From Raillietiella orientalis (Eukaryota), in contig JAYWIR010000003.1 of assembly GCA_036172245.1 (NCBI GenBank), positions 1,736,001 to 1,800,000 on the forward strand: a stretch of 64,000 nt of DNA. Direction: 5' to 3'. Numbering within the stretch: the first letter of the stretch is position 1; every line of letters starts with the position of its first letter. The notes beneath the pieces are model-generated. The model had not been told where the DNA came from. It saw only the letters and a list, made by a program, of their open reading frames with translations, and searched no databases. Both the position numbers and the translations under genes were made by a program. Below are positions 1-64,000 of this stretch, piece by piece.

Positions 1-1956
1 CCTTCGATGTTTCCTTCAGAGGAGGAAAGGCAAGCAGCAGATTCTTTCCGGATTTTCTCCAGAGAAGAAATGGGGAGCGCCTCTCCCCCAGAGAATTTCT
101 GTGGAGATAACAAGGAAGGCATCCCCTCCAAGTTCCCTTCGGAAACAACCAGGTTGGGAGTTCCCTCGTGAGTAAGAGGAACGGACTCCTTCCCTCAGGG
201 GCTTCTGCGTCTGGAAACTTCGGCGTTCCCCTCGAAGTGGAAGCAGGACGTCCTATTCTATCTATCCCCGCACGGAGGCTCCTGGCGCAGTCAGCGCCTG
301 CACCCACATTTCCGGGAGAGTTGCGTCTGGGCAATCTATTTATCTATCTATCTATTTGTATTGGATGCCGCACTTCATTCTAGCCTCCTACGAAACTGGT
401 GGCAACCTATGCTGCAAACAGTCGCTCGCAAATCACCAATTTCTGAGAAATTTCTGGTTCAATCCAGCGTGCCACACGTTCTTCATTAGGTTTCGTATTC
501 CAGAGTTTTAGATCAAAATGGGGTCCCTTGAGGAAGGGAAGAGGTGAGGTTTCCTGGATCACTTTCGTTCCATCGCCAGTCTACAAATGCTAAAAGCATC
601 CCCTCAAGACAAAAGGAAGCTGCCCAGCTGAACTCTTTGGCAATCCGATGAAAATGACCTTTCTATTCCAAAACACGCTCTGTCGTAAAGATGGGGCTCT
701 GTGGAAAACCACTGATCACACACACCACAGTTGCTGAATGCACTTCCTGGATTCAAGGACAGTCTTACATCGTCTTTGTTGCTGCACTTGCAATTCACAT
801 GACTGTTCTATGCAACTCTTTCGCAACAAATTGCAATCTTCTTGCTCACAAGGATGAAGAGACTTCAGGATCCTGGATGAGCGAACTCGAATTTTTTCGC
901 GTAATCTTCTTCATCTTTCCATAAGATTCAGCAAGAATATCAGCTTTCCCGACAGTTCCTCGGTGAGGCCCACGGGGGGAAAGGGCTCCGTGTGATTGTA
1001 GTCAGTTTATTCTTTCAAGGTGGATTTATCTTCGTAGAAATAGGCAGACGCAGAGCTCCCAGCGCTTTGCTGGTGAGCGACCCCGGCCCCATGCGGAGTA
1101 GTAAAGATAAACGGCGAGGACAGTCCATAGGCAGATCAAGAATTCTCACCAAAACTTGCGCATCTTTCAAAGACGCGTGCCATTTTGTCAAAGACATGCA
1201 TGCCACCCACAAACCTCTCTCTGCCTCCTCGATTCTCCAGGACTCTCTGAAGGATATCCGATCTGCAGCATGGCATCAAGAGTTGCTGATTTCCTCTCCA
1301 ACTGATCGCTCCCTAGATAACATGGGCTGAGACCAGTCTCCGCAATCGGTAGCTTTCCGGGAGACAGAGCTTTACCTGAATCCCTTGCTCGCCAGGAAGG
1401 ATGACTTCCGCTCACCAAACTGCTGCTGCTACTCATTCGCGTTCCGAGTGGAAAAGCTCTGGAAACTGGAACTTTGCAGAGAAAATCACCCCTTTGCCTA
1501 CGAAGATCAGCTTTAGGCAAAGAATCGGCTCTTGGTAACAAGGAGGATTCAAAATTAAAAGGCGAGTTTCCGAGGAGACGGAAACGGATGGCCCCGCGGC
1601 CAATGTGTTCTCAAAGGGCAATGGTTATTAAGAAGGTCTTGGTCTCCTGCATGGCTTTTGTTGGTCGAGTCTTGGATTGTGGCGTTCTTACGAGCGAGGG
1701 AATGGAGGGAAATGAATGCGGCGCTCGATGAGTCTGCTGACTTATCACTTCCAACAGCAATGCGATCAGAGAGGCAAGCGTTCCAACCCTGCTGATCTTC
1801 CTTTCGGAGACGAGCGGTAGGGGAATGACCACGTCGATGAAAAAAGGCAATGCAGCAGCCTCTCTTCTGATCGCAGGATCCCGCACTTCACTGGAAGCAG
1901 CACCTATTGATTCCATCATCCACCATGATAGGGGTCGGCAGTCCCCTCTAGGGCTT

Positions 1957-2103
1957 TATTGTTGTTGTTGTTGCTGTTACTGCTGCTGCTGCTCTTCTTC
2001 TTTCTCTTCTTGTTCTTATTATTCCTATTTTTATTCTCATTATTACTATTATTGTTATTGTTATTATTATCATTGTTTCTATTATGGTTATTATTATTGC
2101 TAT
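1957..2103. repeat. Compound trinucleotide microsatellite (TGT/TGC/TCT/TAT)n
   Basis: Directly visible; it produces the poly-C/Y and poly-N spurious ORFs. Confidence 0.9.
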
Positions 2104-2899
2104 TTTCACAAGGAAAATGAGGACACGGCAGTGCTCCTCGCGAGCTGCGTGTTCCCAGCGGAAGTCTGCAGTGCTGAGTACGACACGTCATCCATTTCTA
2201 CTCTGAACTCATTTTCAAAGGAACTGCAGATTTAATTCCTCAAAGCACCATCACGCTCCTTGAATGCTGCATTTCATATTTGGCCTTCATGCTTGAAAGC
2301 TGGAGCTAAGCAGGAAGCAAAGCAAAAATGTCCTCGTGATGCTCTCCAAAGCGTCTTCTACCCTTCATTAGCATTCCGCACAGATGGTCTACCTTTTCCG
2401 AAGTCGTCAGCATCTCTTAGCTGCTATGCATTTATTACAGAAATGAGTTTACACTCTGTGCCAAGGCCAGGACCCTGGGTCCTAGGCCCCACGACCAAGA
2501 CCTATAAAAGGCTTGCCGAGCAGCAGGTACGCAGGCCGTCTCGCCAGCGAAGAGGAGGAGGGGCAAACAAAAAAACAAAGTGGAATAAAAGGAAAAAAAC
2601 TTCTGGAGGAGGATTCGGGAAGGGATTCCTGCTCGCTGCTACGCGTTCTCTGCATCCTATCCAGGAAACTGGCAAGCTGATTGCGGATACTGACCAGGTA
2701 AAGTCATCTCGTGGCAGCCCTCGAGAAGCTTCTCGATCAGTGGAAATGGAGATGAGCCCGCAAGATGGAAGGCATCCTGCTGGCGAAATTGCGGGACAAA
2801 AGAAACAGGATGGGATGCTGGACGGAGTGCGTCAACTGGCTGACGCGTGTATTTCCGCCGTCCTCCCCAAAGGAATTCTTCAACGGGCGGAGCTCCTGG

Positions 2900-3330
2900 A
2901 CATTTCTTCTGAAGAAGCAGAAATTCCCGCAGTGTTTGTAAACAGCTCTACGCTTCCCCTGAAACAGCAGGGCTTGGGGCATTGCAGATCCCATGGAACG
3001 CTCGAGTCCGCCACGGGACGAGGGGGAGAGTGACCCCAGGCTGTGCAGAGTGCGGGGAACGGGAAACCTTCCCGCACCCGTTGCTGGATGTGTTGCTCCT
3101 GAACATCCGGGAACGCTTCGCTGGGGCCCTCCCACTCCCAGTGGACAACGGCAGAAGGGTTTTGCGGTGCCTCGTCGCGCTCGACTCGACGTTGCCTGCG
3201 GTGCTGCATTCGTGGGATCATGGCAGCGAGAAACCACGTCGAAAGAGGCCAGTTGAATGATGAGGCTATCGCAGGCGTCTGCTCCTTCATGAGGCCACAT
3301 CCTTGCCAACAAAAGGAGGAAGTTGCCAAC
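2900..3330 (+). mobile_element. L1/Tx1-like ORF2 C-terminal zinc-finger remnant
   Basis: LPLKQQGL..RSHGTL followed by CAECGERETFPHPLL, the C-x2-C-G-x2-ET-x2-H motif of the L1/Tx1 ORF2 3' end. Confidence 0.35.
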
Positions 3331-3439
3331 ATCTTCCCGAGGATGCTGAAGACTCCAGGAGAAATCTGTGATCCCTTCTCATCCCTCTCCAACACATTTA
3401 AAGACAGGACTTGTGTGTGAGCGTGTGCGTTTTCTTCTT

Positions 3440-3800
3440 GTTTACCCCTCACTCCACTTCTGTGCGGACCTCATCGGAAATGCTGCTTCTCGTGAGCCTC
3501 CGAGACATTGCTCTTGGTAGTGATGCTTTGAAGCCACCACGAAGGAAGGTATCATGTTAGATGATGAGGCGGTGACCGGGTGAGATTCCCGCCAAGACAA
3601 CAGGAAGCTGAGAGCAGGGTGGAGCAGTGCGGCACTTACGAAGAGGCGTTCCAAAATGTTCCTGAGGCCTCCCACCGGGATTCCAAGAATCGTCGCTAGG
3701 CGATCCCAAAGGGATCGGAGGACAACACAGTCAAGGAGCAGGTGCGCGAGGATCTTCCCTTCTTCTCTTGCCTGTCGCACTTCGCGTCAGCACGCCCCCA
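3440..3800 (-). mobile_element. L1/Tx1-like ORF2 C-terminal remnant, opposite orientation
   Basis: EEGKILAHLLLDCVVLRSLWDRLATILGIP matches the HLL.DC......W..L...LG.P end of the non-LTR CCHC domain. Confidence 0.4.
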
Positions 3801-4020
3801 GGACCAGTGGCGAATGCGCGTGCCCTGCACGGGAGTCCTCAATGAAAGACCAGCAGCGCCGACGTCTCTCAGTTAAGAGGGAGGGTGAGATTGTTCCAGC
3901 ACGCTGGGAATTATTTCAGGTCCTCGCTCAGCTCTCCCCAGAGTACGAATCCACGAGCCCCAAAGTTTCTTCTTTTGCTGCAATGCAGCCTATTTTAGCG
4001 CCTTTCTGGATTGGGCCCGT

Positions 4021-6110
4021 CAGGTAGTGAGCTTCGCGAGTACCATTCGATGTCACCGCACGCGTCTGCAACACGAAATAATTCGAGTGGCTTCGCAAGT
4101 TCAACGGGATTGAATCGGCTGTGAGGCGCTTCAGGGTGGAGGTGTTCCCGCTGTAGGTGCGCGCGGACAGAAGAACTCTTTGCTAACCCTGTGGAAGCGA
4201 CGGATGTCTGTAAACAGTCTCTTGCCCAATGGGGCTAACCAAGCGGTGGTCGCTCCGAGGGAATGATTCCAACAGACCTCCGGCTCTGACATCTGTTCTG
4301 AGGTCAGCAAAGGAGAACTTGGTGAACCGGAAGGCACGAGAAAGAGGATTTTTCATCTGTAAATCTGCAGTGTGGCTAAGTTTGTGAGGGGGCAGACCAC
4401 GAGCTGACAGAACCATAATGGAATGTACTGGAAATTGCTTACACCTCCAAGATTGAGTACTAACCCCCCCCCCTACTACTACTACGAAATAAATGCACTG
4501 CCTCGTCCCTCTGTGCTTCAACCGCTCTCGGGATTCTGCGACGAAACGGGCATTGGGAATCGACTCGATGTTTTCTGCCTGGAATTGATTCCTGGCATCA
4601 CTCTTTTCGACAACTGCCATCGCCCCACGCGTCATCCTGTTGCATTGGAACCACGCGGGGAGTGGGTCCACTTGAACAACGTTGCGAAACGGTAGTCATT
4701 GCTCCTGTTAGCAGGTTGCCAAAGAAGAAGAAGGGGAAAAAGGCGCGTTTTCTTCGCAACGTGGCAACCAGAGTTCCCTCTACAAAACGGGAACGAGTGC
4801 CAGCATCCAAGTCAAGCAGCTTCCAGATGTTCATCACGTGATCACCTTCATGAAAAAAGCAAACATGACCCGGCATGACACCAGGTCGCAATTCAACCGT
4901 CCCGTTTCCTTCCGCTTTCAAGAAACCACGCCCTACTTAATATCAGCATCCTGAATTTTTTTTTTTTTTAAAGAAAAAGCAAAAACTGACGAGTGGAAGA
5001 GGGTGAAAGAATCATCCAAACAGCAGTTACTGAAGGATGAATATGCTGTTTGTAACTGCTGTTTTGATGATTCTGCCTCTGAACACCTTGCCTCCACTTG
5101 AACGGAGCTAAATTCTTCAAAATAAGAAGGGGCTTTCAAATAGCAACTCCACGTTGTGAAGGAAATCTCCCGTTGGAGTCTGTGAGTACCTTCAGCCACC
5201 TTTCAGCGAGTTGAAAGACACCCCTTCTCGTTTTTCCATTCATTGGCGAATTTTTCCTGAAACGCCCACCGTCTGGCGGGGAACGTCTGTCCACTTCATG
5301 CAGTTGTCGGCTTCAACCATAGAAAAGAAGTTTTCTGCAGCTCGCTCGACCTCATCGGCTTGCTCAACTCCCTCTTCCACTCGTCAGTTTTTGTTTTTTC
5401 TTCAAAAAAAAAAAAAAATTCAGGATGCCGATATTAATTAGGGCGCGAATATAAAGACTTTCCTGGAATCAGTCCCGTGTTACCTTAAGCACGGTTTCTA
5501 AGTGTGGAATGAAAGTCAATGGAGGGTTTGGGGTGCATCTGATCAGCAACAGGAAGGCTGCTTTCGTGGAAATGTCCGAGGGCAATCGAGTCTCTGATCA
5601 GCTAAATATTAAATAGGATGCTGTAAGCGAATTCGGTTTGCCAGTGCATACACTAGATCTAATTGCGTCACGTGTTTTGAGGTATTTATCAATGCCGCTC
5701 TTTGGCATGCTGTTCGGCTGTGTTGATCCTGGATCCTGTCCATTCAAATTGTCAACTAGGATGGGACTCTGCCTCACATGAGGGACTCCTCCCAGTACAT
5801 TGCCAGACACGAAAGAATAGTCGAGAGATTCCTCGGCGCCGCTACCACCACTACAGGATGAAAGTGCCTCCGGAGCGGACTCCAACCACCATCCGGACCT
5901 GATAATCCAGAAGGGCAGTCGTCTTCTAATTCTGAATGTGGTCGTCTGTCCGTTTGAAAACGGGGAAGAAGCGTTCAGCACCATCAGACATCAGGAGGAA
6001 TTTGAACACGAGCGTGGCAGATGAGAAGAGGATTGCCAGCCAAGGACCTAGTCTTCTTAGTACGAGGCTCATTTCAAAAGTAGGAGCCGATCGGCTATAA
6101 AGAAAGAACA
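4021..6110 (-). pseudogene. Candidate endogenous viral element: decayed orthomyxovirus-like polymerase PA (C-terminal domain), split by the MITE
   Basis: Collinear minus-strand motifs versus influenza PA: KFLLMSD (~5985-6003) vs KFLLMD; WKLLDLDAG..EGTLVATLRRKRAF vs WIELDEIG..EHIASMRRNYF; RERLKHRGTRQCIYFVVVVG vs RTKEGRRKTNLYGFIIKG; FTKFSFADLR vs SMEFSLTDPR; FVLQTRAVTSNGT (4039-4077, same frame past one stop at 4183-4185) vs FLYVRTNGT. Confidence 0.45.
4927..5447. mobile_element. MITE / non-autonomous DNA transposon with ~75-bp terminal inverted repeats
   Basis: 4929-5003 (cgccctacttaatatcagcatcctgaa-T run-aaagaaaaagcaaaaactgacgagtggaagaggg) is the reverse complement of 5370-5445 with few mismatches. 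There is an additional internal hairpin at about 5010-5072 and no coding capacity. Confidence 0.8.
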
Positions 6111-6139
6111 AGAGAATGAAAAATGTATTGGTAGTCCTA

Positions 6140-6620
6140 AACGCCTACATCCCCATACCGTTTCTCTACGTATTCACCATTCTTTTCCAAATACTTTTGA
6201 TACCGTGGAAGAAGCTTTTCGGAAGACCCTCCGCATAAAATTCCGTCGCCTGGGAGTTCAGCCAGTTCGGCGGCACTGCAGTTTTCAACTCCTCCCCTTC
6301 CTCCTCGGATCCTTGAGCCACTTCTTGAGGTACAGGGAGACGTGGTAGTCACTGGGCACGTAGTCAGGACTGTGAGATCGAAAAGTTCCCTTTTGAATTT
6401 CCGAATCGTCTGGAATGTGTGGACAGCATGTGTTGCCAAGGCGCGCGTTGTCGTGAAGGAGAACAAGTTCTTCCTGATCTCAGTATTCCACGTGGTCGGT
6501 TCTGCTGAATGGCACGTCGCAGTTTGGAAAGTGTTCTACAGTGGACTTGCGAAGTGATGGTTGTTCGAGGCTCCATAAAATCCACCAAAAGAACACCACT
6601 CGTGAGGACGAAATCGAGAG
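6140..6620 (-). mobile_element. Degenerate mariner (Tc1/mariner) transposase, C-terminal half
   Basis: Frameshifted peptides GVLLVDFMEPRTTITSQVHCRTLSKLRRAIQQNRPRGIL, then RKFKRELFD, then EKLLPRYQKYLEKNGEYVEK follow the mariner consensus (G.LL.DF...G.TI....Y...L.KLR.AI..KR.G.L ... KL..R..KC....G.YVEK). Confidence 0.8.
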
Positions 6621-7159
6621 TCATCAGAAATTGCAACTTTGCGAGGAAGACCGCTAAAAAATTTGGAATGGGTCCTGGGAACAACTGTGCACGCAGATAT
6701 GTTTACCGACTGATCCTTTTGCGAGCTTCGTGGCTTTGTTCCATTGTATGCTGAGTGCACGTGTGAGAAGTACACTAAGTGTTCCGTTATCGGCAGGCTT
6801 TGCAATGGACTTGGCTGTTGCAAACCGTCTTCCCGCATAGTAGCCAAGAAGAGTGTTTCCATGACCTGATGCCGAGGGCTGGGTGAACGGCGCCGTTGTA
6901 GAAAATTCCCCATTTTTTCCGATGGAGAAACAGGGAACTGGAGAAAAAAAAAAACGCTGGACGCGTGTTTAGAATACGCCGCCGTAGTCCAGTCATCGTG
7001 AGGACTGAAAGACACCAACTACAGGATGCTTCACCACCTTCATTCCTTCGAAAGTTCATGGTTTCCTTGATTGGGAAAAGCAGGGGTGTGACTCTCTGAT
7101 CCCACTCTGTGGAACTGCGCTGCGCACTTACCTGTCTCGCTGTTTCTCATTTGTTCCAG

Positions 7160-7807
7160 TCGGACTGTCGAATGGGTCCATTTGAGCCCAGCCTGCAGCA
7201 GATGCTGCGTCTCATCCACAAAGACGGTGTTGCCTTCGCGCAAGTCATTCGAAGGCTCTGTCTTCGACAATCTGTGGCGCGAAACGATGTCTTCCCGCCG
7301 CTTACGCAGTCAATGCTGTCTTTCCCTGTTCATCTGACCCTGTGACTTCATTTGCATCCAGACCACCAGAACACTCTCTGGGAGTTCGAAACTTACCTTT
7401 GGCTGGATAGAAGATTTCCCAAAGTGCTTTCCGCATCGAAGGTGTCGTTCGCCACTGCTGTGCGAGTGGTTCGTGCCATTCAGAAGTGGATTCAGTTTTG
7501 CGCACCTGAGGGGGAGCGAAAAGTACCTGGAGCAGAGAAAGCCGAGATCGACAGGCCGAGGGCATTTCTGTTGCCCAAGGTGGCAGCAATGCGTCACTCC
7601 CTGGGACCGCAGCCCTCGGGCGCCTACCGCGAGGACCCGAACGAGTGCATCATCTGCTACGAGAAGAACCTCAACAGCGTGCTGTACACCTGCGTCCAGA
7701 TGTGCGTGTGCTACGGCTGCGCCCTGCAGCATTGGCGGGGTGCAGAGGGCTTCTGCCCCATGTTTCGCGCCTCCATCCGTGATGTCATGCGATTCTTCCG
7801 GACTTGA
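7160..7807 (+). pseudogene. Neuralized-like C-terminal RING-finger pseudogene fragment
   Basis: NECIICYEKNLNSVLYTCVQMCVCYGCALQHWRGAEGFCPMFRASIRDVMRFFRT* matches the Neuralized C-terminal RING pattern (C-x2-C..SVLYxCGHMCxCxxCA..QW.G...CPxCRA.IRDV). The zinc ligands His and the last Cys are replaced (Q, F), and an in-frame TGA at 7343-7345 separates ORFs 7109-7345 and 7352-7807. Confidence 0.7.
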
Positions 7808-9061
7808 CCTGATCCCTATGGAAAGAAGGTGCACGTAGTCTCGGTCGGGGTCCAGTCAAGGCCTGCCCCACCAACCACTACCCCTCCTCCCATCACAGAC
7901 CGGATGGCGCCCAAGCCCAGTGCGATGATTTCCTCCTCCCGCCTTTCCCTCCAGCCCTTGCTGGAGGAGGTTTTGCCTCCACCGGATTCCCCGTGGGAAC
8001 TGCAGGAAAAAACAAAACTCCACCAAAAGCATGGTGCTTAAGAATTCCACTTGAATTCAGCAAATGGCAATAATTATTTTCTTAAACGAAAAAAAAGAAA
8101 AAAAAAATACCTGGAATTTCAGGCAACATCTTATCATGAGGTCATCGTTTCGGGCGGAATTGTGGCTCAGCGATGTGGTCTGTGGTTGTGCGCTTGAGCC
8201 TCCTTGTAAATCTTTGAGTAGCATGGGCTGGTTTTCAAACGTGGCTGGCTGAGAAGAAATCCAAAAGGCGAGCTCGTACTAGCAGGATGCTCCCTTTATT
8301 GCTTTGCTGTGAAAAATTTAAAAAAAAAAAAAAAAAAAAAATGCGAGCTAACAACAGCTGCAGTCAATTTCCAATCTTCGGCATGTGTTCGGTCCAATGT
8401 GGCGTTGCCTCCAAAACTATGAGCCTCCGGAAGTGGTGCCTTGCCATTAATTTCCACGTGGTGATTGCCAGTGTAGAAGATATGGAGATCAACTGCTTGA
8501 AGAGCGAATAGTAAATTTTTTTTTTCTTTTGGCAGTTCCGACAAAGTGCACATGGGGGGGGGGGGGGAAGAAGTGCCAGCAACCACCTTTGGTTCCATTG
8601 GCAGGTAGGATCCGCATGTTTTTCCAGAGTGTGGCTCGGTTCGTTCCAATTCGAATTTTTCATCTTGGCTTTTTGCTGAATTGGTGAACTTCGTAAGCTT
8701 CAGACGGTTCAAGAAGAGATCGAAGGTCCACTGAAGGTTCTTGAAACTGAACTCGGAAATTCCCCTTGGAAAAGAGATGCCGCTGAAGTTCGTTTTGCTG
8801 ACCCTGGCAACCGCAATTTTCTGTTTAATTTCAATGAGAGAAAATACTTGGGTTACAGCTTCCATATAAGGTGATTTTTGATGCAAGAAATGGTTGTAAC
8901 TGATATTAAAAGCACAATGAAAACTTTTGAACTTTTTTTTTTTTTCACTCTAGAGATTCATTGTAACCACCTATCGGTCATGAATAGTTGATCAACTTTC
9001 TAATATGGGTGCCATCTGATCTTTAAATTCCAAAACTTAGTTCCTTATATTCGTCAGACTT

Positions 9062-10344
9062 AAACCTCTGTGTCGCCCCAAGGAAGAAGGAGACCCTGGG
9101 AGGCAGTCTCTAGGACACGCCATGGACATCATGGATATGCGGCAGCTCATGCACACCATGTACAATCGGGGCGACTGGCCGTACGCTGCTCACAGGGCTT
9201 ATCTGTTGTTGAACAACTCGAGGGGCCTGATGACTGCGTTCCTAGGCCGGGCAGGGAATGGTCAGCCATTGGCCCCACTTGGAAAAGGAAACAGGCACTG
9301 ATGCGGAAGCACTAAATCAAGATCATGCCTAGAAGCAAGGAACTCTGGGAGGAAGAATTCATCCCGGCAATCCCCTGGATGCTCCCAGTCCCCAGTGACA
9401 GCGGAGCTGGATCTACCAATCAACCTACAAAGAATACAACAACGAAGAAGAAGTGGGTTCTTCCACCACTCCAGGATACTAAAATATGTCGATAGGATGA
9501 CGGGAAGGTTCACCCACAGGAACCGCGAAGTATGGAAGGACTACATTAGCTACGCGTGGTCCAGGGTAACCAAACAAAATCTACGCCGCATCATGAGAAC
9601 AAGAAAAAGACACTAGTGCCCTCCAGGAAGCTGCGCATCGCTACGGGGCTGACACAGTCAACCTGTTGGCGATCGGGACGATACTCTGGAGGAATGACCT
9701 ACCGCCGGACACCCAGGACAACCTCCTGATGTTCTATCATGGAGGAATCCTGAGAGGATCCAGGATGAAGTATTTCACCGGTAGAAGAGAAGATGGAAAT
9801 TTTCAAGGCGTGTGGAGACAGGGGCATGAGACTTCCCGTCCTAATATGTCCCACAATGCACCAGGACTGCCAGACCCTGAAAAGGGTTATAGGGCTGCCG
9901 AACACCGCGAGGATGGAATGTTTCAGGATGTTCCAGGATGATGATGTCCGGGATGTTCCAGGAAATCGGAAACGTTCCCTCTACAACCCGATGGTAAGGA
10001 CAAATATCTCCCTATTCATAACCGCTATCCTGATACGATGGTGGAAGATGAGGACCTCCAGGACAGCCGCATCTTCCGTGGAGATTCCTCGAGGAATCAT
10101 CCAAAAGGAGATCGGAATAAGGAACTCTGGACAAGTGCCCGCTTGGACGTACCGATACATCTTGAGAAGGATTGAGGACATCGTCCAGGCACACCCAACG
10201 CCAATTCTTTTCTAGTGCAGGCCTAAGTGCCCAGAAGTGAAAACTCGTAGTGACACCTAATGTTTCCAGTTTGTTCCTGAATGCATGAGTTTATAGTATG
10301 AATGATAAATAAATTTGCCTCACTTCTTGTGGGATTGGGGAAAA
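9062..10344 (+). pseudogene. Retrotransposed intronless insert bounded by a 17-bp target-site duplication; candidate endogenous orthomyxovirus-like nucleoprotein (NP) sequence
   Basis: A perfect direct repeat ttatattcgtcagactt lies at 9045-9061 and 10345-10361. Between them is a purine-rich, frameshifted reading frame (ATG 9122 to TAG 10215), then AATAAA at 10308-10313. Peptides PPDTQDNLLMFYHGGILRGS and LICPTMHQDCQTLKRVIG resemble influenza NP EDLTFLARSALILRGS and MACHSAAFEDLRVLSFIKG (by-eye comparison). The repeat is certain; the NP identity is tentative. Confidence 0.55.
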
Positions 10345-13300
10345 TTATATTCGTCAGACTTCCGTTTTGTCACATCTCCAAATGAATTTCTTTCAGTTCT
10401 TCATTCAGTGGCTGAGTTCTCCTGGCTCAACTCTGACTGGTACTATCTAAAGGAGAAGCTCTTCTCCAGTTACTAAGGCCGCGGCAATGATTTTGGCATG
10501 CAAAAATGGTACGTCGTTCTGGATTCCTCGTCAGAAACCATCCCTGAGGCAGCGACTCGAGGAGTGTATTAAATCTTGAAAAGATCGGGGTCACTTCCAC
10601 CATTGTATTAGCAGTGCCATCTAATTTGTCATGGAGAAATTATTTCGAACTACCTTTGTATCAACTAGATGGGCGTAAACTATGAAGTATTCTCTCGAAA
10701 TCTCGATGCTAAACGTGTACCCTGTTCAGCTTGGATTACAATTTACTTTCATTCCTCAACCCAGATATGGATCTTTTTCATCTTCTCAACAAGCTTTCTC
10801 CGTGTACCACAAGCTTTTATCCGTGTTCCTGCAAAATCAGTCTAACTTCAATCAATGTAACTTCACTTCACTGCTCTCCCTGCATCCGACCAAACAAGGT
10901 AAGTTATCGATATCTGAGACATTGATATCTGGGAATGATTTCTGGCATTCCTTCTAGATTTGCGATCAGTTTCCGGAAGTAGCCATGGAAGCTACCGGAC
11001 ACTAAGTTTTTCCATCGTTTTTCGGACATCTAATGCGCCCTGCAATTCAGTTCCACGGTGAACCACTTTGCGTTACCAGAATAGCTGCTGTTGGTAGTAT
11101 CTAAAATGCTGCAGCAGTTTTTCATTCTCCAGATGACCCGATGTGAGCAGTCAGTGCTGTAGATAGTGAATCCTGCGTCAACACCATTCAGCCTGGCATG
11201 CATCAGTGAATTCGTTCGGGTTCCCGAAATTCCAGAATGTGCATCGTTCGAGTTAGAATTTGCAGAGACGGGGAAAACATCGGCAACGTGCTCACCAGCT
11301 ACCTAGTAGAGAAGGAGGTAATGTATTATTGTTCTTCGAAACTTACAGCATCCCGAGCATCTCATCATACGTGTCATATAGGACAGTCAATAGAAAACGA
11401 TGCTTTCTCTGCGAAGAGTCCAAGATTCTTCACTAGCAAATAATGGAATTATTTATAGGGCGTCTATGTGCTGGCGAAGCAGTGTGCATAAGGACTTTCC
11501 TGGCGAAGCTATTTCGCAAAAAAAAATTAATAAAAGGTATTCAGATTGGTGTGGTCCTCCTAATGTGGTCTGCTACCTCATTGACAATGATTAGATGGAA
11601 TCCCAAGGGACTCTTAGAAGGCGCTTATAAGAATATGTCATGATTCAGGATCTGATTGGCACGAAGCCGGTCTGAAATGGTTTGATTCCTATCGATGGGA
11701 TGGCACCGGTGTCACCCAATAAGAACAAGTGCTGTGACAGATGTCGTTTTTCTTAAGATGCAACATGCTCCTCGAATAGTTGCCTGAGGAGTAGCTTAGT
11801 GCCTCTTTATTAATGGAGAACGAACACTGTCAACCAGTCATTCAACCATTTTGAAACGGTGCACTGCTTCGCCAAATGAGTTGGCCCCCTGGCATGCATC
11901 AGTAAAGCAGAGCACATGGATTGTTATTTAAAAAGATAATCCTTCGTTCTCATTATTCTTTATTATTCTTCCATCTTCGGGTTACACGCTCCCTATGGCC
12001 AGGAAGCTCCACAGCCTTCATGCAATAGCCAGCCTCATATTCTTACACGCTCCCTTCCATTCATCGTCTCTTCTTTGAGGTTCCTTTGCGGTGCTGGCAT
12101 CTGGCAGACGTTGTACGACCATTCCTCTCCCTACTCTTATATTTACGAGTACACTTTTTTCAATATATGGTACAAATAACTCCCAATTATTAAGAAAAGA
12201 AAAAAAAGGAGGGGACGGAGGTTCGCTCTTTTAGCTTAACACGACGCATTATCCCTTCAACATGTTAAGAATCTGCGAGTCAAGCTTGTGCATGCCACTG
12301 TTCGTGGCACATATCCTCTCAACTCAAACCGCATTGCTATTGAAAGCACACCCTATGTCCAGAATGATGGGCCAGGCAGGTCTGGAGCTGGTCGAATCCC
12401 GGGCAGCAATTTGCTGCTGCCCTACGGTTGCTTCTGCGATGAGGCGGAGGGCTGCGCCCGTTCTGCAGCACCAACAGACGAGGATGCTGCTGGCAGTGAT
12501 TAAGAATGTGCGGCAGCGCCTCGTCAAATCTCTGAGACACGTTCGATCTTCCCTTCCTAGGAGATCAACATCGGGCAGCGCGTACTGCAGCCGCAGGATG
12601 GGATGCTGCAAGCGGGGAGCTTTGTTCACTCTGCGATGACCACGGAAGTCCTCGTCCCTGACGAATATCCTTTTGGTTTTCATGATGACAATCGAATGAA
12701 CAGGTCACGTAAAGTGAACTCATCACCTCCTCGACTCATGCCGTCTTGTGGCCAGCTAGTCGCAGTCCACCCGTAGCCGAAGGACGAGAAAATAGAGCAA
12801 CCAAAACGAGATCCAAATTGCAGTCCACAGGGGAACTTGGGGCAGTAGGGGCGGGGAAACTTGAGAAAAACCTAAGAGGGGAGGGGAGCAAAAAAGTTGT
12901 CAATCCGGCTGTCACCGAAGATCCACCTTCGCGACCATGCGCCTCCACCCGCCCTCCGCGACGTCGCGCGTCACTCCCGCAAAGGTCTGCTTTTGCAAGG
13001 ACACCTGACCCCCGGAAGCGCTGCGCGCGCGTGTTCACGACGACGTCCGGCTACAGAGCTCGTCGGTGCCTTCCTCTCCCCCGAGGCCTCCTTTCCGTGA
13101 AGGCGCCAGCCAGCTGACCACCGTCTCGACGCCTGACTTCCAGAAGGCCTCCCGTCGCGAGGTCCTGAGGACGTCCGGCGCCTTTCACCTTCGCCCCCTG
13201 CTCCCCCGATGCCCTCTCACCGCGAGAGCTCCAAGCTGCTGGCTGCGATCACCTCGTCCCAGTTGCCTCCGGAAACTTCCGTTCGGGACGACCACTACTG

Positions 13301-13360
13301 TTCTTCGACGTCGGCGTCTCCAGGCTCGAGAATCTGTCGACCCTCGGATCCAGGGTAACG

Positions 13361-13660
13361 ATGGACATGGAGCTGCTGATCCCCAGGAGGTTCACTAGTA
13401 CGAGGACGAGCTGCTGTCCCGCTTCCGGTCTCTGGAGGACATCATCGACGTGCGCCGGGCGCTGATCCACAGGAACTCCCTGATGCGGCTGGACTCGAAG
13501 ATCCGCACGGACGCCCGCTTGAGCGCGCGTGGTCTGCGCTTGACCTTCCGGAAGATCATGGAGCTCTACGAGAGCACCAAATAGGACGTCGTCGCCCTGC
13601 TGTGCGCCCGCAAGCGCCGCCTGAGCAGCCACTCCGAGGGGCATGCAGACGAAATGCGTT
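13361..13660 (+). pseudogene. Decayed GC3-biased coding fragment of unknown identity
   Basis: YEDELLSRFRSLEDIIDVRRALIHRNSLMRLDSKIRTDARLSARGLRLTFRKIMELYESTK*DVVALLCARKRRLS has nearly all codons ending in G/C, with in-frame TAGs at 13396-13398 and 13582-13584. Confidence 0.45.
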
Positions 13661-13949
13661 GCGAGGCCTGTGGACGGGATGTGTCTTGCTGCTGCACCAG
13701 AAACAGCAGGGGCATCAACCACAAGAAGGGTAGCATCTGCATCTGCCCCGAACTTTGCGAAAGCACTGGAGGTTGCTGCAGTGTCTACCACCCGAGCGGC
13801 CGGCTGGAGTTCTGATACCCGCCAGTGCCGCTGCAGGAACAATAAAAAATCCCCAAAGCAATTCTTAGATTATCATATCAGGTCGCTGCCTTGAAATTGG
13901 TCAGAACGCCGCTCCAAGTCGACCTGCAAGACTGTTCTAGAAAATCCGG

Positions 13950-15400
13950 GATGTTCCCGGCGTGAAACCGCTCAGGACGACGCAGGCTTCGTAGTGGACG
14001 GAAAAGAAATGCAAAGGCAATGCCAGAACAGTCGGATATTTTCTGGGAGATTCCTGATCGACTAGTGGAAGAGTACTTCGAGGCAGCACTCCAGACGCAT
14101 CCAGGAACAGATTCGCCGATAACTGAAGCGTCCTGGAGGACCGTGAGAGACGATGCGGCCTCTCCATTTGATCTCACGCCCTAAAGGTTGCTTCGAAATT
14201 CACAAAGCTGAGGATTCCTCCCCGGGTTTAGAATCCAGTGTCACGTCGAGAATTCGACGGATCAGGAAGTCATCGAGCTCTTCGAAGTATGCTCTGGCTG
14301 CATGCTGGGAGTAGTCGAAGACGATCTTCCTCCCCAAATCGCCTTCGGCATCAAAGGAAACGATGTCGACACGAGACGAAATCGATCGTCTTCATGCGAA
14401 GCGGCCCTCCAGGAGACTCCAAGGGTGTATCCTCGGCAGCCGGATCGCCTGGAAGTAGCGAAATGAACTCACGTCTTATTGACAGTGCACTCGAGCAGAG
14501 CTCCGTTTTGCAATCACGACTCGACGAGGCTCGAAGACACTGACTCGATCACTGACTTGTTTGGGATGCTCGCAAGCGAGCTGATGCATTGAACCTTGAG
14601 AAGTGCACGTGTGTTCAAGCAAGCAGAGTTACAAGTAAAGAGAGGGATCCACGTTTGTAAGGAAGAAAAGAAGAGACGTCCCCTCACAGTTCCGCTACTT
14701 AACCCTGTAATCGAGCCCATTCTTCGTGGGCTGCATAAGCAAGGATGGAATAGAAACAATCCTATATCCTTCTGGGTTATTCGTTAACCAAGACAACGTA
14801 CGCCTCGCTGCATTTCGAAGCAACGACACGAAGAGGATCTTCAGGTCCTCCTGCCACTGGACTAGGAAGAAGCGTACAAGTGCAGATCCGAAAGCCATCA
14901 AAGTTGATCTTCTTCACGAGGTAATTTTGGTAGCAGGTAACAGGAGAAAAGGCAGTTGCTGGTATGCACGTCAATTTAGTGAATTCGAGAAACACGAGCG
15001 CGACAAGTTATGGAATGCCCTAAGAGGAAACCGAACTCCATGAATACTTCCTTTCTTCCCGGTAGAACACACCGCCAGCAGCTGAGGATGTCCAGGGAAG
15101 ACTGCTGGACATCCCTGAACATGGTGACTCCCCACCGTAGGGCAGGCTGCGACCGCAGCCACCTGTCTCCACGCCCTCGAGAGGACAGAAAAGCCATCCT
15201 TGGAGCTCCTTGGTCGTCACTGCTGCGCACGGAGGGACACTGTTCACACTGTGGTGGGTCGCAGGCTCTTCACCAGTGCACGGTACCAGCACCAGCTCAC
15301 CCTGGTGAGCGGGCACGCGAATACTTTGGACCACCACACGACAGAACACGAAAATTTCAGCACTACTACATACCAGGAACAATAAGGTTTGCTTTCCATC
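13950..15400 (+). mobile_element. Heavily decayed R2/NeSL-type non-LTR retrotransposon (RT and Cys-His remnants)
   Basis: EIPDRLVEEYF; ETKSIVFMRSGPPGD; LEQSSVLQSRLDEARRH..W (cf. CLEHNFLLQ..LDDARR....AWLD); ELQVKRGI; PLTVPLLNPVIEPILRGL (cf. PLSPILFNLVMEPL.R.L); downstream HCSHCGGSQALHQC. Confidence 0.5.
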
Positions 15401-16269
15401 GAGCTTTCGTATGTCTGCTTCATGACTAATTTGAAATCAGTGGAGAGGATTTATTTAAAATGTCAAGCGCATGGTTTCCCGATAGCTCGCATGATTCCTG
15501 GGAGTATACGTTGGATTAAATCCTTAAGGACCTCAGGAACTGTTCACATTTGCTAAGCATCAAGGTAAAACGTTTTTAATACTTTTTTGCTAAGGTGAGA
15601 AACAACCTCATGATATAAATTTGTGTTATTATTCCAAATTATCTGCCATGATAGATATGTGTTTATGAACTGTCTGTAAGAAGCACTCAACTGTACAGCA
15701 ACGCTTCAGTAATAAATCGTGGGAGTCCAAAAAGCACGCCTACTCCTCAGGGAATTCCAAAACTTCTCGTGCTCGTATTTCTAGAATATACCAAATTCTG
15801 CTGACTTCAGTTTGCGTTCACGTATGAATAGTATGCAGCGATGTTAGAGAAAGGGTTGTTTGGTATGTTTAACCATTGATGCAGGAACAGTACGAACTTC
15901 TGGTTGGGAGGGGATACTTCAGCCCATGACTCTCTCCCCCTACATGCAATCTGTGCGATGGACGCTCCTCTTCCTCGAGGAACCAGATCCAGTAAGAAAC
16001 TCCTTTCGTTCTCTGTGCGTTCATTTGACACAAGGAAACACCCTGAACAACGGAAACCCCTGGGGTGGGAAACCCTTCCCTCGAAGTCCTTAAGTGCACA
16101 GGTCAGCGTCGTGGGTGATTATTTTTTGAACCTATTTATGCTGTCTTGCATATGCAGATCCCCCACTCACTGTGCACCGGACAGCACACACATGCAAATT
16201 TGGGAATACACTTCAGAGAAGTCTCGCCTTACAACCGTTTCTCCTCTTTCCAGAAATGTAATGTAAAGT

Positions 16270-17105
16270 GCAGATCTGCCGGCAGACAATGAAAGCCGGC
16301 AGATCTGGAAAGCCGCGATGTTGGAAGGGATTATGGAGGCTGTAGTCCGAAGCTCTGGAAGAATGACAAGATGCAGAGAACATGCAAATTTGAACAAGGG
16401 AGAAATGAGTCCAGGAAATGACAAGGAAAGAGTACGGCCAAAGTACTGATTAGAGGAAGAAACTTGAAAAGTAACCCCGGAATTCTGGAATACGTTTTGC
16501 AGAATGTATACATTCGCATGAAGGGACTTGCAAAGCAGAGAAAACTAAGGGGTGCTGAACAGTCAACCAGGCACCTGAATGCTCAGGGAATGTGGAAACA
16601 GGCAATGCTTGCTCAAATGATCCCAGTAACCTACAGCAGCAAAACTCTGATGCTACATGAAGCAAACCCTGGAAACATTCTTTTACTCTTCTTCCCATCT
16701 CCTCTGCTCTGGTGGAGGACGACAACAGGATAAAGCTTAAGTTTGTGCTGATTGGACAGGAGGAAGCAATAACAAAGCAGGGGAAGTAAAAGACCACCTA
16801 CTGCAAAAAACCTATGGAATGACAGTGGGCAGAGAAAAAAAGGCATGCATGCATGCCAGAGGGAGCTCCTGCAGTAAGAGGGGACAACTGCAAGATGTGG
16901 AAATCATGGCAATAATAAGGGTAGCTAACCAACTTGCTTGAGGCAATTTATGCATGCCCTCTTTTTGAGAGGATCATAAAGAGATCCCCTTTGCTCAGTA
17001 GTGCTTTCAGGATGGAATTCTGGTATGAAACATCTTCCAGAACAAAGCCGAGGATGGTGAGGCAGTTGTTTCAGAAGGGACATTGTTTTTATGAGGTGGT
17101 GTAAA
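16270..17105 (+). pseudogene. Candidate endogenous viral element: decayed orthomyxovirus-like polymerase PA, C-terminal part
   Basis: Purine-rich frameshifted stretch with collinear motifs VLIRGRNLKSNPGILEYV (cf. FIIKGRSHLRNDTDVVNFV), NRIKLKF (cf. SKIKMKW) and LLEAIYACPLFE..SPLLSSAFR (cf. VFNSLYASPQLE..KLLLIVQALR). Confidence 0.45.
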
Positions 17106-20100
17106 ATGTAATTGTGTTTATATGTTCAACTTTCAAACTGAATTTGATTCTATATTCATTTTCGAAAGGTCCTTACGTTTTTAGATTGCTAGTGAATTTA
17201 ACACAAAGTGCTACATTTCTTTATGATGATGAACTTTAGGGGAACTTAGCAGAGCTTATGTAGAATTGACAGAACAATTGCTTTGTAATACAAATCCCTA
17301 GAAAGGAACGACTTTGGAGAGTAATATCGGAAAATGTTGGAATGGGAAACTTCCATGGGAAACATTTTCAAATCAACTTACAAGCAGTTTCACAGGCATG
17401 TTTTAGAGCCAAAGAAAAAATTAAATTAAGGTAGACTGGAAAATGTTGCATTGACCTTCAATTTTTATATTTCTGGAAATACACATGAATATAGAGCAAA
17501 AAGAGATCAAATTAATCAAACTAAGTATTTATCTATGATTTGTAATTCAAATTGAAAAAGTGAAATCCTCAAAAAGTACTGTTTCACGTATCGTCAAAGA
17601 TAACGGAAAGCTCTTAAATTTCCGGTATTTGCCCATAGAGACCATGGAATGACTGCAATACTGCAAGCAATCAACTAGGTGAGCAGAAAACAAAGTGGAA
17701 TAGAGCATGCTGCAAATAGATAAAAAGAAATCCCTTATGACAACTATTCTTTATTGGATGATGAAAATCAAGGCAGTTCCAATACCAAAAGGAGAATGAA
17801 TATAATTCAAAGTGATCTGAATATGCCACAGATGCTAATACCTCTTTCTCTAACCATCTTGCATTGCCTATGCTGAATGCTCCTTTCTTTGGAGAGTCAA
17901 TGCATCTTCATGAACAAGATTTATCACTATAATAACCATAATGAAAACATGTATTCGAAGACCATTCATTAAAAAATGGCTAAATATTTCTTGACTTTAC
18001 AAAAGCATTCCTGTGAGGAATTTGATCAAATATATGAAAACTTATCCAAATCCACATCAAGAAACCAGATATCAAAGAAAAAGGTAGCAAACCACAAACC
18101 CTGATCAGGTAAAAACTGATGAAATTGCAACATCCATGAAGAAACTGATGAATGTAGAACTCCAACATAACTATCATACAAAGGATAGTGCCTCAAAGTA
18201 CTACTTCTAGGATTGATTACTTCAGAGTTAGAAGGCCCGAACTATGGAATCTATCAGCTTCTATAATACGTGGATTCATACTCACTTTGAAAAGAGGCTT
18301 TCAGTTGAAACAGAACCAATGGGCACTTTTGCAAATGACTATTCAATTTGCGCTACTGCTTGTGCCCAATTGATTGCTATTGTAATTTTTCTATGCTACC
18401 AAATACCATTGAATATTACCTTTATTATCTTCAAATCTGGCCACGTATCATATACCAAATTGATTTCTAAAAGGTCAACACTATCTGCAGAGAAAAAAAA
18501 AAAAAAACGAAAACCGTAAGAACGCAAATATGAAAACTGGAAAGGAAAACCAAATGACTAAAAACTCCCAAAACGGTTCAGTCTTTATTATAGTATTCGA
18601 TCATTACGGCTCGATGCTTCCTTAACGACGATTCCAAAGAAGGTTTCCGTACACTGCTAATACAACCACGATGTGGCACTCCTTCTCTGTGTCCTCTTGC
18701 ATCGTACACTTACATTAATGCAATGAGAATTCGTATCGAACTTCCAGCGATTCCGCCGGAAACGTCAAGAAGCAAATGCCAGCACAGTGTGATGAAGAAC
18801 TGTGCAGCATGGAGATTCCATAGCCCTCTTAAGAATCCAGGGAAACAATCTTTCAGTCAACGTAGATACGCCCCTCACTACATGAAACTGTAGCATGACA
18901 GCAAGGACAACTGAAAAATCCAATCAAACACCTGTGGTTCCCGAAACCTCTAGAGAAAAGAACCTCCGGGACCGAGTGGGACAGAGAAGGGATGCTGTCG
19001 GAGGAGGTTGGCACCGCAACCGTTCTCTCCGCGCGCCTTTTCAACCGCGTCGCTGTGGTGGTCAGGTGCACAGTATGCACTGCTCGCCCTTCGAAAATGC
19101 AGGCAGGATAAATCATGCCGGTGCCATGGACAGCAACTTCAGTGACCACATTAGGGATTCCGGACACAGCAGCAGTGCCCCAACGGCGAGCACCAGTCCG
19201 AGGCCGAAGTGACCCGCCAGCGCTGCCCAGGCGGCGGTCACGGGAGCGCCACGCGCCACTCCGCGGTCAGCGCCAGCGCGACGACTCCCACGGAAGTCGA
19301 ATAGGAACAGCCCTACGCGGTCACCATGGTCGCCTTCGGAGACCGCGGAGAGCCAAGGGAGGCTGCGAAGTTGCTGCAGGCAGAGAGGGAGTCCTCCTGG
19401 AAGCAGATGACGTAGGCCACTGCCGAGGTTCACAGGAAGTCCGTCAGGGACAGGGATGTCCTTAGGCACCGGCGACCGAGGAGGCAGAGGACAACACCGA
19501 GAGCTCCTTTCGGTCGAAGCCGAAGGTGACGATCCCGTCGCACGCGCGTCCACTCCGTGGGAGGAGGAGGTGCTGCTGCCGCTGGTTGTGGTCTCAGAGG
19601 TCTCTGCGAAGGACGGGGCCGTCCAAATGGGGACCCTCTCCCTGCGATTCACACGCGGGCGCGTGTGCTCGTCTCCTGGCTTTTTCTTGTGGCTGCGGCA
19701 GGTCGCTCGCATGATTGAGACCAGCCGGGACGTGTCCTCCGACGGCACAGCGCGTCCACATTAGGTATCAAAGATGGCAGGGAGCCGTGTTTCGTGCTTT
19801 GATGTGCATAGCATTTTTTTTTTTTTTTAAATACTGAAAATTCTGAAGTGTCATTTCTTTTACAATATTCAGCCGAATACCTCGACCTCACAAATATGCG
19901 TTTTTCAAGAGCGGAATCTTTGAAAGATAATTTGATGGTACTCTTAGGTGCTTTCTGAACGACTGTCTTTTGAGAAGCCTACATTTAATCAGTGTTGTCT
20001 TATAATGTACTGTTAGTGATCACCTACGCTGATCATGGTGTTTTTGCATTCTAAAATGCTAATGCAGTGTGAAACGAGTGGAAACGTGACTTATGGAGGT

Positions 20101-23100
20101 TGCATGTTAAGTCAAGCAAATGAATCTTCGTTTGAACTTGTGCATGCCACACCTGTTTTTGCCGATTTGGAAGGCACTGATCATCCATGAAAATGGCTCA
20201 GGCAGACGAGTTAAGCAAATGAATTTTCTAAATCTCATTCTTAATAAGGTCTAGACTAGGAAAAATGGCGAGCTCTCCACAACTGGGAAACAGAACACGG
20301 AATATGTGTGTCTGTTTCCCTTATGTACCACACCACTCCAGAAAGAGGAGCTTGCCAAGCATTCGTGCTTGTCCAGTGCCTAAAATGGCCTTCAGTCTTG
20401 GATAGGGAAAAGTCGCCACCCCCACAGAGTGCTCAGTGGGCCCTTGCCTGCATCATCCTTCGTGGCTTTCAGTCACGAGTGGCCGTCCCTCACCTGTGAT
20501 CTTTGATTCCAGGAGAACATCCGTGTCGCCGGTAGACAGGTTTGGCAGAGACGGATCACCCTTGTCCAGTCTCCTCTACCTTCTCTCGTGCTATGATCGG
20601 GCAGGAAACGACAGGAACGAGCAACAATCCCTGGCCACTGTAAACGTTTCCGGGACGCGGAAATTGTAATTAAGGAACAGGAAGTTTCTGTCTTGCGCCC
20701 TAGTGGTGCGAACAACGAAAGCAGAGCGATCGGAAAGAATAAGCTAAAATAGGGAATCTGAGAATGGATTCCGAGGATGAGAGGCCTATGCACTAACCTA
20801 ATCGTCCTGAATAATTTGCAGGCCTTCACAAGAGAGACCGACTTGTTTCAGGTCAGACGATGCTCGAATGTTGTCAGTTTTTGTGAGAGGAAACCTGGAA
20901 ACCCGGGATATGTTTTCGTGAGCAAAATTTTCCCATTAGTACGCGATTCACGACCTACAATCAAGTTCCATGCACCATACCAGCATCCGCTACTTTTCTC
21001 TGCTCATGACATGGCGTCCACATAGGGGGCAGGTTTCAACGGAAGAATTCCTGGGGTGCGAAAGTCACTCCCAAGTTCTATTGGACCGGGTTGCATGTCG
21101 ACTGCAAACAGTAAATCTTCGCGTGAGATGAGACTCCGCTCCACCCATCTCAGACGTCCTTGCGGATCTGCAGCGTTCTGCTCTCCCAGTTTTCTCCCGG
21201 TTTTCTCGGATTCCGGGAGTGGTGCAGGGGATTGGACTGGGATCACTCTGCTCTCCCCGCAATGTTAAGGGTCATCTCATTCGAAGACAGAGAAGACCAT
21301 GTGCTACGCGAATTTCGTGAGGCACTTTCTGGAGTCCTCTGCGCTGCAGACCACGTAAATCATCTCAAGGCAGCAGAAAACAGTCAGAAGCGCCTCTCGA
21401 GACGTAGGGCGCAAGCACGGTCCATCCGACTCGTGCTTCGCGAATGGGGTGAACTGTCCAACGCTTCCTCTTCGCTGAGAAACTGGACGTCAGTTTGACA
21501 TCACGAATGCTCCCTTTGATAGGCTGAGGAAAGAGAAACAGTGTGGGTGAGAGATGCAAGACAAGCGGGAAAGGTCAAGTGCGTCCTCTGAGCAGTGCCA
21601 AGTAGGTGCACAGTGCACTCGGCATCTCTTCTCCAGTCCCTGTCCCTCCAACGCGCTGGAAAACCAGCAAGAGATCCGGATCGAATTCTTTGCCTCGGGA
21701 ACGGGACTCTCTGATCCGGGAAATGAGTTCGTCTCGCACCGGATGCTCTGCATGAGTGTCTCTCCCGGCTGGGTGAGGGGAAGAGAGTACTGGAGGTCTC
21801 TTGAAATTGTATGTTCTTAGAGGCAAGTAGTTGGGAGTTATATTCTTGAACGTTATGTTAATGAGAATAACGAAGGGGGTGCAGATGTCTCGAGCTGATG
21901 TCCAGGCAACATTCCCTCCCCTCTGCTGCAGCGGTGGACCTCACCGGTCTGCGCACCGATAACGCGGCAGGTTTGATGTCAAAAAAACGTGGTTGGACCA
22001 CCGGTCCAGCCACAAGGATTGTAAACGTTCATTTTTTCATATGAAATAAACGCCATTGCTTCCTGCGTCCTTGTCATTTTTTACTGACACAAACAACATC
22101 AACAGGAAGCACAACTTCGCGACAGTGCTGAATGTTTGAGGCAACCATCGGATCTGTTGTCCAGTCCGAGTACGACCTCAGGATCTCCAGTTCTCTCCCT
22201 GCTCTTTGTTGCAGGATTCCAGGATTTCTTATGCAACAGTCAAACCCCAGATATCCCACAGGTTGCTCCTGTCCTACCTCCTTCGGACTCTCACGTCACA
22301 GCAAACACCACCCATATATATTAATAGATATTATGAGTTATATGAACATATATGTGTGTTGAGTGTTGTTATGTGTGTTGATGAGGGTTAATAAATGTGC
22401 ATGCTAAAATGAATTTGCATATCAATCCACATGATCTATATATCTACATAAGCACATATATTGATTTCTTATGATCTTTGGGGATTTTGATTTTCGGGAT
22501 TTCTTCTCTCGGGATTTTGAACCAACCTCCTCAGAGAGCCTGGTTACAGCTTCGAGATGCACGTGCTGAGCCAAAAGGCAGAGACAACCGGAGGGAGGGG
22601 ACGTTTGGTGTATCCTCAGAAAGGTGTTCTTCCAGCACTGTCTCAGATCGGGCTGCTGACCATGCATTCTCGAAACAGGGTCGTCAGACAGGCTGCCATC
22701 ATCCACCACGCATGTACAGAGGAAACGCCGGCCAAGGATCGCTGGGGTGTTCTCCCCTTTCCGTGACCACTGCAGTGCATCCCGAAAACGGAACAAAAAG
22801 AGGGCGGGTCTTTAGGTACGACGGAGGAGTTCCTAGGCGAGGAACAGTTTCGCTACAATCCCATAAATAGCAAGAAGTCATCTGGAGGAATAAACGAGCA
22901 TGACTTCACCGCTCTGGAGTAGTGGAAGAACTCTCCTCTAGTCTTCGTGGGCACCAGTTGCTGTGAGAAACAACCAATAGTAGCACGAGTGAAAGTGCTT
23001 CAGCGTTGTTTCCCCTCAAGCGAAATACAGCCCTGGTGTTGTGGTTTGATGGCTCTCTTAATACAGTGCAAAAAAAAAAAAAAAATCAGTGGATAATTCC

Positions 23101-26100
23101 TGCATCACATGAGAGTTCCAGAAGATCGTAAACTGAACTAGGAAAACCGAGTCTTCGTTTTTTCTTTTTGCTACCAGATTTTTCAAGCCTTTCTGATTAT
23201 CTGCTTGCATTGGACTGTTAAATGTTCGTCAAATTCGCTACCTTTGGCTGGAGGCATGCTGAGAGATCCCCGTCTTCTGACCCTGTCAAAGACTTGTGCA
23301 AAGTTCTTAGGCATCAGCTCAGTAACGTTCCCGCAGACCCTTGAAGGGTCTCCAGAGTAATTTACTGGGGAATGATTGTTTCAGAAATAGTCAGGCTTTG
23401 TGCACTTTCGTCATCTTCGACGTTTTTCGTTTCTTCTCAGAGGCTGACACGAGGCTTCTGGGAACTGACATCTCCTGTAAGAAATGGTACGCTGGAAAGC
23501 TTTCCGATTCAAAGGTCATCTAACCCGTTGTATTCACAACACGTTTAGCGATTTCAATTGAGGTGCAGGCAAAAGTGGTTGTGCTGAACTTCACCTTACT
23601 GACTGTCTGTGTCCTAGCAAACAGCGACCTTAGTTCCCCAGATCTAAAAATCCGATTTCCCGGTTCCAAGTTATTGTCAGACCATGCCAGTAAGTTTGTC
23701 TCCCTTCCTTCTCTTCCTCAATTCAATCCTCTTGTGGGAAGCTCCTCATCAAAAAGTCTTTCAAGGAGCACAATGCCTCAAAATCTACTCCTGGGAGAGA
23801 ATTTTTTCATCTCTTCCTTTCCACTGTTCTTCAAGGAAAGACTACAAAACCAGTGCTTTTGAGCTGCAGAGCTTCCCTTGGGACATCTTTTTAAGAGCTC
23901 TATTCCCAACTCCATTCGAAGAATACCATGGCTTTACGCTCAGGTTTGTTTCTGAATACCGAGGTACTCTGTGCGCACGATGATCGTTTTATGAGGAAGA
24001 ATGAGAAAACAATGATCCTAGCAGTGGAATAAGGCAAAATATTACCGTTTTTTCCAAATGGGAGGAAGCACTATTGTGACAGGAAAGGAAATGTGGAACA
24101 AAGCCTTCTGGTGTTGGCAGGACTCAGCGGAAATCGGGAAGCAAAAGGAGCGGCAGATATGATATTGCGCTTTTTGGCAGTCACTCAGTAGCAGTCGAAG
24201 AACACTGAGGAAACACTGCTCCTTCCTCAACATCTGCAGCTACCCCCCTAGTGGTTTTCGACTCTACTGACAATGCATGGTAACGCAGCGTCTCCATGAG
24301 TCATTTGCTGTGATTGACCCGTTCTTTGATCCGCAAGGAAGAACTCCCAGCCCATTTCCGAAGCAGATGAAGCCGCTTTTCGAGAATCGGAGGACTGCAC
24401 CGAAAGAAGTTCACAGATTCAGCCAGCAAAACTAGAAGTCATTTTCGTAGACCGAAGCTTCTTCCAGTTTAAGGAAATCGAAAGGTTGCTGTTTCTATGG
24501 AAACCTTGCTCGAATCTCACTGCATCCATCACAAGAAAAAAGAGATGGCTCGCAGAAAGATGGTTGCCCACGATGTTTGATCGAGTCTCGCGCTCCATAA
24601 ATGCACGAAGTTCGCACTCGTGCACGAGATGCCGAGAATTTCTCCAGCCGGTGATGCTGTCCCTTGAAGATTTCGGAAACGGGAGGAAATCGCCAGTTCT
24701 ATTGCAATGGGCATTCACTGTCAGAGGGAAGGCACTCGGACCGAGAGGAAATCCGCGGAAACCCGAGGATGCCTTGACCTTCACCAAAGGAGAGGAAAAA
24801 AATATTCAATGTGGGGTTTCGGGTTTCTGGGAAAGAATTTGCTTCCCCGCGAGCATCGCCAGCCACTGGAGCAACCGGCGTGTGCTCTCGCACTGTGAAA
24901 GTGGCTTTTCCGTTTCACTCCCATTCAGAATGATACCTTTCAGTACCGAAGCAATTATTTTTTGGGTTTCTTTCCGAGAGCATCCTTTCCATTTGATTCA
25001 TATGCAGCAAGGAGAATTCGAACGAAAGAGCGGTGCGAATTTCGAAAAGTGCGAAAATGAGGTTCGTATTTTCCTGAATTCCTTTCAAAAAAGATTTGTT
25101 GATTTTGAGGGGAAGGAAGAGGGGTGGGGGGGAGAGGTCACTGAAGAAGGAGCTCTTCGCTCGAGCAAATTTCAAATGGAAACTCCCGACCTGCAGGATC
25201 ATCCAAGTCTGCGGAGAGCATGTAAAGAGATGACCAGCGAGTCAGGCGTCTGCTTGCCTGTGGGAAAATCGGGCTGCTCGCCCGATGTGCACGATCGCTG
25301 CTGTTTCGAGTTGGCACAAGCCACGTGTGCCGTCTTTCGCGGCCATCCACTCGATGAGGAACATCCACACGACCACCAACAGCTCATCCCTCTCCTGCTT
25401 GAGGTGCTCAAAACTCACTTGAGTATTGAAGGAATCGAGGAACACGATAAGATTGGGGGAAGATGGGGGGGGGAACACTTCTGATAAAATCTTCGAACCG
25501 GAAAAATGATCCAAGTGACGACTGACGTGGATGTGAAGACAAAAATCTCGCCCACGATGCTCAGAGCGTGCTCTTAGAAAAACATCCATACTGATGGATC
25601 AGATGGTGTGGCAGCAGCGGGAGAGTTCCACGGGAACGTGTCCCCTTTTTTAGTACGAGCTCGAGAATTCGCCACATAAACACCATGTTACCATGTAACT
25701 TTCCTTTCTCCAAGATGTAACTATGATTCCAGACTCAAGACCAGAATGACCCTGCTTTTCACAGAGGAGGCAAAGGAGCTTGCTGCAGATAACACGGCCA
25801 TTCTGTATCACCCATGACGCAAGCAGCACGAAAATACACCTAGTTAAGCAAATCAACAGAAACCCCTCGTCACACGAGGCGTTCAATTCAGTAAATTAAA
25901 AGCCATACCAATGTACACAATGTAATCTGTTGTTATGCAAATGCCTAAGCAAGGCATTCTGGATTTCCATTCCACATCTTTGTTCTCCAGCTTTCCATGT
26001 ATGACACCGGCTCTTCAAACCAGTCCGCTTCCATCTAGGGTTTCAGCTGGATCCTGGTTCATGGAAATCCAGATGAGAACAGGAATTCCGCTGATTCTGG

Positions 26101-28459
26101 TTGACTGCAACTCTTGACATTATAGATGATCGTGTAAAAGCACACAAATCTGTGATTGCTCTCTGGAGACAAGTGGTCCATTTGCCTCATCTCCAGTGGA
26201 GAGCCACCAGATCTAGATCTTCTGTACAAAAACTCCAAGGGCAACCTTCAGAAGATTGGATCAGTCAAGTAAGCAAACAGAGTACAGTCGTATGCGTCCC
26301 CTTCTTCTCCTCACAAAGGGTTCTCCCTTCGGCCTTTATTTGAAACATTTCTTCATGGCGAACAGGCAGATGAACATCACTTGCAACGCAACTCCACATT
26401 ACTTCTACCAGCAATGAATATTCAGAACTGACGTACGTATGTGATTGAAAAACTGTACCTGAAGCATCAACCTGGCAAGGGATGTGTACATACCGATGCA
26501 CACAGTAAATGATTCGACTGTGCAATTTCTGGTTTTCAAATGATTTTGTACTGCGATGAGATCACAGAGGCCACCACCTTCTGCAGTGAGTGATTCGTGA
26601 GAATGATTCCCAGCAATCATAAAGCAACCGACAGTTGCAATAAGGATAATAAGTGTTTCACCCGAGCACTGACACCGAGTTCACTTGGTCAGGCGCAACC
26701 GGAACCTTTCTCTGCTTGACTGTTAGCCTGTCAATGGGCAAAATTCCAGGGAAGGGGAACCCGGGTCAAGAGCGGCTTTCATTCAGTCCCGGAAAGCTTG
26801 TCGTCGAAAAGACGTTGCGTTGGCTTTGGAAAGTTTTCCCCTCAGTTTTTTTTTTTTTTTTTTGGTTCGCTTAGTGACCTCAAGAGCCGGTCGCGTGCCT
26901 CGCGGCGCGCCTGGCTCTTAAACATTAAACACACTGTTTTGTTTCCACGCCTCTCCGCCCGCGGCAACCCGCAGGGGGCGTGTAATTCTTCAGGATAGGG
27001 GGCACCCCGGGATGGGGGTCCTCCCTATGAATCCAGGAAGGGCTCAGAGTCCGTGCCTCTCGCGCTTGGGGAGGGATCCCAAGCGTGAGAAGGGGAAAGT
27101 TGGGTGGTGGGGGAGGGAGTTTTCCTCATCGCCAGGATTTGAGCAACTTTCCACACCTCTGAGTGAACTGTTCATCCTCCCACATGTGCCAACGTGCGTA
27201 AAGCGTTTTCCTTTCCATGAAGGCACATTCTTAGCCTTCTGTAACGCCTATCTCACCTCGTGCTTCACGTGGAGCTTGCAGCCACAGCCAACGTGTTTCA
27301 TACACTGATCCAGAGAATAGCCGCACATAGAAAATGTTCGGTCGCTTGATTATATTATCAAGCCACGCAATTGATGACAAATATGCATGGTGATCAATGT
27401 GATGGCAAAAAATTGCTGGATAACACCGGAGATCAGGTTTTTTTCCGACTTTCCGTCTGTTCATTCACCGATCCTCCCTCCTTTCCACCTCTCCTTCCTG
27501 CTTCTGCCGTCATCGAGGAAGTCCCTGTGGTTTGGGACCAGAGCTTGGGGATCTCCAGCTGCCATCGTTATGGTTTCTTGACGAATCGCGAAAAGAACGG
27601 CCGCCTGCGCCGAGTGGGAAGGTCGCATCAGGGCGATCACTTGACCAGGCAGCGCACAAAACAGAAGGCTGCAGGGCTGGACACCGGGTGGAGCGAAAGG
27701 GACGGCAGCACGGAGGGACAAGAACACGCCGCGACCTCCCCCTGGCGGCCAGGGAAGGCTCCCAGAGTCCAGTTCTCGGTGCTAACGCGACGGATGCTGT
27801 GAAACGAAAAACCGGGCGCAGGATCTGCGGTCGCAGGCTGGCCGGCTGACCCCGTAGGCAGGGGCGAGTGGGCTGACCGTGTCTGCGAGTAGGCTGCCAG
27901 CACAGGCAAGACACCGTCGGGCAAGCCCTTTTGGGTGACACCCGTGCTCGTGGGCGGGAGCGGAAGGTGGCTGTACTGCTCCTTCGAGGAAAGGGCGCGT
28001 CCGGAGAACGGCGCACTGGTCGAGTTTCCAGTGGCAACCGGACTGCTTAGCGTCCTCCTCCGCGGCTTTGCTCCACAAGAGAGCTGAGGGGACCAGCACG
28101 CTCTCGAGCAGTGCCTTCGGTATTTGTGCGGCTTCTGCCCCGCGGACTCAGAGAGGACGCCTGGACCGGCAGCGCCTGTGTGCTAGCGCGAGGCCACGCC
28201 GGGTTGTCGCCCACAGCAACAAGCGTGCAAGGAAAAAATAAAAGCAAAAAAATAAAATAAAATTGAGGGATGCTGGGCAGAACTCTGGTTTCCGTCAAAG
28301 ACTGAAGGATTCCGGATGGACTGGCCAGAAGCCAGGCGACCTGCCGGCGAGGTCAGTCCCGAGGCAGGAAAGCAAGGGGTGCCTAGTGAAAAAATAATAA
28401 CAAAAGAAAAAAAAAAGGGGAGGGATAAGGAAGGAGGATTGTCGGGGCTCCCTCGCATC

Positions 28460-28700
28460 CTGCGCAGGGTGCTGGCGGGTCCCAACCTCCAATCCGCTTG
28501 GCGGAGATCAAGAGGGCGTGGCGGTGGTGGCGTTCCTGCCATCCGGTGTTCTGGCGGTCGCCGCCATCTCCGCTGCAGGCATCGCGGCGCCGCGTCGGCG
28601 AGGTGCACGCGCATGCGCGGCAGGGGATGCGCGCTCCTGCACATTCGCGCCGCACGGGAGACGACCCCAGCGCAGGAGCAGCGTGGCCGCCTGGTGTGCT
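28460..28700 (+). mobile_element. Possible Tx1/L1 ORF1 zinc-knuckle remnant
   Basis: Cys/Arg/His-rich IRCSGGRRHLRCRHRG..ARCTRMRGRGCALLH preceded by a PN motif; degenerate. Confidence 0.25.
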
Positions 28701-29255
28701 GCCACCATGAGGGACTACTGGGCGGGTCTACTTGCTTCAGGGGTCTGAGCGGTCGCTTGTGACGGGCACTTGGGGTCGTCGTGCCGTCCGAGCACCCAGG
28801 CGTGTTTCCTGGTACCTGCGACCTCACAGTTGCGCCTACCACCTCGACGGTGACTATCACTCTCCCGTAGGGAGGACAGCGCTTCCGGGATCGCATCCGG
28901 TGATCCCTTGCGCACGGGGTGAGAGGGGAGGAAGGATAATAGATCTCCCTCTTCAAGGGGTCTTGGTGGAGATGCACCTTTCCTCCAAATGGATGGTCCT
29001 GATCCAGTTGGAGGAGCTGGAATGAGGAGCTCAAGGGAACCCCACTGCGGTTTTCCTAAGTCGCGCGCGCAGGGACCGACGGGATCCGCTGGAACCCGGG
29101 ACAAGTCGAAGCCACCACGTCCCATCGGCGTCGCCAGCAGCCGCCTCGGAGAGGCGGCGGGAGCTCGGTGCTGCCATCTTCAAGGCGTATCTTCCATGGA
29201 TTCTCCTCCCCTGGTTCGTCAGGGCGATGGTTCAGCAAGCAAGAAAGCTCATGAG

Positions 29256-30539
29256 GAAGGAAAGGGGGAGGGGGAGAGAGTGGCAAATCGGCCGTGTCCG
29301 TGGCCGGGAACAGGAGGGAAGGGACAGCAGATCGAATGGGGGTGAAGGAGACGCGGCACGGCTGCTCCTGGTCCCTCACAGCCTCTGCGAGATGCTGGAG
29401 ATTTCCCGAGAAACTTGAATTCCGAGTTCAACATGCGAGGCCACCTGGCCCCAGACCCTTACCAGTGAGGCTGCTTTGCGCGCGACCCCCCTCGGCTGCT
29501 TTTCCGACCCTCGGACTATGCGGGTGGCGGCAACGCACCTCGCATGCAACTAGGCGTTGCAGCGAGAGTCCATCTGGACCTGGGTTTCCGGGAGCGCAAG
29601 GCGGGGCAGCTGCTGCCGCCTCGGCGAACACCCACGTGCCGCTTCCTCCGCCTTTGCAGTCAGCTTCTTTGGTTTCCTTGCTCTTGACCTGCGAATCGAC
29701 TTCGTGACCCTCTGTAGCGGTTTCGGTCTGGGAGGGCTCCCGGACCGAAACCGGCGGCTCTCGAACGATGGCCGACAGGGCACGCCCCACAAGTTGGGCT
29801 CGCGCCCACGAATGGTTGTTTTCTTATAGCGACGGGAGCAGCCCGGCCAATCCTTCCCTCAGACCAGAGGAAGGCGGTCGTTGTCAGCACCAAAAGAAGC
29901 GCCTTCCAAGGTGATGGACGTCTCCGGGCTCAACTCTCAGCCTGTCGAAGCGGATGACCGAGAGATTTCAAGTTCCGACGGGGGAAAAGAGCTGCAGACA
30001 GTGATCCACCACATGATTCAGCTAAAATGAAAGTGGTTTACGTGAGGAGCCTTCGGAATTTGGGGGTTTTCTTAAGCACGGGGGACCAGTTGTCAGCCTC
30101 CACGTCTCCTGAATTGTAAAAACGCGTGTTGTTGTTGCTGCTGATGTTCGCACTCACCTGCTGCGGCGTGCAGGTGTCATTTTCGACTGACACCTCGGCT
30201 GAATGCAGCTTCATCCCAGCTCCCCTTTAGTAGAGCTCCATCATCTCTCAGATCTCCTTTCTGTGAGTAGAGGGTTCGACCCACGTAGCTGTGCGCGGGT
30301 GTTCCGAGCCACGCTGCTGCTGCCGGCGCCAGCACTCGTGAGCCACCTGCCGTCGGACCGGACCAGAGGTCAGCATCTTGCGAGCAGCTCGCCGCATCTT
30401 CCGACCACCACGTGCTTCCGCCGCTGGGGAAGGAAAAGCGGGAGGAGGAGACTGGCAAATCGGCCGTGGCCGGAGGCAGGAGGGAGGGGACGGCATATCG
30501 AACGGGGGTGAAGGGGACCTCCTTGGTCCCTCACAGCCT
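29256..30539 (+). repeat. Two diverged copies of a ~120-bp repeat (about 29256-29384 and 30428-30539)
   Basis: Shared core gaaggaaa..gaga(g/c)tggcaaatcggccgtg..caggaggga(a/g)gggac(a/g)gca(g/t)atcgaa(t/c)gggggtgaagg..ggtccctcacagcct. Confidence 0.8.
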
Positions 30540-30947
30540 GGTCAAGCTCGGATTGCCGGCCAACCGACTGACGCTCGACGCCGTCGGTTTTCGAACGAAG
30601 GCGGAGGGAGCAGGACCTGCTGCCGCCAGGCCGACTGATGATTTCACTTGTTCCCGGGGGAACAGGCAGACTCTTTTTTTCCTCCAGGAGAAGGAGCACC
30701 TTCTCCCGCCGTCTTCTGCGTTGGTCGGGCGACAGAGGTTAGCCGGAAGAAGATCTCCGCTGCGTTTCCTCGTTTCACATCAAAGATGGCAGCGTTGGGA
30801 ATGTTGCAAAAAAATAAAAAAATAAAAAGAAAAAAGTCTCCCCCAACAATCCCTAGAAGAGTCCAAATAACCAGCAGTTGCACTCTTTGCGAGGGTTCAG
30901 GAGGAACTCTGGAGGGTTGCATCCGTTACCGCAACAGCCGCGCCCTT

Positions 30948-30977
30948 AAGAAGAAGAAGAAGAAGAAGAAGAAGAAA
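30948..30977. repeat. (AAG)n microsatellite
   Basis: Directly visible. Confidence 0.9.
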
Positions 30978-31749
30978 GGAAAAAAATATATATGTGTATC
31001 CTCGCCGGTTTAGTCGCAGACTGACCGAGTGCAGCAGAGAAGCTTGGCAACGGATTTCCGAAAGGATCATGCTCGTAATCTTACATCGATGATGTTTAAT
31101 AAACGAGAGCGAGGGCGTGCATAGATTAGATTTAATGAGAACGCGAGCTTTTATTAATGAATCGATTTACGAAGACGACAGTGAAAACGGCAGTGATTCC
31201 GGAAATGGTCCTTTACATCGCCACGCGTGGAACGGTCTCGGTCGCGATACACTTTCTGATCCAAACTTCACTCGCAGCGGTGAATGGTGAGTAGCAATGG
31301 GCAAACTTACTTTTTCCTATCGTGTTGACTTTACGAAATGTGTCTTCCCGTGTCAAGTGTTCATTAATTTGTGGAGGGTTCGTAGCCCGAACAGGAATTG
31401 CCGGCGCACTTTGCGGCGCTCTCCTTTGACTCCTGAAAACTCTGTATGTTCGGATTCTCTTTCTCTCTCGTGTGTGTGTATGTGTGTGTGTTTTCCTCCC
31501 CCGAGAAGTGTTGACACTTGTTCGTTCCATTGCCAGCATCGAAAGAACGACTGGAGGTCAGTGAGGAGTGTTCGTGATGCGCGGACGCGTGTTGTCCCGT
31601 TCTCGGCGATCCTTCTGGAGTCGCAAGAATGGCAACCCTGCATTCTTCCGCTCGAAAGCCCTCTTCGTAGGTCTTCACGCGCGCTACATGCGAAGTTCAA
31701 ATCTCTTCCATGTGAGGACGGCTCTTCTCAAATCTGACGCGGTTGTGTA

Positions 31750-32150
31750 AAAGAATGATTCAAAAACACAAAAAAAAAAAAAAAAACATGTGTATGGGAT
31801 TGTATCCCGTGCGTCGGACACCATACATGTGTGGAATTCTGTAGCCCGAGCTTCTTTTCTTCTTTTTTTTTTTGGCGCTGCAAACACTCGAGGTAACCCA
31901 CGAGTGGGAACCCTGCGACGGAATCCAGTGGCTGCGTCCCCCCCTTCCTCCTCCCCACTCTTTTTGCAAATCCTCGTTTCCTCGATTGAAAATGCGTCGC
32001 GTGGGTTTCGAAATTCGGAGAGGGCGTAGCTCTCGTTTGCCGTTCTGGATTCGGCAGCTGGGGCCATCACAATAGGGTGGCTGCAGCAAGCATTTCGCCT
32101 TCTCATTGTTGGCTGAGTGACTTCCGGTGTGCATTCATTATGCATGTTCT
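31750..32150 (-). mobile_element. Possible Penelope-like RT remnant
   Basis: HPIVMAPAAE (cf. IIIKPADKG) and RGLPRVFAAPK...VSD..PY (cf. P.FYGLPK.HK...RPIVS...PTY) occur in the expected order. Confidence 0.25.
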
Positions 32151-32679
32151 TCCGCGTAGGTACCGAAATTCGTATGCGGATCACACAGAGTTGGTGATTA
32201 CATCTTGCATGTGCCAGTCTAAAGTCAAGTTGGACATTTCAGCTCGAAGCTAAAAATAGCTTGATGCCCTTCGGAAGAAGAAAAAAAAAAAAAAAAAAAA
32301 AAATGGAAAATAAAAATTCGGAGCTTTTTTTTCTTTTCTTTTTTCGATGTGCATTTTGTAATTCACCAACAATTCGACGGCTTACGGAAAATGCGCACAG
32401 TCGGCAGCCAAAAAAGAGAAGTCTTTTCCACGTCAATCCTGCTAACGCTGGCAGACTCGGTTTGGGATGAGCGCCCAAGATGAAGGGTGTGCCCTGTCCT
32501 TGCGTGGGCGGTTGGCATTGACTCCCCGTTTTGGTTTCCCGAACACCAAAGCACGCCAGGCTTGCCAGATGCGATGTTGGACCGTGCATCTCGCACACGT
32601 GATGTCCATGCAGGCGATGCTCCGGAAACGAAGACGGACGGATCGCACTCGGTCCAGAGGTGGAAGTGTAGCGACGGAA

Positions 32680-34330
32680 TGCAGTGATCTGCTCTTTTTG
32701 ACCCTTCTGTCAAGACTGGATCTCCTCGCTGGACGAAAAGATGCTTTCGTTCTTGCAGCCTCTGAAAGCCGTCCAGAAGCTTCACTCTCCGCTCTCTCTC
32801 AGAGCACGAGACAGTTTCCTGAAGATGGACTCCTGAATTCTTAAAAAGACGAGTTCTTTCCCTGAATCCGTCCAGCCGACAAGCTCGAAGCCTCTTCCGA
32901 AGCTCGGATAAAACATCCGAACATCCTTCGAGTGGGAATACGGCGTCAGTATCATCATCCATCGTTTGGTTGCGTGCATCTGGTGGTGCCTTTCCTGCGA
33001 CCGTGGTTTCAAGAGTGCGATTGACCAGAAACTCGAAAATATCTTTCCTGTTTGGGTGGTTTGTCTGGTTCCTGTCTTGCTCTTCAGCCATTTTTGTTTT
33101 GCTTGCTTTCCAAATCCAAAAACGGGATTACCAAATACATCCAAAATTTTATGCCTTCCTGAGATGACATTGAACTGCTGGGGATCGCTGCCGGCAAGGA
33201 CTCCATTGTGCTCGTAAGAAACAGTCTGCGGAGTGCCTTCATCAGCGCCATCATAGTGTTTGGAAAGAACAAAAAAAAAAAGTTGGGACGACTCGGTCTC
33301 AGCATTTCCGCGAATGGCGCTCCGTGTTTCCGGTTTTCCATCTCAGGGGTCTGATGACCACCTGCTTTCGAAAACGTTCTCCACCGGCTTTCCCCCCCCC
33401 CCCTTTGGAGACCCCACGGTTCGAAGAATGAAAGGGGACGAGCCTCTGGGCAAGCTCAGGAGCGGTCTTGTCCGGTCGAAACTCTACATCGAGTAGTTCT
33501 GTAGCATTCATGAGATCCATCAAACATGAACTTCCAAGGGCGTTTCCGAGATGACCGCGATCGTGGGATTTTAGGGCGAAGGGCCTCTTTGCTGATCGCA
33601 GCAAGTTTGGGGAAGCCATCTCGTGAAAGGAATTTTCCGGACAAGGAGATTACGAGCCATCTTGGAAAGTCCTACGGAAGACTTTTATGCTGGTGAAGCA
33701 AATGAAATTTCGAAACACAGTGTACGTGTAGTGCCTGCCTGCAGGGGAAGGGTATATGAGGCTCGCTCAAGACAGTCTCATTGGAAAAGTAGCAGCGGAA
33801 AAGAACCATGTGATGCAAGAGCCAACGATGCAAGCAGAACAATTCGATGCTGCTGTTGAGTTTGACACGAGCATTCCGATTAAGAGAGCGTCGCGTGGAA
33901 ACGAGGGATATCGGTCACCATGGGAAACGTGACCAAGCTTAGCCAGAATCTAGAGTTCTTAGATTAGACTCCATTGGTTTCCCACCTTCTTTTTTTCCTT
34001 CTTGCTTGTTTTTTGAATGGCAGCCTGGTAACTGCACAAAATATTTCCCCTTTCGGATTAATGACGGTCCATCTCAGTCTGTTGACCTTTTTGTCGGCGA
34101 CTGTTCCGTTCTTGTACTCGTGCTGGCTCTTGTTTGGCAGGATCTGTAAGTAGCCGGCAAATAGGATCGCAAATCGGTGGCGAGGGATCCAATTCGTGTA
34201 CATGCCATCGCTCGTACCAGTGCAGTAGTGACCAGTGGCATAAAAAGTACACCAGAGAGTGCTTCCCAGTAGCCGGATCGCTTCCCGCGCCCTTTTGGCC
34301 AAGATCAAAGTGGAGTAGCCTGAAGCCCTG
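32680..34330 (-). pseudogene. Candidate endogenous viral element: decayed orthomyxovirus-like polymerase PB2, C-terminal half
   Basis: Collinear minus-strand motifs versus influenza PB2: NW..GYLQILPN..HEY..VNRLRWTVINPKGEIF (cf. NW..GMIGILPD..DEY..IDRFLRIRDQRGNVL); LDVEFRP..RLVP (cf. NKMEFEPFQSLVP); ILDVFGNPVFGFGK (cf. ILVRGNSPVFNYNK); GRGFELVG (cf. LRGFLILG); KHLFVQRGDPVL..KRAD (cf. [20 protein letters not shown]). Confidence 0.45.
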
Positions 34331-37300
34331 AATTCAACGCATGCTACGTAACTTTCCTATCTTTCTTCAAGGAATCTTCTTTATTGCCAACAGATGAGCA
34401 TCTCGGAGCTGATTCTGGCCATCCTCTGTGGGAGTTTGTACCTTAGAAAAAATACACTTACGCGCAAATGTACATCCATAGTCCCAACGTGTAAACCTAC
34501 TTGGCATACGCTTATACTCTCTGAATGATGCATTGCGTTTTTAGAGCGGGAAGGGGGGGGGGGAGGGAAAGAGGAAGAACCTAATACTGTACACGTGCAT
34601 GTGTTCAGGTGTTCGCAACTTCCGGTGAAGAGTCGAAACGAATGCCTTCCTCTGGGGCGCCCGAAATGAGAACAAAGACAACGCGTTGTTGAAATCGTTT
34701 ATTCCGGACACGCCCGAGACCCCGGTGTTTAATTCTTGCTTAAAAAATATTGCTACGTACAAAATGTGAACACCTCGGGCTGGCGGTCAAGTGACGCACC
34801 TTGTTGCTGATGACGAGCATCCGATAAGCGGACACCTGTCTGTCTGGAGATGTGGATGCTAGTTTACGTTTCCTTCGCGTTGAAACGGAAAACACGAACA
34901 CACACACACTCACAAACATACAAACGAATGTTACACAGGAAGGCAAACATCGAGAACGGGATCATTTCGTCACGCAAGGCTGGATGCCAGGCTTCCCGTG
35001 AACAGGGCGCGACTTCCGCCGTTTGAATTTTAAACGGCGCTTTGCGCGGTGGTGGTTCCTTCCGTCTTTTGCGTGCTCCGCTGCCACCGCGTGCTGGTGC
35101 GGAGGAGGGTGCACCAGGGCGCCTTCCCCGCCTCCTGGGCGTCCTGGACGCGCGTGCGCTCCGCTTGACCGCGAGGCGCATTGGCGTTCACTCCCCTTTT
35201 TGCCCTTCCCCACCCCTTCTTCGGACTCGAGAGGCACGTCCGAGGAGGCCGCCTCTGCATTTTCGAGGTCGAATTCGCACGACTCTTTGCAGAGAGCTTC
35301 CCCACATGCCCGGAGGCTGCCGGTCCATCCTCGTGTCTTGAGGGCTTGCTGCACCCTTTCGCACCCTTTCGGATCTCCCGCGCGCGCGCGACAGCCACCG
35401 CCTGAGGCCGCAGGAGGGCAGTAAAAGCGCCTCCTCGAACCATCCTCGAGCTTGCACGGGAAGGACACTCTCATCGCGCCAGCCGTCAGCGAAGCGGATG
35501 CCGGCCGGCCAAGCGAACGTCTCTTTGCCGGGGACTTGGCGTGGGGAGTTGGTCTTACCTCACACACCCACTGTGCCCTTCACGAGCCACTGGAGGCACT
35601 CTACAGATAACGCTCTCGTGGATGAACACGTGCCTTGAGTGATGTCCGATCATGGGAGGCCTTCCAGCTCCTGAGAACAGCAAAGGAGGCGAGCAGCTAC
35701 GAGCGCAGTCTAAAGTCTCCTTGGCCTGGAGCGAGCAATGGGAATGGCTGCTCCCACTCCCCTCTTTCAGACTCTCCGTCCAGGGGTCTTTCCAAACTCT
35801 CCCTGCCCACACGAGCACCACAGCCTTCTCGGGGAGTTTCCTCTCCCTTTCATTCCTCTCCTTTTTGCCTAAAAGACGGAGTACTCGGCCACACCTCATT
35901 CTCCTCATCCCTCATTCCTTTGTTTCCGCTGCAAGCCACTTCTGCCAGAGGACCAGAGACTCCTTGCCAAAACGGGGAAGCCAGGTTTTTACATCCCAGA
36001 TACCTGGTTCGCTTTGGCATCTCTCGGGCACTCCTGGAAGGCATCCTGCCCTCGTTTGGAGAATTGATCGAAGATCTCTGTTTGAAGATCTACTCTGATT
36101 TCCTTCTTCCAGTTTTCCTTTTGCTGTCCAGCCTTTCCTTGTCGACGCCTTTGCGCAAGCTCCGAACCAGACGCGTTGCTGATTGGCTTCCCAGCGCTCT
36201 GTGTAGCATCTGCTTTCAAGAACGGCCACGACCCCTCCGGGATGCTTGGAAGGAGGAGAAGAGTCTCCTGGCTGCATCAGCTACTTGCTTTTGAGACTTT
36301 TCCGGCCCTCCCCACCCACAATTCAAGAACCAGAGCGAGGGAATCTCTTGGACAGTTTGCCATCACGACTCTCGAAGTTTCTGGTTTGCAACCTTCGGAG
36401 GACAACTCGAAAACTCCGTTTCCCACTCACGCACTCCATTCCTGTCCCCCATCTCCCATATCGAGGAATGCCATTTCGTTGTATCCACCTCTTATCTTCG
36501 TGTGTTCCCTCAGAAACCCCTCAGCGTTTCCCGCACCAGTGCTTCTGTGGCTCTCCCCAGGGCGCGCCGTATTCTTCACCTCAGGTCTCTCCTGCTAGAA
36601 GGGGGGAAAAAGCTGCTCATGTCCCCTCGCTGCCCATAAGACGGCTGTGTGCTGTAGCTGCCAGATCTCGCGGGAAAACACTCCTCTTCTCGCCTGCAGC
36701 CTCCCTAGACAGGCGCCGTGCAGATCGTCCCGCGTTCACGCTAACAGTGATCTGCGCATCCACAGAGAGCGGGCCTAGCCGAGCCAAAAAAAAAAAAAAA
36801 AGTCAACCCCAAACTGAATTAATTCCGACCTTTGCGCAGAATATTCCAGGCCTTATCTAAATCGATAGAAGTGCTCTTTCTTGTTCGCGAAGATAAGTTA
36901 TGATTTGGATGCGCGGCAAACTGTGAGGGAGTTATCAGCGGGTGTGCACGCTGATTAATAATACTCATGACGTCTCTTTACCCCCCCTCTCCCGAAGGTG
37001 TTTCAGTAGCTCGGGGTCATTATGTTCTTGATTTTCTGGAAAAATATGCAGTGCATGAGGTGGACTGCACAGCATCCTTTCAGCACTTGATATGCCTCTC
37101 ATGGATTGGCGATGATGTAATGGCCAAACTCACCTCGATGTCCTTAATTTCGTTTCGTTCCTTTTTTTTTTTTTTTTTTTTTTTGCTCGCTTTTCTTTTA
37201 ATTCCCTTCTTTTTCTTTTGTCTTCGTGTATTTGCTAGTTCACGGCTGATGGTCGATTTTAAGAGATGTTCAGCCTCGAATGAGCCGTTGTAAGGGTCCG

Positions 37301-38397
37301 AGTGCGGAGACGAGGTGGATTGAAAGATTGCAAGGATGCAAAACACAGATAGAAAAAGGAAGTCTTGAGGAACCTCGTCTGGAGGGCTGGTGGTTTATTA
37401 TAAGTCGCGGTTTCGTGTTGGCTGACGTGCCAGCTGCGTCTTCAAGGAGGCTGCCCACAACCGCCGACCATCAAAGCGTCCACACTTTCTCAATGTGCAT
37501 ATGCATGGGAGGGAAAGGGAGGGGGGGAACAAAAAACGCAGCTCCTTTCCACCTCCTCCTTCCACGTCTCTGCCGATCCTCCCTCTCTACATACATCATG
37601 TGCAGCTACAGCTGCACAAAGGCAGCGCTCGCTCTCTGTGTGACCGCTGACTTGGACGGCCACTGCTGCAACGTGCACCTCGCCGTCGAGGAGGGTGGCC
37701 TGGGAAAGGTATTGCTGCGAGGATGGTCCGACGAGGCACACCTTAAACACTGTTTTCCTCTCGCTCTTCCCCTCAGGATCACGAAGGAAGGGTAAGGCAC
37801 TAGCACGCGCTCCAGAGGCGGGACTCGTCCGCAGGACTTTCCGTTTGGTACACTCCAGGGGACTTTCCGACGTCCCCATTTTTCCTCCTTTGGCCAGCCC
37901 GCGAAGCACGCGACCCGAAGGGAATCGATTTGCCAGTGAGTTATTACGTGGCTCGGGGATGAGATGCGTGGTCGCTGCATGCCCAACGGCCCCGCGGTGG
38001 CCGCCAGGAGGAGGCAGCCCTAGCTGAGAACAGGTCGCGTGCCGAGTGACGCCAGGACGCACAGCAATTGCGCGAGCAGGAAGGAAGGGGAAATTGGTGT
38101 CCCCCCTCTTCGAGTTACTCAGAATGGTAAGAAGGCCTGTTGGGTGGTCTCGCGATCAATACGACGGCAAAATGCGGGTTGAAGATGCCTCCCTTTCCCG
38201 CGATTTTGGTTTCTCCTCGCCGGTTCCACCGTTCGCGAGACCCAGCCGTATGTCTGATCCAAAGAGGAGTTGGCCCGGAGACTGCTGCTCTCCTGGGGCG
38301 ATCTCTGAACACCTTTAAACTTTCCCTCTCCCTTCCCCCCTTCCCCACTCGTCCTAGACGAACAAGCTTCTGTATCTCCCTCTTCTGCTCCTTGCAG

Positions 38398-41300
38398 GAA
38401 ACTTCTGCGACCACAACCAGTGCCGCAACGGAGGAGAGTGCGTGTCCAACGGCAACGTCTCGGGATGCCTGTGCGCCAGAGCGTACTTCGGCGAGTTCTG
38501 CCAGTGCAGCAGCGTGATGGACTGCATCGACCAGAAGAAGTGCGGGGAGCAGAGCGAGTCCCTGTGCCAGAGGGTCAGTTGCCACCTGTTTCACTGCGTC
38601 TGCCCGGTGGGATCGTTCTTCAACGGGATCGAGTGCGAAGGTACGCCTTGCTCCTCTCAGGAAGAAGTGGGATGAGGGGGGGGGAGTGGAAGGCGGCAGG
38701 GCAGACCATTCCGTCCCGGGAGCAGACCATCCCTCCCTGAGTACCGGGCGTCTTCCTCCCATAGGAAGAAAGGCCGGTCGTTCTGCGGACAGTCCAGAGA
38801 CCATCACCACCACCACTCTCTTCATGCACCACGTGCAGCAGCTGCAGAGGGCGCGCTCTCTGCATATGGCGAGGCGCGCTACAGTTGAGGCTGGGTGCGC
38901 ATCCGCCAGCACGGGCTCTCGACTGCGGATTTTTCCAGACCGGAAGAATAGAAGAAAGAACCGGATACGGCTCTTCCTTCCTTTCTCTGCTACCCCCTCC
39001 CCCCCTGCTCTCTCTCTTTCTCTCCACCAGATTTGCTAGCGGTGAGTCTCCACCACCTCGGGCGGCGAATCCTCGGGCAATCGCACGCGCATTCATTACT
39101 ATCTCAGCTTACGAATCCCCGAAGGAAGGCACAGCGGCTGCCTTCCGAGGGTGTGACAGCGCGTGGACGAATGCCTGTGAGGGGGGTGGGGGGTGCCTCC
39201 ATGTGCACTCGAGAGCGCGCGCTTTTCGTTCCCGAGAGGAAGAGCCTCCGGAGCTCACCCCCTTCCTCCTCCACGGGCACGCAACCTTCGAGCGAGACCG
39301 GGGGACGCCTTCCGGCTCTCCTCCCCTCTTCCACCGCTTCTTTCCGGGAGAGGAGGCGTTCCTGATCCGGCGTGCCTGGCCCCATGCCAAGCTCTCCTCC
39401 GCCTTCTTCCCTTAGAGATCAAGCTCTGCAACCTCCTTAACCCCTGCGACCATGGAAACCAGATCTGCAAGAGTGATGGGAACACCTTTCAGTGCCTCTG
39501 CAAGCCCGGATGGATTCCTGACCCCAAACTCCCGGAGTCGTGCATCGGTAAGTGACGGGAGGGAAGCGGAGGGTGAGGTGGGGGAGTGAAAGAAGTCGCG
39601 AGGTTTCCCTCCTTGCGGCCGCGGGATGCGGCTCACCTCCTATATTCAGTTCCCTTCCATTCCTCGTCCGGGAGGGGAAGCGAACCCTCTCACCCCGTTG
39701 CCATGCAAGCCGAGCAGGCCGTGAGCTCCTCGCGTCCCCCAGGAAGGTGCTGCAGCGAGTTCTCTCCCCTACCCCCATCCTCCGAGCAGCAGCTCCTTGG
39801 CGACGGCGCGCGGAGACCTCCCCTATGAGAGACTGCAGGGAGAGGGGAAAGAAAGAGATGGGTGGTTGAGAGGAGGGAGAAGGGAACCTCCCGCCCTGCT
39901 GGCGCTGATTCTCCTCTACAGACGAGCCCAACTGCGATCCCGGGGTCACACCGAGGCCGACCACCAAGCAGGTTTCTTCCGCTCCCATCGAGGTCACCGA
40001 CACCGAGCACCCTGAAGGAACAACGACCCTGATGACCGATCTGGAGTCTCCAGAGACATCCGCGGAGACGGGTAACACCGACGAGGTGTCCTCTCCGGCA
40101 TGGACCACCGTCACGGGCCCTCCCGACTGGACCACTTTCGCTGCCGCCGGCGACGCCACCTCTGAGGGCGTTGTCGAAGCTCTCGCACCGCGCCGCGACA
40201 ACCGTGACCTGGAGGAACTCCCAGGTAAAAGAAGCCCCGGGGGAAGGGACGGGGGCGCACGAACCTCTTTCCTCTTCCGCATCCCGAGGGAGGTTTGCTC
40301 TCCCCCCTCCTCTTCCACCCCTCGCTTCCTCCCCCCTCCTCCCCCAATGCCTCGCGCGTGTCATCTGTCGTGCAGCCGACGGTGCAACCGAGCTGCTGTT
40401 CCTGACCATCCGGAAGGATGGTGGAGGCGGGCACGGCGACATGCGGACGTCATGGGACGTCACCGAGGAGTCGCCGCCGGCGTCGCGTCACCACTGCGAC
40501 CCGTCGACGAGCGTCTGCCTGGAGACGGATGGGGGCTTCGTCTGCGCATGCCTAGGCGACCGGTTCCCCACGGACATCGAGGACCCCAAGCAGTGCTCAG
40601 GTAGGAAGGGAAGGCGGGGAGGGGGTGACGCCTAGGGAAGGGTCAGGGCGGCACGCGTGCCCGCCGCCCCTTTGCAGCAATCGACCTGTGCGCCACCATG
40701 AAGGACGGCTGCCAACACCTGTGCTCGGAGAACCGCTGCGGGTGCCACGAGGGCTTCCTCGCCGCCAACGGGACCTCCGCCAAGCCCGGATCCTGCGGTA
40801 AGTTCGCGACCTCCCTTCTCCTCCCTTCCATCCCCTTGATCCTCACCTGGTTTGGGAGGCGAGCCGCTTTATCACTCCTTTGCAGTGCCGGAGTCCCCTT
40901 GCGACCTCGACTGCGGCAGCCACGGCCAGTGTGCCCGGGTCGGAGACGTCCCTTCGTGCGTGTGCGACCGCTTCTTCTCCGGGAAGCGCTGCGAAGAACG
41001 TGAGTGAGAGGAGGAGTCCAGCTTCCCTAACTTCCCTCCACTCACCCCCTACCCTGCCTTCTCCCCAGTGACGACGTCATGCGCCGACATGGTGTGCCCC
41101 AACAACAGCGTCTGCCTGCAGATGAAGAACAGTGGCCACATAACCTGCCAGTGCCGCCGGGGCTACACTCCCGTCCTGTACCCCGACGGTCGGCCCATCC
41201 TCACAAGCAGCGGGTTCCCTCCGTGCGTAGGTGAGTGTCCACTCTCGAAGGAGAGAGGGGAGGGAAGAACCTAAGAAGCGTCTTCTGCCCCCCAGTCCTC

Positions 41301-44300
41301 AGCAGTCGGCCGGCGGGAATAGCGCTCCGCCGCCGGCTGCGCCCCCAAAGCTGGTCTTCCCAGAGACGGCCTCGTCTTTGAGGAAAAGGGAAGGAGCGGG
41401 TAGTCGCCCCCTCCCCTTCCTTCCACCCCTAGCGTCGCTTTTTTTTGACCTTGGCGTCTCTTGAGCGGGTCACGGCGAGGGAGGCTGGGGAGGTGGTTTC
41501 TTCCGGTCCAGGGCGGTCGGGTCGCGCCACAGGGAGGCGATGCCCCGAGTTTCCGGAACCCGTCTCCTTCCCGATTCTCTACCCCTGGGCCCCTCGAGCT
41601 GTCCCGTGCTCCCGCGATGGCGCAGGGAGATGAGTGGAAAAGGCGCAGAGGGGACGAGAAAACGGCTGGGGCAGAGAGCCTACTCTCGTGCGGTCGGAGT
41701 GGGATCGCCATCGCCCCAAACAGCAAAGCGGAGAGGACCGCCGGTCGGCAGCTCTCCGGAGCGTCCGGAAAGAGACCATGGCGAACCTCGCAGGTGAACG
41801 TCTGCGTCGGGAAGAGCATGGCTTGAGGCCGATGCAGCTGCGGGAGCTCCGGCGGTTGCCGGGATACCCTGCGGCAAACAGTCCTCAGCAGTTCCGAGAC
41901 AGCGAGTATGGCCATACGGCCGAATAGGAGAAAGGGTAGACCTAAGTGCGTTGCCCCCCTCTACAAATCGCTGCCGGGTCGGTTCCCACCTACCACAACT
42001 GCACTTCTTCCGGACGCTGCTGCTCCTGGAGCTCAGGAGGAGGAGAGACTTCTCTGGTCCAGGAGCGCGGGCGTCATCCATGCTGCCAACTACTCCCCTC
42101 CCGTCCTTTAGCCCCCTCCCCACGTCTGGCGGCTCGCCGGCCAGGACACGCGCGATGCTCGGATGCGGACGCGCGTCCTCCGGCTCCTGGGTTGTGGGAC
42201 TTTCTGGGAGACAAAAGGAGAGGGCGTTCGTGGACTTCGTGGACCAATGCCCAATGGCGACTTCGCCATCGGACCCTGAAAAAAAAAAAAAAAAAATCTC
42301 CGGCCTCCTGACTTCGAGCAGCCTCAGTTCCTTGAGTTCAACCTCCCTTTGCCCCCCTTCCTCAGAATGCGAAACTACTCGAAGAAGAAAACGTCAGACC
42401 CGAAACTGGGGGGTGTCCATTTCCCAGTTCCCCTTTTGGTGCTGCCCACACGTTTCTCTCTGCGCGTGCATGCTGGGGAGTTCCACCGAGAACCGACGGG
42501 CAGCTTGGTCGTCTGCAGAGTCGTTGGCAGCAGAAAGCTCAGCTAAGACGTCAGTTCGCTGACGCATAGCGGAGATGGACCGCGACCAGGAGAAAAAACC
42601 TTGAAGGACCTTCGAAAAGCTTGATCGTATTCCTGGAGGGATCTGCTGGAAGTAAAAGTCACGACGTTTTTAGTTCTTCGATTCCAGCTTAGATGGCAGA
42701 GCATTGACGAAAGGAATGAGCAGCTGCCAACTCTCGGGGATTCAACTGCAGGCACGCAAGTGTTTTCCGGAACTATCTCAGGAAAATGAAGCAGAGATGC
42801 TGGTAGCACTCCGGGCTGGTAGAGAATGGCAGGAACTGAGTACGATTTCGCCAAAGGACGTCCGGTTTTCCTTCGTGGTCAGAAGCTTTCTGGTTTGAGG
42901 CCATCACGGGGATCCAGTGAGACTCCACCTGAGGGAAATAATTGGAGAGAGATCAAAGAAAGGGAGAAGATGCGAGCTGCAAGAGCAGGAGAGGAGGACT
43001 CGAGGAATTTTCGGGAGCGGACGGGCGAAGCGCATGAGGTTCGCCGCCGACAGGGCTGCACTTGTCACAAACAGCAGCTGCCCATGATCTTCGGACGCTC
43101 GTACCCCCTGTTGGAGAACCAAAGCATCTCAGGTTGCATCGGACGTCGCCGGTGACTGCTCGTTCCGCGGACATTCCAGAGCACACGCCTCGACAACACG
43201 CAGGGTGGTCCGGGAGTACGTGCCACACCGGCACACGTCAAAGCCGAAGCCTGCCTTGAACAACGTCCTGCTCGGACGGCTCTCTCTGAGCAGGGCGTCC
43301 TCGCTTTCGTTCATCCTTGCGGGAACGAAGAAGAAGAGGAAGGGGGGAAAGATCACGTGATGCCGACGCTGCCTCTTTCACTGCTCATGTTGCCAGAGCC
43401 ACGGGCCCGCCCGGCACGTCGCTCCTCCGCACCGCCTCCGTGCGCGCGTGGCCCAAACGCTCGCTGCTTTCACCATCTCACAGGCGAGCGCCACTCACCA
43501 TGCGCGACGGGAGAATTCTCGGACGGGAGACGAGCTTCCGACCTCGCCTCCCGTAAGCTCTTTGAAGTAGAGCGACCTCTTGTGCTTGATACCCCCGAAT
43601 CTTTCCCGCTTGACCACTTCCTCCTAGGAAGCATTCCATCAGCGACCGAGCGAAGGCGAGCTGGAAGCTCTTGTCAGTCGATCCCGCTCGCCTTTTGCTA
43701 GCGGTTTGATACGTTTCCGTTAATTCACTGATAAGATGCATCCCACAAGTGGATGCATCCTTTCCCAGCATCCTCAACCGTTGAGGATATATCAGCAGAC
43801 TTTTCGCTCTCCGTTCTCAAAGCTGCTTGCTATTTTTAGACATCGACGAGTGCAAGAACCAGTCGGCCTGTGAGCCACATGAAATGTGCATCAACCTAGA
43901 GGGGTCCTTCCAGTGCAACTGTCCCTGCGGATTCAAAAGAAACGCTTCAGGATTCTGCGTAGGCAAGTACCTTCCGGCAGCCTCTCCATTCCTGCAGTCC
44001 CCGTTTCGTTCTCCTCTTCCCCGTCGTTTAGCTGTGCCCTGAGGGGTTTCAGAGTGAGCGTCCGATGCGGGTCTCTCTGCCGATCGGAATGCACGGCGAC
44101 CGGTTGTTCCCACTGTCGAAGTTCCCTTGGTGACCTGTGGAGGTGCGTGCTCCTTTCCGGGATGGGTAAAGAGAGGCAACTCCCTCGATCCTTCTTTTCC
44201 CTTTCCTCGTTCTCGTTTTGCCTGTGGCGCTCTTTTCTTTCCCAGGGCTGGGAAGGGCGTTTCCGTGTCGGATGCGCGCCATCGGCGGGAAAGACGGTAG

Positions 44301-47300
44301 GTAGCTCCTTGCTGCGGGAAACGCAATCGATGCTTCCCATGCGGGATCGCCGCGACGCGTCTCCGGCGTCCCTGCTTTCTCTCTTCGAGATCCTTCCTTG
44401 AGGAAATGCAAAGAAAAAAAAAAATCCCAAGGTGATTTGCCTCTTGGCTGCCGTCGGTCAGATGGTGCGGCTTGCAAGGTTTCTCTCTCCCTGGTAGTCT
44501 TCGGGGAGAGGACTTGCTGGATCTACAAGGTCTAGTCGCTCTCCAAGGTCATCCTTCTTTTGCTTTGAGACTCCTCCCGAAGGCCGGCATCGAATTCGGA
44601 TCCATTCCTACCCTGATTTACTGAGTTGTGCAATCGGGGCGTTCGCCTCATCGCTCCAAAGTCCTTGATGAGAGTCACCCAACAGCAGCGCGTGTTACGG
44701 CGAACATCTTAATGACATGGGTTGAGTTGAGATCATTGGATCCCGAACAACGATTATGGGAAGAAAGCGGGAAGCACATTAGGCAGAATTCGTTTCTACT
44801 TGCTCTCAGCAGGCGGGCTACCCATGGATGTTTGTTAACGAGAAGCACAGCACCACCGTTTGCCGACACTCCGAAGAGCTGTAAATCAGAGACTCCAGAA
44901 ACTGCGCCTCCGCCTGACCCCACCCCGTTAGCTTTTGTTTTTGTTTTGGCTGCTGTCCAACTGCCATTTGTAGCTCACCGTGAGACCTCTCAAGAAACTC
45001 CATTCGTCGATGGAAAGGAGAAATCATCAGAATCTCAGTTGTTCGCGCCAAAAAATAGATTGTTTTTTTTTTTTTTTTTGCCGTCTTTGTTCTTCTCTTT
45101 GGGCTTGTTTTCCTATCGGAAGGTGTTTGCATTCTGTGATTCAGCCACAATTCACGTGCTCGACAGGGAAAAAACTGCACGTGCACATCGCGTGGGTGAC
45201 TAACGGTACGTTGCTCTCGGAACTACCTTGCGCTAGCATCGAAATGGGAGTCTTCTGCGGTACATCACTCCTGCTGCTTGAAAAGAAGATGGGAATATGT
45301 ATGGGAATTCTGTGTATGGGAATTCGAGCGCATAAAAGAAAACAGAAAGCAGAAAAGCAAAACGCAGCCCTCGTAAAGCTTCCAGCCTTCGCTTTTCCGC
45401 TTCCGATTTTCAAACGCGCCAACAACCGCGATGTCGGCTGACAGTGGATGGCGCGTTCGGTCGCCGCCATTTGCGGTCGAAATCGTCCAACCATGCGATG
45501 CGAACGGTGGAAGGATGCTCGGCGCTGGCGTTTCCTTGGTCTTCACGAGCAGGTTTCTCTCGTCTCTCCAGCTTGACACCCCTGGGAGAGAGGCGGAAAA
45601 ATTTACATGCTCAGTAGCTTTTTCTTCTCCCCTCCCCTCTCCCTCGCCCTCCTTCCTCATTCGCGACGAAACGGCGTTCCTCCTCTTCGAGTCTTCTTGA
45701 GCAGAAGAAGCGCCAATAGGTGGTATCAAGAGCCGGGAGGTGGTCTCCGGCAAAGCGAATCGGCATCCTTCACACGAGATCTTTCCTCCCTGAACCTCTG
45801 CAGCACGAGCTCATTGTTTCTGCCTTTTCTCGAGGTCTTTGGATGCGTCTCGCTTCGCTGCGGACTTTCGGGAGAATGAACGGTTCCCGCACACCGAAAC
45901 TCCCCTGAGAAGAGTCAGTTTCGGAGACCCCTGTCTCCTCAGAGACCCGACTCCAAAGACCGATCCCCCCTTCCTTCTCCTCCCCTTTCTTGCCCCTGCG
46001 GCTCTTGCGAATCAAGGAGAGGCGGCCACGAGATCCCAAGGGAGCGTGGAAGACTTCAGCAGAGTGCAGTGTGAGTTGGTCGGATCTGGTGCTCCTGGTA
46101 CCGGGGGTGGCGCGGCGATGCGAAGTCGCCGCCGTCCTCCAGCGAGCTTTTGGGTGACGTGCAGCTGCAGCAGAGGTCGGCTGAAGGAACTGGTCGGAGG
46201 CGAAGAGATGCAAGCAGGAACAACCGCTCGCCGTGCTCGACGGAGGCGTTCCAAAAAGGTGCAGTCCTGGAACGGAAGCTCTGCCCGGAAGAAAATCGAG
46301 CCGCTCGCAGCAGCCCTAGGAAAGTCCAGCATGTCTCGCTAGGTTCGCGGCAGGTAGAAGCTCGGAACCTCTCCTCCTGAGGATTCCAGTGACCATTTCG
46401 GGACGACCGCCGGAGGCAGCGAAACAGCGTACGTTTCCTCCGGTGATCGAGCCACCCGAGCTCCTGCCAAGGTGAAAATTCTCGTCACTCGGTGACCTGA
46501 TGACGTGAGAGACTTCCTAGCTCTCCTCCCTCCTTCCTGGCTTTGAAGCTTCAAAGCCAGGAGTCGCTCGTGCCACCATCAGCGGCGATTCCCAGTTCCA
46601 ATTCTTCGCTTGTTTTCCCTCTGGATCGAGGGGAAAATCGCTTCCTGAAGGCATCCAGTCTCCCTCGGCAGCAGTGAGCCTTCCGCAGGTCCGAATCGTC
46701 TCTTTCCTTGCGGACCTGCGTGTCCCCTCACGAAGATGGGAAGGAAGAAAAGGGAGGAACTCGACTGTCCTTGAGTTGGCGACGCCGCCTCCGTTCTGAG
46801 CGCACGGCTCCCTTCTTCCTGCCATCCTCTTTTCCTCTTCCTCCTCCTCCTTCTCCCTTCATTCCTCCCCCCTCCTCCCTTTAACGTCTTCTCCACTTTT
46901 ACAGCTTCTCAATGCATTTCAACCTTTTTTCCTCCTCCCTTCCTTCTCTTCCTTCTTTCCCCGCACGCACGCCTTCCGACGTCCTAGAGGTGCCCGTGTG
47001 CTTCCGGTATGCCTTCGCTGTCTCCCAGCGTGCCGAGTCGGCGTTCCCCCCTCTCTAACACGCGAGTGTCGTTGCAGAGTTCGACGTGTGCCTGGAGGTA
47101 GAGGAGCGGTGCATCCAGAAGAACGCCTACTGCCGGACCAAGTGCAACCTCACGTCCACGAGCTACGAGTGCTACTGCCGGCTGGGTTCCACCCTGATCA
47201 ATGGGCGCTGCATCCGGGGTGGGTGAGCTTCAAGAGGGAGAAGAGGGGGAGGGGACGGGAAGGAGATTCCCACAGACAGACGAGCACCGTCCTCCCTCTC

Positions 47301-50300
47301 TCCTTCCAGACGTGAACCGCACGCTCATCTTCGCCCTGACCGTGACGTCCCACGCCGTCGCTGGGAACCCCGCGGACGTGTCGAGACACGTCGACAGCAC
47401 GGTGAGCCTCCAGGGCGGGGACAGTGCCTCCAGCAGCTTGCTCTCTTCCTTCTTTATCCATTTCCTGGGGTCTTCCAGTTGGAGAAAATCATTGCGGTAT
47501 ACGACCCGGACGTACGGATCGAGTCAGTGCAAGGCTCGCCTCAGGGCGACCAGGCCTCTTTGCGCTTTTACATCTTCTCCACGCAGTTCAAACTCTCGAG
47601 TATCCTGCAGACCATCGTACTCAGCGCGTGCATCAGCCATCCCCTCGTCCAGGGAGACCGCTGCTACCTCTACGACTACGACCAGCCCGAGCAACGGTTC
47701 CACGAGCTTAGCGACGTCCACGTCAGGGGTAAGTGGTCTTCCCTTCACAGTGTGGCCTCCGTGCTGCGCCTTGCTCCCCTTTTCTCGACCCCAAAAGACT
47801 CCCTTATCCCCTCTTCACCTATAGGCGTTTACTCTTCCTCGCTCCTCTGAGAACTCATTCCTTTGCATGAGGAGGAGGAGGAGGACGGCCGTGGAGGCAG
47901 TGCAGGCATCTCTCTCCCCCTCTCTTTCCAAGTCCCCTAAGGCTCTATCTGTGGGCCTCGATGGACAAGGGACCAAGCATCCTCTGGTCCCTTGTCTGGA
48001 TCCTTGTCCTATCACTGGGTACCGAGAAAGGGAGAGAGGAATGGCCGCTTCCACCCTGTTCGCGGCTCTTTGCTGAAGTCCAACTTCAGGACGCGCCACC
48101 GCGCGCTCGCATCCTTGCCCAAGGGGGAAGAGGTGGCACGGAGAAGGCAAATTGCTGCATTGCTGCAAATCCTGCATTTCTCGAGACCGCTACTTCCTGG
48201 GCGACGTGGCTGCCTCCAGAGAGATGCACTCGCTCTGGTCCTTTTCATCACCAGCATTCGCGTCCCACGGGAAGTCAGCATGCTGCAGGGGAACCCCGCC
48301 GCTCCAGCCGAACTTCCATTCTCTTCTTCCTTCTTCTTCTTCCCTCACCTATTCTTGCTTTTGTCATTATTCCCATCTCTCCTTCCGTCCCCTCCCCCTT
48401 TTCATCGTTCTTTCTCCTTTCCCTCTTCTTTCTTCCTCCCCCCTCCTCCTCCTCCTCTTCTGCAGCTCTTCCGGCTCTTCTTCGTTGCCCTCCTTCTTCC
48501 TTCCTTTCCTCACCATTCCTTCTCTTTTCCCTTTTCTTGCTCCTCCTCTTCTTCTTTCTTCTCTCATTCCTTCTCCTCACCTGCCTCTTCTTCCTTTGAC
48601 TTCCTCGCCTCCCTCTCCCCCTTTTCCTCTCCTCCTCAGGATACCTGGGAAAGAAAGGGTTCTATCTTCTCAGACGTCGACGCCTGCCAGGAGTTTCCGG
48701 AGGAGACGCGCTGCATCCGCAAGGTCCACGACTGCGTCTCCGACAAGCAGCACTCCGGCCTGTACCGCTGCAAGTGCTCTGAGCACCTCTACGAGGTCGA
48801 GAGCACCATCGGACCACCGCACTGTGCTGGTAAGACCTTCGAGCGTCTCCGTGAACGCACGCGAAGGGTTCGTCCCACTCTGACCTCTCCCTTGCTCCAC
48901 ACCCTCCGTCCTTCCTTGGAGTTTACCGGAAAGAGGGGATGGGATCTGCAGGGGAAAAGGGAAACGGATTCTCGCCAGCGTCCCCTCGTCATCCGCCGCA
49001 GATATCGACGAGTGCCGCCTGGACCCCTCCTGGTGCAAAGACACCAACGCAACCTGCATCAACCGGTTCGGGGAGCTGCCCCTCTGCCAGTGCGTGAAGG
49101 GGTACTTCAAGGACGAAGGCGACGGCAAGTGCAGACTCTACTGCGACCTGTCGCAGACGCCACCCTGCCTCAACGGCGGGAAGTGCGTCGATGGAAACTT
49201 CACTTGCACGTGAGTACGCGGCTGCGCGCCTTCTTTCACGCGCGCGCGCGCTCAAAGACGGCCTCCGGGTCACTAGGTCGCGTTCCTTTCCGCTTCCCTT
49301 CCTGCCGCTCGCGGTCCTCTACTAGCCGGGTGTGGGTCGCCGCCCGTTCGGGACAAGACGAAACCAAACAACCAGCCTGTAGGAGAAAGGACGTGCACGG
49401 TCGGGCGAAGGAGGGGATGGCTATAGCGTCGCGGCTGCGTGTGGCCGTAGGGCGTTTCCCCTTCGTGCCATGTAGCACACCGTTGAGTGGGAAGGATCCG
49501 GACTGAACCAGTTGGACCAAAGCTCACCATCGAAAGAGGAAAGAGGATTAGGGGAAGGGGCGCCATCGCTCTCACACACACACTCGAGACACCTCCCTTG
49601 GCCCCTCCTGGCTCGCTCACCACTTCCCGTGAGGAAGGCCGGGATCGGGAAGGCGATGGTCAGTTAGACACCAGTGTTGACTCTTGGAGGAACTCCTGGA
49701 GATACACGCAGGGGCTGCTATTCCGACCTTTGTCTTCCTCGCTCCACGTTGGGACGCGAAGTCAATCCCTGCTTCCTTGGCTCGGTCTCCAGGGAAGGCG
49801 GTTCCCCTAGGACGCCGCAATGCACCTGCGAAGCGACGGATGGCGCTGAATTTAGCCTGACATTCGAAATTTGGCACCGCCTGCTGTACAATTAAAGACA
49901 GCGACGGTTACGCAAAGCAGAAGATGCCGCGGAGTTTGCTTCACCCGACGCGTCATCGGGATCCAACGGGATAACGCACGCGGAGGTAGCATCAGCAACC
50001 CGCAAAGTGTGGGAAGTGCAGTGGCACTTGGGACTTTCGGCGGTTCCTGTCTGGAAGACGTCCACGAGTTTGAAACCGGCCGCTGGCCTTGCTGTCAGAC
50101 AACTCTCCTCCCCTCTCTCCGTCTCTCCCCCCCTCTGCTCGAGGGACAAAAACAGCCGGATAAAGAGCGCGCTTCCAACCTTCCATCTGCTTCGGAGAGG
50201 GGTAGTAACCTCGAGGAACGTTGGACAAAAACCGTACGGGGCATTCCTATCGGCGAATTGGGCAGTTCCGACTTTTCGAGAGCGTCACTCGAAAACGGAG

Positions 50301-53300
50301 AACCCAACTTCCATGTGTTGCAGATGAGAGGTGTGTGGGAGGAGGATAATCCTGGCCGTTGCTCCGCTTCGCGTTTCATTTCCAGCCTGCCGTTCCAAAA
50401 GTTTCCTCTATCCCATTGGAAGGACGCTCCCCTGGGAGATTCACAAGCAGAATAAACTCTCAATCATCCTCACGATTGAACATCGCAACGCGTTTTCCCT
50501 GTCCTCTCGGCTAGAATTACACACATCCTTTTCCGTGCTGACCACCCTATAGTCAGGCTTCATCCCTCAATCCTCTGGGTGGCCAGACTCGGTCGGCTGC
50601 AGCGGATCCCGTGACCTCTTGCTCACATTAAGTCGGAGGGCGCCAAAGGGGCACTGCAATTGTGCTGACGAAATCTCCGAATCTCACCCTCTCTACACTC
50701 CTGCGCTGCTTTGTCGTCTTCAGCGCTGCTCGACTTCGTCCGGAAAAAAAAAGAAAAAGAAAAAACCACGAAAAGAACAGCAGTGCTTTCAGCTGACTCG
50801 GTGGTGATGGTGGTGCCATCTCGTAATCGACGTGCGCAACATTCCTGGACGACCCTTCGCCGGGTGGATGCCCTCTAGGTGGATTAAAAAAAACAAACAA
50901 GCAAACGCCAAGGGGAGATCTCCAGAAACTTTCAGGCGGCGGATGGTAAAATTCAGAAAATCGGACCATCTCGAAGACCCAGAGAGACCACGAGGAGAAG
51001 CACAGAGGCTGCAGCAGGGAGATGGGATGGACTTGTGAAGTGTTGTTGGTTTTCTCGACTCGAAACTTGCCGAACCGCTCGCACAGCAGCCGACCGAAGG
51101 ATCCAGGATCGAGTGGTTCGTGCAGAGCAGGGCGGGGCGGAGAAGCCACAGGTGCAGCGCTCCGTATCGCTCCACAATCCGAATCCCGTGTGATGTACAT
51201 CCCTTGCATCTGAACCGCGGTTGCACGGTCTGAGTTGCGTCTGCTTGAATTCAACGTGCGATTTCTCGTGTGCATGGAGGCGCATCGAGACGGTTCCCTC
51301 CGTTTCGTTGGTGGACGCACACGGATGCGCATTGTTGCGACGTGCATTGTTGCACTCGCGTCAGCGAGGCCGCAACAATGCGCGTAGCATGGCAACGTTC
51401 ATCGGAACGTTAGGGAACGCAGGCGATCCCACTGATTTGCGAGGGAGCTGTCGTCTCCGGAGCAACCGCCGACCCAACTCACTTTGTGGGACAGAGCTTC
51501 GTGCCGCTGGCACCCAGCGCGTTGATTGCACGGCGTACCCACGATGATTTCTGCCGATCTTCGGGTGACCGCTTGCTTTAGCGAGCCCGCGTTCCTTCCT
51601 CTTGTGACTCGCTGGCTTCGAAGGCGCTCTTTCTATCACCCCAACAAAGTCACTCTGAACAAATTGACGGCGTCCACTAGTATTTTTGCTCAGACACCTC
51701 GCACAATCTGGATGCCCACCCTTGAGACAGGGAAGGCAAGAGCAACAGCAAGGAAAGGAAAACGATCCCATAAAAAAAAGAGGGATGCGATCACGCTTGG
51801 ACAGAGGAGAAAGTGAAATTGTTGAGTGCAGACAGCTGTATCGCTAACAGGCAGCATAAATGGTTACGTACTTATCGCCCAGGAAGACTTACCGGTGATA
51901 GTTCTAAAACGATAACAGGGAAACGGGAGCTGAAAAAACATGCGCAAAGCATATTGGAAGTTCGAGGTGGCTTCCCTGATTGCATCGAAAGGAGGTTCTG
52001 AGATAGAACAAAAAAAAAAAACATAAAGTACTGGAAGCACTGATCGGAATTTGTGTTTGATTCTATTCCATCTTCCCACTCTGCGGTACGGGTCCATGTT
52101 AGAATGAAAACCAAGGAAAAACTGTCGGCGTTAATGTGCGTACGACGCTTGCCAGCGTCGTAGGTTCAAGTTTAGGGTTCCCTTTTCATAGGCTGGGTCC
52201 TAATTATGACGATCGTTTGGGTGAGACGATGAGTGGATTCCACCATCCCTCTCCCTCATCTGAAGGGTCACCCTTCAGATGCACAGCTACCCCGTCGTGT
52301 GTCTGAGTGCTCGCACCCTTCTACGTAACTCTATTAACTTGAGAGTTACTTTCAAAGAGGCCGAAAGACATCGCTGGTGGGTGAGATGGGAGGAACGTCT
52401 AAACCGATAAGCACCAGAAGCTCCCTCGATCTGTTCCCCGAACATTCGAAAGGGCGGAACGCCTATTGACAGCGTGTGCTTCTTTCCGAAAAAATCGCCT
52501 GCAAGGCGCTCGTGTCGCTGGGTGAGATGACAGACCAGAAGAAAAAGTCGATAAGCTTATGAACGAATGCCTTAATTACCACTTAAATACTTTATTATCT
52601 GCTACGAAAACGAATGGGAAGCATCCGTTCCCTCTGCCTTGCAGAAGGAGCGAGAAAGAATCTCAAGATCTCTGCCAGAGACCTTATGCTTTCTTCCTTT
52701 TCGTTTCAGCTGCGGCAAGAAGTGGTCGGGAAGGTTTTGTGAGGAGGCAAATCCGTTAATAGCCCTGAGAGGTATGTCAACGGCTTTTTCTTTCCTTTTT
52801 TTTTTTTTTTTTGTCCTTCACGACTTTTTCATGTTTAGGTGAAGCGGTTGATCTCCGTATAGCAACAGGATGTTTGGGGGCCGCATTCGTCCTTTGCATT
52901 GTGGGTATTCTCTGCCTGATTAATCGGTAAGGCATCGTCGGAAACACCTTTCTTTCTTTTGCCATCGTGTTCGGCGAACCTCGACGCTTTGTCGAGTCGG
53001 TCTTTGTTTGTTTCAAACCTTTGTCGAATGGCCACGAGACGGAATTTCGATTCTCCACCATCACCGGCGCGGTTCAGGGCTTTGGCGTTTCGTGCCACGG
53101 TAGGTCCGTTTGGTTTCGTGCCGCTCAGCTTCTGTATTCCGAGGATATCCTAAAGTGGAAGCAACGGTTCCATGTTGACAGGCTCCACGCTTTTTGTTTT
53201 TTTTTTTGATTCCTCCGAAGTGCCTTGTGTTCACCACCCAACACCAAAAGCCCATGCGAAATCTTTTGAAAACTGTGCAGAAGAAGAAGAAGAAGCATCC

Positions 53301-54936
53301 CTCAAAAGAAATCAAGGGCAAATTTTAAATGCACAGAATTCGCTGGATCACCTGGGGGATCCGCAGACGTGTGAAACTCAGGTCCACGCCTCCTGTAGGT
53401 TTTTCCTATGGTCAGCTGATGAAACAACACTTCATAGCATTTCCGTGGAGGCCTTCGGAAGACCAACACGTAGAAGGACGCTGTCTCTGTTGGTTAGAAA
53501 TTAACTCACGCAAGGTGAAACATCTGTAGCACTGCTTCCACTACCAAAAGATAATGCCGGAGTCGATTTGGGTGGTGCATTTATGAACACACTGCTGTGC
53601 AATGCCTTCAGAAGGTCACCCGATACGAATCTTTACCTGGAGAAGAACAACACACGACGTACATTCCACATGGAAGCACAAACGGTGCTGTTGGCCTTTC
53701 GTTGTTTCTTGCGTCCTTTTACAAAAAAGGAACCGCATGCATGGAGGGAATGGGGAAATATTTAAATGAAAATGGGTAAATGTGTACCGCGTTACATTGA
53801 TAACCCCTTGAGGGATCTCTGCGAACATGAGCATCTGGAAGAAGGCCTTGGGGAAAACCTCATTGATGTCTAGCGCATAGGAAGGATATAAGAACGATCA
53901 ACTGTGAGGATGACAGAGGCTTAGAGTAGTAATAATAATGATAATGAGAGAAGAAACGAGGCAAATGCAACGTATGTTAGAGGAGGCCATGCAATGGCGG
54001 GAAACAAACAGGGTGGAGTGCGCAAGACGTCGAGGAGCTTTTCCCATTTCTGATGATGGAATCCTCAGTGCTTTTAAAGCGCAGTTGACTACAGTATAGT
54101 TGCTAGATTCTACCTTTGCCTACATTTTCTTAGCATTCTATTGATTCAGTTCGAGTTATGTGGCTCCTCTGCATCTCTTAGGCATGGAAGAACCAACGGC
54201 CGCGGTGTGGTCTCTAATAGTCACCAAGTGCATTCACATGTAGAGAGAAATTGCTTGCTCATTTCTTGAGCGATTTCGCTACTGCCTTGAACGTTAAACT
54301 TTTGTTTTTTTTTGTTTTTTTGTTTTTTTTTTAAAAAAAAAAAAACAAAAAACAAAAACGGCTTGATTGATCTTTATCTAATCTTATTTTTGTGTTTTCC
54401 AGGTCGAAAAAGTCTGCAAATTACAAGTGAGTTCGTTTCTCCTGTCGTTTTTTCTCTCTTCTGCTTTCTGCTCTGTGAAAGTTCCATTTTGCCATGTTGA
54501 TTTCCAGCCTTAGGTGCACCAGTTACCAGCGCCACGATCCATTCGACAATTTTGTTGAACTTGCAAACTCGTGGGAAAGAAACGGGAAAGTAAGGACTTT
54601 CAATTTTTGATGAACCGAATGATAGCGCAGCACGAACGGGGAAAAAAAGCTCCATACTTTCTCGAATAACGGTTTCGCCTCTTCCATCCAAGACGGTATC
54701 GCGTTCGCTGTAAATTTTGAAAGCACATTTGGAAATTTTGAACGAAATTTGGACAGTTGTGATAAACATGAACGAAAAAACAAAAAAGCGTACCGGAGCT
54801 CGAAAAGAGGCTCCGCTTCAAGTAGGTTGAAGCCAAGAGAGCTTGGCGGCAGCTGATGTTCGAGTCGGGAAAATCTTCGACTACGTATTTGCGTTCTTAT
54901 AGGGATGGTATGCAAGCAGCCACATACGTGTGCTGA
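38398..54936 (+). CDS. Multi-EGF, mucin-stalk, SEA-like type-I transmembrane protein (about 825 aa recovered; 5' exon/signal peptide not located)
   Basis: 17 exons with consistent phases: 38398-38640, 39416-39547, 39922-40224 (S/T/P-rich), 40376-40600, 40678-40797, 40886-40999, 41069-41230, 43840-43962 (DIDECKNQ..CINLEGSFQC, Ca-binding EGF), 47078-47218, 47310-47401, 47479-47728 (non-EGF, SEA-like), 48674-48829, 49002-49209 (DIDEC..; CLNGGKC), 52710-52771 (CGKKWSGRFCEE), 52839-52926 (TM: IATGCLGAAFVLCIVGILCLIN), 54403-54426 and 54903-54936 (KDGMQAATYVC*). EGF exons are phase 1-1 with strong GC3 bias and polypyrimidine/AG acceptors. Confidence 0.85.
48320..48640. repeat. Long polypyrimidine low-complexity tract within an intron of the EGF gene
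   Basis: Almost exclusively C/T; ends just upstream of the 48674 acceptor. Confidence 0.85.
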
Positions 54937-55976
54937 ATTACGGCCGTCTCGAGGCGTATGTTCCTCTTAGAACCACCACGTGAGGCCTTCCGGAGCCGTT
55001 CATCGCTACATGCGCTGAAGCAATTCATCGCTGCTGGGAATTCTCGGAGAAGATCTGGGAGGATAAACAGCCTCCTCCGCCGCCGCCTGCAGTTCGAGAA
55101 CCACGTGTGCGCCCGCCAACACCCGAGTTCGCTTTCCGAGCGTTTCCAGCGCGCTCCACGACACCGAGCTGAACACCGCGGTGCTGCCACAAGCTGTCGA
55201 CCGGAAACCACACCGCACGCAGGCGGGGATCCCAGCGGCATCTTTCTTGCGGCCGCTACGCCACCTGCGTCCACCACCACCACCACCACACCTCCGAATC
55301 CCCGATCCCATGTCGCAGGTCGGTATGGGTGGAGCTAGTCTGTAAGACACAAAAGGACGGTGGCGAAACCGGCTCACGCGGTCACCTCGTTGGACTTGTT
55401 GGGCGGGAGGTCGCGGACTGTGGAAGCTGCGCGGAGGTCTCACCGGTTGCGCAGGCCTGCGAGCTGCGCGGCCTCGAAAAGAGCCGTATTTCTGCGCGCA
55501 AGTTCTCCTGCGTGTTCGAACCGCGCGCAAGCAGTACGTCGCCCCGAGGCGGAGTGAACCCTTTCGGAGTCCGGTCCGCGCCCGTCAGCCCTGCCGACCC
55601 ATTCCTTTCGAAGGAACCACCGCGAGAAGGAATTCCCCCTTTCCTGGCGGGATGCGGGCTTGGGGAGGGAAGGAATACCGCAGCCGGGCCGCGATTCGAA
55701 CGGGCAATCCCGGCAGGGGCTTGATCGTCGGGGAAGAGCCCTCACGATAGGGGCCAAAGCAAGGCCAACCTTTCGCAGGTTTCCAACGGCGAGGCTTACC
55801 CGGAGGTCCAGAGCTTCCCTCCCCGAACCTAAAAACAAAACAAGACGGAAAAAAAAAAAAAGAAAAATTCATACTCCCATCTTTCCAGACATGTTCCGAA
55901 CCCAACCTACTTTTTGCGTCTCGTCCTGCCGAATTCCCTCCCTTTTTTCCCCTCTTTTTTGGCGCTTCCTCGGCTT

Positions 55977-56007
<31 letters not shown>

Positions 56008-56173
56008 CGACGACGACGACGACGACGACGACACCGGTCGCGGGAAGTTTTTTTCACTCGGCCGAAAGAAAACGACGACGAGAGAGAGTCAGAGCATCGG
56101 AATTTCGGAATCCTCGCTCTCTCCCCGCAGCAGCCTCCCGCGGGTGTGCTGCTGCTGCTGCTGCTGCTGCTGC
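55977..56173. repeat. (GCAC)n-(GAC)n and (CTG)n microsatellites
   Basis: Directly visible at about 55977-56030 and 56148-56173. Confidence 0.9.
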
Positions 56174-57851
56174 TCCGCGCGTCGGCCGGATGGCTTCCTG
56201 TTTACAAGGATGCTTTGGTTTTCGTTTGTAGCCGTACTTGCATTTGGTCTCCTCCCCCCCCCCTCCCCCCCCACTCCACCATCTCCAGATTTTCCCTCTC
56301 CTTTCCATTTTGATTGCGGTTGCACCATCCCTCCACCAGGCCTTCACCAATTGGGGCGCGCAGGCGTTCATAATTGCTCGTGCACTTGGGCCGCGCAGCA
56401 ATTCCCTTTGACCAGTTGTCGTGCCATTCTGTTGATTTATGTATTTATGCTCATCACATTGATGCACTCTTCCGACTGATTCGGCGAAATCAATGTTTTT
56501 TTCTCCTTTCCTTCCTTTGTTCTCTTTGCGAGATAAAGGAGCTGTGTTGGCTGCATCCAATTATATGCGTGGAGGAGGGAGAGAGAGGGGGGGGAGGGAG
56601 GTACAAGCTTGCGCAGTGTCCTCCTCCCCCCCCCCCAAGTGTTTATGTATACTCGTGCGCGTACGGACTCACGAAAGATTTTGAAATCGGAGCTCAATGA
56701 TGGCGTGATGTTTCAGCTTGAACTTGTGGCACGGTTCAAACAACCGGGAATTACCACCACTTAGTCATGACACTACGTGCCCGGGTGCGCATTCGCTATT
56801 CCAAACCCGGAATACACCTATTTGGGTACACGCGAAATACAATACCGAAAGCACGCTCCACGCAGTTTACCGTTTCGTGATGCTCGCCCCGTTCTTTTAC
56901 CAAAACAAAAACAAACCATCGCCGTGACGCTCTGCAGGGATCAGGCCGATTCCCACCACGAATTCGGGGTCATCCGGCTGCCCCGAGGTACTGACACCTT
57001 TCGTGTCACCACTGATAACCCACTTCAATTTGGGATGCCTTAAGATCATCCCAAACTTGAGAAGGCCACGATCCTTTAAAGTTTAAAGGAGGCCCTTTAA
57101 AAGGGCTGAAAGTTTCCTCGTTGCTAAGTCACATGCAAACACACTTTGCAAAGGTGTGTTACTGGCTGCGTTTAAATGAATGAGTAAAAATTTCGAGACA
57201 ATGATACTTTGACTGTCTGCAGAATGCTGTAAACTCTACAACTTCTCTATTGGGTTTTCTGTATTCGCGTAAAAGTTTGTGGCATATTTGAAAATGACCG
57301 TGAAAATTGCACTATTTTTCCTCCATGCTTTGCTTTCATTAACACATATGCTAAGGAAAACTGATTTTAATAAGTCTTCTGATCCAAAGTATAAGCTTTT
57401 GATATTATTACTTTTTTGATGAAACTCAAAAAATGAGGCAAACCTTGAACGAAAAGTTAAGCACTTGCTAGGAAATTAATAGAAGTAATCTTAGAATGCA
57501 AAAGTGAAAAAGCATTAATTTGTCATTAGTAAGTTATACTTTAACAGGAACTGGTTTAAACACAAATAACAATCATTAGTCTATTAACTATATACATAAA
57601 TGAACATGTTTTCTCCATAAAGGATTTCAAAATGATTCCAGTCTCATACGTAGTAAATGAACTGTGTTAAATCTCAATAGCAATGCTATCAAGATATGTC
57701 AATGGAAAACTGATGTCGTTCATACTTTAACCCAAAATATACTTCCCAGGATCCTTCCATCAAGCCAGCACCATGAGGGAAACACAGATGTGCTGAATCT
57801 AATAAATCTGTCCACTTAGATTTCCCAGTTTATACACAGGTCACAGATTTA

Positions 57852-60800
57852 TTATTCTGGTTTATGACACACAAAGAAAGCACTATGGTATACATAATGC
57901 AACATGCTTCGTTGATTCTGAGAATACAGAGTTGCCATGTCCAGATTCTCCTTCTGTAACATATTTTCCACTTTAGAACACAATAACATCCTCATCTCTT
58001 TACCTCCATAACAAAGCCCAGCTGACAAATTATTTCCCTGAGCATGTCATAGCTTGGCTCAATGCTATTTTCATTGGGCATATCAGCAAAATGATACAGC
58101 AGAGGTCCTAGGTTGACCCAAATGCCTCCAGGTTTAAGGATGCGCCATATCGTTTCTAAAAATTCCAGCACGTTGTTGGCACAATCCAAAAAGAAGCACG
58201 TTGCTACACAGTCCCAACATTCTGAATCTTGGTACACTTGCAAGAAGTCACCAGCAGCCATAGAAAACTGTGCTCCAGGAGGTAGTTCAGAGGTATTTAC
58301 ATCAGGGAACTGTACATAAGCCAGCTGATCAGCTGCATGCAAGTTATTGAGAAATTGGCTTATCCAAGGATAAAGACGATAGGTTTCCACACCCTGACTC
58401 CTAATGAAAGCCTACTTTCCAAAAAAAATAAATCGTCAACGTCACCTGTTGAGTACAAAATTAGATACAAACAACATAAAGAGACTAAATTCATTTCCTT
58501 GGCATGTGTAACCACGTCTGGCTATTTCAAATGCCAGTCTTCCTAAACCTGCTCCTGGAACTAGTATCTGCACATCTCTTGGATTCCTAATATTGACACC
58601 ATGGTTTTAACCAGTTATATTTCACTTAAAACTTGCTTTTGGCTAGGTGGAAAATGCTCCTCAATTTCTGCCAAGATTGGGCCATAGCAGTACTTCCTCT
58701 CTTCTTCTCCTTCATGAGTCCAATCTCTTACTATTTGCTTCAAAGTTTGATGAACTTTCTCCATATCACTTAAAGTTGGAGCCTATGTGAATATTGGTGC
58801 ATGTATCCCCTCATTATTCAACATTGATGTACTTTGCCTGCTCCTTCCAAGCTGTAACTTATATTTTCATAAAGATTATTTACATCGTGAGTTATCAATT
58901 TGATAATCTCATAGTTATGCTGGATGCACACTTTCAGTTCATTTAAGTGGTTTTTGTACGGCTGCAATAGCTCCTGATGGCGAGCAGGAAGAGTTTGCAA
59001 ATAAGATTCAGTACGCTGAATTCGCTGGAGAGAAAAATGTCTAGAAAAATGCAAATGGTTAAAATTATTATAGAATGCAAATGTATCTTTGATTCCTTTA
59101 ATTACAAAAAAGTGCAAAAGGGCATAATATACCAAACATGTAGCCCCAATAAAAATATTTATTACACAAACACAGCAAACATCTCTATTCTGTGTCATTT
59201 AGGGGTTCAAATACAATTATAAACCAAACTGGCCAGAGTATATCAACAGTGTGCAAATAGATGTATATAGTAAGTTACCCCTGTAACGCATAATACAGAA
59301 TACTAAGAAAAATGCTGAAATCCTTAAAAGAGTATGCACAGGTTATGCTTTTAAGCCCTAAATTTACAGTGCGGAGAAAAAGGAAACAAAGAAAAAAACG
59401 CATGGCAAAATGAAAAAATAGAGATTATTAATAACCTGAACTCAAACAAATTTGAAATAGACTTTAAGTTTCTTTTGGTTTTCATGTAATAAAGGAATAT
59501 TACATGTAACAGTTACATTGCCACATCTTCAAGACAAAAACAGAAACACATATGTATATGCCTTGCATTTTGCCCTCAATCTATGTATTGAGTTTCATAA
59601 ACTTTCGTCTCAAATAAAATTCATATAGGGTTCGGATTCCGTAAATCTGTTACAATTGGCATTAGGTTATCAACAGTGACACACTCAATCAAGGAGGAAT
59701 AATTCTAGAATGTAATTAAACAAGAAACTGACGAAAAATACTTTTCTAAAACTTGCCTGCTTTTAACTATCAAACAGGAGGGAAGGTACAACGATCAATT
59801 TGTGTCCGGTTTCCATGCTTTAGGATTCTATTGTGCCTTTCTTTAGCACTTGCGACATTAGGACTATACTCTTTTGCACAATTTTTATAAGCATACTTAA
59901 TCAAACTCATTTCATTATAAGTACCTGAAGCAAATAATTCTAAAGCTGTGACATAACAGAAAAAACTAGCAATCTTTACAAAAGAAGCATACAAAAAAGC
60001 AGACAAATACTGTTTTTAGAAGCAGTCATAAAAGTATGTATAAATTAATTATAATTCACCAGAATGGGGTATGAGTAATATTGTTGGGTAACAATACAAT
60101 CCCTTGTGGCAAATAAGTAATAGGAAAGCATTCAATTCATTCATCAAACATGGAAAATCCTTGAAACCTGGGAAACTACTGACTGTTCTCTTTATTTATT
60201 TAAATTCGTGTTTCCGATCCCTTATTCTTCTGTTTTTTTCTTAAACTTATTTATTTGGCAAATGATGAGAAAGAAAGGAAAGCACAACATGCTTCAACTT
60301 CTTTCTCTCTGGCTGACTGTTGGAAATAAAATACTGATCATCCCGGTTAAGTTTTTGAATATCATTTGGACCCAAGTTTCTTGATTTCGGCAAAATCGGT
60401 TCAGTTCGTGAAATTATGAGGAAAAAAAATTGCGTGCAACAATAAAAAGGTTTATTGATGATGCAACAGTTTTGCTAAACGACTTTTCTTGGATTCATAA
60501 CCTGACTGTGGGGTCTGAATGTGCCTACACTCACGAGAGTAGCTAATGTTCGTACTGCTAACAGAATTTAGCCATAATACAGTGCCCATTAAGGAATATG
60601 CATTTCACACACTTCATATGCATTGCAGGAATATCTTCACTTTGACACAACATTTTTAATGTACGACTGAATCTCCTAATCATCAAAGCACTTATTTCCA
60701 AATGCTGTTTCACTTCCTCAAAGTTTAGACATTCGGCAAGTGAACAATCAACATGAATTTACAATCGAAAAACACCTTACTGTGTGATTAGTTTAGCTTT

Positions 60801-61389
60801 TCCAATTTCATCCCTACACACACTTAAGAAAATGATCCGAAGGTAAAAAAAAACAAGGTTTCACATCAACAAACAAGAGGAAAAAAATGTAAAATCATCG
60901 ACTTATTCTGTACATAAATTCACTTTACTCTCGGAATAACTCAGAAATACTATCCAAAACAGTGTAATAACAATCTATCGTAATAACGTCCATTAACCGT
61001 CCAAGAACTCTCATAAGTAATGGGCACTGAACTTTAAAAAAGAAAACAAAATCAAACATTCTTTATAAACGTTTACTGAGCACGTGAACTTTTTATTCCG
61101 AGATGTTGCAGCCACAGTCAAAATCAGTACAAGTCATTCTTCAGTGATGTTTCTGGGTAATGTTTTGGTGAGCACACGAGCACAGCTCAACTGAAATTCA
61201 TTTCAATGGAACACTCGAGTAAAAATGGGCTACTTCAGTCATTACTTTATTTCAAAGCTGATTCCCAATATCAAACTGTAAATGGTATGCTTACTTATAA
61301 TTTTTAAAAGAATTAACAATCCTTTGGAAATGACGCTTTTCTTCTTCCTCGTCTATGTCATTAACTGCTCCGTTCACTTCAGAAGGCAT
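57852..61389 (-). CDS. CARNMT1: Carnosine N-methyltransferase (UPF0586/N2227 family), complete 6-exon CDS of about 362 aa
   Basis: Minus-strand exons 61295-61389, 58833-59040, 58637-58782, 58446-58586, 58004-58400 and 57852-57953 splice in frame (1089 nt). They give MPSEV...[17 protein letters not shown]...[24 protein letters not shown]...[28 protein letters not shown]...[12 protein letters not shown]...[15 protein letters not shown]...[18 protein letters not shown]...FFVCHKPE*. These are the family's characteristic motifs, including the SAM-binding VPGAGLGRL. Confidence 0.95.
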
Positions 61390-62739
61390 TGTTATGGCAC
61401 ATGTGCACCCACCATACACGCACACCCACCTTCCTTCACTGACAGGCCGACTGGCCTTTATAAAGAACAGACTTACCACTAAACGCTCAAATGTTTTCGA
61501 ATTAATTATTGCGCATTCGATTAAGTCATTTGAAAAGAAAATTCACAGATTTATCAAATTCCCAGCATGTGATCTTTTCAAAGTTGTGAAGCAGAAGAAT
61601 TACCGTAGTCTGTTAGCCAAAATAATTTACATCGATGCAAATTAACATTACCAAAAAAAAATTTTATAAGAGAAAGAAAACAAGAAAATGTAAAGTTTAT
61701 GCTTACATATACGGATTGCAGTTTGTCTCTTGATTTTGATACTGTTGTTTATGTTTTCCTTTGTGTGTGTGTGTGTCTGTGTGTGTGGTTTTGTCATTAG
61801 AATGCCAGAAAGAAATTGGAATAATTCTTAGGATTGAACATCGAGTTTTGTGTTTAATGTGTTTCTCATGATGTGTTTTATTTACAAATCCACTGAATTT
61901 ATTGTATTTATTAAGCCAACAAAAAAAATACGTCAAAGTGCTGCATTTTAATGAAAAATTTTCAATTAGTAATTAGCATTCTAAAGAATTTATTAAAGTA
62001 CACCGTCATCAGAGTGATTTTATTACAAGGAACGGTTCGAGTATGAAGTCATATGTGCTCATAATTTCAGTTGCAGATTCCATTTTATAATAAATGATTT
62101 ATTTCAAAACTGTACTTCCAGACTGGCAATAAAATGCTTCCCAAGGCTTAGTATGGTGGTTGGTATTTTAGTTCAACCAATAAATAGATTACACTAAGTT
62201 GCTGTTTAGATGAAGACTTGCCGGTTCTTGGATTTTTAATGCGAAATTTTAAATGAAGTTGGATATTAAAGCTGTGAATTTCATCGCATTTAAATTGACT
62301 GATGCAACCAAACAAGTGTACTTGGTAAATAAGCTCTGAATAAAAATTCAGCGATTAAGTCCAAATTATGAATTGCAAATTTTGTAGGTAATTTTCCATT
62401 TTTACTCATTTTAATTTGAGATGAGTCAGTACATCTGGATTGGAAAATCATTTTGGCCATCAATATCTGTAGTACTGTTAATCATTTGTTTTATTTTTAA
62501 TTTTCGTGACACTTAAATATTTGTTTTCTCCAAGGCTAGCTATCACTTACTGAGCTCTATGTTTGATCCATTTTGAGTTCCCTTGCTCTTATCCCTATGT
62601 GAAGATTATTTTTTTCTCCCTTTAATATATCCCGATGCACATATTCTAATATTCAGCAGTTTACTATAGGAGGGTATTTTTCACACAGTTTTAAGGAAAC
62701 AAGAAAACAAGAGTGTTCCAGTTTTGGGGGTTTTTTTTT

Positions 62740-63727
62740 TTTAGACTTAGCTGTGAATAGTTATGATCCTGAAATTCAAAACATGAGAATATGCAATCGA
62801 AAAATTCAATCTAGCAAACAAATAGAATTTAAAATCAATCGAATTTCAATCCCTTTATTATAAAGTTGCAATCTGATCTACGTCTCAGCTAGTTTTACTC
62901 TTACTATGAATAATAGATTCGATATCATTATATTTATGCGATGGGCTGAGACAAGTACTTGCCTCATAGAATTTTTCAGATCATTTGGATATATTGCCAC
63001 ATTGACTCGAATAATTAACAACTTTTAGTTCAGTGCAAATGGTACAATAACTAGAATAATGAGAGTTTAGACAATACTTTACTCGATTGCACAGCTGTTA
63101 TTCATTTGTCATTTAACATAGATAGAGCACAATCCCATTTCATTAATTGTTTGATTAAGTGAAATTAACTACTCTAAAAATTCAAAAAAATACTCAAGCA
63201 AAATATGCTATGCAAGATGTTTCAGTGAATGCAAAATTCAAACGACAAAGAAACTACTTATTCCTATATCTGTTCCATATCGAACAGATTTACAGCAAGC
63301 AGCAAAGAAAAGCATGAATTCCCCCCCCCCCCCTTCCCCTCAGTGTACCAGTCTAGAATTCATTTACTTGACAATATCTGTTGTCTCCAAGAAATCTTTT
63401 TGTAAACCGAAAAGAAGGACAAAGATTCGGTCATCATACACAGATAGAGCCATAGCCAACCATCAATAGAAAGATTCTAGGAAAAAAAAATCGATATGCT
63501 CTTAGAGAAATCCATTTATATCTTTCGAATACAACTTAGAAATGTGAAACGACAACACACCTTATGAGGAATGAAATAATTGACAAATCCGAATACTTCA
63601 TTCATAATCTGGCACTTAACAGGCTCCGATAAAACTCAGATTAGAGAGCTCGCTAGATTGAATTTTTCGATTGTATACTCTCATGTCTTGAACTTCAGGA
63701 TCATAACTATTGACAGCTAAGTCTAAA
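62740..63727. mobile_element. ~1-kb non-autonomous TIR element (MITE-like)
   Basis: 62740-62815 (ttagacttagctgtgaatagttatgatcctgaaattcaaaacatgagaatatgcaatcgaaaaattcaatctagc) is the inverted complement of 63652-63727 with about 5 mismatches. Confidence 0.75.
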
Positions 63728-64000
63728 CAAGAGCCGATTTCTTGGCAGATCACAAAAATCTGCTATCTTGGGACTATTCTAATTTAGCAAGTTACAAGTT
63801 GAATTTATATGCTCCACAGCTTATATTTGTAGACAGAGATACCATTAAATTTTCTACTGATGGAGTAAAAACGGAAAGTCGGAATTGTATCTTAAGTTAT
63901 AAACAAAGAAGAAAAAATTCATTAAATTTGACTATTTGGAAATTAATTAAAATGCTTCTTATCACCTCAAGAGTCAGAAATCTGAGAAAAAACATAAATT

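Follow-up and report, generated by a model that had tools for sequence, protein, structure and literature searches.

Non-autonomous retroposons that encode a protein of their own and lack a reverse transcriptase include HAL1 ('half-L1') of mammals and HeT-A of Drosophila, while in animal genomes an insert of ~1 kb flanked by a target-site duplication (TSD) is most often a truncated LINE tail. Among virus-derived sequences, passages of two reports describe bornavirus-like N elements (EBLNs) as LINE-1-mediated insertions of viral transcripts (PMC6115245, PMC4982594), and passages of three others report arthropod genomes with many viral elements, orthomyxovirus-like ones included (PMC6580184, PMC10675110, PMC4384744).

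The insert described here lies in a 64-kb stretch of DNA (the window) and can be compared with each of these systems. Like HAL1 and HeT-A, it is short and discrete, has a single reading frame that encodes a basic protein, is multi-copy and presumably trans-mobilised, and appears constrained in frame between subfamilies; it differs in lacking Pfam-level similarity to L1 ORF1p or gag-like families and in being broken in the present copy, and its unit length and shared 5′ end are judged from one contig. The likeness to EBLNs lies in a size of ~1.2–1.3 kb, a single frame of ~365 codons and flanking TSDs, whereas the insert bears no sequence similarity to any nucleoprotein in the Pfam, phmmer and PDB searches, its 3′ end follows an AATAAA, and a CpG observed/expected ratio of 0.87 sets the host apart from vertebrates. 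Orthomyxovirus-like elements of ticks and other vectors (PMC6580184, PMC10675110) share with it a plausibly invertebrate host, but such elements are defined by BLAST-level similarity to viral proteins, of which the insert shows none. With LINE-made retrocopies, it shares a TSD in the 7–20 bp range, an mRNA-like unit without a flanking promoter and an end just past the polyadenylation signal; it departs from them in its tail of only four A residues and in its source, which is no known single gene but a family that has many copies and subfamilies.

The insert is bounded by two copies of the 17-mer TTATATTCGTCAGACTT (Table 1), as a preliminary description of this locus had claimed. Specifically, this 17-mer has exactly two matches in the window when up to two mismatches are allowed, both on the plus strand, and the 17/17 perfect duplication directly abuts the insert, within the ~7–20 bp range of retrocopies made by LINE-mediated target-primed reverse transcription (TPRT). 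It is also the longest exact direct repeat in the window (non-low-complexity, copies 100–8000 nt apart), and by a rough estimate ~0.03 pairs of 17-mers ≤8 kb apart are expected per window. Taken alone, the repeat is suggestive rather than overwhelming; it becomes convincing as a TSD because it brackets a unit with an ATG 60 nt in and an end 27–31 nt past an AATAAA. That the pair is coincidental and no insertion took place is, in our view, very improbable: comparable repeats of 16 nt do arise in 4 of 30 mononucleotide shuffles of the window, but the longest ones measure 13–16 nt and 17 nt is never reached, the 3′ end of the bracketed unit lies at the expected distance from the AATAAA, and the unit spans the same stretch as a repeat family that a public run (X1, below) reveals independently. 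The intact duplication had further been read as the mark of a young insertion, an argument that is weak, as a perfect 34-nt TSD pair fits a few percent divergence. The joint 9061→10345 of an empty site is absent from the six joints listed from run X1, a run without right-flank cover.

With respect to layout, the ATG, the broken frame of ~1.1 kb, the AATAAA and the 4-A tail noted previously were all confirmed on the sequence. The short leader is a different matter: 60 nt do precede the ATG, but the insert has an open frame starting at its very first base (and indeed from 9041), so that these 60 nt are at most a possible leader. GC by codon position in these 60 nt (0.75/0.55/0.50, hand count) is unlike the coding-like pattern downstream. 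The insert terminates on GAAAA, 27–31 nt past the AATAAA, and is composed of 29% A, 24% C, 26% G and 20% T, with an AT skew of +0.19 on its sense strand. No unusually stable fold was found in the 3′ untranslated part (z = +0.77, with 155 of 200 shuffles folding at least as well), and blastn and tblastn gave no second copy of the insert within the window. The perfect TSD and the mRNA-like layout with an end after AATAAA therefore make the insert a well-supported target-primed retro-insertion, and the earlier assignment to an RNA-derived insertion with a LINE-type TSD stands.

Table 1. Features of the insert and its flanks (window coordinates)
Feature	Position	Strand	Basis
5′ TSD copy, TTATATTCGTCAGACTT	9045..9061	+	exact match to 3′ copy
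Retroposed insert, 1283 nt	9062..10344	+	bounded by the two 17-mers; covered by many diverged X1 contigs
Possible 5′ leader, 60 nt; no in-frame stop, so possibly coding	9062..9121	+	frame 1 open from 9041
Putative ATG at 9122 (context GCCATGG) and first frame-1 segment, ending at TGA 9299-9301	9122..9301	+	ORF map; GC by codon position 0.54/0.44/0.71, coding-like
Middle part without clearly kept frame	9302..9596	+	frame 1 open 9302-9613, frame 0 open 9316-9492
Frame-2 segment with DNLLMFYHGGILRGS peptide	9597..9779	+	frame 1 to frame 2 near 9597-9616; GC by codon position 0.56/0.39/0.66
Frame-0 segment, 148 codons, stop TAG 10213-10215	9769..10215	+	frame 2 to frame 0 near 9769-9790; GC by codon position 0.47/0.44/0.59
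3′ untranslated part, 129 nt; AATAAA 10308-10313, terminal A4 10341-10344	10216..10344	+	sequence
3′ TSD copy	10345..10361	+	exact match to 5′ copy

The coding-like region of ~1.1 kb is broken at least three times: it contains an in-frame stop, and its frame changes at least twice. Three segments of the insert show coding-like GC by codon position, resembling the neighbouring RING-finger frame (0.58/0.45/0.70), and the profile is flat in both frames of the middle part, where X1 copies carry small insertions and deletions at 9392–9400. The TMHQDCQTLKRVIG peptide sits in the 148-aa, frame-0 piece. Arginine is the commonest residue of the insert protein (38 of 316), and this arginine-rich protein may be a retroposon's own, that of a host orphan gene or viral. 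When frames were assigned beforehand from the ORF map, codon position 3 held 15 of 24 differences between copies among the differences listed, which number 40 of 97 (binomial 0.003). In the frame-2 segment the corresponding figure was 9 of 14 listed differences, including a run of six at 9701–9722. This third-position bias shows a family frame that was, by all appearances, functional in the recent past.

The copies in question come from run X1, the one public run having words in common with the stretch (word share 0.08). Forty X1 contigs were aligned, with identities of ≥99%, 95–99%, 90–95% and <90% in 1, 1, 10 and 28 cases, respectively; a 220-nt contig is identical to 9993–10212. These contigs fall essentially only on the insert, at a depth far above that of the flanks. 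Summed depth is 5–20 per 250-nt bin over 9012–10266 and locally 66, and it is 0 in every bin of 10267–13500 and of 6753–8258, so that the repeat-family signal ends inside the right edge of the insert; these values come from a single run, and contig depth is not copy number. One contig of 1342 nt, about the length of the insert and of even depth (12.8), aligns piecewise between 9238 and 10006, a placement judged by depth, alignments between copies being patchy. The insert therefore belongs to a lineage-specific family that is present in many copies and falls into several diverged subfamilies. This fits a repeat or retroposon better than the single captured viral transcript proposed earlier, although repeated endogenisation is compatible with it. 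Neither a parent gene nor an intact copy was found in the window, the protein database searches or run X1.

Searches for relatives of the protein were uniformly negative. At curated thresholds, five translated pieces matched no Pfam family, the best being SelB-wing at E = 0.21. For the 148-aa piece, an exhaustive phmmer search of 1,835,955,588 representative proteins gave no match at E ≤ 0.001, a word-index search gave none among proteins of near or greater length, and a PDB sequence search gave none at E ≤ 10; no nucleoprotein in the PDB sequences matched the insert pieces searched. The DNLLMFYHGGILRGS piece had no credible match in protein and viral-contig searches, and the ESM Atlas and metagenome contigs held no credible relative. 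Matches to IMG/VR viral contigs were chance ones, each grown from an exact 8-residue seed, and Foldseek against BFVD returned nothing at E ≤ 0.001 for a single-sequence AlphaFold2 model of the 148-aa piece, of too low quality (mean pLDDT 52.8) to weigh for or against an NP fold. Overall, no homologue was found among ~15 billion predicted proteins as represented in the databases searched. An SGNH/GDSL esterase, as occurs in ORF1 of some LINEs and is marked by conserved blocks I, II, III and V or a Lipase_GDSL match, was considered and rejected: the only likeness was to a bacterial GDSL hydrolase, through an exact seed of 8 residues that arose by chance, and no Lipase_GDSL match was found by Pfam in the insert.

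We consider that the insert is probably a retroposed, mRNA-like RNA of ~1.3 kb from a repeated lineage-specific family, reverse-transcribed at a staggered break and now a dead copy. An RNA with the layout of a polyadenylated messenger (a short leader, a well-placed ATG, a frame of ~364 codons and a 129-nt trailer with AATAAA) would have been copied at a staggered chromosomal break, most likely by LINE endonuclease and reverse transcriptase acting in trans, and fill-in of the 17-nt stagger would have produced the perfect duplication. The source would be a repeated family with diverged subfamilies rather than a single-copy gene, and its reading frame would have been under protein-level constraint as the subfamilies diverged; the in-frame stop and the frame changes would mark the present copy as dead. 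We infer the LINE machinery rather than see it, because among the ORFs of ≥100 aa in the window, 231 in all, the 222 that were scanned contain no LINE reverse transcriptase or endonuclease domain. The 5′ end would be complete and the unit length discrete, yet the frame extends to the 5′ edge with no stop, so that a longer, 5′-truncated element is possible. Against this explanation stands the short tail; where LINE retroposition depends on poly(A), young copies usually carry longer ones.

Such a discrete mRNA-like retroposon or retrocopy is the most likely identity of the insert, and the 5′-truncated tail of a longer autonomous LINE is a less likely one, which we regard as unlikely though serious. 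The sequence between the TSDs would then be the last ~380 codons of ORF2, past the reverse-transcriptase domain, plus the 3′ UTR, with the ATG at 9122 incidental. The commonness of such tails among TSD-flanked inserts of ~1 kb speaks for this, as do the frame open from the first base and the A-rich sense strand (A 29% vs T 20%); multiple copies, subfamilies and third-position bias are as in LINE lineages, the 4-A tail would suit poly(A)-independent LINE clades, and C-terminal parts of ORF2 often escape Pfam. What the insert lacks is any similarity to a reverse transcriptase or to ORF2: no piece matched RVT, Exo_endo_phos, zf-RVT or another LINE family in Pfam at E ≤ 1, and the last 148 aa found no match in a set of 1.84 billion representatives, where many annotated ORF2 proteins are to be expected. 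A discrete element is further favoured by the strong initiation context of the ATG 60 nt from the edge, by the first 20 codons being without the high GC3 found downstream, by an X1 depth that is roughly flat (12–20) over the insert rather than rising steeply towards the 3′ end, and by the even-depth 1342-nt contig of approximately whole-unit length. That the insert is an ordinary processed pseudogene, derived from a host gene or gene family that is lineage-specific and highly expressed, appears rather improbable. Such an origin would account equally for the mRNA-like layout, the GC by codon position is like that of a host frame, and a likely processed RING-finger pseudogene adjoins; however, for an expressed animal gene from a sampled lineage the absence of homologues would be unusual, and several subfamilies, at depths well above those of the flanks, suggest that amplification was sustained and not a matter of occasional retrocopies.

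In terms of a viral origin, the preliminary description had seen an orthomyxovirus-type nucleoprotein (NP) in the peptide, and no Pfam, phmmer, PDB or viral-contig match of the TMHQDCQTLKRVIG and DNLLMFYHGGILRGS pieces bears this out. The identity is thus unsupported, with zero sequence matches to the NP family; orthomyxovirus NPs measure ~450–570 aa, and the frame of ~364 codons is shorter. To our knowledge, the 5′ end of the insert is also unlike the known orthomyxovirus termini. A wider form of this explanation, in which the insert is an endogenous viral element made by LINE retroposition in trans of a nucleoprotein-like mRNA, from an RNA-virus lineage too far from sampled viruses, ranks behind both the retroposon or retrocopy and the truncated LINE tail, and we give it a small chance. 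An AATAAA near a 3′ end belongs to nuclear Pol II 3′ processing, whereas mRNAs of negative-strand viruses end by polymerase stuttering, which counts against this reading, as the insert carries the signal 27–31 nt before its end. The GC3 of the insert is similar to that of the host-type frame nearby, a repeat agrees better with the high multiplicity and the near-identical copies, and no likeness to viral proteins emerged from Pfam, phmmer, PDB, IMG/VR or the BFVD fold search with its poor model. On the other hand, the protein is basic, inter-copy variation is mostly synonymous as expected for repeated capture of a constrained virus, the complete mRNA-like unit with its TSD matches the layout of EBLNs, which passages of two reports describe as LINE-1-mediated insertions of viral transcripts (PMC6115245, PMC4982594), and arthropod genomes are rich in such elements, orthomyxovirus-like ones included, according to passages of three others (PMC6580184, PMC10675110, PMC4384744). 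The look of a viral nucleoprotein in a peptide does not in itself count as evidence for a viral origin.

The insert is a clean, textbook retro-insertion flanked by a TSD, ordinary in kind, and its main use is in annotating the repeats of this genome. It would carry greater weight if the orphan frame were the fossil of an unknown virus or the protein of a new, selected family of non-autonomous retroposons. Both bolder readings are long shots: the family would represent either a nucleocapsid-type mRNA, captured repeatedly in the germ line, from a never-sampled RNA virus lineage too remote for any current sequence profile, of which the host genome would be the only record, or a new class of retroposon without reverse transcriptase whose orphan RNA-binding protein is under selection.

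Elsewhere in the window lie 28 other A/T runs of ≥10 nt. None is accompanied by a convincing TSD, and for three there are only 10–11-nt matches 1.3–7.6 kb off. The RING-finger fragment, 700 nt upstream of the insert, is without two zinc ligands and is followed by an A22 run, which suggests that mRNA retroposition happens in this genome.

The piece between positions 9062 and 10344 is bracketed by two exact copies of a 17-mer, TTATATTCGTCAGACTT, which confirms the repeat at both insert ends reported in the preliminary description. This 17-mer occupies exactly two sites in the window, 9045-9061 and 10345-10361, both on the + strand, and the window contains no third site when up to two mismatches are allowed. 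In an all-against-all k-mer scan of the window, the pair was the longest exact direct repeat outside low-complexity sequence with copies 100-8000 nt apart; the longest repeat in 30 mononucleotide shuffles was 13-16 nt, and 17 was never reached. By our own rough estimate ~0.03 such pairs are expected by chance per window, so the repeat by itself is suggestive only, and what convinces us of an insertion is the bracketed content rather than the 17-mer alone. This content comprises an ATG in a GCCATGG context, coding-like sequence that ends in a TAG, and an AATAAA that the final bases of the insert follow at a distance where a cleavage and polyadenylation site is expected. A DNA transposon was rejected, as no terminal inverted repeats were seen by eye and a 17-bp target-site duplication (TSD) is longer than the usual 2-10 bp of DNA transposons. 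The window holds no second copy of the insert and no Rfam family at gathering score, and the fold of the 3′ UTR is no more stable than shuffles. Some 850 nt downstream of the insert lies a separate exact 16-nt direct repeat, CCTGGCATGCATCAGT (11192-11207 and 11888-11903, copies 696 nt apart), which may represent a further TSD pair or have arisen by chance: shuffles give 16 nt in 4 of 30 cases.

Features of the insert and its surroundings (GC is given for codon positions 1/2/3)
Feature	Position	Strand	Details
Mariner-type transposase fragment	6226-6702 (also delimited as 6367-6702)	-	Pfam Transposase_1, E=1.2e-7
RING-finger (zf-C3HC4_3) frame	7346-7804, TGA to 7807	+	two zinc-ligand positions replaced vs CGRRF1; GC 0.58/0.45/0.70, for comparison
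A22 run	8320-8341		~510 nt past TGA of RING-finger frame
Insert	9062-10344	+	1283 nt
ATG	9122	+	context GCCATGG
Frame 1	9122 to TGA 9299-9301	+	ORF map; GC (9122-9298) 0.54/0.44/0.71, coding-like
No frame clearly kept	9302-9596	+	ORF map; GC flat in both open frames
Frame 2	open from 9597	+	holds first peptide quoted in preliminary description; GC (9597-9779) 0.56/0.39/0.66, coding-like
Frame 0	9769-10212	+	148 codons open; holds second quoted peptide; GC 0.47/0.44/0.59, coding-like
Stop TAG	10213-10215	+	closes coding-like sequence of insert
AATAAA	10308-10313	+	final GAAAA of insert 27-31 nt further on
EGF / calcium-binding EGF exons	39181-39552, 40036-40632, 48884-49210	+
Carnosine N-methyltransferase exon	57995-58411	-	139 codons; Pfam CARME 4e-50; PDB 5yf0 6e-54

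With respect to coding content, the broken reading frame that had been noted earlier is indeed present, with at least one in-frame stop (the TGA at 9299-9301) and two frame changes ahead of the closing TAG. The open frame at the 5′ side reaches the first base of the insert and continues back to 9041, which leaves a 60-nt "leader" unproven; a role as 5′ leader for the 60 nt before the ATG is plausible.

Evidence that the insert is not solitary comes from X1, a public sequencing run whose contigs have 8% of sampled words in common with the window; no RNA run was listed as sharing words with it. Over 6000-13500 there are 40 X1 contigs, of which 1, 1, 10 and 28 are ≥99%, 95-99%, 90-95% and <90% alike, respectively. 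Their summed depth in five 250-nt bins spanning 9012-10266 is 12.2, 16.9, 19.2, 5.0 and 20.4, with a local peak of 66, and falls to zero in all bins of 10267-13500 and 6753-8258; contig depth in this run is no measure of copy number. No X1 contig bridges the site of insertion, with the flanks uncovered; the small cover of 8510-9011 comes at least partly from a contig that touches a pair of T-runs. A contig of 220 nt matches 9993-10212 without a difference, and another of 1342 nt (depth 12.8), close to the insert in length, aligns in pieces between 9238 and 10006, as judged by depth. The simplest reading is that X1 is a low-coverage genome run, from this species or one close to it, where only repeats assemble, and that the insert belongs to a repeated family with several subfamilies. 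Among the 40 of 97 differences between copies that were listed, 24 lie inside the insert, and 15 of these 24 fall at codon position 3 (binomial 0.003) in frames that had been set in advance on the basis of the ORF map. Six of the 15 form a run, at 9701, 9704, 9707, 9710, 9713 and 9722. This bias indicates that the subfamilies diverged with the protein being kept, either because the family encodes something that it needs or because a functional source that was itself evolving gave rise to copies again and again.

In terms of protein identity, the preliminary description had proposed an orthomyxovirus nucleoprotein (NP), an assignment that none of the Pfam, phmmer, word-index, PDB, ESM Atlas or IMG/VR searches supports. 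The protein is arginine-rich (38 of 316 residues counted). Pfam returned no family for five translated pieces of the insert, and an exhaustive phmmer search of 1,835,955,588 representative proteins with the 148-aa piece (the frame-0 translation) gave 0 matches at E≤0.001. Word-index protein searches found nothing for this piece among longer and near-length proteins, or for a 61-aa piece among longer proteins. When three pieces were compared with PDB sequences, a PDK1 PH domain at E=0.08 was all that came up, a match taken as chance. In the ESM Atlas the 61-aa piece scored 0.79 at best, under the lead threshold, and the 148-aa piece had no usable match. Scans of IMG/VR (four) and of metagenome contigs (one) produced solely chance matches extended from an exact 8-residue seed: L001 over 10 residues, L003 over 22, L004 and L005 over 17, and L002 to a bacterial GDSL/SGNH hydrolase with 21/53 identities counting the 8-mer seed. 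The L004 match is out of frame within a long frame that resembles a polyprotein and, as judged by eye, one of potyvirus type. A reading as an SGNH esterase of LINE ORF1 type was dropped, as the insert has no Lipase_GDSL match and its would-be blocks are not spaced as they should be. A single-sequence AlphaFold2 model was poor (pLDDT 52.8), and Foldseek of this model against BFVD gave no match at E≤0.001, an outcome that carries no weight given the model's quality. Orthomyxovirus NPs are also considerably longer than the insert frame, and both the 3′ end after an AATAAA, rather than at a stuttering signal, and the high repetition of the family count against such an origin.

We consider it moderately probable that the insert arose by trans LINE retroposition of an RNA from a repeated orphan family. 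A LINE enzyme would have cut the chromosome with a 17-nt stagger, and an RNA of ~1.3 kb with a polyadenylation signal would have been reverse-transcribed in trans, giving a copy at 9062-10344 that is now dead. The breaks in the frame may post-date the insertion or have been present in the source RNA; the untouched 34-nt TSD pair fits a divergence of a few percent by our own estimate. The tail of a 5′-truncated LINE would account for the frame being open at the insert edge and for the short A tail, and has prior frequency in its favor, but the ATG context, the flat X1 depth, the unit-length X1 contig and the complete absence of ORF2 similarity speak against it, and we judge it unlikely. That the insert is the fossil of an unsampled virus appears improbable, as does, to the same degree, its origin from an orphan host gene as a processed pseudogene; coincidence of the two 17-mers is very improbable.

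In how it works, the insert is similar to a processed retrocopy, or to a retroposon that bears an ORF but is non-autonomous. Its architecture is the same as that of the bornavirus-like N (EBLN-type) viral retrocopies (PMC6115245, PMC4982594). Endogenous viral elements, in contrast, are defined by similarity to a viral protein, which the insert lacks, and it would gain interest only if a whole-genome survey or family profile showed a viral link for the orphan frame or tied it to a new retroposon protein.

Retroposition also bears on the immediate neighborhood. The RING-finger frame with its A22 run probably represents an E3-ligase gene copied as a processed pseudogene, suggesting mRNA retroposition at work in this genome. 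No TSD was found for this unit, and when 28 A/T runs of ≥10 nt were examined for TSDs, only three weak matches of 10-11 nt came up. No reverse transcriptase or endonuclease domain was detected in 222 of the 231 window ORFs of ≥100 aa (ordinary stop-to-stop ORFs; the nine left out all lie between 55346 and 56697). The mariner-like stretch at 6226-6596 is matched by X1 contigs of depth ~2, its diverged copies being ~85-89% alike.

Elsewhere, CpG observed/expected is 0.87 for the window, a ratio unlike that of vertebrate genomes. The carnosine N-methyltransferase exon, which matches the human enzyme at 6e-54, far better than the 2.9e-17 for another PDB entry that bears this name, sits in an AT-rich stretch (GC 0.32-0.40), in contrast to the GC-rich 38-50 kb. 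These two observations make the host an animal and probably an invertebrate. The three EGF exon blocks probably form a single multi-EGF gene in a GC-rich region (0.55-0.67) with much pyrimidine-rich low-complexity sequence. The longest stop-free frame where GC content is ordinary, 384 codons at 24330-25484 (+), has no Pfam match. An apparent tandem duplication (period ~1.17 kb) occupies a GC-rich stretch at 29255-30481, where 55-nt stretches (29255-29309 and 30427-30481) are 71% alike and two exact 16-mers recur, at spacings of 1155-1172 nt. Candidate MITE-like or foldback elements are two inverted repeats in the regions 4929-5445 and 62737-63730: in one, arms of 48-57 nt (84-96% complementary) around A/T runs are separated by ~370-400 nt, and in the other, 79-nt arms (92% complementary) are separated by 836 nt.
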